A stretch of 32,291 nucleotides of DNA from Candidatus Rokuibacteriota bacterium (GTDB taxonomy: Bacteria; Methylomirabilota; Methylomirabilia; Rokubacteriales; CSP1-6): contig JBOHPM010000002.1 of the NCBI GenBank assembly GCA_050731715.1, positions 1 through 32,291 of the forward strand. The letters run 5' to 3'. A program made the translations under genes and the position numbers. Within the stretch, counting starts at the first letter, position 1; each line of letters begins with the position of its first letter. This document shows, one piece after another, positions 1 to 32,291 of this stretch. The notes beneath the pieces were generated by a model. The model had not been told where the DNA came from. It did not search any database and saw only the letters and a program-made list of their open reading frames with translations.

Positions 1-955
1 TGCGACGAGCCACCTCGAGGCTCGCCTGGAGCTGCCCGACCTCGAAGCCGAGGCGACGCGCTTCCGCCTCGACCATCCGCCGGGCCTGCCAGCGATCGAT
101 CGGGACCGACCGACCGTCCTCGACCCGACCGACCGGCATGTGAACCGGTGGGGTGAGGTAGCCGACAATGGTGAGCCACGCGAGCGCAGCCCACGTCTCG
201 TCGGGGAGCCGGTCCGGAAACTCGTCGTCCCGGAAGAGCGACTCCAGCAGGCTCGTCATACGACGCTTGATCGCCGCGCGACGGGCGACCATCGGCGAGT
301 AGTCGCCCAGCAACTCGCGGGCAACACTCTCGCTCAACTCGAGGCCATTGACCTCGTACCGGAGCTGCGCCGGATCGCCGTCCAGGCTCTGTCGCTTGAC
401 GTTGCCCATCAGGATGATCCGGGCCCGGCCGCGAGTGGCCTGGAAACCTCGCTCGAGCGCCTCGGGCGCGGGCAAGAGCGTGGCGTCCTTGCCCATGAGA
501 CGCTCGATCTGCTGGTCGGTGAGCGACGCCGCGAAGGCGAGCTCGTCCCGGCCAACGTCGTCGGGCTCGATCTCGAACCCGGCGAGGGCTCGCAGAGCGC
601 GCGCCCCCGCTGCCTGGTCCCTGGCGGCGAGCGCCACCTTCAGACCGACCTTCGAATGCTGGAGCCTGTTGGCCGCGCGAGCGAGCTGCTCCTCGCGCGT
701 CTGACGCCATGCCTTCTCCCGCGCCCGGATCACGGACTCCGCTTCGGGCGGCAGGTCCAGCATCGGCGACGATGACCCATGAGTCTCGGCTGGGCTCTCG
801 ATACCCAGCTGCTGAGCGACCCGCAGGAACGCGCGTTTCGTTCGGCGCGTCGGCCGCTCGATCCCCATCTCATGGGCCAGCTGTTTGAGTCGCTGCAACG
901 GGTTGTCTCCCTCCGGGAGCGCCCGCATCAACTGCTCCGCGAGAGCGTTGGTCAT
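1..955 (-). CDS. Hypothetical protein, 3' end cut by window edge (at least 318 aa)
   Basis: Absent from the ORF track because it runs off the left edge. Hand translation of the minus strand from ATG 955..953 is open all the way to base 1 (MTNALAEQLMRALPEGDNPLQRLKQLAHEMGIERP...RRLGFEVGQLQASLEVARR). Third codon positions are GC-rich. AAGGAGG (962..968) lies 6 nt upstream of the ATG. No family motif recognised. Plus-strand ORFs 140..775 and 348..704 are its antisense shadows. Confidence 0.6.
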   Translation of the reverse strand, partial: MTNALAEQLMRALPEGDNPLQRLKQLAHEMGIERPTRRTKRAFLRVAQQLGIESPAETHGSSSPMLDLPPEAESVIRAREKAWRQTREEQLARAANRLQHSKVGLKVALAARDQAAGARALRALAGFEIEPDDVGRDELAFAASLTDQQIERLMGKDATLLPAPEALERGFQATRGRARIILMGNVKRQSLDGDPAQLRYEVNGLELSESVARELLGDYSPMVARRAAIKRRMTSLLESLFRDDEFPDRLPDETWAALAWLTIVGYLTPPVHMPVGRVEDGRSVPIDRWQARRMVEAEARRLGFEVGQLQASLEVARR

Positions 956-1101
956 GATCCCCCTCCTTGCTCGGCCCCTCCGCCCATCGGGCAATCACAA
1001 GCGCGCAATGACGACGAGAGCGGCATGAAGGAATGGAAAGAGGGCAGGGGCCGAGCAGGAGGGGACCCCTGGATCCTCACAGGGTGGGCCCCTCTGCCTT
1101 A

Positions 1102-1123
1102 TCGGCGTTCGTGTGAACGCCGA
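1102..1123. repeat. Perfect 9-bp inverted repeat with 4-nt loop (TCGGCGTTC-GTGT-GAACGCCGA) in an intergenic spacer
   Basis: Read directly from the sequence. It lies between the stop of the transglycosylase gene (1310) and the start of the leftmost gene (955). No U-tract follows on either strand, so it is not a canonical intrinsic terminator. Function unknown. Confidence 0.4.
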
Positions 1124-1309
1124 ACCTATGCGGTTGGAAAAGAGCAAGACGCCTGTGGCGTCACCAGCACAGTACGCGGCCAGGCACCGGCCATCCGGCC
1201 GTTTCTTGGCTCAGTCGGGCCGCCGGCGTGAGCCGCGCACTGCTGGCGCCGTCGCAGCGCGCACTACGCGCGCCCCGCCGACACGCTCAAGAGTTTGTCC
1301 GGCTGCGCG

Positions 1310-1912
1310 TCATCGCCCCGCGGGGCTGCGCGAACCCACCATGTCGAATGCCGCGGGGCGCCGGGAAGCCTTGATCATCGACAGCGTCGCGGCCACGAGG
1401 TGGGCGTAGGAGAGCTTGCGGCGCGAAGTAGCGGAGTGATAGCGCCCGACACCACCCCAGCCGGCCTCCCGGTCCATGCTGTGGCGGAGGATGAGAGCGC
1501 CGACGATCAGGTTCGTCCACGGCTCGAGGAGATCGGCCTTACGCAGGCCGAGCGCACGGCCCCAGTGTCGGTACGAGACTTGGGCGTAGCCGATATCCAC
1601 GTCGTCGCCGACCCGGCCCAGTATTCGCTCGGCCTCCGCGCGCGTCCGAGGGTAGAGGCTGACGCCGTTGATGTTGAGCGCCCAGGGCCACGCGCGACTC
1701 TCGACCCAGACGATCGAACTGAGGAGGTCCGGATGCACTCCGGCGTGGCGTGCGGCGGACGCGATGAGTTCCGGGAGCGCCGCCACCTGTGCTTGGGCCA
1801 ACGTCGGCCGGAGGAGCGCGAGCAACGCAAGTCCGATGAGCACGCCCGCACGAGGCCACCAAGCAGCTCGGATGTCGCGGGTGCGAGGCGATTGGATCCT
1901 TCGTAGCTTCAT
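1310..1912 (-). CDS. Lytic transglycosylase, SLT/lysozyme-like domain (VirB1 / IagB / P19 / TrbN-like T4SS accessory muramidase)
   Basis: Catalytic-Glu block LLSSIVWVESRAWPWALNINGV and downstream DIGYAQVSYRHW are typical of specialised T4SS/T3SS transglycosylases. Preferred start is ATG 1912 (MKLRRIQS...VLIGLALLALLRPTLAQAQ, a signal peptide) with GGGGGTGA about 8 nt upstream. The longest ORF in the track reaches 2017. Confidence 0.85.
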   Translation of the reverse strand: MKLRRIQSPRTRDIRAAWWPRAGVLIGLALLALLRPTLAQAQVAALPELIASAARHAGVHPDLLSSIVWVESRAWPWALNINGVSLYPRTRAEAERILGRVGDDVDIGYAQVSYRHWGRALGLRKADLLEPWTNLIVGALILRHSMDREAGWGGVGRYHSATSRRKLSYAHLVAATLSMIKASRRPAAFDMVGSRSPAGR

Positions 1913-2413
1913 CGACGTGCTCACCCCCAGCGTGCCAGCCAATCGAAGATGTCGTTTACGGACATGGCAGAAGCCTAGCGATGGCAATGGGCGAGTCCCG
2001 TCGCGAAGCCGGATCATCTACTCGAGACGCGTGAGCCCCGGAGCGCGGTGAGATTGGCGGGTCGTGTCACCGGGAGGGTGTCGTGCGCGCGTGGTCTCAG
2101 GTCGATCCTGGGGTGGGCTGCCGAGGAGCGTGCTTGCGCCAACCGCAGTCCAGTGGTGCTCGGCGAAACCGGCGAGCACACGAGAGCAAAACCGGCGACG
2201 CGCCGAAATGGCTCGAAGGGCCGCCAACGAACTCCATGTGCCTCCGGAGGCTCAGGCGCTGTATCGGAGGAGATACAGCTGTGCACGGACCAGCGGCATC
2301 GGAGATTGACGCCAGGTCGATTCACCGATATGCAGGGGGAGAGAGTCGGATAGGCCGCTCCCGCGGGCCTGAAGACGTGAATCCTGAAGACGGGGAGCCA
2401 CCAGGCGGCGACG

Positions 2414-3070
2414 ATGGTGCTGAACATGCCGACCATGCCCATGTGGAGGAGCGTGACCCGGCCTCAGCGCGCGCTCCTCATCGGCGTGGTCGCCTCGGCG
2501 CTGATAGTCATCACGGGCGCGATGCCGGCGAGTCTCAGGATGTCGACGGGACCGAGCCCCCTTCTTTGGGGCGCGTTCGCCCTGAACGCACTACTGTTGC
2601 TCGTCCTCGGCCCGATCGCGCTCGCCACAACGAAGCGGTGGTTCCGGCAGGACCTTCCGGTCGGGGGGCTTCGGCGGCAGCGCGGCGCGGTGCGGCGCCG
2701 GGCCGTGCTCCTTGGCCTGATCGCCTATGTGGCGCACCAGACCCTGGTTGTGTCGCTCGATCCTAGGTTCTCGCTCGAGCGGCTGACCGGCCGTCGTCGG
2801 GTGTTCAGCCCGGTCGTCACAGTTCCGGACCGCCTCGAGTTCGCGTGGGCCTTCACCGCGGTGGCGCTCGGTTACATCGTCTTGGCGTGGCTCCTCTGGC
2901 GTAGCACCAGCATCCGGGACGTCGTGCCGAGCGGCACGCGACCAGCGGGATCGTCGCCGATCATCGACGTTCCGCCTCCGCCACTGGTCGCGACGCAAGC
3001 GGCCGATGCAATCGAGAAGTTGCCGCGCGATCCAGCTACGGGCCGCGTTGTCCGTCAGTTCGATCTCTAA
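2414..3070 (+). CDS. Hypothetical integral membrane protein (about 4 hydrophobic helices)
   Basis: 218-aa ORF with strong GC3 bias. Hydrophobic segments: ALLIGVVASALIVITGA, LLWGAFALNALLLLVLGPIALA, AVLLGLIAYVAHQTLVV, FAWAFTAVALGYIVLAWLLW. Several in-frame ATGs (2414-2441), so the exact start is uncertain. It is the only convincing plus-strand gene in the window. Confidence 0.5.
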   Translation: MVLNMPTMPMWRSVTRPQRALLIGVVASALIVITGAMPASLRMSTGPSPLLWGAFALNALLLLVLGPIALATTKRWFRQDLPVGGLRRQRGAVRRRAVLLGLIAYVAHQTLVVSLDPRFSLERLTGRRRVFSPVVTVPDRLEFAWAFTAVALGYIVLAWLLWRSTSIRDVVPSGTRPAGSSPIIDVPPPPLVATQAADAIEKLPRDPATGRVVRQFDL

Positions 3071-3089
3071 ACCGGATCCCGGGAACTGA
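3055..3089. terminator. Inverted repeat between convergent genes (TCAGTTC ... GAACTGA, with inner CCGG-ATC-CCGG); possible bidirectional terminator
   Basis: 7-bp arms at 3055..3061 and 3083..3089 span the TAA of the plus-strand gene (3068..3070) and sit 6 nt from the glycosylase stop (3095). Only a weak T-run follows (GACTTTC), so this is weak. Confidence 0.25.
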
Positions 3090-3094
3090 GACTT

Positions 3095-3904
3095 TCACGG
3101 TGGGAAGATGGCCTCACGTTCTGACTCTGAGCCGCCTCGGAATTCGTTTTGCCGAGTTGTCTTCCCATGCGGCAGAGAAAGTCCACACGCACTTCTTTGA
3201 CGAGCGCGTCCATTGGCATATTTGCAGTGTCCGGCGAGCGGGCATTGCTGGCACTGTGGGTCCTTGATCGTGCACAGCATCGCGGCTAGGTCCAATAGTG
3301 CCCAGTTGAGCTCGGCCGCGTGCTTACCGCGTATGATGACTCGCGACACGGACTGAAGATGCGGGTCGTCACGGAGGTCTGCCAACCTGCGGGGTCCGAA
3401 CAACCGTTCCAGCACTCGTGCCATGTTCACGTCGAGTAGTGGCTCCGCCTTGCGACCGGAGAAGAGAAGGATGGAGCTCGCGACGTATTGGCCCACCGCG
3501 GGCAAGCTCTCGATCTCCTCCCGTGAGTGGGGGAACTGGCCGTCTCGAGAGGCCATCTCTCGCGCCAGAGCCGCAAGGGATGATGCACGTCGGCGCCAGA
3601 GGCCGATCGGCTTAAGGCAATTTCCGATCTGTTCGATGCTAGCATCGGCGATAGCCTGCCACGATGGAAAGCGAGTCGTGAATTCGTTGAAGAAAGCGCC
3701 GACGGTCTGGGCTCTGGTTCGTTGCAGCAGGATCTCTGCAAGGACGCGCTCGTAAAGACTCGTTCCCTCTTCTCGCCAGGGAAATCTTCGGCCGCTTGAC
3801 TTGAACCACCGTAGTAGAGCGCGACGAATTGCCGCAGCCGTACGCGGTGAGATCCCAACGCGGTGGATCTCGAACGGTCGCGATTTTCGTCCCGGTCGTC
3901 TCAC
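3095..3904 (-). CDS. HhH-GPD superfamily DNA glycosylase with [4Fe-4S] cluster loop (Nth/MutY family, Mig-type T:G mismatch glycosylase signature)
   Basis: Motifs: FPWR, LYERVLAEILLQRT, HhH LPAVGQYVASSILL, catalytic Asp in LLDVNMARVLER, and C-x6-C-x2-C-x5-C (CTIKDPQCQQCPLAGHC). Tyr140 (3485..3487) sits at the position of EndoIII Lys120, where MutY has Ser and Mig.MthI has Tyr. The GTG start at 3904 overlaps the upstream TGA (GTGA). Confidence 0.9.
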   Translation of the reverse strand: MRRPGRKSRPFEIHRVGISPRTAAAIRRALLRWFKSSGRRFPWREEGTSLYERVLAEILLQRTRAQTVGAFFNEFTTRFPSWQAIADASIEQIGNCLKPIGLWRRRASSLAALAREMASRDGQFPHSREEIESLPAVGQYVASSILLFSGRKAEPLLDVNMARVLERLFGPRRLADLRDDPHLQSVSRVIIRGKHAAELNWALLDLAAMLCTIKDPQCQQCPLAGHCKYANGRARQRSACGLSLPHGKTTRQNEFRGGSESEREAIFPP

Positions 3905-6900
3905 GTCCTCGTGAAGATCCGCGCCGCGCCGCCGTGCTGTGTCGCGCGCGGTCGCACGCGGATTTGCCGCGGCACAGCAAATAGTCCCTGCGTTGACGTG
4001 TTTGATTGCGCAAGACAGTGTCCCGGCTTCATGTCTAGTAACCTGTGGCCGCGGAACTCCGGGGCCACGCCTTCTAAATCCTGGACGTTTTCCCTGGTCC
4101 CGAGGTTGAAGACGAACCGGGTGGTCACGAAGCGGCTAATCCCCGACGGGATCGAGCGGACGTCTTGGGTGGCGAAGACGTAGGACGTCCCCTCGTGTCG
4201 CATCTGGCGGATGCGCGACTCCATGCGTTCGCCGAACGCCTCGCTCATGTACTCATGCGCTTCATCGAAAATGACGATCTTATTGAACTGCCCTTGGATG
4301 CGGCTGACGTGATTCGCGCAAACGAGGAAGAACCTGAGGGCGTCATCCTTGTTGAACAGCGGCTGGCGTAGGTCGACGATCACGACGCGGCCGGGCCGCA
4401 GCAACTGCCCGAAGTCCACCCCACGTCCTTCGGAAATGTAGCGGCGAACGAAGTCAAAGCGCAGGCGGGCTGCGGATCGACTCTGCCCGCTAAGCCGGTT
4501 CGCGACCTCGTGGTCAAGTTGATCGAGGGTGACCTCTCCTGCGGCTCGCAGGTCAACCAAGGTATTTCGAATCGTCCGCGCGAACACGGCCTCGCTACCC
4601 GGCTCTCCCATGAGAAGTTCCCAGTCCTCCACGTCGAGAACCCGTGGGTCGAAGAACAACTCATTGGCCTGGATCGCGTTGTACTCTTGGGCCCGCGCAG
4701 GCCGTAGTTCCCCCGGCAAGCAAAGGATGCGGATGTCCGAGACCGCTGCGGCGTGCGCCCGGTACTCCGAGGCGAGGCGTTCAACGTCAAGTGCGTCGTC
4801 GTTAGGGAACGCGAATGAGTTCAGCTCGAAACGGTCAGACGCGTTCCGACGGTAGTTGAAGATGACCACGGCGAGGGGGGCCGGCAGCGAATTCACCCCG
4901 GGAATAGGGAGCACAGCAGACTCGACTATCGTTCCAAGCAAGTAACTCTTGCCTGAGCCCATGTAGCCAAAAATCCCGAGCGTCTTCGGATGGTCCAGGT
5001 CAAGTGCGACTAGTTCGTTGCCCCCGGAAAGCCGACCAACGGCAGTCCATCTTGTACTTAGCGAGGACCAGCCGATGACGAAACGCGGCGTCTCAGTCTC
5101 TTGCGGCGACGTTGACGCCTCAACTGTTGTCGGTGCGACCCCTTTCACACCGGCGGACTCCAATGTCTCCGAAGCAGGCGCCGTTGCAGGCGGGGGACTA
5201 CTAATGGGTGGTCCGGGGGGCTCATGGGGGACGGGGCGATGTGTTCCCCGTGCCTCCACCGCGGCGGCAGCTTCCACAGTCGCGGGGCCGGCCGAAATCG
5301 ACTCACCACGAGAGGCCAACGCTGCCTCACCGCTCGCGTCGAGGCCAAGCAGCGATGCGAGTTCATCTCGATTTGGCGGAACGCTTGTGGACCCGGCGGC
5401 ACACTTAGCGAAGCACGCTCGGATCACCTCATCCAGTTCGCCTCGGGTCTCGTTGTCCGCTTTCTGCATCGCCGTCGCATGCCACCAGAGGCCCGGTACC
5501 GCACACGGATCAATGTAGATTTCCCGAGTCTGGAGTGAGCCCACGACATGAGGAGGGTGCGGGTCGATCACGCATGGCCTCGCGGCGGTGTTGATGCAGC
5601 CAGGCGCAAACCAGAGGACGATCGGATCACCGACACCGATATGGAATGGAGCGGCAAGGATCTCCGACAGGATGGTGGACCGCCATAATGCGGCCGGTGG
5701 GTTCGGCGAAAAGCTCATAGCCAGGTCAACCAGCGTCGCAAGCCCTAGCCGCCTCAGGTAGCGCAATGCCGCCTCGCCAGGATCCGTGCCGGTGACGCTC
5801 GCGATGAAGTCCTTCAGCCAAGTGACCGTGTCGGCCAGCTGCTCACGGGCGTGCCTCAGCTCCGGGTTGGACGCGCCCGGGATTTTCTCCGGCGTCGCCG
5901 GCATCCCATGATGTTTGACCTCGGTCGGGACGAGGCACAGACTGAGCGCTCCGTCATCGCCCCGCGAAACGGCAAGGGCGAGCATGTCCGCCCGCAGCTC
6001 AAGGGCCCTACCGGCTAGCCCTTGGAGAATCGGCTCGACAGGGTCCAACGGGAGGACACCGTATACGAGGGGGCGTCGTTCCGCAGGCAACGCGCCGAAA
6101 GGCCCGACACCCTTGTTGGTCGATAGCACCTGAGTGGCGTAGAAAAAACCGGCGGCGGCGCTCTCCTGCGTGCCGCTCTCGGCATTCAGAGCGGCAAGAC
6201 CGATCCCCCGCTGACCGAGAACAGCGAGTAACTCCTCAGCGTTAGCCTGGGAAATGGCTTGGCGAGCGTGCAGCGCTGTCGTCAGCGACGCAGGCACACG
6301 CGCAATAACGTAGTATGGCCGCCGAGCCAAATCCGCGGCCCTTTTTTCGGTCACCATCCACGACGGTCGCCATTCCCACAGTAGACGTCGACCAGATGTG
6401 GCGGGCACGCCCGCGACGAGCGTGGCGAGTAGGGACGGGTCGACATTGAACGTCCCAAGCACTTCCCACTCCGCGCCGCGACCGATGCCGAGGGCGTGCA
6501 GCTGGGGGTTCGCTCGCAGGCAAAGCTTGTCTTCGCTGGCGGGTGCTTCAAGTAAGCGTAGCAGCGACGCCAGGCCAAGGATGTCCTCCCTGTCTCTCGG
6601 CAGGAAGTTTTGATCGAGCTGCGTTCCGGACAGGTCGGCAGGCAGGAATCGACGGAGCGGCAAAATACCAAGAACGCCATACGCCGCGCCAATCGTCACG
6701 GCCAAGTGAACAGTTGCGTTTTCCACGAGGGCGATGTCGGCATTACCGGGCGGCGCGGCAGGAGTATACACTCGCCACTCAAACGACCGATCCCGCTCCT
6801 GGTACCGCCGTCTCGCGAAGAGGGTGTCGCGCGTCGGCGGGTCGCCGCGGCGATCGAGCGAATCCCATACCCTCGCGCCGCCCCCTAGCGAAGACATTCC

Positions 6901-9819
6901 CTGCAAATCGCCGGCTCCAAGAAGGTCGAGAAGCGTATCGTCGATCTCCTTTGACCGCGGCGCTTCGCCGACCGAGCGGACGTCCACTTCGAGCGCGTTA
7001 AGGTGCGGGTGAACCGCAAGGTGATCACGCAGCGCTCGCTCTACTACGCGCGCGTTAATGCCTGTCTTGCCACCCCACGGGAGCGGTTGACCGCCTCCGA
7101 TCACCGGAAGATCGACTGTACCGGCGGGGCCAAGGACCGCGAGTGCACTCCAACCGATGAAATCCTGTTCCGGTCCAGGATCAATGGGGACGGCGACGAG
7201 CCAGCGACGCTCGCCCGCAGGGTTCAGTGTCGTCCCGACCGCGGGGATGTTCCAGCCTTCGAGTAGGCCGAGAAGCCCGTGATCGACCCTGCTCGATCTG
7301 CCGATCGCGGTCACGGCGTAGCCCCAGGCGAGCCGAGCTGGATGGAGCGGTGAGAGGAACACCGCCTGGACTTGCCCGAAGTTCGCCCCGCCCGTACCGT
7401 CCACCACCACTACCGAGAACGGGTACGACGCCCAGAACCGGTCGGCCGGGCTATTGACCCGGGTGGCCGCTTCGATGAGCGCACGGTGCTCTTCGAGGAC
7501 GGCGCGTATCGTGGCAGCATCGATCAGGCTCGGGTCGACGCCGCTAAGCCAAAGAGTCTCCGCGCCAGATCGAAGGCCGAGCGCCGCACACGCTTGGCCC
7601 ATACGAACCATAAAAGCGCCCCACTCTGGAGTGCCGATCAGGGCCGGCGTAGGCCCGTCGCCGATACCTGGCAGCACGAAGTTTTCCGGCCGGGCGAAGA
7701 GAATGCGGGGGGCTGGGCCGCCGTGATGCGGCTGCCAGATAATCGGCTCGTTAGAACCGGCTATGACGTACTGGTACAGGGAATCGAGTGCCGCGGGTGC
7801 CGACCCGCACAGCACGGGCGTAACACTGCTCTGGTACTGTCCGAGAACGCTTTGACGAGCTGCGGCAGCCGGTGGGCGCCGCCCAGCAGGGAGGCCACGC
7901 ACCGCGGACAAAATGCCGGAGGAAAGGTTATTCGATCGTTCCCTGACGTGGAATACAGCCACATCCCTGCCGTGAACAGGATGCGTGTCGGAGATGACAA
8001 CGCCATCGTCGAGGTCGTGTTCGACCAACGGAAATAGGCCGCCGGTTGACGGCGGGAACGCGATTCCCGTGACCGCGGGCTCGCCCACGTCTCGAAAAGC
8101 CGCAGCCCACGGCTCCAGGACGCCATCGTAGACGCGCACCTGATAGCGCCCCTCCTCGCCGAGGAGGATTGTCGGTGTGGTCGCCGCGGCCCACGATGTT
8201 TGGCCGGCGGCGGTTGCAGTGAACGTCTCCTCGTCGTCCGGACCCACCGCCTCGAGGTTTCCATCATCGATGACCAGGACGGTGGGGGAGAATGGCGAGG
8301 GGACGATGACCTTGATCTCGGTCTCAACTCGCCTGGGAGCGTCCCACTCGCCGCCGTGTCGTAGCCTGACAGCAAGGGTCACCCTGAGTTTTTGCTCGGG
8401 GCTCCACTCCCCGGAAATGTCATTCGACTGCGGGCTCCGTTTGGCGGTGTACTCGATCTGTAAATCGCAAGTAATTCGTAGCTGCCCGCTGAGGCTTGCG
8501 ACCGTCTGAAGCTGGCTGAACGTGCATCCCTTCATCTTCAGGTTGATACTCGCCGGCGCTACCCACGCGTCTCCTTCGTTGGCCGACGTCGGCTCCGCCT
8601 CGGCGACGAAAAGCGCTCTCCAATCCTCCTTGTAATGCAGTCCGACGCCGGTGAGGGTCACCCTCGCTCGCCATCTCGTCGGTGTGGGTGCATGAGATAC
8701 AACGCCGATACGCGTATCGAGGACGAACTCATTAGCCTCGGGCTCCGCCAGCGGTCGGAACCCCGGGCACGTGGGGTCCGGAGACAACGGCACCGACTCG
8801 CGGAGGCGCGCTAGTGCCTTCTCAAGGTGCTCTGTTGTGACGCCCCACCACGAGGGGCGATCCGGCGCCGAGGTGTTCGGAATCGTTGCAGACAGAAGCG
8901 TCGGTGACGGTGGCGATGCGAAGACAGCAGCGCCGACTACGGGTGCTGGAGAATCCAATGGGAGCATCTGGAGACGGTTCCAGTCGAGGTCTCGCCACGG
9001 GGTCAACTTCACCGGACCGACGCTCTCACGGTCAAGGGCGAGTAACAGTTCCGACACGCCGCCGTCGCGGAGGAGCAGCGATTGGGTGATGCCGTCCCAG
9101 AGGTCGCTGGCCTTCTCCATCTGCGTCAGCGGAACTCTTCGGGGAGCCTCGAGAAACGGGTTGGCATCCTTAACGAGCGCAGCCGGCAACGGCAGCCCGG
9201 ATAGCCGGACAACTTCCCAGGCGTGGCGCGGCGCCACGACGCCTGAAACCGAAAAGGAGGCTAGCCCGGCGTCGAGATTGTCCAGCATCGACGCGACATG
9301 CACGAGGAATCGGTCGCTCCAGTGGACGCCGGGCGTGTTGCCGGCTCTCTCGAACGACCTGCACAGCACCTCGCTAACCCAGGTGGTCGCTTCTAGGAAG
9401 GCCTCGTACGCGTCCCCGTTCGGAAGCCAATCGCGGTGCTCCCACAGCTCACGAACACACGCACGCACTATGAGAGGCAGGCTACACTCTCCTCCCCCAG
9501 CGCCCGGGAACCGCCTGGAAATGAATGGCCGAACAACGCTCTGGAAAGATGAGTCGGGCTCGTGCAATCCTCGCCGCCAGACGAACACGCGGTCCTCATC
9601 GGTCCGCCACGCGAGTAACTGGCGCCAACCAATCGTGACGTTCCCCAGCCCGGGTTCCGCCGCAGCCAAAGAGACAAGGAACGCCCGGTTCGGAGCCATC
9701 GTGTTGGCGTACTCGACGAGCGCAGTCATCTCCGCGGTCAACGGCCCAGGCAATTCAACGGAGTACAATCCACGGAGCGACGAGAGGTAACGGGCAATGG
9801 CGCGTCCCAGCACTGGCAT
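3901..9819 (-). CDS. Giant 1972-aa protein with C-terminal HerA/DUF87-type (FtsK-HerA superfamily) ATPase; DptH(DndH)-like architecture
   Basis: ATG 9819 lies 6 nt after the upstream stop. The C-terminal ~370 aa carry Walker A LGIFGYMGSGKSY (4945..4968), Walker B KIVIFDEAHEYM (4261..4278) and RHEGTSYVFATQDVRSIP. A Pro/Ala/Ser-rich linker sits at about 5085..5335. In the N-terminal ~1500 aa the only motif I see is a candidate PD-(D/E)xK (ADMLALAV...LCLVPTEVK, 5914..5990). The DptH assignment is architectural only. Confidence 0.9.
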   Translation of the reverse strand: MPVLGRAIARYLSSLRGLYSVELPGPLTAEMTALVEYANTMAPNRAFLVSLAAAEPGLGNVTIGWRQLLAWRTDEDRVFVWRRGLHEPDSSFQSVVRPFISRRFPGAGGGECSLPLIVRACVRELWEHRDWLPNGDAYEAFLEATTWVSEVLCRSFERAGNTPGVHWSDRFLVHVASMLDNLDAGLASFSVSGVVAPRHAWEVVRLSGLPLPAALVKDANPFLEAPRRVPLTQMEKASDLWDGITQSLLLRDGGVSELLLALDRESVGPVKLTPWRDLDWNRLQMLPLDSPAPVVGAAVFASPPSPTLLSATIPNTSAPDRPSWWGVTTEHLEKALARLRESVPLSPDPTCPGFRPLAEPEANEFVLDTRIGVVSHAPTPTRWRARVTLTGVGLHYKEDWRALFVAEAEPTSANEGDAWVAPASINLKMKGCTFSQLQTVASLSGQLRITCDLQIEYTAKRSPQSNDISGEWSPEQKLRVTLAVRLRHGGEWDAPRRVETEIKVIVPSPFSPTVLVIDDGNLEAVGPDDEETFTATAAGQTSWAAATTPTILLGEEGRYQVRVYDGVLEPWAAAFRDVGEPAVTGIAFPPSTGGLFPLVEHDLDDGVVISDTHPVHGRDVAVFHVRERSNNLSSGILSAVRGLPAGRRPPAAAARQSVLGQYQSSVTPVLCGSAPAALDSLYQYVIAGSNEPIIWQPHHGGPAPRILFARPENFVLPGIGDGPTPALIGTPEWGAFMVRMGQACAALGLRSGAETLWLSGVDPSLIDAATIRAVLEEHRALIEAATRVNSPADRFWASYPFSVVVVDGTGGANFGQVQAVFLSPLHPARLAWGYAVTAIGRSSRVDHGLLGLLEGWNIPAVGTTLNPAGERRWLVAVPIDPGPEQDFIGWSALAVLGPAGTVDLPVIGGGQPLPWGGKTGINARVVERALRDHLAVHPHLNALEVDVRSVGEAPRSKEIDDTLLDLLGAGDLQGMSSLGGGARVWDSLDRRGDPPTRDTLFARRRYQERDRSFEWRVYTPAAPPGNADIALVENATVHLAVTIGAAYGVLGILPLRRFLPADLSGTQLDQNFLPRDREDILGLASLLRLLEAPASEDKLCLRANPQLHALGIGRGAEWEVLGTFNVDPSLLATLVAGVPATSGRRLLWEWRPSWMVTEKRAADLARRPYYVIARVPASLTTALHARQAISQANAEELLAVLGQRGIGLAALNAESGTQESAAAGFFYATQVLSTNKGVGPFGALPAERRPLVYGVLPLDPVEPILQGLAGRALELRADMLALAVSRGDDGALSLCLVPTEVKHHGMPATPEKIPGASNPELRHAREQLADTVTWLKDFIASVTGTDPGEAALRYLRRLGLATLVDLAMSFSPNPPAALWRSTILSEILAAPFHIGVGDPIVLWFAPGCINTAARPCVIDPHPPHVVGSLQTREIYIDPCAVPGLWWHATAMQKADNETRGELDEVIRACFAKCAAGSTSVPPNRDELASLLGLDASGEAALASRGESISAGPATVEAAAAVEARGTHRPVPHEPPGPPISSPPPATAPASETLESAGVKGVAPTTVEASTSPQETETPRFVIGWSSLSTRWTAVGRLSGGNELVALDLDHPKTLGIFGYMGSGKSYLLGTIVESAVLPIPGVNSLPAPLAVVIFNYRRNASDRFELNSFAFPNDDALDVERLASEYRAHAAAVSDIRILCLPGELRPARAQEYNAIQANELFFDPRVLDVEDWELLMGEPGSEAVFARTIRNTLVDLRAAGEVTLDQLDHEVANRLSGQSRSAARLRFDFVRRYISEGRGVDFGQLLRPGRVVIVDLRQPLFNKDDALRFFLVCANHVSRIQGQFNKIVIFDEAHEYMSEAFGERMESRIRQMRHEGTSYVFATQDVRSIPSGISRFVTTRFVFNLGTRENVQDLEGVAPEFRGHRLLDMKPGHCLAQSNTSTQGLFAVPRQIRVRPRATQHGGAARIFTRT

Positions 9820-9825
9820 GGCGGC

Positions 9826-11370
9826 TCAGAACCCCGCTCGGATCACGAGCGCGTCGTCGGCGTCGGGGCTATCGGTGCTCAACCCCGCCTCCTCCAGCAT
9901 GCCTACTATCACCGATCGCTCTACTCGAACACCGAGAGACACGAGATCTCGTCTCAGGTCTCCGAGCGTACAGGACCCGCCGGGCCTGACGCAGAGCAGA
10001 CTGGTAATGACGACGAGCCACTCCGGGCCCGGGCGGAACCACATGTGCCGCCCGCTGCTCCTAGCGAGGTAGTAGAAGTCTGCGTGGTCAACGGAATCGT
10101 CGTCTGATGAACGCGGTAGAAGGAGATACCGGACAAATTCTTTCTGGTTGTTCGCCATTGACGATGTGACCCGGATCGAAGTGCCGATCGACGAGAGTTG
10201 CTCTCCGGTGAGAGCCTCGACCCACAGTTCGATCGAGTTCGCGAGCGAGGCTGCGGTAGGCAGCGTGTCCCCGATTCCGGCGTTGAGTAGCTGATCTCGT
10301 GCCTTCCATCCGCGCGCAATCAAGTCCGAGGTAGCAGGCCAAATGCCCTTCTGGCTCGCCGGCACTTCGGGCGGCTCAATAGTCGCTAGGACAGCTCCCT
10401 CGCTGAGGAGTGAATTGATCGGACTCGGGCTGATGGGCGGACTTCCTGCCAACCGGTTCACAACCATCTGGTGAAGCCTGCAGAAGAACTCCGCTTCCCA
10501 CAGGTACGCGAACGCGAGGCCCGTCCGCAATAAGCAGAGCGACCAGTCGACGAACCTCCGCGCAGGCAAGCGGTCGTGCCACTGGCTGGCGGGATCGCAA
10601 AGACACAACCACTTTGTCCAGAACCAGGCAAACGGTGCCTGCCGATAGGCGCTAAGCGCGGACTTTTCGCGCTCGATGGTTACCGCCGGCGTGACAGGTG
10701 GCCAGGCTGGCCATTCGCCTGACGGCTTCGAGTATTTTGCGGGGAGGCCTGCCCAAGCGTGAGCGGCGATTCGAGGGAGAAGCCATTCGATGGCCCCGGT
10801 TGCACCCTTGCGCGGGTCGGGTGTTTCGGTGAAGAGGGCAAGAAACGCGCCCGCGGCGGCTCCTTCTTTCAGCGCTCCGCCGAGCCATGCCATCGACTCG
10901 ATCGCTCTAGCGAGGTTCGCAGGGATCGGCTTATTTACTAACCCGTGTAGTGTCTGGAGAGCCACCGTCGCCGGGTGAATGGGGACGCACGCGGTCGACT
11001 TGTCACCGCGTGCTTGCGGTGCCCTGAGGGATTCGAGAAGCGGCCGGACAGGGCCACGTGCCCCGGTAGGCACAGTCACGAGCCCAGTGACGTTAAAGGA
11101 TTCGGCGAGGGGTATAGTCTCGAGCGTGCGCGGACTTCCGCCCCGGAGCTTACGGGGCACTAACCGTTCCGGTTCGGGGAGATCGTCAGGATCCTCTCCC
11201 TTCACCTTGAGGCGCGAAAGATGCTCGATCATCTTGTTGCCATTGATGTCCGAAGCGAGCGACGAGCCTTCGGATCGCCAGAGCAAGTCGGTCAGTAGCG
11301 ACTCGGTCTGCTTCGCGTATTCTGGGCGGGGTAAATGCCCAAACAGTCTGGCGATCCAGGTCTCCTGCAT
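9826..11370 (-). CDS. 514-aa protein of unknown function; positional equivalent of DptG
   Basis: The track ORF is 545 aa (start 11463) and would overlap the upstream gene by 85 nt. Preferred start is ATG 11370 (MQETWIARLF...), 8 nt after the upstream TAA. The stop lies 6 nt before the next ATG. A Trp/Cys/Leu-rich core is present (FAWFWTKWLCLCDPASQWHDRLPARRFVDWSLCLL). No catalytic motif recognised. Confidence 0.8.
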   Translation of the reverse strand: MQETWIARLFGHLPRPEYAKQTESLLTDLLWRSEGSSLASDINGNKMIEHLSRLKVKGEDPDDLPEPERLVPRKLRGGSPRTLETIPLAESFNVTGLVTVPTGARGPVRPLLESLRAPQARGDKSTACVPIHPATVALQTLHGLVNKPIPANLARAIESMAWLGGALKEGAAAGAFLALFTETPDPRKGATGAIEWLLPRIAAHAWAGLPAKYSKPSGEWPAWPPVTPAVTIEREKSALSAYRQAPFAWFWTKWLCLCDPASQWHDRLPARRFVDWSLCLLRTGLAFAYLWEAEFFCRLHQMVVNRLAGSPPISPSPINSLLSEGAVLATIEPPEVPASQKGIWPATSDLIARGWKARDQLLNAGIGDTLPTAASLANSIELWVEALTGEQLSSIGTSIRVTSSMANNQKEFVRYLLLPRSSDDDSVDHADFYYLARSSGRHMWFRPGPEWLVVITSLLCVRPGGSCTLGDLRRDLVSLGVRVERSVIVGMLEEAGLSTDSPDADDALVIRAGF

Positions 11371-11378
11371 AAGTGGCC

Positions 11379-13622
11379 TTATCCAGGTTGCACGCGCAGG
11401 GCGGCCGTCCCCGTCGGGCTCGGCACAAGCTGAAACGCGTCCCCCTTCTCGTCCGTGAACCAAGCGTTGATCCGCCGTAGGCGCCCTCGGCTTATGAGCG
11501 ACGCCCTTGCTCGCTCGATCCTGGCGAACGCCGTGTCGCCGATCTCGGTAAAGGCGTTCGTAGTTCCGTCAGCGTGCAGAAGCGACTCCCTGGCCACAGC
11601 GAGATCGACGGCCAGCGTCGCAAGCGGCTCCGTTGACGCTCCCCGGTGCCGCATTCTCACCTCGGCGATGAGGGCATCGCCCTGCGCGACGACCTGTACG
11701 TCCAGCTCATTTGGCTGCACGGTGACGAGAAGGGTCTCGCTCGGGAGGTCTCCCGTGAGGCAGTATGTCCTTGGTCGTAGCGGTGCCGTAAAGACCTTTT
11801 TGCCCCCTGCCGCCGGGATAATGAGATTGTTTATTCCGTCACCGAGCGGGAGTCGCTGACCGCCTAGTAAGGCGCTTGCCTGTTCAGCCAACCAGGCTCC
11901 GATCGCTTCCGCGTACCGGACATGCCCAAGCGCCGTCCCCACTTGACGGAGTACCATGACTGCTCTCCACCGTCGGAGGACCCGGACCCTTGAGACGGCC
12001 GCGCGTGTTCCCTTGGGCAGCTCGGCGGCGATCTCCTCGCGGAGAACGCGATCGAGCTGCTTCTCAATCTCTGAACTCGCCGCCTGCGGAATTTCAACCC
12101 ACGAGACAACTTGCTCCGCCGGCGAGACGATATCCAGCGATTCGACAGCGTCCATGACTCGCTTCCGAAGGCCGTCCCAACTCTCGGTGTCGAGCGCTGG
12201 GTCAATGTCCGCGAATGCTTTCTCGAAGGGTTGCAGCCGGGCGGCGTCACCAGACGGGACGAGCAGATCGATGATCGCGCCGAAGACGCTGTCCTTTAGC
12301 CTCGCGTCGGCGACGTCTCTGGTCACAAGGAAGCCGCCGCCGGGGTAGATGTTCGTGTAGATCCGATGCCGGGCGAGCCGAACGGTCACGGTCTTCTCTC
12401 CAGCGCCGCTCCCTAATCGCTGATGGGTGTCGGCGACCCATTGACATGGGTGCGTACCGGCTAGCCACTCCTCTTCCGCGGTCCCCATGATCGCCAGTGA
12501 AACGTGGCCAAGGAGGTCCCGATAAGTAAGCCTTCGCGTCGCGGCGATCTCCGCCGCACGGAGCGTATCCAGGAATCGGTGGCGAAGCGCGGGTTCCCGC
12601 AGCCAGACGGAGTTCTGTGTGAACGGGCACAGGTCGTAGGCTGAACACACTTGTCCCGATACCGCGTCTCTGCAACCGCCGCCCTCCCATCTGGGGGCGT
12701 CGGCATACATGGTCACAAGCCCACCCGCGACAGTGTTGTCCCTCGTCATGTCGGAACTCACGAGCCGGCCGAGTGTCAGGTACTGCGCGACCTCAGGCAG
12801 GGGTGCCGAAAAATCCACCACGCGGCCGCCGGCGCCCGGGATCGGCTCGAGCAAGGACAGCATGTCGAGGAAAACGACCCGAACACAGATGCCTACTGGG
12901 TGCTTACTCTCGGTTACGAGGCGAACCGTGAATTGTCCGTAGTGCGGTCTCTCGGAAGTAGGCTGCAGCACGTTATCCAGTGACCCATCGGCGTTCTCTG
13001 AGGGCGCTGACAGCCAGCGGATCATCGATGCGGCAAGACGCCCCTCTAGAGGCTCTGTAGACCAATCGGCCACGGCCCGAAGCGCGCCGCTTTCCTCGAC
13101 GAGAATTCCGCGGTTAACATTCACGAACAGCGAAGTCGGCTTTCCCCGGGCGGTGCGCCCGAGGGCGTCTGCGATGTCGTGAAAGAGAGAACCGGGCGAG
13201 CTCTCAACTGCTGCGACATCCTGTCTAGGAATCGACGCATCGTTCACGAACGCGAGTTCCAGGCTGTTTGCAAGCCGATCGGCCTCCGCGGGCCAGCCTA
13301 TCGGAATGGTTCTCGGAACGGGATCACCGGGACCTCGGGATGGCAGGACAATACCGAGCCTCCTGGCGAGTGACCGTAGGGCTTCGGACTTTCCGTTCCC
13401 TGGCCCGCCGACCAGAAAGCACCAGTCGATCTCTGTCGCGGCTGGCGACCAACCTGTGTGTCTGCTCGTGATGTGTTGCAGCACGTCCTCGATACCCGGG
13501 GGGAAGTCGCCTAGCACAAGAGGATCGGGTGTTCCTGACGTCGGCAGGGCGACCGTCCCTCCCTGGCCATAGGAATGCGTCAGAAGCCAGTGAACGATCT
13601 CATTCCGAACGTAGGAACTCAT
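11379..13622 (-). CDS. 747-aa P-loop NTPase; DptF-like position and N-terminal motif layout
   Basis: Walker A FLVGGPGNGKSE (13386..13409), then LELAFVNDASIP and SLFVNVNRGILVEE blocks. A Cys cluster C-x8-C-x5-C (GGGCRDAVSGQVCSAYDLCPF) sits at 12627..12674. ATG 13622 lies 9 nt after the MTase TAG. The DptF-like call rests on my memory of the GxxGxGKSE ... DA(T/S) ... (I/V)NxG(M/I)L pattern and is unverified. Confidence 0.9.
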   Translation of the reverse strand: MSSYVRNEIVHWLLTHSYGQGGTVALPTSGTPDPLVLGDFPPGIEDVLQHITSRHTGWSPAATEIDWCFLVGGPGNGKSEALRSLARRLGIVLPSRGPGDPVPRTIPIGWPAEADRLANSLELAFVNDASIPRQDVAAVESSPGSLFHDIADALGRTARGKPTSLFVNVNRGILVEESGALRAVADWSTEPLEGRLAASMIRWLSAPSENADGSLDNVLQPTSERPHYGQFTVRLVTESKHPVGICVRVVFLDMLSLLEPIPGAGGRVVDFSAPLPEVAQYLTLGRLVSSDMTRDNTVAGGLVTMYADAPRWEGGGCRDAVSGQVCSAYDLCPFTQNSVWLREPALRHRFLDTLRAAEIAATRRLTYRDLLGHVSLAIMGTAEEEWLAGTHPCQWVADTHQRLGSGAGEKTVTVRLARHRIYTNIYPGGGFLVTRDVADARLKDSVFGAIIDLLVPSGDAARLQPFEKAFADIDPALDTESWDGLRKRVMDAVESLDIVSPAEQVVSWVEIPQAASSEIEKQLDRVLREEIAAELPKGTRAAVSRVRVLRRWRAVMVLRQVGTALGHVRYAEAIGAWLAEQASALLGGQRLPLGDGINNLIIPAAGGKKVFTAPLRPRTYCLTGDLPSETLLVTVQPNELDVQVVAQGDALIAEVRMRHRGASTEPLATLAVDLAVARESLLHADGTTNAFTEIGDTAFARIERARASLISRGRLRRINAWFTDEKGDAFQLVPSPTGTAALRVQPG

Positions 13623-13631
13623 TGGTCTGGC

Positions 13632-14918
13632 CTACTCGCGCCGGACTTCGCGACTTATCGACAGCTCATGGGACACATCCTTAAGCAAGCGGCCGAGCAC
13701 CTCCGCAAGAAACGGCGGCACGGCGTTCGCCACTTGTGTGTACCGTGGACATTCTCGCACCCGCAGCTCCCCCCCCGTCGTGTACTTTCCCTTGAAGGCA
13801 TACCAGTCGGGAAAGGACTGGAGCCTGGCATACTCTCGAACCGTGAGGATCCTCGGCTCGGAGTAATGAATCAGGTCGTCGGGCAACGACGTCAGCGTGT
13901 GTGAGGGCTGCTCAGGATCCAGGGGCACGATGCAATTCTTCTTGAGCCCGAGACGCTTCCGCTCAGCGGGCGTCATCTGTACTCCGCGTCGGCACGTGGC
14001 TAGGATCTTCGCGAAGCGGTCCCGGATCTCCTCCCGGTGCTTCGCCAGGCGCATGCTGTTCGGAGAACTACCATTCATTGAGCCATGCAAGAGCGATTGA
14101 TAAACCGTGATGGGGAAGGTATAGGAGACCTGCTGGTAACCCCGGACATCAGGGCACGGTGCGAGTTCCTTTTGTACGGTCTCCAGGTCTGAGATCGCCT
14201 CCTGAACCCCGACGGGGCGATCCAACGGCAGTTCCTTTTCCGCCAGGAACTCCTTGCGGCGCTCCTCCAGCCGCGCATAAGGGTCATAATTGACGCGGTT
14301 CCTAAGTAGCCTCTTATCGATCGCAATCATGATGTATCGCGGCCTAAACTGCGGCACGCCGTAGTCCAACGCGCGGACCAGCTTCGGATACACGACGTAA
14401 CCGAGGGCGATCAGCCGCTCTTGGATCCTTACCGAAAATGGAGTTGGCGGGCGTCCCGGGCCGCGCTTCCTCGGCCTGTGCTTCTTCCCGAATTCGATGG
14501 CGACGCCGCGAACGTTCTCGAGGAACAAGAGGCGCGGGCGGAGAAGGGCGACGATCTCGAGATAGTGCTTGAAGAGGCCGTTGCGGGGGTCATCCTTTCT
14601 CCTGCGACCGGCGAAGGAGAAGCCTTGGCAGGGTGGGCCTCCCGCAATTAGGTCGACCTTCCCGCGTAGTGACTTAAGATTCCTCCTGTGCTGCTTCAAG
14701 AAGCCCCGTATTTCGCAGGACTCCCCGGGAAGCCAAGTGGGCCAGTCGTAGGACGGCATCTGCTCGAGCAAGTTGTGCTTGAGTGTCTCGAACGCGAACC
14801 GGTCAGCTTCTATGGCGAACAAGCCCTTCCAACCAGCCTGTGTCAAACCGAGCGATAGGCCGCCGCACCCCGCGAATATGTCGATGAACCTCAACCGGCT
14901 CGTGTCGCCGTCGCTCAC
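13632..14918 (-). CDS. DNA (cytosine-5)-methyltransferase, Dcm family
   Basis: Motif I FIDIFAGCGGLSLG, IV GGPPCQGFS, VI LFLENV, VIII QFRPRYIM, IX TVREYARLQSFPDWY, X TQVANAVPP. The TRD contains SHTLTS. GTG start at 14918 with GGGGGA about 7 nt upstream. First gene of the operon. Confidence 0.95.
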   Translation of the reverse strand: MSDGDTSRLRFIDIFAGCGGLSLGLTQAGWKGLFAIEADRFAFETLKHNLLEQMPSYDWPTWLPGESCEIRGFLKQHRRNLKSLRGKVDLIAGGPPCQGFSFAGRRRKDDPRNGLFKHYLEIVALLRPRLLFLENVRGVAIEFGKKHRPRKRGPGRPPTPFSVRIQERLIALGYVVYPKLVRALDYGVPQFRPRYIMIAIDKRLLRNRVNYDPYARLEERRKEFLAEKELPLDRPVGVQEAISDLETVQKELAPCPDVRGYQQVSYTFPITVYQSLLHGSMNGSSPNSMRLAKHREEIRDRFAKILATCRRGVQMTPAERKRLGLKKNCIVPLDPEQPSHTLTSLPDDLIHYSEPRILTVREYARLQSFPDWYAFKGKYTTGGELRVRECPRYTQVANAVPPFLAEVLGRLLKDVSHELSISREVRRE

Positions 14919-15203
14919 CCTACGTCCCCCGCCGGACGCCGCGGTCCCACGTGCCTTTCGATTCCCATGTGCAAGACAAAAGTCGCTTTAAGAGGAGAGC
15001 GCGACCGGTCGGTCCTCTCGTCCGTCTCTTGGCATGACCCGACGCCAGTGCCGAGGGTGTAACACGCTCAGCACGACGTTCCGTAGGGATGCCTCTTCCC
15101 CCGGTGCTCCGGCGCGCCACCCGTAGATGCACCCGAAGGACGACGCTACCACGGCCCTCGCCTGCAGAACGCCTTCCCTAGGACGCCTTGAGCTCGGGCT
15201 GTC

Positions 15204-15232
15204 ATCATATGTTTAGCTATCCTGGGTGTCAA
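15204..15232 (-). promoter_or_regulatory. Candidate sigma70-type promoter for the methyltransferase operon: TTGACA - 17 nt - TATGAT
   Basis: On the minus strand the -35 TTGACA is at 15232..15227 and the -10 TATGAT at 15209..15204, with an exact 17-nt spacer. It lies in the AT-richest patch I noticed in the 431-nt traG-MTase spacer. It would give a leader of about 280 nt. Consensus match only. Confidence 0.45.
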
Positions 15233-15349
15233 TTCGAAAGCCTCAGGGCCGGGGGTACGCTCCCGCGGCGGGGCACGGCCGTCCGAGGGCCGTCGCATCA
15301 CCCGTCAAGCTGCCGCATGGAGGGTGCCCACTGGACGCGGGCGGCGGCG

Positions 15350-16741
15350 CTACGGCTGGCCCGCGCTGCCCCGGGCCCCGCCCGACACAAGCGACCCCAA
15401 GAACGGGATCCGCCCGGGCGCCCAGCTGCTGAAGTTCGCGCCGATCCGGTGGCTGGCCACGCCGAAGAGCATGCTGACCAGCGCGGGGACCGAGAAGATG
15501 GTCAGCGCGGTGATGAACTGCAGGAGCGCCGGGTAGCGGGCGCTGTTGGGATCCGCGATCGCGCCACTCGCGATGAAGACCGGGAGAATCTTCTCGTGGG
15601 CCGTGGCAATCATCGCCCAGAAGACCGGCCACATCTTGAGCGACAGCAGCAACATCAGGTAGGTCGCGAAGCGCCCAAACTGGCCGGGCCAGAGCGCGAA
15701 GGCCAGCATGATCGGGAATACCGCGTAGGCAACCATCATCGTATAGCCGTAGAACACGTAGGCGGAGCGCTGGAAGAACTCGACGATCTGTCCCATGACC
15801 ACCGGGTTCCAGAGGCCGGCGATCGTACCGAGGACGAACGACGAGGCGCCCTGGAGCCAGGCCACCGGATCCAGCCAGTTGCGGCTCGGGCTCGAGGGGT
15901 CGAGCTGGCCGCCGCCCGGCGGCTCCACGGCCTCCCGATAGTTGCGGAGCGCGACGTTGACGACCCACTCGTCGCTGCCGAAGGTCCGGCTGAGCCACGC
16001 TAGGCTCGCGTTGACCCAGTCGGTGGCTGGCGTGATGTGGGTCCGCGCATACGTGGCAAGGGCCCCTTGGAGGTCCTGCCACCGAGTAGTGCAAGTCACG
16101 GCCTGGCCATTCGGGTCGGGGAACGCCAGCGTCGCGTAGTACTGCTGAAGCGCCGAGGCGGCCGGTGTGTTGACGCTGAGCGCATCCCGCTGCTCGGGCG
16201 GCGTATCCGCCTCCCACGCCTGCAGCGCCGCGCCGTAGCAGGTGTCCAGGAAGGTCCTGAGCCGGCCCTGGAGAGCGGGGTCGCCGTCGAACTTCTCGGC
16301 TGCAAGGCGGTTGACGACCACCAGCGCCGCGAAGGGTCGCTCGGCGAAGTCGCGCTTGATCATGTGGATCATCGACTGCGCGAGGCTGTGCATCGCGTCG
16401 TTGACCAGCACGAATCCCGCCGGCAGCGACGCGCTGGTCGTCGGCTGCAGGCTGGTGACGGCCGGGGCCACGGCGGCGTTGGCCTCCTCGGTAATCGACC
16501 TCTTCATCTCCACGGCCCGCGACGAGGCCCCGAACGCGAAGGCCAGGCCCGACGCGAGGACGAAGTGCATCGCCATGGGCAGGAGCGAGCCGTGCGGCAT
16601 GGTGCGGACTGCGGTCATGAACAGGCCCAGCAGGATGATGACCACGTAGACCCCACCGTTCCAGAACATGGCGTGAAGCTGCGAGCCCCAGGTCGCGCCG
16701 GTGAAGGCCAGGATCGAGTCGATCGGCGTGAAACCGGTCAT
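15350..16741 (-). CDS. traG: F-type T4SS TraG, N-terminal (pilus assembly) domain only, polytopic membrane protein
   Basis: 463 aa. TraG_N-like blocks: LRTFLDTCYGAAL (compare F TraG FQDYVQNCVMGDI) and C-terminal helices ...AVFPIMLAFALWPGQ...LLLSLKMWPVFWAMI (compare F ...MWLQTWPLLYAILN). The ~480-aa C-terminal mating-pair-stabilisation part of F TraG is absent. Confidence 0.85.
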   Translation of the reverse strand: MTGFTPIDSILAFTGATWGSQLHAMFWNGGVYVVIILLGLFMTAVRTMPHGSLLPMAMHFVLASGLAFAFGASSRAVEMKRSITEEANAAVAPAVTSLQPTTSASLPAGFVLVNDAMHSLAQSMIHMIKRDFAERPFAALVVVNRLAAEKFDGDPALQGRLRTFLDTCYGAALQAWEADTPPEQRDALSVNTPAASALQQYYATLAFPDPNGQAVTCTTRWQDLQGALATYARTHITPATDWVNASLAWLSRTFGSDEWVVNVALRNYREAVEPPGGGQLDPSSPSRNWLDPVAWLQGASSFVLGTIAGLWNPVVMGQIVEFFQRSAYVFYGYTMMVAYAVFPIMLAFALWPGQFGRFATYLMLLLSLKMWPVFWAMIATAHEKILPVFIASGAIADPNSARYPALLQFITALTIFSVPALVSMLFGVASHRIGANFSSWAPGRIPFLGSLVSGGARGSAGQP

Positions 16742-16751
16742 CGAGCGGGGA

Positions 16752-18059
16752 TCACCTCGTCAGCCGGAGCCCGCCGCCGAGGTCGATGGCCGGCTCCTTC
16801 GGCGGCGTGATTGTGGCGCGGCCTCGCGCGGCTGCGCGCTCGGCGCTCGCCTCCTGGTCCATCTCGCGGAGGACTTGCGTGAGGTTGTCCTGACCCTCTT
16901 TGAGGGCCCGCAGGCGCCCGCGCATCGCCTCGAGCGCGCGGATGTGGCGCTCGACCTCCTCGGTGCTCTGGTTGGTGTTGGCCGCGAGCCGGGACAGCTC
17001 GCTGAGCTCCATCTGGAGCACGTAGAGCTGGTACTCGAGCCGGGCGAGCGTGAGCGCGGTGGCGATGCGTTGGATGGCGATGGCGCGCGCGCTCGGGCTC
17101 ATCAGCGACAGCTGCTGGAGCAGCGACCGTGTGATGGGGACGCCCGGGGCCGATACCTTCTGGAGCTCCTCGACCGTCGGCGTCCCGCCGGCCTTGACCC
17201 GGTCGACGAGTGTCGTCAGCTGCTGTCCGTAGTCCTGGTAGAGACGGCCCCACTCCTGCTCGAGGCCATCCGGCTGGAGCTTCTTGAACTCCTGCCGACG
17301 GCCGCTGCTGCTGCCCCGGAAGTTGACGTCGCCGAGGACCGCTTTGGCGAAGCGCTGCGTGTCGTCGTCGGCGCCAACCTGCTTGAGGCCGTCGTCGACG
17401 ATGTTGATGTCGCTGACCTTCCCGAAGTCGAAGCCCACGAGCTCGGTGCTACCGATGCCGCGGCAATCATCCTGGGCGACGTAGCGCGGAACGCCGGCGG
17501 CCGTCTTCTCCTCGATGCACTGCACCTCGCGCTTCTTCCCCATGCGCGAGCCGTAGTCCAGGGCCGCCGCCTCCACCGCCTGGCACTCCGCGGCGCGGGC
17601 CTGGAGTATCCCCGAGGCCATCGACTTGAAGTGCTTGTAGGCGTCGCAGAGCGTCGGCGACAGGTAGCACATGAGGACCAGGGGCGCGGCGGAGATCGCC
17701 GAGGAGGCGAGGTTCTTGAAGTAGCTCTCGAGGGCGTTGACGTCGAAGAGCGCCTTGAACTCGGCTGCGAAGTCGATGCCGCAGCCCTTGCCCGTGCTGC
17801 CGGAGATGGAGCCGATCGTCCCGACGCCACCGCTCGGCGCCGGGAGGGGGAGCCCGGCGCCGCCGCGATAGTTCAGGCCCGACTGCTCCGTGCCCTCGTA
17901 CAGCTGGAACTGTGAGTGCGGCGTGCTTTTCGTGACCGTCTGGTCCCAGAGGTCCGCCGCGCCGACACCGGTGACGGGGCCGACCAAGAGAAGCGAGAAG
18001 ATCGCTGCGATGAACAGGACGACGAGCCACCCCCTGGGGGCGGCGAGCGGGCCGGGCAT
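16752..18059 (-). CDS. traH: F-type T4SS pilus assembly protein TraH
   Basis: Signal peptide (WLVVLFIAAIFSLLLVGPVTGVGA). GKGCGIDFAAEFKALFDVNALESYFKNLASSA...HFKSMASGILQARAAECQA aligns with F TraH NAGCGGIDAYLGSFSFINGEQLQRFVKQIMSNA...FLQKMASDINSMNLSSCQA. C-terminal coiled coil present. Confidence 0.9.
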   Translation of the reverse strand: MPGPLAAPRGWLVVLFIAAIFSLLLVGPVTGVGAADLWDQTVTKSTPHSQFQLYEGTEQSGLNYRGGAGLPLPAPSGGVGTIGSISGSTGKGCGIDFAAEFKALFDVNALESYFKNLASSAISAAPLVLMCYLSPTLCDAYKHFKSMASGILQARAAECQAVEAAALDYGSRMGKKREVQCIEEKTAAGVPRYVAQDDCRGIGSTELVGFDFGKVSDINIVDDGLKQVGADDDTQRFAKAVLGDVNFRGSSSGRRQEFKKLQPDGLEQEWGRLYQDYGQQLTTLVDRVKAGGTPTVEELQKVSAPGVPITRSLLQQLSLMSPSARAIAIQRIATALTLARLEYQLYVLQMELSELSRLAANTNQSTEEVERHIRALEAMRGRLRALKEGQDNLTQVLREMDQEASAERAAARGRATITPPKEPAIDLGGGLRLTR

Positions 18060-18062
18060 GGC

Positions 18063-19028
18063 TCAGCTCCTCAGCTGGCAGGTGTCGCCGGGCAGCTGAC
18101 CGCCGGATTCGAGCGGCGGAATGGGCTGGCGACTGGCGAGGGCGGCCAGCACAGTGACGAGGCGAGCCGGCGGCTGGAGCCCGCGCGCGACGTGGAGCAG
18201 CCTCGAGCCCTCGTAGAAGAAGATCGTCGGATAGCTCCGCACGCCGAGCCGCTGACGGAGGTCGGTGTCTCCCTGCACGACCGGGAAGGCGAGGGCTAGC
18301 CGGAGCGCCTGGACGTCATCGGGTTTCGAGTCGAACGCGACGCCCCGTACGGGGACGCGCGTCGCGAGCTGGTTGATGATCGGTGTCTGCTGCCGCGAGT
18401 ACGTGCACCAGGTCGCGAACGCGTAGACGATCGAGATCCGGCGCGCTGCCGTCTCGCCAGAGGCCGGCCTCTGCACCAGGGTGATCCCCGGCGCGGCCGG
18501 CGGCACGAGTGGCAGCGGGAGGAGTTGCGACGTCCCACGGTCTACCGCGGCATCGGACGCCGGCGGTGCGGCCGGGACCGTGATCGGTCCCTGGGTCGCG
18601 ATCCCGAATTGTTGCGCGGCGACGTCTCGCATGACGTTCACCGCCTCGTCCATTCGGCGCATCCGCGCCAGGTTCCACGCGAGGTACGCCCGCGCGTTCT
18701 CGGGCGTCGGCTTCTCGAGGAAGTCGCGAACGGGCTTCGGCGGCAGATACACGCGGAGTTGCCCGTCGGGCCCACGGACGGGCTCGGCCCAGATTGACTC
18801 CTCGACCTGCGGTACTTCCGCCGACGGCGCCTGGGAGGCTTCTCGCGCCGGCTCCGCCTTGTGTGCGCCCTCCGTGCTTGGAGCCTGGGTGGGCGCTGTC
18901 TTCGGACACGGCTCGAAGAAGACAATCTCGTGGCACGAAAAGAAGCCCCCGAGTTCGGCCGCGAGCACGCCGCGGCCGCTTCCTCCGACAAGCAGGACGA
19001 GACCCAGGGTGATGGTCACGCGCTTCAT
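18063..19028 (-). CDS. traF: F-type TraF/TrbB-like periplasmic thioredoxin-fold protein (CxxS, no CxxC)
   Basis: Signal peptide MKRVTITLGLVLLVGGSGRGVLA. The C-terminal half IVYAFATWCTYSRQQTPIINQLA...RVPVRGVAFDS...RQRLGVRSYPTIFFY parallels F TraF IMFFYRGQDPIDGQLAQVINGF...LSVIPVSVDG...AQRLGVKYFPAMMLV. Confidence 0.72.
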   Translation of the reverse strand: MKRVTITLGLVLLVGGSGRGVLAAELGGFFSCHEIVFFEPCPKTAPTQAPSTEGAHKAEPAREASQAPSAEVPQVEESIWAEPVRGPDGQLRVYLPPKPVRDFLEKPTPENARAYLAWNLARMRRMDEAVNVMRDVAAQQFGIATQGPITVPAAPPASDAAVDRGTSQLLPLPLVPPAAPGITLVQRPASGETAARRISIVYAFATWCTYSRQQTPIINQLATRVPVRGVAFDSKPDDVQALRLALAFPVVQGDTDLRQRLGVRSYPTIFFYEGSRLLHVARGLQPPARLVTVLAALASRQPIPPLESGGQLPGDTCQLRS

Positions 19029-19086
19029 GCGCGGCGTTGTCCCGAACGCCTTCCGGCGCAGGCGACTTCCGTCAGCAAACCGGTAA

Positions 19087-19836
19087 TCATCCGGCGCGAC
19101 GCAGGTCGACCGTGACCGAGCCGCGAGGGACCGCTGGACCCTGGCCTGACGAGTGTCCCTTGATCTTGGCGCACGCGATGGTGAGCAGCGGGTCCCGCCC
19201 CTGGGCGACAGACGTGCACACCTCTTCCGGATCGATGCAACACGTCCGGCGCTCGTACCAGACCCAGAGGTAGTTGCCGGTCGCGGAACCTGCCCCCGAC
19301 TCCCAGAGGATCGGCGGGTATCCCGGCTTCATGCACTGCGAGAGCTTCGGGAATCCGAGGTTGACGTTGTTGGCGAGCGTGGCCGGTATGAACGATGGGC
19401 GGATGATCGTGTGCGACCCCGGCAGCCACGCGACGTCGACGGAACGGTAGAAGGCGATCGCCGACGCGACTGGGTCCGAGCCGGTGCCCCAGCCGCTTCG
19501 CGGCGAGAGCAGGCCCCAGAGGCCGACCGGGTAGGGTGTCGTGGTGTCCCCGCGGCGCCACGTGGGATCGATGTCGCTGAGGAAGTAGGGGATCATCGCC
19601 AGGACCGACAACGTCTTGTTCGGGCTCTTGCACGGGAAGATGCAGCCGGCCGGATCGACCTCCTTGAGCGGGAACGGCCACACGCGCGCCTCGTGGAAGC
19701 GCGCGTCGGTCGCGGGCTTTGACAGACCGGTGAAGGCCTCGGTGTGGACGAGGAGCGTCGGCTCCCAGTACGAGAAGTGCACGCACGGACGCGGCGGCCA
19801 GCCCGGACACACGCACGGTGTGATCACCATCTCCAC
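19087..19836 (-). CDS. traU: F-type T4SS TraU, mature body only; lacks its own signal peptide (see leader ORF 19837..19989)
   Basis: ITPCVCPGWPPRPCVHFSYWEP matches F TraU IQICPAPPPLFRRIGLAISYWEP. Also YFLSDIDPTW (F: YLSEIDPTW) and Cys-rich throughout. The track start is a GTG placed immediately after an in-frame TGA. Confidence 0.9.
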   Translation of the reverse strand: MEMVITPCVCPGWPPRPCVHFSYWEPTLLVHTEAFTGLSKPATDARFHEARVWPFPLKEVDPAGCIFPCKSPNKTLSVLAMIPYFLSDIDPTWRRGDTTTPYPVGLWGLLSPRSGWGTGSDPVASAIAFYRSVDVAWLPGSHTIIRPSFIPATLANNVNLGFPKLSQCMKPGYPPILWESGAGSATGNYLWVWYERRTCCIDPEEVCTSVAQGRDPLLTIACAKIKGHSSGQGPAVPRGSVTVDLRRAG

Positions 19837-19989
19837 TCAGCCCCACTGGATGAGACTCGCGGGCGCGACGTCCGGGAGCTCGGCGGCGGTTGCCTGCCCA
19901 ATCGCGAGCAATGAGAGGCTCGTGACCGCGACGAGCAGCACGAGGAGTGGACGGAAGACGTCAGGACACAGCGGCGATGAGCGTTGCAT
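19837..19989 (-). other. 50-codon leader ORF encoding a signal peptide, in frame with traU and separated from it only by TGA (19839..19837)
   Basis: Hand translated: ATG 19989 preceded by GAGGAGG with a 6-nt spacer. MQRSSPLCPDVFRPLLVLLVAVTSLSLLAIGQATAAELPDVAPASLIQWG-TGA-GTG GAG ATG GTG ATC ACA (VEMVIT...). Below the 60-aa cut-off, so not in the track. Confidence 0.6.
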
Positions 19990-20635
19990 CTTCGGCCTCC
20001 TCGCGCGGCCCTTCGGCGACGGCCGGTGCAGGTTCCGGTGGGGCGCAGCGGAAGTAGCTTGCGGTGAGATCTCGGAAGAGCTGCACGACTCGTTCTTTCT
20101 CCTCCCAGTAGAGCGGGATCACTTGCCGGTGGGCCGGCAGCCACACCCACGCGTCGTACCGGACCGAGCCGCTGGGGAAGAGGCAGACTTCGAGCGACAA
20201 GTGCCCGTGCGGGTGCCACCGGAGCGGGATCGTGTGGAGATGCCGCGCCACGCCGTCACGCTCGAGGCGCGTGAACCGCACGGGCAGCAGGCGCTCGGGA
20301 CGATCGAGTTCCCGCAGCCGATCGAAGCTCCGGCCGCGTGATGGCGGGTGCAGGACCCAGGCTCCGTGGTCTTTGAGGGCCAGGACCGGACGGTGCCCTG
20401 ATCCCGGGACGATCCAGCCGGACACGACTGGTTCCTTGGACGCCAGGAGCACGTCACGGAACGCGGGCGACTCCGGCGCGCGCAGAAGGACGGCCTTCGG
20501 GAGCATGAGCCGGCACTCGTGCCGCGGCGGGATCTCGCCGGACCCGGTCACTACTCGGAACCGAGCAGCCACGAGGTGATGGCGGTAGTACGCGATCTTG
20601 GGCGGCAGCGATGATCGCGTGCGCGGCATGGTCAT
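19961..20635 (-). CDS. Hypothetical 224-aa protein, no signal peptide, His/Arg/Trp-rich
   Basis: This is the C-terminal part of track ORF 19961..21433. Its first ATG after the upstream stop (20644) is 20635 (MTMPRTRSSLPPKIAYYRHHL...RWHPHGHLSLEVCLFPSGSVRYDAWVWLPAHRQVIPLYWEEKE...). Coding-like GC3. No family recognised. Its 3' end overlaps the traU leader ATG by 29 nt. Confidence 0.55.
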   Translation of the reverse strand: MTMPRTRSSLPPKIAYYRHHLVAARFRVVTGSGEIPPRHECRLMLPKAVLLRAPESPAFRDVLLASKEPVVSGWIVPGSGHRPVLALKDHGAWVLHPPSRGRSFDRLRELDRPERLLPVRFTRLERDGVARHLHTIPLRWHPHGHLSLEVCLFPSGSVRYDAWVWLPAHRQVIPLYWEEKERVVQLFRDLTASYFRCAPPEPAPAVAEGPREEAEDATLIAAVS

Positions 20636-20643
20636 GGTCACCC

Positions 20644-21954
20644 TCAGGGCCGCGGGACGGGAATCCACGCCGAGCGCCCGCTCGGCTGTCCGCGGGTGAG
20701 CGACACGATCGCGACGTGCTCGATCGGCCAGTGGTCGTTGGCGTCCACGGTGATGGCGGGAAGCAGGCGGCTCTGCCAGTTGCGGAGTGACCGCGCCGCT
20801 CCGAAAAGCCTGGCCCCATCCGCGTTCGGTGCCGCTCGCCGGAGGACCTCGTTGGTGACCTCGCCGAGCGCGTGTCCCCAGAGCGTCAGGCGCGTCGGGC
20901 GCTCGCCGGGGAGGACCTGCTGGAGGATCGTCCGATGCCACGCGAGCGGCGCGGCGTCGGTCCGAAGCCAATCGGCAACGGTCAGGCTGGGGACCGAGGC
21001 GAGTTCCGCCCAGTCGTAGGGCTCGAACACGGCGGCGAAGATCACCGGTGGATGGGCGCAGGCCGACATCATCTCGGTGCCTGCGCAGACGGGTGCCAGC
21101 GCCAGGATGGCCGCGGCGATCTCCACCACATGTTTCGGTGCGCCGATGATGAGCGCCGCCTCGGGCGCGATGGCGCCGGGCAGCAGCACGGCTTTGCTCT
21201 CCGGCCGAACGCTGACCTCCGTGACGCCCATGAGGCCCGCCTTCCGGACGCCGGCGATCCTGTCGCGGCCGTCCTCTGTGTCTGCCCAGATGACCCATAC
21301 GCCCTGCCTGGCGGGCTCGCCGGCGCGGGCCTGGACGCGCTCCTCGACGGCGCGCTGCATCGCCTGGGCGAGGACCTGTGTGGCGCCGAAGCCCGCCGGC
21401 GGGAACCCGACGACGTGCGGCCCCGTGGCCCACTGGCTGACGGTCGTCGACAGGAACAACGTCGGTGTCTTGGTGTAGCCGAGGTACGGAAAGACGCTCG
21501 CGACCGGGTACGTCTCGAGCGGGGAGAGAAACGCCTGGACCCGGTGATAGTTCTCGAGGAAGCGCGCAGCCGGAATCGTTCTGAGGGGCATCGAGCCGTC
21601 GTCCTTGACGACGATCTCGCCTGCGCCTCCGCGCGCGACGATGGCTTGGGCGACGCGGAGGATGGCGCCCACGTTCCCCCGCGGGCCTGTGAGCGGCCCG
21701 ATGCCGCCGAGCTGCGTGAGCCGCGCCGTCTCCGACCCTGCGCCCGCATCGCTGCGCTCAGGGCTCGGCGCTGTGTGTGAGGCCCCTGGCGGCGTCGACG
21801 GCTGGACCGACGCGGATGGCGTGGCAGGCTGAACAGGCTCGGACCAGAGATCGGCGGAGGCGGAAAGGACGAGCGTCAGCCCCAACGCGGCGGTCGCGAC
21901 CGTCACGAAGAGCGCAGGGGCCCCTGTGACGCCTGGCCGCCGAGGATGCCTCAC
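20644..21954 (-). CDS. Secreted 436-aa protein with type-1 periplasmic-binding-protein (LivK / Peripla_BP_6 / LpoA-like) appearance
   Basis: Preferred start is GTG 21954 with GGAGG 6 nt upstream, forming a GTGA overlap with the upstream stop. Signal peptide RHPRRPGVTGAPALFVTVATAALGLTLVLSASA. IGPLTGPRGNVGAILRVAQAIVARGG resembles the LivK-family PLSGPxAxxGxxxxxGxxLA block. The fold call is from memory and weak. The Arg-rich N-terminal 97 aa of the track ORF (to 22245) are rejected. Confidence 0.6.
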   Translation of the reverse strand: MRHPRRPGVTGAPALFVTVATAALGLTLVLSASADLWSEPVQPATPSASVQPSTPPGASHTAPSPERSDAGAGSETARLTQLGGIGPLTGPRGNVGAILRVAQAIVARGGAGEIVVKDDGSMPLRTIPAARFLENYHRVQAFLSPLETYPVASVFPYLGYTKTPTLFLSTTVSQWATGPHVVGFPPAGFGATQVLAQAMQRAVEERVQARAGEPARQGVWVIWADTEDGRDRIAGVRKAGLMGVTEVSVRPESKAVLLPGAIAPEAALIIGAPKHVVEIAAAILALAPVCAGTEMMSACAHPPVIFAAVFEPYDWAELASVPSLTVADWLRTDAAPLAWHRTILQQVLPGERPTRLTLWGHALGEVTNEVLRRAAPNADGARLFGAARSLRNWQSRLLPAITVDANDHWPIEHVAIVSLTRGQPSGRSAWIPVPRP

Positions 21955-22435
21955 TGGAAGCCTCCGAGCATTCCGTCGAGGCTCGGGACTCCAAAAGCCG
22001 TGACGATGCGGCCGCGGGGATCCTCGAGACGGAAGAAAGGGACGCTCCGGATCGCGAGCGCCTGGAGGCGCTCTGGCTCCCAGCGCAAGGGTACGCCGAG
22101 TTCCATCGTGAGGATGGTCTTCGCCGCGGCGGGCTCGAGCCGTGCGAACGCGGCGGGGTCGAGCACGAGGATCTCGACCTCGACCGCAGGGTGTGACCGG
22201 CGGAAGTCGCGCAGGCTCTGGAGTGCATCCACGGTCGATGCGCACGGCAGATCGATCACGAGCGTGATGGTGAGGCGCTGCGGCGGCGTCCGGACGTCAG
22301 ACTGGCGACCGCTGGCACACCGGGGCCCCGCTGGGGCACGCACACGACGCCGAACGATCCCAGGTGGCGCGGTTGCGCCGCTGCGCTCGTGGGCGCGGCG
22401 AGAAGGATCGCGCACGCTATCCAGATGGCTCGCAT
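21951..22435 (-). pseudogene. Thioredoxin-fold (TraW/TrbB/DsbC-like) periplasmic protein gene with an apparent frame break between signal peptide and body
   Basis: ATG 22435 sits directly after the upstream TAG and gives MRAIWIACAILLAAPTSAAAQP... in one frame, stopping at 22256. The domain-like body ...PPQRLTITLVIDLPCASTVDALQSLRDFRRSHPAVEVEILVLD...LGVPLRWEPERLQALAIRSVPFFRLEDPRGRIVTAFGVPSLDGMLGGFQ is in another frame, ends at 21951, and has no start or signal peptide of its own. A G4C4 run lies at 22322..22329. Confidence 0.5.
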
Positions 22436-22861
22436 CTAGAACGGCCCCTGCTTGCCGCCCGGCTGTCTCGATGCGCCCGGGACTTTCCAGGTACCGGGTC
22501 GCACCACGACCCATTGCCGGTGAGCGGGAATGACCATGCCGCCCACGACCTGGGCCGGAACCCAGATCTCCTGCATCACGGGCCCGACGTAGTAGAGGTT
22601 CTCGGGCTGCCTGGGCGAGGCGACCACCGGCAGACCGCCGTTGCGCTGGAGCTTCTCGAGCGTGTCGCGGACGCCCTGGCGATAAGACTCGGCCTCCGCG
22701 CCGGAGTGACCGTTCTTCTCCTGTGCGTTCGTCCATGAGGCAAGAGTGACCACCGCCCCGAGCGCGGAGAGCGCCGGAAAGATCGCCGTCGCGCACCCCT
22801 GGGTGCCGAGCGCGCCGGCGAGCACCACCGGAAGCCACAGCGCGGAACGAAGCCGTATCAC
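22436..22861 (-). CDS. Small membrane-anchored or lipoprotein with a TraV-like C-terminal motif (second TraV-like gene)
   Basis: GTG start in a GTGA overlap with the traC stop. N-terminus IRLRSALWLPVVLAGALGTQGC is a non-canonical lipobox. C-terminus MQEIWVPAQVVGGMVIPAHRQWVVVRPGTWKV resembles F TraV ALWIAPYIDNQDVYHQPSSVFFVIKPSAWG and the TraV encoded at 25362..25910. Confidence 0.7.
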   Translation of the reverse strand: MIRLRSALWLPVVLAGALGTQGCATAIFPALSALGAVVTLASWTNAQEKNGHSGAEAESYRQGVRDTLEKLQRNGGLPVVASPRQPENLYYVGPVMQEIWVPAQVVGGMVIPAHRQWVVVRPGTWKVPGASRQPGGKQGPF

Positions 22862-25365
22862 GGTGGCGTCCCTCCTTGGACGTCGGCTGCGAGGAGCTTG
22901 TCGAGGGCCGCGTCGACACGGCCGCCGGTTTCCTCGAGTGCGGCGTTCCAGCGGCCAGTATCGGCAGGGTGCGTGGTCGCGACCCAGTACGTTGCGGGAT
23001 CAGGGATGATACGGACCATGCACCGCCCGCCCGGCGTGACGAGCATGGCCTCCGAGTAGCGACCGGGGACGTTGGTCGCGCTCGCGAGGGCCTGGAGGTG
23101 CTGCTCGCTGAAGCCGAGCGCGTCCTTCATGCGCTTGAGCGCATCGAGCTCCTGGCGCAGGAAGATGCGGTTCGGGCAATTGTCGCGGATCGCCTGCCCG
23201 GCGGGCCCGTCGAAGTCCGTGAGGAACTGACTGATGAAGACCGCGGAGGTCCCGAGCTTGCGGTACGTCCGGGCGATCAGCGCGAGGATGTTCGCCCCGT
23301 ACTCCGACTTGAGGATGGCCCACGCCTCGTCGACGAAGATGAACTTCCGCTGCTCGCGCGGACGTCGGCCGAAGAACGTCGTCACCAGGTGGAGCAGCGC
23401 CATGACGAAGACGGCCTGGAGCGACGGCGTCCGCTCCAGTTCCTTGAGCTCGATGACCGTCAGCCCGGGCCGGATGACAAGGCCGTTCGGGCCGTCGAAA
23501 TAGCGCCCCAGGGGGTTGCCGCGCAGGTAGGGGGCGATCATACGCACGAGGCGGAGGCCCAGGCGATCGACGTCGTAGTCGGGGTGCTTCAGGAACTGGA
23601 CAACGTCGGTGATGGTGATCTCCTGGTTGCCTTCGACGCTGGCAAAGGCCTGGGAGACCACGGACGTGAGGATCCCGAACTGCTCCGGGTCGAGGCGGAA
23701 GCGCTCCCGTCCGCCGGAGGCCATCTCGGCGAGCACGTTGGCGACGAACATCTGGTGATCGGCGTCGCCCGGGCCGAAGCACGGGTTGAGGGTGACAACG
23801 TTGTTGGGATCGACCGCGAGGTACTGTCCGCCGACGAGCTCCGCGAGGCGGCGGTAGCTGTCACCCTTGTCGAGGACCACGATGTCGGCGCCGAGCGAGA
23901 GGTGCTGGAGGATCATGTCGATCGCTGTGAAGCTCTTGCCGGAGCCGGTGACGCCCGAGACGGCGACGTGCATACCGACCGAGGAGTCGAACGGATCGAA
24001 GAAGATCGGCGAGCCTGTGCGCCCGAGGAAGATCTGCGCGGGCGTCCTGGTGCCCGCATACCCGCCGTAGAGCGGGACGAGGTCGGCCAGGTTCTGGCTC
24101 AAGAGGGTCCGCGCCCGCCGGCTGTTGCTCTCGAGTTCCGGGTCGTACCCGAACGGCAGGCTCTCGATCCACGACATCAGCGTGATCGCCTGCTCGACGC
24201 TGGCCCGGCACTGGAGCTGCGCGAGCGCCGAGAGCAGCTGCCCCGTGCGGCTCTGGAGCCGGTCGGCCCGCTCGAGGACGACGAAGTGGAACGCGGTGCG
24301 ACAGAGGCGGAGGCCGGCCGAGAAGGCCTGGTCGGTGAGGGCGCCGAGTTCCTCGTGGATGCGCGCAGCCTCGACGCGCTGGTCGCCCAGAAGCCCGAAG
24401 CGCTGGCTGAACGCGAAGAAGCGCTTCCGGTTGATCCAGGACCGCGCGGACTCGGGGTCGAGGACCGAGCCGGCAAGCGTCATCCAGCCGAAGCCCGGAC
24501 GGCGGAGCAGCGTGCTCGGCGTGCCGGGCTCGGGGCTCAGCGTGAAGTGCCCCGGGCGCGTTGCGGGCGGGAGGCCCAGGAGCGAGACGACGTGCCCCTC
24601 GAGCGGCCCCAACGCGAATCCGTCCGGCCGGAAGACCGCGGCGCTCTCGGCGACCTGCTGGTTCATCGGGCGGCGGCAGTCCCATGTGGGGGGCTCATGC
24701 GACGAGCCCGGATTCAGGAGTCTCCACAGGATCTCCAGGAGCCGCTGGCCGTCGATCGGTCTCGCCTCGACCCCGAGCGTGCGTGCGAGAACGTTGGCGT
24801 GCTCGCTGAGCCGGCTCATCACCAGGACTGCCTCATCGCGATCGCGGCGGGCGAGTTCGAACCCATCGAACGGCGCGAAGCCGCGAAGCCGGCGACGCCA
24901 TCCGCGCTGCCGGCTGTTCGCCGGCCACCAACGGAGCGTAAGCACCACGCACAGCGTCTTCGGGGCAAAGAGGTGGTCGTCGACGAGTGTGCGGTAGTGC
25001 CGCTCGCGGGCCGCGACGATGCGCGACGTCAGTGGCGAAGCCTCCCTGATCGTCTTCCAGGCGGTGAGCGCCGTGTCGAACGCTGGCGACTGGAGCAGCA
25101 GGACCTGGAACGCGGCGTCCGTTGGAATCTGGTGGAGGAAGTGCTGGATCGCACGGTGCGCCGACTCGGTGGCGCCGGAGTCGAGAAGCTCGACATCGGC
25201 CATCGACAGTTCCCAGCTCAGCCCGAGGCTGCCGTCCGCGAGCACGTGGATCGGCAGGTAGTGCTGCTGCTCGACCCACCGCCACGGCAGGAGGTCCGTG
25301 AGCGGCGGGTCGTCAGTCTTGAGCGTCCGGATCCCGTCCCACGTCCAGCGAGCCGCGGTCGTCAT
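22858..25365 (-). CDS. traC: F-type T4SS ATPase TraC (VirB4 family)
   Basis: Walker A VSGVTGSGKSF, Walker B KFIFVDEAWAIL, and TSAVFISQ. N-terminus LTDLLPWRWVEQQ...LGLSWEL is TraC-like. Preferred start ATG 25365 (MTTAARW...) overlaps the traV stop (ATGA), giving 835 aa. The 85-aa Arg/Gly-rich extension in the track ORF is rejected. Confidence 0.95.
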   Translation of the reverse strand: MTTAARWTWDGIRTLKTDDPPLTDLLPWRWVEQQHYLPIHVLADGSLGLSWELSMADVELLDSGATESAHRAIQHFLHQIPTDAAFQVLLLQSPAFDTALTAWKTIREASPLTSRIVAARERHYRTLVDDHLFAPKTLCVVLTLRWWPANSRQRGWRRRLRGFAPFDGFELARRDRDEAVLVMSRLSEHANVLARTLGVEARPIDGQRLLEILWRLLNPGSSHEPPTWDCRRPMNQQVAESAAVFRPDGFALGPLEGHVVSLLGLPPATRPGHFTLSPEPGTPSTLLRRPGFGWMTLAGSVLDPESARSWINRKRFFAFSQRFGLLGDQRVEAARIHEELGALTDQAFSAGLRLCRTAFHFVVLERADRLQSRTGQLLSALAQLQCRASVEQAITLMSWIESLPFGYDPELESNSRRARTLLSQNLADLVPLYGGYAGTRTPAQIFLGRTGSPIFFDPFDSSVGMHVAVSGVTGSGKSFTAIDMILQHLSLGADIVVLDKGDSYRRLAELVGGQYLAVDPNNVVTLNPCFGPGDADHQMFVANVLAEMASGGRERFRLDPEQFGILTSVVSQAFASVEGNQEITITDVVQFLKHPDYDVDRLGLRLVRMIAPYLRGNPLGRYFDGPNGLVIRPGLTVIELKELERTPSLQAVFVMALLHLVTTFFGRRPREQRKFIFVDEAWAILKSEYGANILALIARTYRKLGTSAVFISQFLTDFDGPAGQAIRDNCPNRIFLRQELDALKRMKDALGFSEQHLQALASATNVPGRYSEAMLVTPGGRCMVRIIPDPATYWVATTHPADTGRWNAALEETGGRVDAALDKLLAADVQGGTPP

Positions 25366-25910
25366 GGCCGGGGGGCCGTCTTTCCCGGCCGGATCGCGGG
25401 CGCCACCGCTGGCGGTGAGGTGCCGGCCGCCGGGGCCGCCGTCTCCGGAATCGGCTCGAGCGGACCGTGCGGCGTAGGCGCCTTCGGGTCGACCGTCCAC
25501 GGCACCACCGTGCGGCGGCCCGCCGGGATCGGCGCTGGCCAGGGCGGCGGCGTCGCGTCGGGCGGTACCGCCACGCCGAGGCCGTTCGCGCGGAGCGGCT
25601 GCTCGACGAACCACTGCCACGTCTTGATCGGGACGAAGACCCAGTGCCCCTGGACGAGGTTGCCGTCCTCGGTGACGTGCGTCGGTACCCAGATGCGGCG
25701 CACATCGGGTGGGACGACGAGCGGCATGTAGGGCGCCTGGTAACCGAAGCCGTGCTGCGCCGCCGCGGTCGGGGGCGGGCCGGTCGGAGCGGCGGTTTCC
25801 GCGACCGCGAGGGCCTCGTGCATGGAGGGCGAGGGTGTGGTCGTCGTGGCGCAGGCCGCGAGGGAGAGGCCAGCGACGACCAGGGCCGCCGTCAGTCGAG
25901 CGTACGCCAT
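25362..25910 (-). CDS. traV: F-type T4SS outer-membrane lipoprotein TraV
   Basis: Start ATG 25910 with GGGAGA 6 nt upstream. Canonical lipobox MAYARLTAALVVAGLSLAAC. C-terminal RRIWVPTHVTEDGNLVQGHWVFVPIKTWQW matches the F TraV C-terminal motif. Pro-rich tail. The rest of track ORF 25362..26282 is an off-gene extension. Confidence 0.8.
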   Translation of the reverse strand: MAYARLTAALVVAGLSLAACATTTTPSPSMHEALAVAETAAPTGPPPTAAAQHGFGYQAPYMPLVVPPDVRRIWVPTHVTEDGNLVQGHWVFVPIKTWQWFVEQPLRANGLGVAVPPDATPPPWPAPIPAGRRTVVPWTVDPKAPTPHGPLEPIPETAAPAAGTSPPAVAPAIRPGKTAPRP

Positions 25911-27058
25911 GGGTTGTCTCCCGCCGCCTGGACGAGGGGAAGGCCTTCGATCGTCACGCCGTTCTGGATGACGGCCGCGCCGGTGATGCCGGCGCGGACG
26001 AAGATGACGGGCACGAGCGTCTCGAGCTGCCGCTCGAAGAAGCGCGACATGCGCTCGGCGGTCGTGGCGAGTCCCTGGAGGGCGGCGAACTGAGCGGTGT
26101 TCCCTGCGACGGTCGTCTGGGTGCCGCCGAGCGGGGTCGTGGTGATGGTCGTCTCCGCCTGGGCGAGCGCGGCCGCGCCGCCCTGGATGAACGCCGAGAG
26201 TGCGACCTTGGCGAGGAACGAGCCGGTGTGCTCGATGATCTCGCCCGGAATGCCCAAGACGCCGTCCGGGCCGCTGACCCATCCCGCGAGCGGCGCGGTG
26301 AAGACCCGTCCGTCGGGCAGCGTGCAGGACAACTGGTCGAGCTGGAGAATCGCGCGGCGGCTCACGTAGTCCCCGACGGCCTTCGCAATCGCCACGCAGC
26401 GCTCGACAGGCACGCGGTACCGGTTCGGCGCGAACGCGGCCTCGTTGAAGTGCAGCAGGACCGGGAACGGCTGGCTTCCCCGTACCGGCGCGTAGACACC
26501 TGAGAGCAGCGTCGCGGAGAGAAAGCTACCAGCGGGAAGGTGAACCATCTTGACCGACGGTGCCGGCGCCGCGGCGCGGCTCGGCGGCGGCAGGGGGCCC
26601 TCGACGATCTTGAAACGAGTGAGCCGGGGCGGTGCGGGAGTGGCAGGCGGCTCCAGCGGGCGGACCTGCGGCGGCTCGACCGGCCGCGGCGGCACGCGCG
26701 GAACGTCGCCGAAGATGCGGCTGAGGTCCTCGGGCTGCCCTGACGGCTTGGGCTTGGCCGCGGCCTCCCTCTGCTGGTCGTCGAATTTCTTCCGAAGCTC
26801 CTCGAAGCGGTTCAAGAGCTTCCCGTACTCCTCGCGCAGGCGGTGGACCTCGCCCTGCAGTTGCACCTCGGGGGAGAGGAGCCGCGGTCCAGGCGCGTCG
26901 CCTCCGCTCGGCCGCTGCGTAGCCTGGCGTGGCCTGCCCGCGTCCGGGCCCGGCAGGACGCTCCAGACGACGAACGCCAGCAGCGCGCCGAGAGCGAGCC
27001 CCACGCCCGGCCGCTGGCGGATCAATGCCCAGAGACGCCGGAGGACTTCGCGACTCAT
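25892..27058 (-). CDS. traB: F-type T4SS TraB (VirB10/TrbI-like core protein)
   Basis: Preferred ATG 27058 overlaps the traK stop (ATGA). It has an N-terminal TM (GVGLALGALLAFVVWSVL), a coiled coil, a Pro-rich linker, then the TrbI-like domain LPAGSFLSATLLSGVYAP...PVLL...VERCVAIAKAVGDYVSRRAILQLDQLSC...GWVSGPDGVLGIPG. Confidence 0.9.
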   Translation of the reverse strand: MSREVLRRLWALIRQRPGVGLALGALLAFVVWSVLPGPDAGRPRQATQRPSGGDAPGPRLLSPEVQLQGEVHRLREEYGKLLNRFEELRKKFDDQQREAAAKPKPSGQPEDLSRIFGDVPRVPPRPVEPPQVRPLEPPATPAPPRLTRFKIVEGPLPPPSRAAAPAPSVKMVHLPAGSFLSATLLSGVYAPVRGSQPFPVLLHFNEAAFAPNRYRVPVERCVAIAKAVGDYVSRRAILQLDQLSCTLPDGRVFTAPLAGWVSGPDGVLGIPGEIIEHTGSFLAKVALSAFIQGGAAALAQAETTITTTPLGGTQTTVAGNTAQFAALQGLATTAERMSRFFERQLETLVPVIFVRAGITGAAVIQNGVTIEGLPLVQAAGDNPWRTLD

Positions 27059-27861
27059 TCCGGGATCCGGACGAGGTAAACCTTCATCTTCTGCTGCGCC
27101 GCAAGGGCGTCTTCCGGTTTCGTCTGGCGGGGAGCGAGGCTCTCGCGCTCGGCGTGGACGGCAAGGAGCCCAGGGAAGTGGAGGGACTCGAGCGCGAGCC
27201 GGAGCCACTGGTCGGTGAGGTTCTCGGCCTCGAGGACAAGACCCTCGTACCGCGGCGCTTTCCAGGTGGCGAGTGTGCGCAGTACGAGAACCGAATCGTT
27301 GTACGCGACGAACGGCTGCGGGTTGCGCGTCACCGAGACGCCGGGCTCCTGGACACCCAGGATCATGGCCCGCATGAGGCGGAGCGGGGTTAAAGCGCCA
27401 CCGCTATCCGGCATCGCGCCGGGCGAGCGGCTCCCGGCGGCCGAACCGGGCACGATACGCACCGCGAGGTCTGCCTGCTCGGGCGCGACGGAGCGCGCGA
27501 GGAGCGGGACCTGGTCGTCGTTGGCGAGGATGACGAAGATCTCGCCGGCGTAGTCGGGAACGAGCGGCGAGAGAAAGAGACGGCTGGCGACCGTCTCGAG
27601 CGTGAGCGTCTCCTTGCTCGCGGTTGTGACGATCGAGGTGATGGCGGCCGGGAACACAATCGCCGTCGTTCGACCGACGGCCAGGTTCACGGTGACCGGC
27701 TGGCCCGTCCATGGGGCCAAACGCACTGTCGGGAGCTGAGGACCTGCCGCGAGTTCCTGCGCCGGCGCGGCGGTGGTAAGCGACGCGACGAGCGCGACCA
27801 TACCGATCCCGACACGAAGTGGCCTCGACAGTTGCATCCGCCGGTCCTTCTCTCTTCTCAC
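27055..27861 (-). CDS. traK: F-type T4SS TraK (VirB9-like / secretin-N0-like core protein)
   Basis: Signal peptide ...VGIGMVALVASLTTAAPAQ. The C-terminal block TWKAPRYEGLVLEAENLTDQWLRLALESLHFPGLLAVHA...KVYLV parallels F TraK [39 protein letters not shown]...DVYVI. The start is either GTG 27861 or, more likely, ATG 27837 with a GAGAAGGA SD. Confidence 0.85.
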   Translation of the reverse strand: MRREKDRRMQLSRPLRVGIGMVALVASLTTAAPAQELAAGPQLPTVRLAPWTGQPVTVNLAVGRTTAIVFPAAITSIVTTASKETLTLETVASRLFLSPLVPDYAGEIFVILANDDQVPLLARSVAPEQADLAVRIVPGSAAGSRSPGAMPDSGGALTPLRLMRAMILGVQEPGVSVTRNPQPFVAYNDSVLVLRTLATWKAPRYEGLVLEAENLTDQWLRLALESLHFPGLLAVHAERESLAPRQTKPEDALAAQQKMKVYLVRIPE

Positions 27862-27865
27862 GCCG

Positions 27866-28504
27866 TCAGGAGCTCTGGTCGGGTGCGGTCGGCGGCGTAG
27901 ACTTGGGGGGCCGCCCGACGCTCACGCGAGCGATGGCGAGCCCGGCGGGGTTGGCATCTGAGGGCCTCGCCCGCACGATGTCGAACTCGTAGGCGATGTC
28001 CTCCTCGGTCATCAGCGTGGCGCGGCTCCAGCTCAGGCGGTGCCCCGAGACGCGCACCGTCCATCGATCGGCCGTGGAAGCGACAACGAGGCTGTCGCGA
28101 ACAGTGAAGCTCGTTGTCAGCTGGCGCTCCTCGATCGACTGCAGATCGGCCGCTGCCTGGGCGGCAAGCTGGCGCTGGAGGCCCGGCGTCATGTGGACGC
28201 GCATTCGGTCGTAGCTCTGGCGCGCGGTTGCCGGCATGAGATTCCCGAACACGAGCGCGATCTGGCCCGCGAAGGCTTCGACCAGCTCCGGCGGGACACG
28301 ATCGGCACGCGCCAGCCCGCCGACCGCCATCCCGCGTGAACCGGCGAAGAAGTAGACGGGAGCCGGCCGCGACGCCTGGAAGACGAGAAGCGCGATCAGC
28401 GCAAGGCATGCGGTGCCTAGCAGGAGCGCGCTGACCCGCCAGCGCCCGGCCTCCGCTTCCAGTTGTGCGCGCCACTCGAAATAGCTCGGACGTGTCACCG
28501 CCAC
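27866..28504 (-). CDS. traE: F-type T4SS TraE (bitopic inner-membrane protein)
   Basis: Single N-terminal TM (WRVSALLLGTACLALIALLVF) and a periplasmic domain with TraE-like layout (EAFAGQIALVFGNL...TSFTVRDSLVV...WTVRVSGHRLSW). GTG start at 28504 or 28498, the latter in a GTGA overlap with the traL stop. Confidence 0.8.
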   Translation of the reverse strand: MAVTRPSYFEWRAQLEAEAGRWRVSALLLGTACLALIALLVFQASRPAPVYFFAGSRGMAVGGLARADRVPPELVEAFAGQIALVFGNLMPATARQSYDRMRVHMTPGLQRQLAAQAAADLQSIEERQLTTSFTVRDSLVVASTADRWTVRVSGHRLSWSRATLMTEEDIAYEFDIVRARPSDANPAGLAIARVSVGRPPKSTPPTAPDQSS

Positions 28505-28782
28505 GGCGAGTACCTCTGCCCCGGTGTCGGTGGCGCCTGGGGCCAGCCGGGCAGGGGAAAACCGAGGAGCCAGAACGCGTGGCGCAAGGCGCCGGGAGGG
28601 CGCCCGCGCTTGGCCAGGCGAATGCCGAGCATCGCGAAGACACCCGCTGCGACACCGGCGAACGGCGTCGAGAGGACGTAGATGATGACGGCGAGGCTGC
28701 CGATCAGCGTCCAGTCCTCACCATCGAGGCCGAGCACCCGGATGGGTTCGTCGACGGTGCGGGGGCAGTGATGCTCTAGCAT
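28495..28782 (-). CDS. traL: F-type T4SS TraL (VirB3-like)
   Basis: 95 aa starting at ATG 28782, which overlaps the pilin TAG. MLEHHCPRTVDEPIRVLGLDGEDWTLIGSLAVIIYVLSTPFAGVAAGVFAMLGIRLAKRGRPPGALRHAFWLLG matches the TraL pattern (P.yLD.P.r.l....DE ... K.G.P.G.l.H..YW.G). The rest of track ORF 28495..29250 is off-gene. Confidence 0.8.
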   Translation of the reverse strand: MLEHHCPRTVDEPIRVLGLDGEDWTLIGSLAVIIYVLSTPFAGVAAGVFAMLGIRLAKRGRPPGALRHAFWLLGFPLPGWPQAPPTPGQRYSPWR

Positions 28783-29135
28783 CCGGTCCCGGCACCCGCG
28801 GCGCTCGCGAAGAGCGTTCGGACTATGTCCGCCGAGAAGGCGATGACGAAGGCCGCGACGAACGAGGCGACGCCTAGCCCGAGGTTGCGGGCGATGACGC
28901 TGGCGGCGCCGAAGATGATGAGACCGATCGCGATGACCTTTCCGACGGGCCCGCTCAGGTAGCCCCAGACGGTGCCGAGGAGCTTGTTGAAGCCCTCGAT
29001 GCCGACCGTCTGCGAGCAGTCGATGCCTGTCTGCGCGAAGGCCGGGGCGGTCCAGACCGCCCAGGCGAGGAGCAGCGCGATGACGATCGAGACGGTCCAC
29101 CGCTGATGCAACGAGTCGTCTGGCACCCGGTTCAT
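28776..29135 (-). CDS. traA: T4SS pilin precursor (TraA / VirB2 / TrbC family)
   Basis: 119 aa. Long leader ending TAPAFA-QT, then two hydrophobic helices (GPVGKVIAIGLIIFGAASVIA; LGVASFVAAFVIAFSADIV) and a short Gly/Ala tail. Located directly upstream of traL, as in F-like operons. ATGA overlap with the upstream stop. Confidence 0.75.
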   Translation of the reverse strand: MNRVPDDSLHQRWTVSIVIALLLAWAVWTAPAFAQTGIDCSQTVGIEGFNKLLGTVWGYLSGPVGKVIAIGLIIFGAASVIARNLGLGVASFVAAFVIAFSADIVRTLFASAAGAGTGC

Positions 29136-29545
29136 GGCCGTGGCTCCTTGTGTGGAAGCGCCGAAGGCGTCCGCGGCTGGCGCTGATGAGATAGCCCGTC
29201 GTACAGGTACTGCCCCGTGATCTCGACGGGCAGGTGCGGCCCGGGCTCACGTGAGTCCGGCACGAGGAACCGCTGGAGACCTACGCTGATCGTCCTTAGC
29301 TCCGCGAGGAACCGTTCGGTATCGAACGTCCCGACTCGGCCATACTGGCCTGCCTGCTGCGCGAGCTGCTCGGCGCGAGCGAGACTCGCAAGGGCCTGCG
29401 CGAGGTAGATGCGCGCGGCGGCGTCCGATGGAACGACGTGGACCTGAGGCGCGCCGCGCTTCAGCGGCGGGTCCGAGGCAGACATTCTCGGAACGGCCAC
29501 CAGCGACAGGCCCAGGAGGACACCCACCAGACGGCGTCCGCTCAC
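29132..29545 (-). CDS. Hypothetical secreted protein (about 137 aa)
   Basis: In-frame GTG 29545 lies 4 nt after the upstream stop and gives VSGRRLVGVLLGLSLVAVPRMSA..., which looks like a signal peptide. The Arg-rich extension of the track ORF (to 29692) overlaps the upstream gene and is rejected. No family recognised; start uncertain. Confidence 0.5.
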   Translation of the reverse strand: MSGRRLVGVLLGLSLVAVPRMSASDPPLKRGAPQVHVVPSDAAARIYLAQALASLARAEQLAQQAGQYGRVGTFDTERFLAELRTISVGLQRFLVPDSREPGPHLPVEITGQYLYDGLSHQRQPRTPSALPHKEPRP

Positions 29546-29549
29546 GGAA

Positions 29550-29996
29550 TCACCGGGACGGTGCCGGGCTCGAGGTCGGGGTCGGCGACGTTGGCTTCGG
29601 CGCGGCCGTTGGGTTCTTGGTCGGAGCCGATCGCTCGGGAGCAGGCTTGGGAGACTGAACCGCGGGCTCCAGCCGCTGGAACGCGCGCTCAACGCTCGCC
29701 AGGAGGACCTCGAGCGAGCGCTGCAGAGCGGCCACTTGCAAACGGAGCTTCGCGAGTTCCTGGGCCCGCTGGTCGTGACGGGCTTCGGGCGATCCCTGCA
29801 CCCGGCCGGCCGTGCCTTCTCGCTCCGGGGCCGCGGCGGCAGGCGCCGACTGGATGCGGCGGATGACCGCCGCCCTCGCCCCGTGCTCGTCGAGCGCTAG
29901 CTCCGTGGCGAGGGCGGGCGCCAGAGCGAGCGTCAACAAGGAGAGGAGCTCGGCAGCCGCAAGGACAAGTGCGACGCTGCGGGCGCGTCTGTTCAT
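29550..29996 (-). CDS. Hypothetical secreted coiled-coil protein with Pro/Thr/Ala-rich tail (148 aa)
   Basis: ATG 29996 with GAGGAG 6 nt upstream. Signal peptide MNRRARSVALVLAAAELLSLLTLALAPALA, coiled-coil segment (AQELAKLRLQVAALQRSLEVLLASVERAFQRLE), and tail PKPAPERSAPTKNPTAAPKPTSPTPTSSPAP. Confidence 0.6.
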   Translation of the reverse strand: MNRRARSVALVLAAAELLSLLTLALAPALATELALDEHGARAAVIRRIQSAPAAAAPEREGTAGRVQGSPEARHDQRAQELAKLRLQVAALQRSLEVLLASVERAFQRLEPAVQSPKPAPERSAPTKNPTAAPKPTSPTPTSSPAPSR

Positions 29997-30111
29997 CTGC
30001 CACTCCTCTGTGCTGGCTGACTTCGCTGGGTTCCGGCGGGTCGCCGGGCCGGTCACGGACATCGCGTGCAGCGTAGCCGGCGGCCCTGGGATCGACGCGA
30101 AGCAAACTAGG

Positions 30112-31092
30112 TCAGCGAGAGGGAGCCGGCTGCGCTCCAAGCGCGTACCCGCCGACGGGATAGAAGAAGCTGCGGCCTGCGAATGAGATCGTGACCCCGT
30201 TCTCTTCGATGGTCGTAACCGCGAAGTCGGGGAGCTTCTGGCCTTCGTGAACCTTGAACCAACTGCGGTTGTCACCGTCGCCGGTTTCGATCCAGGCTTC
30301 CTTCGGCTCGAACGTCACGATTCGCACACGCATCCGGGGCGGCCCCGGAGGCACTGGCGACTCAGCGGCCAGCGATTGCGCCGAACGCCCCGCGGGAATC
30401 GGGGGGATTGCCGGTTCGCGCGCCAGCCGCTCCGGCGAACTCGCTTCCTTCTTCGACTGGGCCGCTCGGCTCTCCTGCTTGAAGAGCCGCCTGGGGTTCT
30501 TGCGTAACTCGTCGGCCTCGAGTTCCGCCTTCAGCTTCTTGAGCTTCAGCTCGGCAGTCTGGGCCCGGAGGTTCTCGACCGTCGCCTCGTGCGACGCCTC
30601 GGCGATCTCGTTGTATGGTCTGCGCCCTGCGGCACCGCTCTCCTGACCGGCGGCGCCTGGCGCGGTCTCACGCGGATCGCGCGGGAGCGGCATGTGGAAC
30701 GTCGGCGCCTGGGCCTGCTCCGCGGGAGGCGAGCCCCGACCGTGCGACAGCGCCGGAGCGGTCGAGGGCGAGGAGGTCGGCTCGCTCGTCACGGGCGGCG
30801 GGGCGGCCTGCGGCGCGGATCCCTCCGGCGTCAGTGCAGTGCGACCCTGTGGCAGGAGGCTCGGCAGTACGAAGTCCTCGCCGCGGCCGCGGCCCCAGCT
30901 GAAGTAGACCGCGCCCAGGCCCACGGCGAGGATCCCGAAGACGAGGGTCGTCCTCAGCGAACGCTGTCGCCACGGCGAGGGACTGCGTTTGCCTTCGGCG
31001 TCTGGCTCGCGGTCCCCGCCGGCCGGCGGGGCGGTATTCTCGGTGTCAAGCTCGAGGCTGTCGGGTGGTGGACGACGGAAGAAGCGAAACAT
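30112..31092 (-). CDS. Bitopic membrane protein, PilP / GspC-like (C-terminal beta domain)
   Basis: ATG 31092 with AAGGAGG 9 nt upstream. One TM (TTLVFGILAVGLGAVYF), a long Pro-rich and coiled-coil spacer, and C-terminus RVRIVTFEPKEAWIETGDGDNRSWFKVHEGQKLPDFAVTTIEENGVTISFAGRSFFYPVG. That C-terminus follows the PilP/GspC HR-domain pattern (..A.i......v..Gd.l.g..V..I....V.l). Family call from memory. Confidence 0.55.
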   Translation of the reverse strand: MFRFFRRPPPDSLELDTENTAPPAGGDREPDAEGKRSPSPWRQRSLRTTLVFGILAVGLGAVYFSWGRGRGEDFVLPSLLPQGRTALTPEGSAPQAAPPPVTSEPTSSPSTAPALSHGRGSPPAEQAQAPTFHMPLPRDPRETAPGAAGQESGAAGRRPYNEIAEASHEATVENLRAQTAELKLKKLKAELEADELRKNPRRLFKQESRAAQSKKEASSPERLAREPAIPPIPAGRSAQSLAAESPVPPGPPRMRVRIVTFEPKEAWIETGDGDNRSWFKVHEGQKLPDFAVTTIEENGVTISFAGRSFFYPVGGYALGAQPAPSR

Positions 31093-31110
31093 CGGTGCCG
31101 ACCTCCTTGC

Positions 31111-31569
31111 CTATGGGCCGAGCGCGACGGTGTGGAGAATTCCGGTCCGCCCATCCCAGTGGATCTGGATCAAGAGGAGGGCGTAGTCCTGCAGCGCGAT
31201 GTCGAGCCAGGCGACGGCCGCCGGGGGCGAAACGTCCGTCTGTATCGTGATCTTCATGGTCTCGCCGGCGAGCGGGGCCCACGGGTTGCCCTTGCGGGAA
31301 ATGGCCTCCAGCTGCGCGCGCGCCCGCAATGGCGTCGGCTGCGTGAACATTCCCCGGTCGAGCTGAACGAGAGTGTCGATGATCGCAGGCAGGGGTTGGG
31401 CGTCAGCGGCGACCGATTGCAGACGGTCGAGATCCCGCTGCGCGGCTGCGACCCGCGCTTCCGCCTCCAGGGCCCGACTGCGCACGGTTAGGGCGTCGGG
31501 CATCCGCGTCATGCCGGCGACACCGATCAGGAGCCCGAGGGCGATTCCTGTGATGGCCAGCCGATCCAT
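31111..31569 (-). CDS. Bitopic membrane protein, PilO / GspM-like
   Basis: ATG 31569 with GGAGGA 4 nt upstream. N-terminal TM (LAITGIALGLLIGVAGM), a coiled coil, and C-terminus PAAVAWLDIALQDYALLLIQIHWDGRTGILHTVAL, reminiscent of the GspM/PilO C-terminal domain. Confidence 0.5.
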   Translation of the reverse strand: MDRLAITGIALGLLIGVAGMTRMPDALTVRSRALEAEARVAAAQRDLDRLQSVAADAQPLPAIIDTLVQLDRGMFTQPTPLRARAQLEAISRKGNPWAPLAGETMKITIQTDVSPPAAVAWLDIALQDYALLLIQIHWDGRTGILHTVALGP

Positions 31570-32021
31570 GTGTCCTCCGGGATGTCCATGGTCACCGCCC
31601 AGCCGAACCCGTCAGAGACCTTCCGCGGCCCGAGGGTGGCCGGCGCGCCCAAGGCGGCGGCGAAGTGCCGGGCCGACTCCGACGATGTCGTCTCGAGTTC
31701 AACCTTCCAGTTCCCCCGCTCGAGATAGCCGCGCAGGACCGGCCGGTCGCTCGCGGTCAGTGTGGCAAGCGCGGCCGCCCACGCGCGGAACGCTGGGCGG
31801 TTGAGTTGCCGGCGCATCTGGTCGCCTCGCGCAAGGAGCACGCTCTCGCGGGCGACGGCCAAGCGCTTGAGCGCTTGGTGCGCATCGGCGACGCGTTGGT
31901 GAGAGAACCATCGGAGCCACTCTGCCGAGCCGGCGAGGGCGATACCTCCGGCGAGCACGGCGATGGGAATGGTGCGCCTGAGCAGCCGCTGGCGGCGGTG
32001 CGGGTCGAGGATAACGCGCAT
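31527..32021 (-). CDS. Bitopic membrane protein, PilN / GspL(C-terminal)-like
   Basis: Basic N-terminus, one TM (IPIAVLAGGIALAGSAEWL), a coiled coil, then RGYLERGNWKVELETTSSESARHFAAAL, which resembles the PilN core (l.l.G.a.s...v..f...L). The ATG lies 6 nt after the TAG of the secretin stump. Confidence 0.5.
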   Translation of the reverse strand: MRVILDPHRRQRLLRRTIPIAVLAGGIALAGSAEWLRWFSHQRVADAHQALKRLAVARESVLLARGDQMRRQLNRPAFRAWAAALATLTASDRPVLRGYLERGNWKVELETTSSESARHFAAALGAPATLGPRKVSDGFGWAVTMDIPEDTWIGWPSQESPSGS

Positions 32022-32027
32022 CGCCCG

Positions 32028-32170
32028 CTATGAAGGCCGCCTGGCGACGGCGGACGGGACGATCGTCGACGTAACCGTCAGAACGAGCTCCGTTCGGACG
32101 GCGCTTTTCTCTCGTGACCCGAACATCCAGCCGAGGACCGGCACGTACTTCAAGACGATCGGTAGGCTTA
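32028..32170 (-). pseudogene. 3' remnant of a secretin gene (PilQ / GspD / R64 PilN family), 5' part replaced by an IS
   Basis: Hand translation ending at TAG 32030..32028 gives ...ALSLPIVLKYVPVLGWMFGSREKSAVRTELVLTVTSTIVPSAVARRPS. This matches the universal secretin C-terminal signature (V/I)P.LG.(L/M)F(R/G)S....[~8]..EL(L/V)(I/L).(I/V)T..(I/V)V. The upstream limit is approximate. Confidence 0.7.
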
Positions 32171-32291
32171 GGGCCCGCGGCGAAATAAGTGGACCAGGTC
32201 CTATCGCGTTGCCGATCGGGTGGGAAGGATCGTGTAGTTCCAGTCCCCGTGAAACGGATCGGGGCGCAAGCGGACGGCGGCCAGCGCCTCG
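32171..32291 (-). mobile_element. End of an ISAzo13-family insertion sequence (partial; extends beyond the window)
   Basis: The transposase stop at 32201 is followed by about 30 nt (GACCTGGTCCACTTATTTCGCCGCGGGCCC on the minus strand) before secretin-coding sequence resumes. The terminal inverted repeat cannot be confirmed without the other end, so the boundary is accurate to only about 20 nt. Confidence 0.5.
32201..32291 (-). CDS. ISAzo13-family (DDE_Tnp_ISAZ013) transposase, C-terminal 29 codons only
   Basis: Hand translation from the right edge gives EALAAVRLRPDPFHGDWNYTILPTRSATR-TAG (stop 32203..32201). FHG(E/D)WNYTI near the C-terminus is, as I recall, the hallmark ending of ISAzo13-family transposases. 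Confidence 0.7.
   Translation of the reverse strand, partial: EALAAVRLRPDPFHGDWNYTILPTRSATR

Follow-up and report, generated by a model that had tools for sequence, protein, structure and literature searches.

A cytosine-5 methyltransferase operon with a divergent DndFGH-like gene trio: a probable restriction-modification system keyed to m5C

The analysis of a 32,291-nucleotide stretch of a Candidatus Rokuibacteriota genome (contig JBOHPM010000002.1, here called the window) points to an operon of five genes that is probably a self-contained restriction-modification system, in which a divergent DndF-DndG-DndH complex is combined with a DNA cytosine-5 methyltransferase (C5-MTase) that replaces dndABCDE and would provide m5C as the self mark. 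The five genes, named g1 to g5 in the order of the operon, are co-directional on the minus strand from position 14918 down to 3095, as seen in the open reading frame listing and the translations:

13632-14918, minus strand: g1, 428 aa, GTG start, DNA cytosine-5 methyltransferase, the first gene of the operon
11379-13622, minus strand: g2, 747 aa, DndF-like, a derived P-loop kinase whose helical lid is enlarged
9826-11370, minus strand: g3, 514 aa from the ATG at 11370, DndG-like putative DNA-binding subunit
3901-9819, minus strand: g4, 1972 aa, DndH-like giant subunit
3095-3904, minus strand: g5, 269 aa, HhH-GPD/[4Fe-4S] monofunctional glycosylase
15204-15232, minus strand: candidate sigma-70-type promoter, TTGACA-17-TATGAT (11/12 matches), about 285 nt upstream of g1

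The junctions from g1 to g5, read from the DNA, are TAG, 9 nt and ATG; TAA, 8 nt and ATG; TGA, 6 nt and ATG; and a GTGA overlap. They bear out an earlier reading made from the letters alone (the sequence-only reading), which had described a coupled five-gene unit with these same gaps, and confirm the five genes as one tightly coupled operon. The mechanically called frame of g3 reaches a TTG at 11463, from which it would overlap g2. Since the five-gene arrangement recurs in dozens of unrelated genomes, it is not a chance juxtaposition. The candidate promoter is the sole promoter-like site between 2300 and 15500, a number not above the shuffled expectation, and as the promoter of g1 it is suggestive only. 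The catalytic motifs appear to be intact in all five predicted proteins.

The assignment of g1 was upheld by matches to PF00145 (3.4e-49, model positions 1-320 of 324), TIGR00675 (2.7e-37; 129 bits against a cut-off of 100.65) and the PADLOC model MTase_II (4.6e-73). FAGCGG, PPCQGFS, ENV, QFRPR and NAVPP can be read in the translation, in which every motif of the class had already been noticed; all the catalytic motifs, including PCQ and ENV, are present, and the PDB relatives include M.HaeIII and M.HhaI. The glycosylase assignment of g5 also held: the protein gives hits to HhH-GPD (3.8e-15) and, over positions 2-210 of the 277 in the model, to MutY (8e-44), carries a C-x6-C-x2-C-x5-C cluster (the [4Fe-4S] loop) and the catalytic Asp of the HhH-GPD fold, and is devoid of the C-terminal (NUDIX-like) domain of MutY. 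Its more precise designation as a Mig-type T:G glycosylase fared less uniformly. The match to Mig.MthI (1kea) reaches 1e-26, but the score of g5 for Mig is similar to that for the core of MutY, and the two types are inseparable by sequence. On the other hand, the fifth gene of related loci alternates between a MutY/Mig-like glycosylase and Vsr, with Vsr filling the g5-equivalent slot in 16 sister loci and one or the other enzyme found in 49 of the 65 assessable loci. Because g5 has a Dcm partner and because Vsr and glycosylase interchange in the same slot, there is strong contextual evidence that g5 would repair the T:G mismatches that arise from m5C deamination.

The sequence-only reading had further proposed that g2, g3 and g4 resemble DptF, DptG and DptH and follow the same order. 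Profile-profile, motif and structure comparisons agree with this in presenting the three proteins as remote relatives, whereas the curated DptF, DptG and DptH models, which had been suggested as the check, and the PADLOC DndF/G/H models leave the window proteins unmatched. As in DndFGH/DptFGH, the three genes are adjacent, co-directional and in F-G-H order, overlapping or nearly abutting (here 8 nt and 6 nt apart), and every cognate profile pair between the g2-g4 families and DptF/G/H outscores every non-cognate pair. Compared with the canonical Dnd proteins, F is about 200 aa, G about 70 aa and H about 280 aa longer.

For g2, all the motifs pointed out earlier are present and conserved in 77 relatives: GGPGNGKSE (72-80), AFVNDAS (124-130), FVNVNRGIL (166-174) and C317-x8-C326-x5-C332. 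Their residues are 94-100% conserved across the 77 relatives; for C317, conservation within the close family is at least 90%. Two features can be placed on the DNA:

13386-13409, minus strand: Walker A of g2, G72-GPGNGK-S79, which aligns with GSSGDGKSE of DptF
12444-12674, minus strand: cysteine cluster C317, C326, C332 and C393 of g2, located in the lid, a putative Zn site

Among the same relatives, G72, P74, G75, N76, G77 and K78 are 100% conserved, and C326, C332 and C393 are conserved in 94-96%; in some versions of DndF an insert in the lid chelates Zn (PMC10853773). No curated family of Pfam, NCBIfam or PADLOC matched g2, the DptF and PADLOC DndF models giving nothing at E<=1, and these same two models matched none of 31 family members even at E<=10. 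However, when the 77 relatives of g2 were compared to DptF with hhalign, a probability of 71% and an E-value of 3.6e-5 were obtained with a DptF profile of three sequences only, and the alignment is colinear end to end (residues 25-734 against 16-534), non-cognate controls reaching 0.6. The paired motifs of g2 and DptF are GGPGNGKSE/GSSGDGKSE, VNVNRGIL/VGINIGMI, NDAS/LDAT, RRLTYRDLL/QFVTARGLL in the lid, and IDPA/FDPA. Every DndF hallmark motif of PMC10853773 was found in g2, one-to-one with DptF, and judging by these motifs g2 would have the architecture of DndF, a P-loop kinase of derived type in which Walker B has an Asn, strand 2 an acidic residue, and the lid is huge. These comparisons support g2 as a probable remote relative of DndF.

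The g3 protein, previously described as poor in motifs, gave no family match in Pfam, NCBIfam or PADLOC, including the curated DptG, and the profile-profile comparison of its family with DptG is not significant (E 0.047). Its AlphaFold model (pLDDT 90.6, pTM 0.92) has a single notable match in the PDB, 7exx, entitled 'structure of DndG', with a probability of 0.98 over 327 columns; this structural match is weak (E 0.017, with a low TM of 0.24-0.28), and the next-best entry stands at E 1.7. The possible DndG-like fold supports the view that g3 is a remote relative of DndG.

The giant g4 protein has putative DNA-binding and MTase-like regions and a PD-(D/E)xK nuclease, which a linker separates from the HerA-type ATPase; nuclease, linker and ATPase are located as follows:

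5914-5988, minus strand: nuclease core D1278...E1300-x-K1302, which aligns with DptH ...SDDVL...LPLEVKTG...
5080-5382, minus strand: Pro/Ala/Ser/Thr-rich linker, about residues 1480-1580, between nuclease and motor
3919-5040, minus strand: C-terminal HerA/DUF87-type ATPase, residues 1594-1967

As in DndH, a conserved Arg lies in the N-terminal domain (PMC10853773); in g4 it is R72, invariant in the relatives. The model of residues 600-1480 (pLDDT 84.8) has SAM-MTase folds as its best, weak PDB matches (E 0.17-0.7), and the [DNS]PP[YFW] motif is absent from all 66 g4 relatives, which together would agree with the inactive methylase of DndH. The PD-(D/E)xK motif is the same as in DndH (D1278 is conserved in 100%, E1300 in 98%, K1302 in 95% and Q1327 in 100% of 66 relatives), and both it and the HP motif align colinearly with their DptH counterparts. 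The C-terminal motor is of the HerA/FtsK class, as in DndH. That g4 ends in a HerA/DUF87-type ATPase, as was stated from its sequence, is supported by a DUF87 match of 23.2 bits, exactly the Pfam cut-off, and by a match to PADLOC mad8 (7.4e-15). Walker A is GSGKS (1621-1625; G1623, K1624 and S/T1625 are 86-96% conserved in the relatives), E1853 and R1874 are present, and Walker B and the Arg finger are conserved as well. Curated DptH and PADLOC DndH gave no match to g4 at E<=0.01; the PADLOC DndH models match sister-clade giants at 1e-60 to 1e-71, and the g4 family profile matches the DptH C-terminus at 2.8e-32. All this supports g4 as a likely remote relative of DndH. The linker is the junction at which relatives bear different motors: homologues 26-32% identical to the middle 700 aa of g4 carry the E. 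coli DptH-type ATPase, and in some relatives the motor of the giant protein is a RuvB-like AAA+ ATPase. Motor swapping between lineages is also known in DndFGH, but the RuvB-like motor lies outside the six described HerA/FtsK clades.

The order and sizes of the F, G and H genes are constant across 81 related loci that represent many phyla; of these loci, 66 are complete cassettes, found among others in Planctomycetota, Chloroflexota, Proteobacteria, Verrucomicrobiota, Acidobacteriota, Actinomycetes and archaea. A census of C5-MTase against dnd neighbours had been proposed earlier. A C5-MTase is present in 72 of the 81 loci and, within 10 kb, in 63 of the 66 complete cassettes (L022, L040 and L051 are among the few without one), and it lies directly upstream, on the same strand and with gaps of a few nt, in 48 of 72 assessable loci. 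DndB/C/D/E homologues were found within 10 kb in none of 83 related loci, and dnd genes, said earlier to be missing from the neighbourhood of the operon, are absent from the rest of the window as well, as are sspABCD genes. The partner is a C5-MTase with a T:G repair enzyme and, in the 10 kb searched, never dndABCDE. When 124 flanking ORFs of related loci were scanned with Pfam, none of the 25 most frequent families was one of sulfur modification, and no recurrent extra gene was seen in these ORFs. The adjacency of the C5-MTase, kept across phyla, indicates a functional coupling with the DndFGH-like genes.

The same census bears on the alternative that the trio is a standalone DndFGH-type sensor of protein or nucleotide cues, accompanied by a separate, co-travelling module of Dcm and glycosylase or Vsr that is selfish or protective, for example by shielding the element from the type II enzymes of other hosts. 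Dcm-Vsr pairs do often stand alone; L082 is a solitary canonical dptFGH without any MTase, L040 is a cassette without a C5-MTase, and the MTase phylogeny is largely uncoupled from that of F, G and H. Moreover, PMC10853773 argues that DndFGH senses invaders without modification. We nevertheless consider this explanation unlikely, given that the C5-MTase accompanies nearly all complete cassettes across phyla, directly upstream in two thirds of the assessable loci, whereas all the other neighbours of the cassette vary.

The divergence of F, G and H co-varies closely (Spearman 0.93-0.94), and that of the MTase follows them poorly (Spearman 0.32), which suggests that the methylase is frequently exchanged. 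No g4 region was found to diverge in step with the target-recognition region of the MTase; together with the weak tracking, this would argue against a simple shared specificity. Frequent exchange would be easier if loss of the mark were not lethal, as in an SspE-like logic, in which m5C on host DNA licenses or activates the DndFGH-like complex as a positional cue rather than a shield, and unmethylated DNA is not attacked by default. The tight linkage of the MTase fits such a logic equally well, and the phosphorothioate-based SspABCD-SspE defence needs host modification, SspE alone being non-toxic (PMC11662687). However, DndFGH is toxic in the absence of modification, and the mark represses rather than stimulates its ATPase (PMC11662687; PMC12707154); the MTase is also the first gene and nearly always kept, as expected of an antidote. 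An SspE-like logic therefore appears to us quite improbable.

We favour the restriction-modification system with m5C as the protective mark, for which the following mechanism can be proposed. The g1 enzyme would methylate host DNA, and that of the host's conjugative element, at a specific motif, and g2-g4 would assemble as DndFGH does, which work cited in PMC11662687 describes as a 2:2:1 F:G:H complex whose nicking is coupled to translocation, modified sites repressing its ATPase. Driven by the HerA-type motor, the complex would travel along DNA, where the nuclease formed by D1278/E1300/K1302 would nick or cut what is unmarked. In the cognate motif, m5C may be read by g3 and by the MTase-like region of g4, which has no catalytic motif, and this reading would halt the motor on self DNA. 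Finally, g5 would remove T from the T:G mismatches left by m5C deamination, guarding both the genome and the protective sites.

It is important to mention that the flanks of the operon in the window encode F-type conjugation proteins, and that the cassette sits between TraG_N and an SLT transglycosylase, within an F-type transfer region. The conjugative plasmid pSfreGR64a carries a homologous cassette, the flanks of related loci repeatedly encode integrases, ArdC and DUF932, and captured HerA/FtsK motors have been proposed to intercept transferring DNA (PMC10853773). These observations would suit a transfer or competition device of the element, which excludes or destroys rival plasmids or ICEs, or acts by post-segregational killing, rather than an anti-phage system. 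However, many copies of the cassette lie on chromosomes, next to ordinary genes or to those of defence islands (GmrSD, HNH, HipA, ResIII), and such a device, which we regard as very unlikely, is a statement about the target and not the mechanism, compatible with an m5C-marked restriction-modification system. The cassette as a whole is probably a cargo of conjugative elements and defence islands.

Other systems share parts of this design. In the Dcm-Vsr and M.MthTI-Mig.MthI pairs, a C5-MTase is likewise co-encoded with Vsr or with a MutY-like HhH-GPD/[4Fe-4S] glycosylase without the MutY C-terminal domain. Dcm-Vsr pairs are common stand-alone units, whereas the pair found here brackets a 10-kb, three-gene ATP-dependent restriction module, where the known pairs have a type II endonuclease or no such gene. 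MADS (mad1-8) is also a multi-gene, methylation-based self/non-self system, and the g4 ATPase matches its mad8; however, MADS consists of eight genes with a mad6-mad8 core, an N6-adenine MTase and a specificity subunit (bioRxiv 10.1101/2023.03.30.534895), mad1-7 give no specific match to g1-g5, the MTase here is of the C5 type, and only the motor domain is common. The CxC-ABC ATPase-DndE systems are Dnd-related and use cytosine methylation in place of phosphorothioation (PMC10853773), but there the modification-side scaffold DndD/CxC-DndE recruits the methylase, whereas here the DndFGH-like restriction side pairs with it, and DndD and DndE are absent. Druantia type II (DruM-DruF-DruG-DruE) and DISARM class 2 likewise combine a C5-MTase with very large ATP-dependent proteins; g1 matches DruM and DrmMII only generically, g2-g4 match no DruE/F/G or DrmA/B/C, and a DUF1998 helicase is absent.

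The sequence-only reading had left aside whether the combination was already catalogued, and in the literature searched we found no published description of a C5-MTase, DndFGH-like proteins and T:G repair together. DndFGH, known from Salmonella Cerro 87 and E. coli B7A and dissected into domains in PMC10853773, belongs to the restriction machines that are understood least. That phosphorothioation genes are missing from most DndFGH-type loci is noted in two reviews and a comparative study; this is either left unexplained (PMC6435447) or, in the 2024 reappraisal of Dnd, leads to DndFGH being called "standalone", with no modification module built in (PMC10853773). The fixed C5-MTase partner and the gene for m5C-deamination repair offer a testable answer for one large and divergent branch, namely that the self mark is m5C, and the pairing may explain self-marking in many "orphan" DndFGH-type systems. 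Whether there is a widespread DndFGH-type class, across bacteria and archaea and with no fewer than about 660 clusters of proteins at 50% identity, that is natively keyed to m5C and not to phosphorothioate is in our judgement evenly balanced. If so, the surplus of "orphan" or "standalone" DndFGH, noted long ago, would in large part be explained, the dead N6-methylase-like module of the giant protein (or the DndG-like subunit) would read the mark of an unrelated, freely exchangeable C5-methylase, and the motor that drives translocation could be swapped like a cartridge (HerA, FtsK, TrwB-like, even RuvB-like AAA+).

Confirmation would establish a new class of ATP-dependent, translocating restriction-modification based on cytosine methylation, provide a tractable system for modification reading by DndFGH-type complexes, with a methyl mark that is easily installed and mapped, and add a family wholly missed by current annotation and defence-finder models. 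The motor swapping, including the RuvB-like AAA+ case, and the alternation of Vsr and glycosylase are clean cases of modular evolution in defence systems. The proteins of the family carry the PGAP names "hypothetical protein" and "ATP-binding protein".

The operon comprises five minus-strand genes, g1 to g5, which are listed below from the upstream to the downstream end.

13632-14918, minus strand: g1, C5-methyltransferase (MTase), 428 aa
11379-13622, minus strand: g2, P-loop protein, 747 aa
9826-11370, minus strand: g3, 514-aa protein
3901-9819, minus strand: g4, giant nuclease/ATPase, 1972 aa
3095-3904, minus strand: g5, glycosylase, 269 aa

The genes are co-directional, and direct reading of the sequence gave their junctions, in order, as TAG plus 9 nt plus ATG, TAA plus 8 nt plus ATG, TGA plus 6 nt plus ATG, and GTGA, which is exactly the spacing claimed in the sequence-only reading. 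The g4 start in the gene call of the collection (P0121) lies 30 codons further downstream than the ATG at 9819; the latter was kept because homologues extend over all 1972 aa and P24 shows 93% conservation. A near-consensus candidate promoter of the sigma-70 type, TTGACA-17-TATGAT, is located on the minus strand at 15204-15232, about 285 nt upstream of the g1 start, and would imply a long 5' leader. As the promoter of g1 this site is suggestive only; terminator and promoter counts in the window were no higher than chance.

The g1-g5 block (3-15 kb) has a G+C content of 60-65%, 5-10% lower than that of its flanks (68-73%), and is surrounded by an F-type conjugative transfer region (15350-29250 and 1310-2017). 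One flank encodes, on the minus strand, TraL, TraK, a TrbI/TraB-like protein, TraC, TraF, TraH and TraG_N, and the opposite flank an SLT transglycosylase; the window contains no tRNA genes. Owing to these surroundings and to the lower G+C content, the operon resembles cargo that a plasmid or ICE has acquired recently; a Planctomycetota host is probable for this element, as the closest relatives are found in Planctomycetota and Gemmataceae MAGs. In such a setting the cassette might serve mainly in competition among conjugative elements, and we regard this as very unlikely. Two long plus-strand ORFs, one of 339 aa antisense to g4 (8771-9790) and one of 951 aa antisense to TraC (22876-25731; no Pfam match), are, in the simplest explanation, artefacts of high G+C content.

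Family searches identified both outer genes. The g1 protein, a complete C5-methyltransferase with every motif readable, matches PF00145 along the entire model (3.4e-49) and TIGR00675 above cut-off; C97 is its PCQ cysteine. The g5 protein is an HhH-GPD/[4Fe-4S] glycosylase. It has no MutY C-terminal domain, and its matches are the catalytic core of MutY (8e-44, positions 2-210 of 277 in the model), Mig.MthI (1kea, 1e-26) and the PADLOC "type II nicking endonuclease" model (2.6e-27). The Tyr after the HhH hairpin was considered as a discriminator between Mig and MutY and was dropped, since the MutY of B. stearothermophilus shares it. The C-terminus of g4 is a HerA-type ATPase (DUF87 exactly at cut-off; PADLOC mad8, 7.4e-15). 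These three assignments had already been made from the motifs, and the searches bore them out. The same reading had proposed that g2-g4 be checked against the curated DptF, DptG and DptH models, and here the window proteins failed: at a threshold as loose as E<=1, neither g2 nor g3 had a match in Pfam, NCBIfam and PADLOC, and across these libraries no component of DptF/G/H, SspFGH, Druantia or DISARM was found for g2-g4, which were therefore rejected as direct members of the curated DptFGH families. With phmmer, PDB sequences yielded nothing useful for g2, g3 or g4, and when the window proteins were compared by BLASTP with three sets of canonical DptF/G/H (from a Massilia plasmid, an Aliivibrio plasmid with dndBCDE as well, and E. 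coli), only weak ATPase matches resulted.

A remote relationship was nevertheless recovered by profile, motif and structure comparisons, for which the precise hallmarks described for each DndF, DndG and DndH protein by Rakesh, Aravind and Krishnan, 2024 (PMC10853773) were available. With hhalign, the g2 family (77 sequences) aligned end to end with DptF (25-734 versus 16-534; probability 71%, E 3.6e-5); this broader profile was needed, as the close family of 31 sequences reached a probability of only 16%. The paired motifs of the g2 family and DptF are GGPGNGKSE and GSSGDGKSE, NDAS and LDAT, VNVNRGIL and VGINIGMI, RRLTYRDLLGH and QFVTARGLLDL, and IDPA and FDPA; the lid of g2 holds the cysteines C326, C332 and C393, which are conserved. 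The sequence profile of g3 gave no significant match to DndG (E 0.047). Its structural model, a confident one (pLDDT 90.6), had a single PDB match that stood out, the DndG crystal structure 7exx (E 0.017, probability 0.98; next match E 1.7). In g4, the nuclease core D1278...E1300-x-K1302 is 95-100% conserved and aligns with ...SDDVLFVGF...LPLEVKTG...EQA of DptH, and the invariant motif FLSPLHPARLAW aligns with FITPFHPLNLSY of DptH at a constant offset. R72 is invariant in the N-terminal domain of g4, and a conserved Arg is likewise described for that domain of DndH (PMC10853773). The best PDB matches of the g4 model for residues 600-1480 (pLDDT 84.8) were SAM-methyltransferase folds, and these were weak; the motif [DNS]PP[YFW] occurs in no member of the g4 family, which fits the dead methylase of DndH.

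A 3x3 control placed all cognate pairs (F-F, G-G, and H-H without the motor) above every non-cognate pair. Additionally, the giant proteins of six related loci (L012, L014, L015, L022, L030 and L034) bridge the two groups, being 26-32% identical to the middle 700 residues of g4 (E 1e-45 to 1e-74) and carrying an ATPase of the E. coli DptH type, and giants of more distant Dcm-linked loci matched the PADLOC DndH model at 1e-60 to 1e-71. We conclude that g2-g4 form a divergent branch of the DndFGH superfamily that is beyond the reach of curated models; the likeness to DptF/G/H stands as a remote one.

The homologues of g2, g3 and g4 number from dozens to more than 100 each, and all are unnamed or "hypothetical"; with the g2-family profile, 659 clusters at 50% identity were retrieved from 1.84 billion representatives. 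When one genome per species was scanned, 80 related loci emerged, distributed in Planctomycetota, Chloroflexota, Alpha-, Beta- and Gammaproteobacteria, Verrucomicrobiota, Acidobacteriota, Gemmatimonadota, Nitrospira, Actinomycetes, Bacteroidota and archaea. Complete genomes with the cassette include those of Bradyrhizobium sp. USDA 3315, Sinorhizobium fredii GR64, Roseomonas ponticola, Bordetella hinzii LMG 13501 and Novosphingobium sp. BL-8A. The order and sizes of F, G and H, the counterparts of g2, g3 and g4, are constant (about 700, about 510 and 1720-1970 aa). The neighbourhoods of these cassettes are as follows.

C5-MTase homologue, all loci: 72/81
C5-MTase homologue, complete cassettes: 63/66
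MTase directly upstream on the same strand: 48/72 loci with room upstream
Glycosylase or Vsr: 49/65 loci with room downstream
Glycosylase directly downstream: 23 loci
Vsr directly downstream: 16 loci
Glycosylase and Vsr in the same locus: never
DndB/C/D/E homologue near the cassette: 0/83 loci

The absence of dnd partner genes noticed in the window is matched, for DndB/C/D/E and within 10 kb of the cassette, in these 83 loci. In plasmid pSfreGR64a, the PGAP annotation reads, in order, DNA cytosine methyltransferase, hypothetical, hypothetical, ATP-binding protein and Vsr. The slot after the giant gene, occupied by g5 (3095-3904) in the window, holds Vsr in 16 loci, for example at 13468-13908 of L083, and two unrelated enzymes, a MutY/Mig-like glycosylase and Vsr, appear to have been recruited for one T:G repair job. 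A Pfam scan of 124 flanking ORFs revealed no recurrent neighbour family, the commonest being integrases (5), HNH (4) and GmrSD (3), which indicates that the cassette is self-contained and resides in mobile or defence-island contexts.

Work cited in PMC11662687 describes DndFGH as a 2:2:1 F:G:H complex with translocation-coupled nicking, whose ATPase is repressed at phosphorothioate (PT) sites and which becomes toxic when modification is missing. Judged from homology and context, g2-g4 would assemble into a similar complex, for which m5C supplied by g1 would serve as the self mark, while T:G mismatches arising from m5C deamination would be repaired by g5, or by Vsr in other loci; what the analysis shows is the homology, the linkage, the intactness of the catalytic residues and the lack of PT genes, whereas assembly of the complex, the read-out of the methyl group, the direction of its effect and the T:G specificity are what we infer. 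We consider such m5C-keyed restriction probable. The interpretation first put forward from the sequence is supported by comparative genomics, with the corrections that the relationship to DptFGH is remote and that curated models fail to detect it. A view closest to that of PMC10853773 would be a truly standalone DndFGH accompanied by a hitch-hiking Dcm-repair pair; it is opposed by the near-universal MTase adjacency across phyla, and we judge it unlikely. A modification-sensing logic like that of SspE seems quite unlikely.

These alternatives, including competition between conjugative elements, are kept alive by rare cassettes without a C5-MTase and by weak co-evolution of MTase and F/G/H. As an exception to the Dcm linkage, the F-G-H cassette of a Verrucomicrobia single-cell genome (L040, 9254-19623) has no C5-MTase within 10 kb; an HNH-domain protein is encoded directly after it and a reverse transcriptase before it. 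Divergence was compared in 60 cassettes (59 related loci plus the window): the distances of F, G and H co-vary (Spearman 0.93-0.94), whereas MTase distances follow those of F/G/H at 0.32, and the window MTase is nearest (57-59% identity) to the MTases of a distant F/G/H clade with RuvB motors, so that the methylase has been exchanged among restriction lineages. Partial correlations between g4 sub-regions and the MTase target-recognition region, controlled for F distance, lay between -0.07 and 0.25 and showed no consistent trend, the alignments of the variable regions being poor.

The motor of the giant protein has been exchanged as well.

3919-5040 in the window: g4 motor, HerA/mad8-like
L003, giant at 13851-19718: FtsK-alpha plus FtsK
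L014, giant at 12457-18039: TrwB/HerA, DptH-like
L018 (7783-13017), L035 (13331-18652) and the homologous protein P0148: RuvB-like AAA+ with RuvB_C winged helix

P0148 shares 61% identity with g4 along 76% of its length, so the motor swap happened between close relatives. The "HerA/FtsK capture" described for DndH motors comprises six HerA/FtsK clades (PMC10853773), the AAA+ type not being among them; the RuvB-like motor extends this capture to another motor class.

DndFGH is the closest known system, from which the cassette differs in that a C5-MTase and T:G repair replace dndABCDE, and in that its subunits are larger and not detected by curated models. MADS was rejected, since only the motor domain is shared with g4, and Druantia II and DISARM 2 have only a generic MTase in common with the cassette. 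In PMC10853773, whose DndFGH set covers 1,798 taxa, DndFGH is called "standalone", with no inbuilt modification module, and cytosine methylases are reported only with the CxC-DndE modification scaffold; its text and supplement mention no Dcm, Vsr or glycosylase beside DndFGH. No description of the cassette was found in the literature on DndFGH-like systems, solitary DndFGH, Dcm and Vsr. Since its restriction machinery falls within a superfamily already described, and methyl protection had been foreshadowed as an idea, the finding does not open a new category. It brings to light a widespread defence cassette overlooked by current annotation, and an m5C-keyed cassette would be a concrete, easily testable answer to the orphan-DndFGH puzzle.

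Some g2-family proteins (P0049, P0288 and others) carry N-terminal extensions of 130-320 aa, to a total of at most 1076 aa, reminiscent of the variable effector domains that DndF is reported to carry at its N-terminus. A divergent gene for a 550-aa HATPase_c_3 (MORC/MutL-like) protein is located just upstream of the cassette MTase in Bradyrhizobium sp. USDA 3315 (L001, 6552-8204, minus strand) and may be part of a different gene set for methylation-associated defence. Finally, a canonical dptFGH detected by the curated models on a Massilia plasmid (L082, 5119-13053) has PLD, HipA and patatin genes as neighbours and neither dndBCDE nor a C5-MTase within 12 kb, so that a truly solitary canonical DptFGH exists too.

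Follow-up and report, generated by a model that had tools for sequence, protein, structure and literature searches.

A putative large nuclease and DNA-motor subunit of an unnamed C5-methyltransferase-centered restriction system

Introduction

In what kind of system does a single bacterial protein of 1972 residues combine a nuclease-like region with a DNA motor, and what might it do there? The question is raised by a 32,291-nucleotide stretch of DNA from a Candidatus Rokuibacteriota bacterium (GenBank assembly GCA_050731715.1, contig JBOHPM010000002.1, positions 1 to 32,291; herein the window). A first-pass annotation, made from the sequence alone, had read the protein as a nuclease-plus-translocase effector whose motor is set off by a disordered linker. 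From profile, fold, and gene-order comparisons we describe the protein (herein the H-like protein) as the putative large nuclease and DNA-motor subunit of an unnamed restriction system centered on a C5 methyltransferase and, judging by sequence, as a distant relative of the defense proteins DndH and MAD8.

Results

Reading Frame and Family

The H-like protein is encoded by an uninterrupted ORF of 1972 codons on the minus strand (3901..9819), the strand that also carries its four operon partners and every feature of the five proteins located below. We take the ATG at 9819 as the true start because homologs align from residue 1; the 1942-aa product predicted by the gene caller begins 30 codons further in and is probably incomplete. 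The ORF and the motif and linker coordinates reported in the first-pass annotation were all re-derived, with the frame intact. There are 44 full-length homologs, and 216 clusters at 50% identity have at least the central domain in common. Because all noted motif features are invariant among 33 homologs (39 to 78% identity), and because the nuclease triad is also kept in a sister family with ~20% overall identity to the window protein, these features go beyond chance. Direct sequence search of the PDB with the whole protein found nothing, and a family profile gave marginal P-loop matches only. AlphaFold models were built with 33 sequences as input and have a pTM of 0.53 to 0.55; with so few sequences and such pTM values, the domain arrangement in the models is unreliable. 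The predicted order of domains along the chain is alpha/beta, helical, beta-rich, helical plus alpha/beta, restriction endonuclease (REase)-like, and HerA/FtsK.

The C-Terminal Motor

Foldseek, motifs, and hhalign all place the C-terminal domain (aa 1576 through 1972; 3904..5094) in the HerA/FtsK clade of ATPases. Its Walker A (GYMGSGKS, aa 1618 through 1625; 4945..4968) and Walker B (IVIFDE, aa 1848 through 1853; 4261..4278) motifs contain invariant residues, with G1618, G1621, G1623, K1624, D1852, and E1853 identical in 40 sequences from two families. The Arg finger and sensor-1 Gln lie within 4162..4215; the clade markers Arg1874, which precedes strand 4, and Gln1885, the sensor-1 residue of FATQD, are invariant within RIRQMRHEGTSYVFATQD, the strand being model residues 929 through 935 (RHEGTSYVFATQDVRSIP spans aa 1874 through 1891). 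A four-helix insert (aa 1730 through 1792; 4444..4632) and the C-terminal tail IRVRPRATQHGGAA (3922..3963) agree with the published description of "clade 6" HerA/FtsK ATPases (PMC10853773). The best PDB matches of the modeled fold are HerA (4d2i, E 1.7e-12), TdpA (8wfd, E 1.6e-11), the DndH C-domain (7es4, E 2.3e-9, TM 0.59), and VirB4 (4ag6, E 2.2e-7), and the top 50 consist entirely of HerA, TdpA, DndH-C, or VirB4 ATPases; in BFVD the motor matches HerA-like, FtsK, and A32-type ATPases. The Pfam DUF87 score, 23.2 bits, falls exactly on the gathering threshold. The PADLOC mad8 model, which covers the ATPase part, matches at E 7.4e-15, and hhalign of the motor against the MAD8 ATPase gives E 2.5e-46, including a common RPRVTQHGG tail.

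An SF2 DEAH helicase was considered and rejected: there is no second RecA-like domain, 228 aa separate Lys1624 of Walker A from Asp1852 of Walker B with 119 aa following the DEAH, and Helicase_C is absent. The Pfam DEAD match is subthreshold (E 0.0084 over 28 residues), and SF2 helicases do not occur among the top PDB fold matches. The first-pass choice of a HerA/FtsK motor over a DEAH helicase is thus borne out by the fold matches, by Arg1874 and Gln1885, and by the missing second domain; as modeled, the C-terminal 400 aa are a HerA/FtsK ATPase. The motor also appears to be modular. In a Chloroploca ortholog the window-type motor is replaced by a true FtsK alpha plus FtsK/SpoIIIE motor, and in the sister family the motor is of the DndH type, with DndH models matching the ATPase part of these proteins only (E 1e-44 to 1e-57). 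These swaps point to the "HerA/FtsK capture" behavior described for DndH (Rakesh et al. 2024).

Candidate Nuclease Domain and Linker

Upstream of the motor lies a candidate restriction endonuclease-like (PD-(D/E)xK) domain, helical in its C-terminal part (aa 1190 through 1495; 5335..6252 for the whole domain). The segment first flagged at 5914..5990 corresponds to ADM...TEVK, within ELRADM...TEVKHH (aa 1274 through 1304; 5908..6000). The candidate catalytic residues are D1259 (6043..6045), R1276-A-D1278 (5986..5994), P1298-T-E-V-K1302 (5914..5928), and Q1327 (5839..5841). Across 152 proteins D1259, D1278, and Q1327 are invariant, as is E1300 (152/152), and K1302 is kept in 145, the remaining seven having R or T. 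The first-pass annotation had proposed conservation of D, E, and K among homologs as the check on this candidate, and its absence as grounds for giving it up; conservation is what we found. The AlphaFold model orders the region as helix, strand, helix, a beta-hairpin bearing the D and the ExK, and a long helix bearing the Q (pLDDT 84 to 95), with D1278 just before the strand of aa 1279 through 1286 and E1300-V-K1302 inside that of aa 1292 through 1303; this order is compatible with an alpha-beta-beta-beta-alpha-beta core. With the ATPase left out, hhalign matches the region to the equivalent RAD...ExK...Q of MAD8 (probability 97.5%, E 7e-12). Pfam returned no nuclease family for this region in 11 homologs at E up to 10, and no solved nuclease appears in the Foldseek top 50 against the PDB, all of which are ATPases; ATPases also dominate the BFVD matches of the C-terminal half, where herpesvirus UL24 is weak only (E 0.026 to 0.097). 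Together, conservation, the confidently modeled hairpin, and the MAD8 equivalent support aa 1190 through 1495 as a candidate PD-(D/E)xK nuclease domain.

The two domains are joined by a Pro/Ala/Ser/Glu-rich linker (aa 1496 through 1575; 5095..5334; pLDDT 27 to 38). The Pro/Ala/Ser-rich stretch initially noted at 5085..5335 corresponds to aa ~1496 to 1579, and its reading as disordered agrees with both model and alignment: aa ~1496 to 1572 form the sole long AlphaFold segment with pLDDT <50, and the linker is the least conserved part of the protein and varies in length.

N-Terminal and Central Regions

The protein begins with a small domain modeled as beta-alpha-beta-alpha-beta (aa 1 through 85; 9565..9819; pLDDT mostly 79 to 91), for which the PDB fold search gave nothing at E<1e-3. 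DndH has an inactive SWI2/SNF2 C-domain at the matching position (PMC10853773), which is offered as an analogy only. An all-helical region follows in the model (aa 90 through 340; 8800..9552); it is family specific, being unmatched in the sister family and in MAD8. The beta-rich region after it (aa 345 through 630; 7930..8787) is modeled with strands only (pLDDT 81 to 94) and probably comprises two beta-sandwich domains; its fold matches are weak and Ig-like only (E 6e-3 or worse). Over the N-terminal 1150 aa, Foldseek against the PDB returned none at E<1e-3, with Ig-like and weak Rossmann matches only, and hhalign of aa 1 through 640 against MAD8 found nothing, the first ~735 aa having no MAD8 similarity.

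The central region (aa 635 through 1190; 6250..7917) is conserved in both the sister-family and the MAD8 alignments. It contains the signature LSPLHPARLAW (aa 822 through 832; 7324..7356). Query residues from about 770 to 1185 match more than 130 sister proteins at 30 to 36% identity, and PLHPxRLAW is found in 98 of 101 sister proteins. With the ATPase left out, the region aligns with MAD8 over 214 columns (hhalign probability 97.1%, E 5.6e-11). Fold search adds weak matches to Rossmann methyltransferases (probability 0.82 to 0.85, E above 0.2).

A Conserved Five-Gene Operon

The second thing the first-pass annotation overlooked, besides the MAD8 relationship set out below, is the place of the large gene in a conserved, methyltransferase-linked operon of five genes: methyltransferase, F, G, H, and glycosylase, separated by 6 to 9 nt or overlapping. 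The first encodes a C5 cytosine DNA methyltransferase of 428 aa (13632..14918; PF00145, E 3.4e-49; TIGR00675, E 2.7e-37) with legible FAGCGG, GGPPCQGFS, and LENVRG motifs; it is presumed to be the self-marking enzyme. The F position holds a 747-aa P-loop NTPase (11379..13622), recognized by its Walker motifs and its alignment with MAD6 (hhalign to the MAD6 C-terminal core: probability 86%, E 4.9e-6); it has no counterpart among the curated models of Pfam, NCBIfam, and PADLOC. It has a canonical Walker A (GGPGNGKS, aa 72 through 79), an "ND" motif (FVNDAS, aa 125 through 130), an Asn-type Walker B (NVNRGILVEE, aa 168 through 177), and a Cys cluster in an insert (aa 317, 326, and 332). These motifs are invariant among 10 homologs and are the same set of hallmarks as in the published description of DndF, a derived P-loop kinase.

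The G position, always directly upstream of the large gene, holds a 514-aa protein (9826..11370), whose start we place at the ATG at 11370 because homologs have 512 to 520 aa and a TTG start at 11463 would run into the upstream gene. It has no match in Pfam, NCBIfam, PADLOC, or the PDB and no recognizable domain, and comparison with MAD7 and DndG (PDB profile, single MAD7, MAD7 alignment, C-terminal slices, and broadened profile) gave nothing significant. The endings G-L-x-x-D-S-P-D-A and G-F-Y-x-D-L-S-D-A are alike in the comparison of this partner with MAD7, the alignments themselves being nonsignificant. Because no significant similarity links the 514-aa protein to MAD7 or to DndG, a triple-wHTH protein, equivalence to an "FGH" module is supported for two of the three proteins only.

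The last gene encodes a 269-aa HhH-GPD DNA glycosylase of the MutY-catalytic-domain/Mig type (3095..3904), which begins with a GTG that overlaps the large gene's stop codon. It matches MutY catalytic domains (E ~1e-30) and, over its full length, Mig.MthI (1kea, E 1e-26); it has the 4Fe-4S motif C-x6-C-x2-C-x5-C and lacks the NUDIX-like C-domain, and a REBASE-derived "nicking endonuclease" model of PADLOC matches it at E 2.6e-27. It is presumed to mend the T:G mismatches left by m5C deamination. In one sister locus, that of Arthrobacter sp. PvP102, Vsr substitutes for the glycosylase.

The gene order is kept in 11 own-family loci (Alphaproteobacteria, Pirellulales, and metagenomes) and recurs in all six sister loci, in some of which genes are rearranged and the methylase lies on the opposite strand. 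The methyltransferase is adjacent in every locus with readable flanks (13/13 own-family and 6/6 sister; 19/19 in all), and the F and G partners of one family have homologs in the other (for the 514-aa protein, blastp 1e-26 to 1e-85). In the window the operon forms an island of lower GC content (0.60 to 0.64, against 0.68 to 0.71 in the flanks), with no flanking direct repeats found, between F-type transfer genes (TraG_N, TraH, TraF, TraC, and SLT). Elsewhere the cassette adjoins integrases, TrwC relaxase, ArdC, and HipA and stays constant while its neighbors differ (an integrase, hydantoinase genes, or a YcaO cluster). The sister form is present in the cultured Arthrobacter sp. PvP102 and UNC362MFTsu5.1. 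Phosphorothioation genes (dndA-E, ssp) are absent from every locus.

Relation to MADS, Dnd, and Other Systems

The H-like protein is no orphan. From about aa 735 to the C terminus at aa 1972 it is, on profile alignment, homologous to MAD8 (NF047742; PDLC04140), the large subunit of the methylation-associated defense system (MADS), encoded in the MADS operon of Pseudomonas aeruginosa SMC4386 and relatives. Its six plasmid matches are all MAD8 proteins of complete MADS loci, and hhalign gives a single colinear match over aa 764 through 1957 (E 1.4e-61); the MADS8 equivalog of NCBIfam spans the N-terminal 200 positions, scores 231 bits on true MAD8, and has no match here. MAD8 resembles the window protein in size (1850 to 1970 aa), in its P-x-H-P-x-R-x-A-W and RAD...ExK...Q motifs, in the clade of its HerA/FtsK ATPase, and in the RPRVTQHGG tail. 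Both proteins end a module of three genes, encoding a P-loop-containing protein, a protein of ~500 to 560 aa, and the large protein, and both operons are linked to a methyltransferase. MADS is a defense operon, in which deletion of mad8 abolishes methylation-based phage defense (bioRxiv 10.1101/2023.03.30.534895). The window operon is nevertheless not a MADS, having the wrong methylase and neither kinase nor S subunit: MADS has a Type I-like N6-adenine methylase with a specificity subunit, a Ser/Thr kinase fused to the F-like MAD6, and MAD1, MAD3, and MAD4, whereas the window has a single C5 cytosine methylase, an attached T:G repair glycosylase, and a 514-aa partner that is not detectably related to MAD7. 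Kinase, S subunit, and MAD7 are absent from the window and from all related loci.

The link to DndH of the DndFGH (DptFGH) module (TIGR03237; PADLOC DndH; C-domain structure 7ES4) is transitive, via MAD8: NCBIfam and PADLOC models of DndH, DptH, and SspH do not match the H-like protein at E up to 0.1, and MAD8 matches PADLOC DndH models (E 9.5e-7), as MAD7 does SspG. A canonical DndH was therefore rejected, there being neither a model match nor dnd genes. The predicted overall plan is the same. DndH has a long multidomain N terminus including beta-sandwiches, an REase, and a lineage-exchanged C-terminal HerA/FtsK domain, and its eight-domain core comprises an inactive SWI2/SNF2 C-domain, an HTH, two beta-sandwiches, a target recognition domain (TRD), an inactive Dam with a nested TRD, the REase, and HerA/FtsK (PMC10853773). 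The order in the window protein is compatible with this core, the last two domains alone being identified here, and the agreement with the DndH architecture favors the nuclease-plus-translocase effector first proposed. The REase of DndH retains every catalytic residue (Rakesh et al. 2024), and, according to PMC11662687, the DndFGH complex nicks DNA and translocates it.

The motor domain finds its best structural matches in HerA-NurA, SIR2-HerA/Nezha, DUF4297-HerA, and TdpAB. What they have in common with the window protein is the concept of a hexameric HerA ring that passes DNA to an effector, but their motor and effector are separate polypeptides, where the window protein fuses the two through a disordered linker; their motors have a full HAS-barrel, where the window motor has ~40 aa of beta-strand before the P-loop; and they lack the methyltransferase link. 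The outer genes of the window operon reproduce the pairing known from Dcm-Vsr and M.MthTI-Mig.MthI, in which a C5 methyltransferase is accompanied by its own T:G mismatch repair enzyme; the glycosylase resembles Mig.MthI (1kea) end to end, and three large genes (~3200 aa in total) stand where a Type II endonuclease would be expected. Druantia type II (DruM-DruF-DruG-DruE) was also rejected, since DruE, DruF, and DruG have no match and helicase and DUF1998 are absent; the methylase matches DruM models but scores higher on generic Type II methylase models. No curated model in PADLOC v2.0.0 (2023) or NCBIfam release 20.0 names the system, and we found nothing specific in the literature searched on a C5-methylase-linked, DndFGH-like system.

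Discussion

With a probability of about 0.65, we read the 1972-aa protein as the effector of a restriction-modification-like defense operon that a conjugative element carries as cargo. In the most likely scenario it restricts DNA without the operon's m5C mark, driven by ATP. The C5 methyltransferase would mark the host's own DNA and the Mig-like glycosylase would repair the T:G mismatches that this mark generates on deamination, while the 747-aa DndF-like, 514-aa, and DndH/MAD8-like proteins would jointly, perhaps as a complex, attack unmarked DNA. Within the large protein, the fast-evolving N-terminal and conserved central domains may bind and inspect DNA, perhaps reading its methylation, and the PD-(D/E)xK domain would nick or cut it. 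The flexibly tethered HerA/FtsK ATPase would form a ring on double-stranded DNA and pump it, either feeding the nuclease or moving the complex away from its recognition site.

The same proteins might instead act independently of methylation, intercepting foreign DNA during transfer, segregation, or packaging in response to proteins or nucleotides of the invader, with the methyltransferase protecting the element from restriction in the recipient or serving as an addiction module. Such a logic has been proposed for DndFGH and related HerA/FtsK-capture systems (Rakesh et al. 2024), and it accords with motors swapped between lineages as if suited to different targets, with fast-evolving N-terminal domains, and with the position of the window copy inside a conjugation gene cluster. 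We nonetheless consider it unlikely: a C5 methyltransferase adjacent in 19/19 loci of two families ~20% identical is hard to explain unless the system uses the mark, a dedicated T:G repair gene accompanies it, and the homologous MADS system discriminates by methylation.

In another reading, the nuclease-like domain binds DNA and does not cut, and unmethylated DNA is translocated or clamped so that replication or packaging is blocked, as in BREX. Some methylation-based systems, of which BREX is one, defend without visible cleavage, and the searches of PDB, Pfam, and BFVD returned no nuclease fold. We hold this to be quite improbable, since invariant D1259, D1278, E1300, and Q1327 with a nearly invariant K1302 in 152 proteins are what a functional, metal-dependent active site would show, and the related DndH keeps its catalytic residues within a complex that, according to the source cited above, nicks DNA. 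A modification-dependent, Type IV-like enzyme that senses and attacks foreign modified DNA, an option at which the first-pass annotation hinted, would make use of the large N-terminal domains as readers of modified bases and of the weak Rossmann methyltransferase-like signal in the central region, but it is very improbable: a permanently linked active methyltransferase (19/19) would poison the system unless the specificities differ, and SRA, YTH, EVE, or other known modified-base readers were not detected in Pfam or by PDB fold search. That the protein belongs to the conjugation machinery, as a VirB4/TraC-like or coupling protein-like ATPase, is suggested by the transfer genes around it and by weak VirB4 and AAA_10 matches, yet it is scarcely credible given a five-gene cassette of constant composition amid completely changing neighbors, a GC content unlike that of the transfer genes, and a separate TraC in the window (22858..25620).

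The operon may be one example of a widespread but unnamed defense family, ranging from Arthrobacter to Planctomycetota, whose members (about 200 clusters at 50% identity) tie a three-protein restriction engine of the DndFGH/MAD6-8 type permanently to a C5 methyltransferase and to a T:G repair enzyme; we put the chances of this at even. Annotated as "hypothetical" and escaping the PADLOC and NCBIfam releases named above, these proteins are undercounted in surveys of defense islands. The system would be a variant of established bacterial immunity and embody no new principle. The question on which the family bears is how DndFGH-type modules discriminate self from nonself; Rakesh et al. (2024) argue that such modules are often uncoupled from modification genes and can act without a modification module of their own. 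The MADS branch uses N6-adenine methylation, and a branch tied to C5 methylation would be the third. It would also be a cleaner experimental handle, with one methylase, a single mark, m5C, that is accessible to bisulfite or nanopore sequencing, and three genes for restriction, and its naturally occurring motor swaps provide a means to probe the contribution of the translocase. Should the engine indeed read m5C, FGH-type modules would be modification-agnostic restriction machines that plug into phosphorothioate, N6-adenine, or C5-cytosine marks, with the DNA motor (MAD8-type, DndH-type, or genuine FtsK) swapped as a cassette.

The large ORF and its C-terminal motor

Five closely packed minus-strand genes make up a low-GC island at ~3.0-15.0 kb of the window (GC 0.60-0.64 versus 0.68-0.71). 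The largest is an uninterrupted ORF of 1972 codons (3901..9819 (-)), whose product is herein the large protein. The recorded gene call (P0001, 1942 aa) begins 30 codons 3' of the ATG at 9819 (9730..9819 (-)), but all homologues keep those first 30 residues, which shows the longer ORF to be correct. Re-reading the ORF placed each motif at the coordinates of the first-pass annotation. Only 44 close homologues were found among 5.8 billion clustered proteins, nearly all of 1920-2006 aa and none with a functional name. The Walker residues and R1276, D1278, P1298, E1300, K1302 and H1303 are invariant in an alignment of 33 sequences (39-78% identity).

Walker A (GYMGSGKS, 4945..4968 (-)) and Walker B (IVIFDE, 4261..4278 (-)) are 228 aa apart, and 119 aa remain after the DEAH. 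Pfam matches DUF87 alone, at exactly the threshold score, and NCBIfam VirB4 alone, sub-threshold; PADLOC mad8 matches aa 1604-1967 (E 7.4e-15). A PDB fold search with an AlphaFold model of aa 950-1972 (mean pLDDT 76.8; models were built on shallow alignments) returned HerA-type ATPases for all of its first 50 matches; matches of the motor include HerA (4d2i, E 1.7e-12), TdpA, SIR2-HerA, VirB4 and the DndH C-domain (7es4, E 2.3e-9, TM 0.59). In the HerA/FtsK clade, strand 4 is preceded by an arginine finger and ends in a Gln sensor-1 (Rakesh et al., PMC10853773). Both are present and invariant, as R1874 and as Q1885 in 'FATQD', in the sequence 3' of Walker B (RHEGTSYVFATQDVRSIP, aa 1874-1891). 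A four-helix insert (aa 1730-1792) and the C-terminal tail IRVRPRATQHGGAA match the description of the 'clade 6' HerA/FtsK domain in the same paper. There is neither sign of nor room for a second RecA-like domain after the DEAH box, which is therefore simply Walker B, and a DEAH helicase is ruled out. The fold matches and clade markers thus bear out the proposed HerA/FtsK-type motor, and the disordered linker proposed to separate it from the rest is found at aa ~1496-1575 (pLDDT 27-38, sequence unconserved).

A candidate PD-(D/E)xK nuclease

A PD-(D/E)xK core had been suggested within ELRADM...TEVKHH (5908..6000 (-)). In the model, D1278 directly precedes strand 1279-1286 and E1300-V-K1302 lies within the partner strand of the same hairpin (1292-1303). 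The hairpin is preceded by a helix and a strand and followed by a long helix that bears Q1327; these elements have pLDDT values of 84-95. The residues stood up to a MAFFT alignment of 152 proteins of two families: D1259, D1278, E1300, Q1327 and G1224 are invariant, and position 1302 is K in 145. A divergent Chloroflexia variant (L015) retains 'RPDLLVIAI...ITPVEVK'. No Pfam family was recognised in the region, and the sole structural hint, from a fold search with the whole C-half model in which ATPases dominated, was a set of weak matches to herpesvirus UL24, a PD-(D/E)xK protein. The motif and its conservation thus bear out the suggestion; the order of elements agrees with a PD-(D/E)xK fold without settling it.

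Relationship to MAD8 and DndH

A tblastn search of 72,556 plasmids with the large protein gave six matches, all to the ATPase part (31-37% identity). One record is unannotated; in the other five the match is the last gene of a MADS-type locus, each with a kinase, a ~530-560-aa protein and a ~1730-1860-aa protein, and four opening with an N6 methylase and specificity subunit. In the Piscinibacter locus, NCBIfam equivalogs identify the three proteins as MAD6, MAD7 and MAD8. MADS is an experimentally proven methylation-based defence system requiring each of mad2-4 and mad6-8, and its authors likened MAD7 to DndG and MAD8 to HerA (bioRxiv 10.1101/2023.03.30.534895).

Five aligned MAD8 proteins share 'P-x-H-P-L-R-L-A-W', 'RAD...IEIK...Q' and 'RPRVTQHGG' with the large protein, and hhalign yields one colinear match between its family and MAD8 (aa 764-1957 to 601-1830, E 1.4e-61). 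With the ATPase removed, a broader query profile still matches MAD8 in the central domain (probability 97.1%, E 5.6e-11) and the nuclease region (97.5%, E 7e-12); a narrow profile gives E values of 4.5e-8 and 6.5e-4, respectively. PADLOC DndH models in turn recognise MAD8 (E 9.5e-7), and MAD7 has a match to SspG; no direct match links the large protein to a DndH, SspH or NCBIfam MADS8 model. Together, the MAD8 homology and these onward matches make the large protein a remote relative within the DndH/MAD8 class of REase-HerA/FtsK effectors. The nuclease-plus-translocase effector first proposed is supported by the motor fold, the conserved nuclease motif and the homology to MAD8.

The first ~735 aa have no match in the PDB fold search or in hhalign against MAD8. 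The N-half model (pLDDT 81.4) runs from a small α/β domain through a helical and a β-rich region, the latter likely two sandwiches, to a helical-plus-α/β region, an order that resembles, but does not prove, the DndH plan (PMC10853773).

Operon partners and a sister family

Upstream of the large gene lie genes for a 514-aa protein (G-like, 9826..11370 (-)), a 747-aa protein (F-like, 11379..13622 (-)) and a C5 cytosine methyltransferase with intact catalytic motifs (13632..14918 (-); PF00145, E 3.4e-49). The F-like protein combines GGPGNGKS with the motif 'FVNDAS', a Walker B of the Asn type ('NVNRGILVEE') and a group of clustered Cys residues, the set listed as peculiarities of DndF, and in hhalign it aligns with the MAD6 core outside the kinase (probability 86%, E 4.9e-6). 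No relatives of the G-like protein outside these operons were detected in PDB and MAD7 profile comparisons. The downstream gene overlaps the stop codon of the large gene and encodes an HhH-GPD glycosylase (3095..3904 (-)) that aligns over its full length with Mig.MthI (1kea), a T:G mismatch glycosylase, and also matches the catalytic domains of MutY. The iron-sulfur cysteines are there; the C-terminal (8-oxoG-recognition) domain of MutY is absent.

The same arrangement of five genes, with unrelated flanks, recurs in 11 loci; these come from Alphaproteobacteria (including Roseomonas ponticola), Pirellulales and metagenomes. A Brevundimonas locus shows the first four genes in order and no glycosylase, and two Chloroflexia loci carry the methylase downstream on the opposite strand. 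In other loci, a 75-80-aa HTH gene (HTH_31/HTH_3 or HTH_17) lies directly upstream of the methylase; window 14919..15350 holds no convincing small ORF for it, so the controller protein seems missing or replaced here.

When aa 1-1200 were run with phmmer against all 1.84 billion representatives, 216 clusters were found. About 20 are full-length relatives, and >130 are ~1800-1900-aa proteins sharing aa 770-1185 alone. These sister proteins, 'hypothetical protein' in RefSeq (e.g., Arthrobacter sp. PvP102), bear PLHPxRLAW, the nuclease triad and a DndH-type motor (PADLOC DndH E 1e-44 to 1e-57, ATPase part only). In each of the six sister loci examined there is a C5 methyltransferase alongside F-like and G-like homologues; two have HhH-GPD and one Vsr. 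In that one, from Arthrobacter (L022:17190-17600), Vsr sits beside the C5 methylase in the glycosylase's place, so that two unrelated enzymes would fill one repair slot, which supports a role for the glycosylase in repairing m5C deamination.

The orthologue from Candidatus Chloroploca sp. Khr17 (L012:10001-15868) is 43% identical over aa 1-1494, lacks a HerA-type Walker A and ends in FtsK_alpha and FtsK_SpoIIIE (Pfam 1.1e-13 and 1.2e-34), by sequence a natural motor swap within the family. With the DndH-type motor of the sister proteins, this indicates that the motor was exchanged at least twice; motor exchange is also reported for DndH (Rakesh et al., PMC10853773).

Variants and genomic setting

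F-type conjugation genes flank the island on both sides (1310..2017, 15350..19028 and 22858..25620, all (-)), encoding an SLT transglycosylase, TraG_N, TraH, TraF and a 920-aa TraC that bears a DUF87/AAA_10 ATPase of its own. The defence cassette is thus carried as cargo within a transfer region. No direct repeats flanking the island were found.

The Chloroflexia MAG locus L015:1904-13473 is a divergent version of the whole system: its 1859-aa large protein resembles the window copy only in the PLHP motif and beyond aa ~1068, and the partner has 525 aa. Two ORFs of 417 and 318 aa apparently represent a split F-like gene; the locus also has HhH-GPD, with the methylase on the opposite strand. 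Other copies look decayed. In L014:6186-15872 the F-like gene is broken into three, the G-like gene contains a stop and the large gene is interrupted near aa 1270; L007:10001-15859 has an in-frame stop at codon 1397, and in L005:8416-9747 the G-like gene is shortened. Real pseudogenes and MAG assembly errors are both possible explanations. A 5.4-kb contig of the archaeon MAG LSA3.bin14 (L016:18-2125) carries the glycosylase together with the large gene's C-terminal part (56% identity), which could reflect horizontal transfer or a binning artefact. Beside one cassette copy (L002:16628-22294) are two weakly matched HNH_5 genes, a 776-aa protein and a DUF5677 protein, with HipA and ArdC upstream; the area looks like a defence/anti-defence island, possibly holding further systems.

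A proposed restriction-modification-like system

With domain identities, residue conservation, homology and linkage observed, the best-supported reading of the operon is a restriction-modification-like system. Dcm, the C5 methylase, would mark self DNA, the glycosylase would keep down the mutational cost of the m5C mark, and the F-G-H trio would restrict DNA without it, the large protein contributing the cut and ATP-driven translocation. MADS and DndFGH are the analogues from which complex formation, m5C reading and cleavage are suggested. The chief alternative is 'capture' independent of methylation, a mode proposed for DndFGH (Rakesh et al., PMC10853773).

Pfam, NCBIfam (June 2026) and PADLOC 2.0 recognise none of the three F/G/H proteins beyond the Pfam DUF87 and PADLOC mad8 matches, both in the ATPase domain of the large protein, and no paper on this operon type was found in the open-access literature searched. 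The parts and logic of the proposed restriction-modification-like system are known from DndFGH and MADS; what is new is the gene combination, the coupling of a C5 methylase to T:G repair and about half of the large protein.
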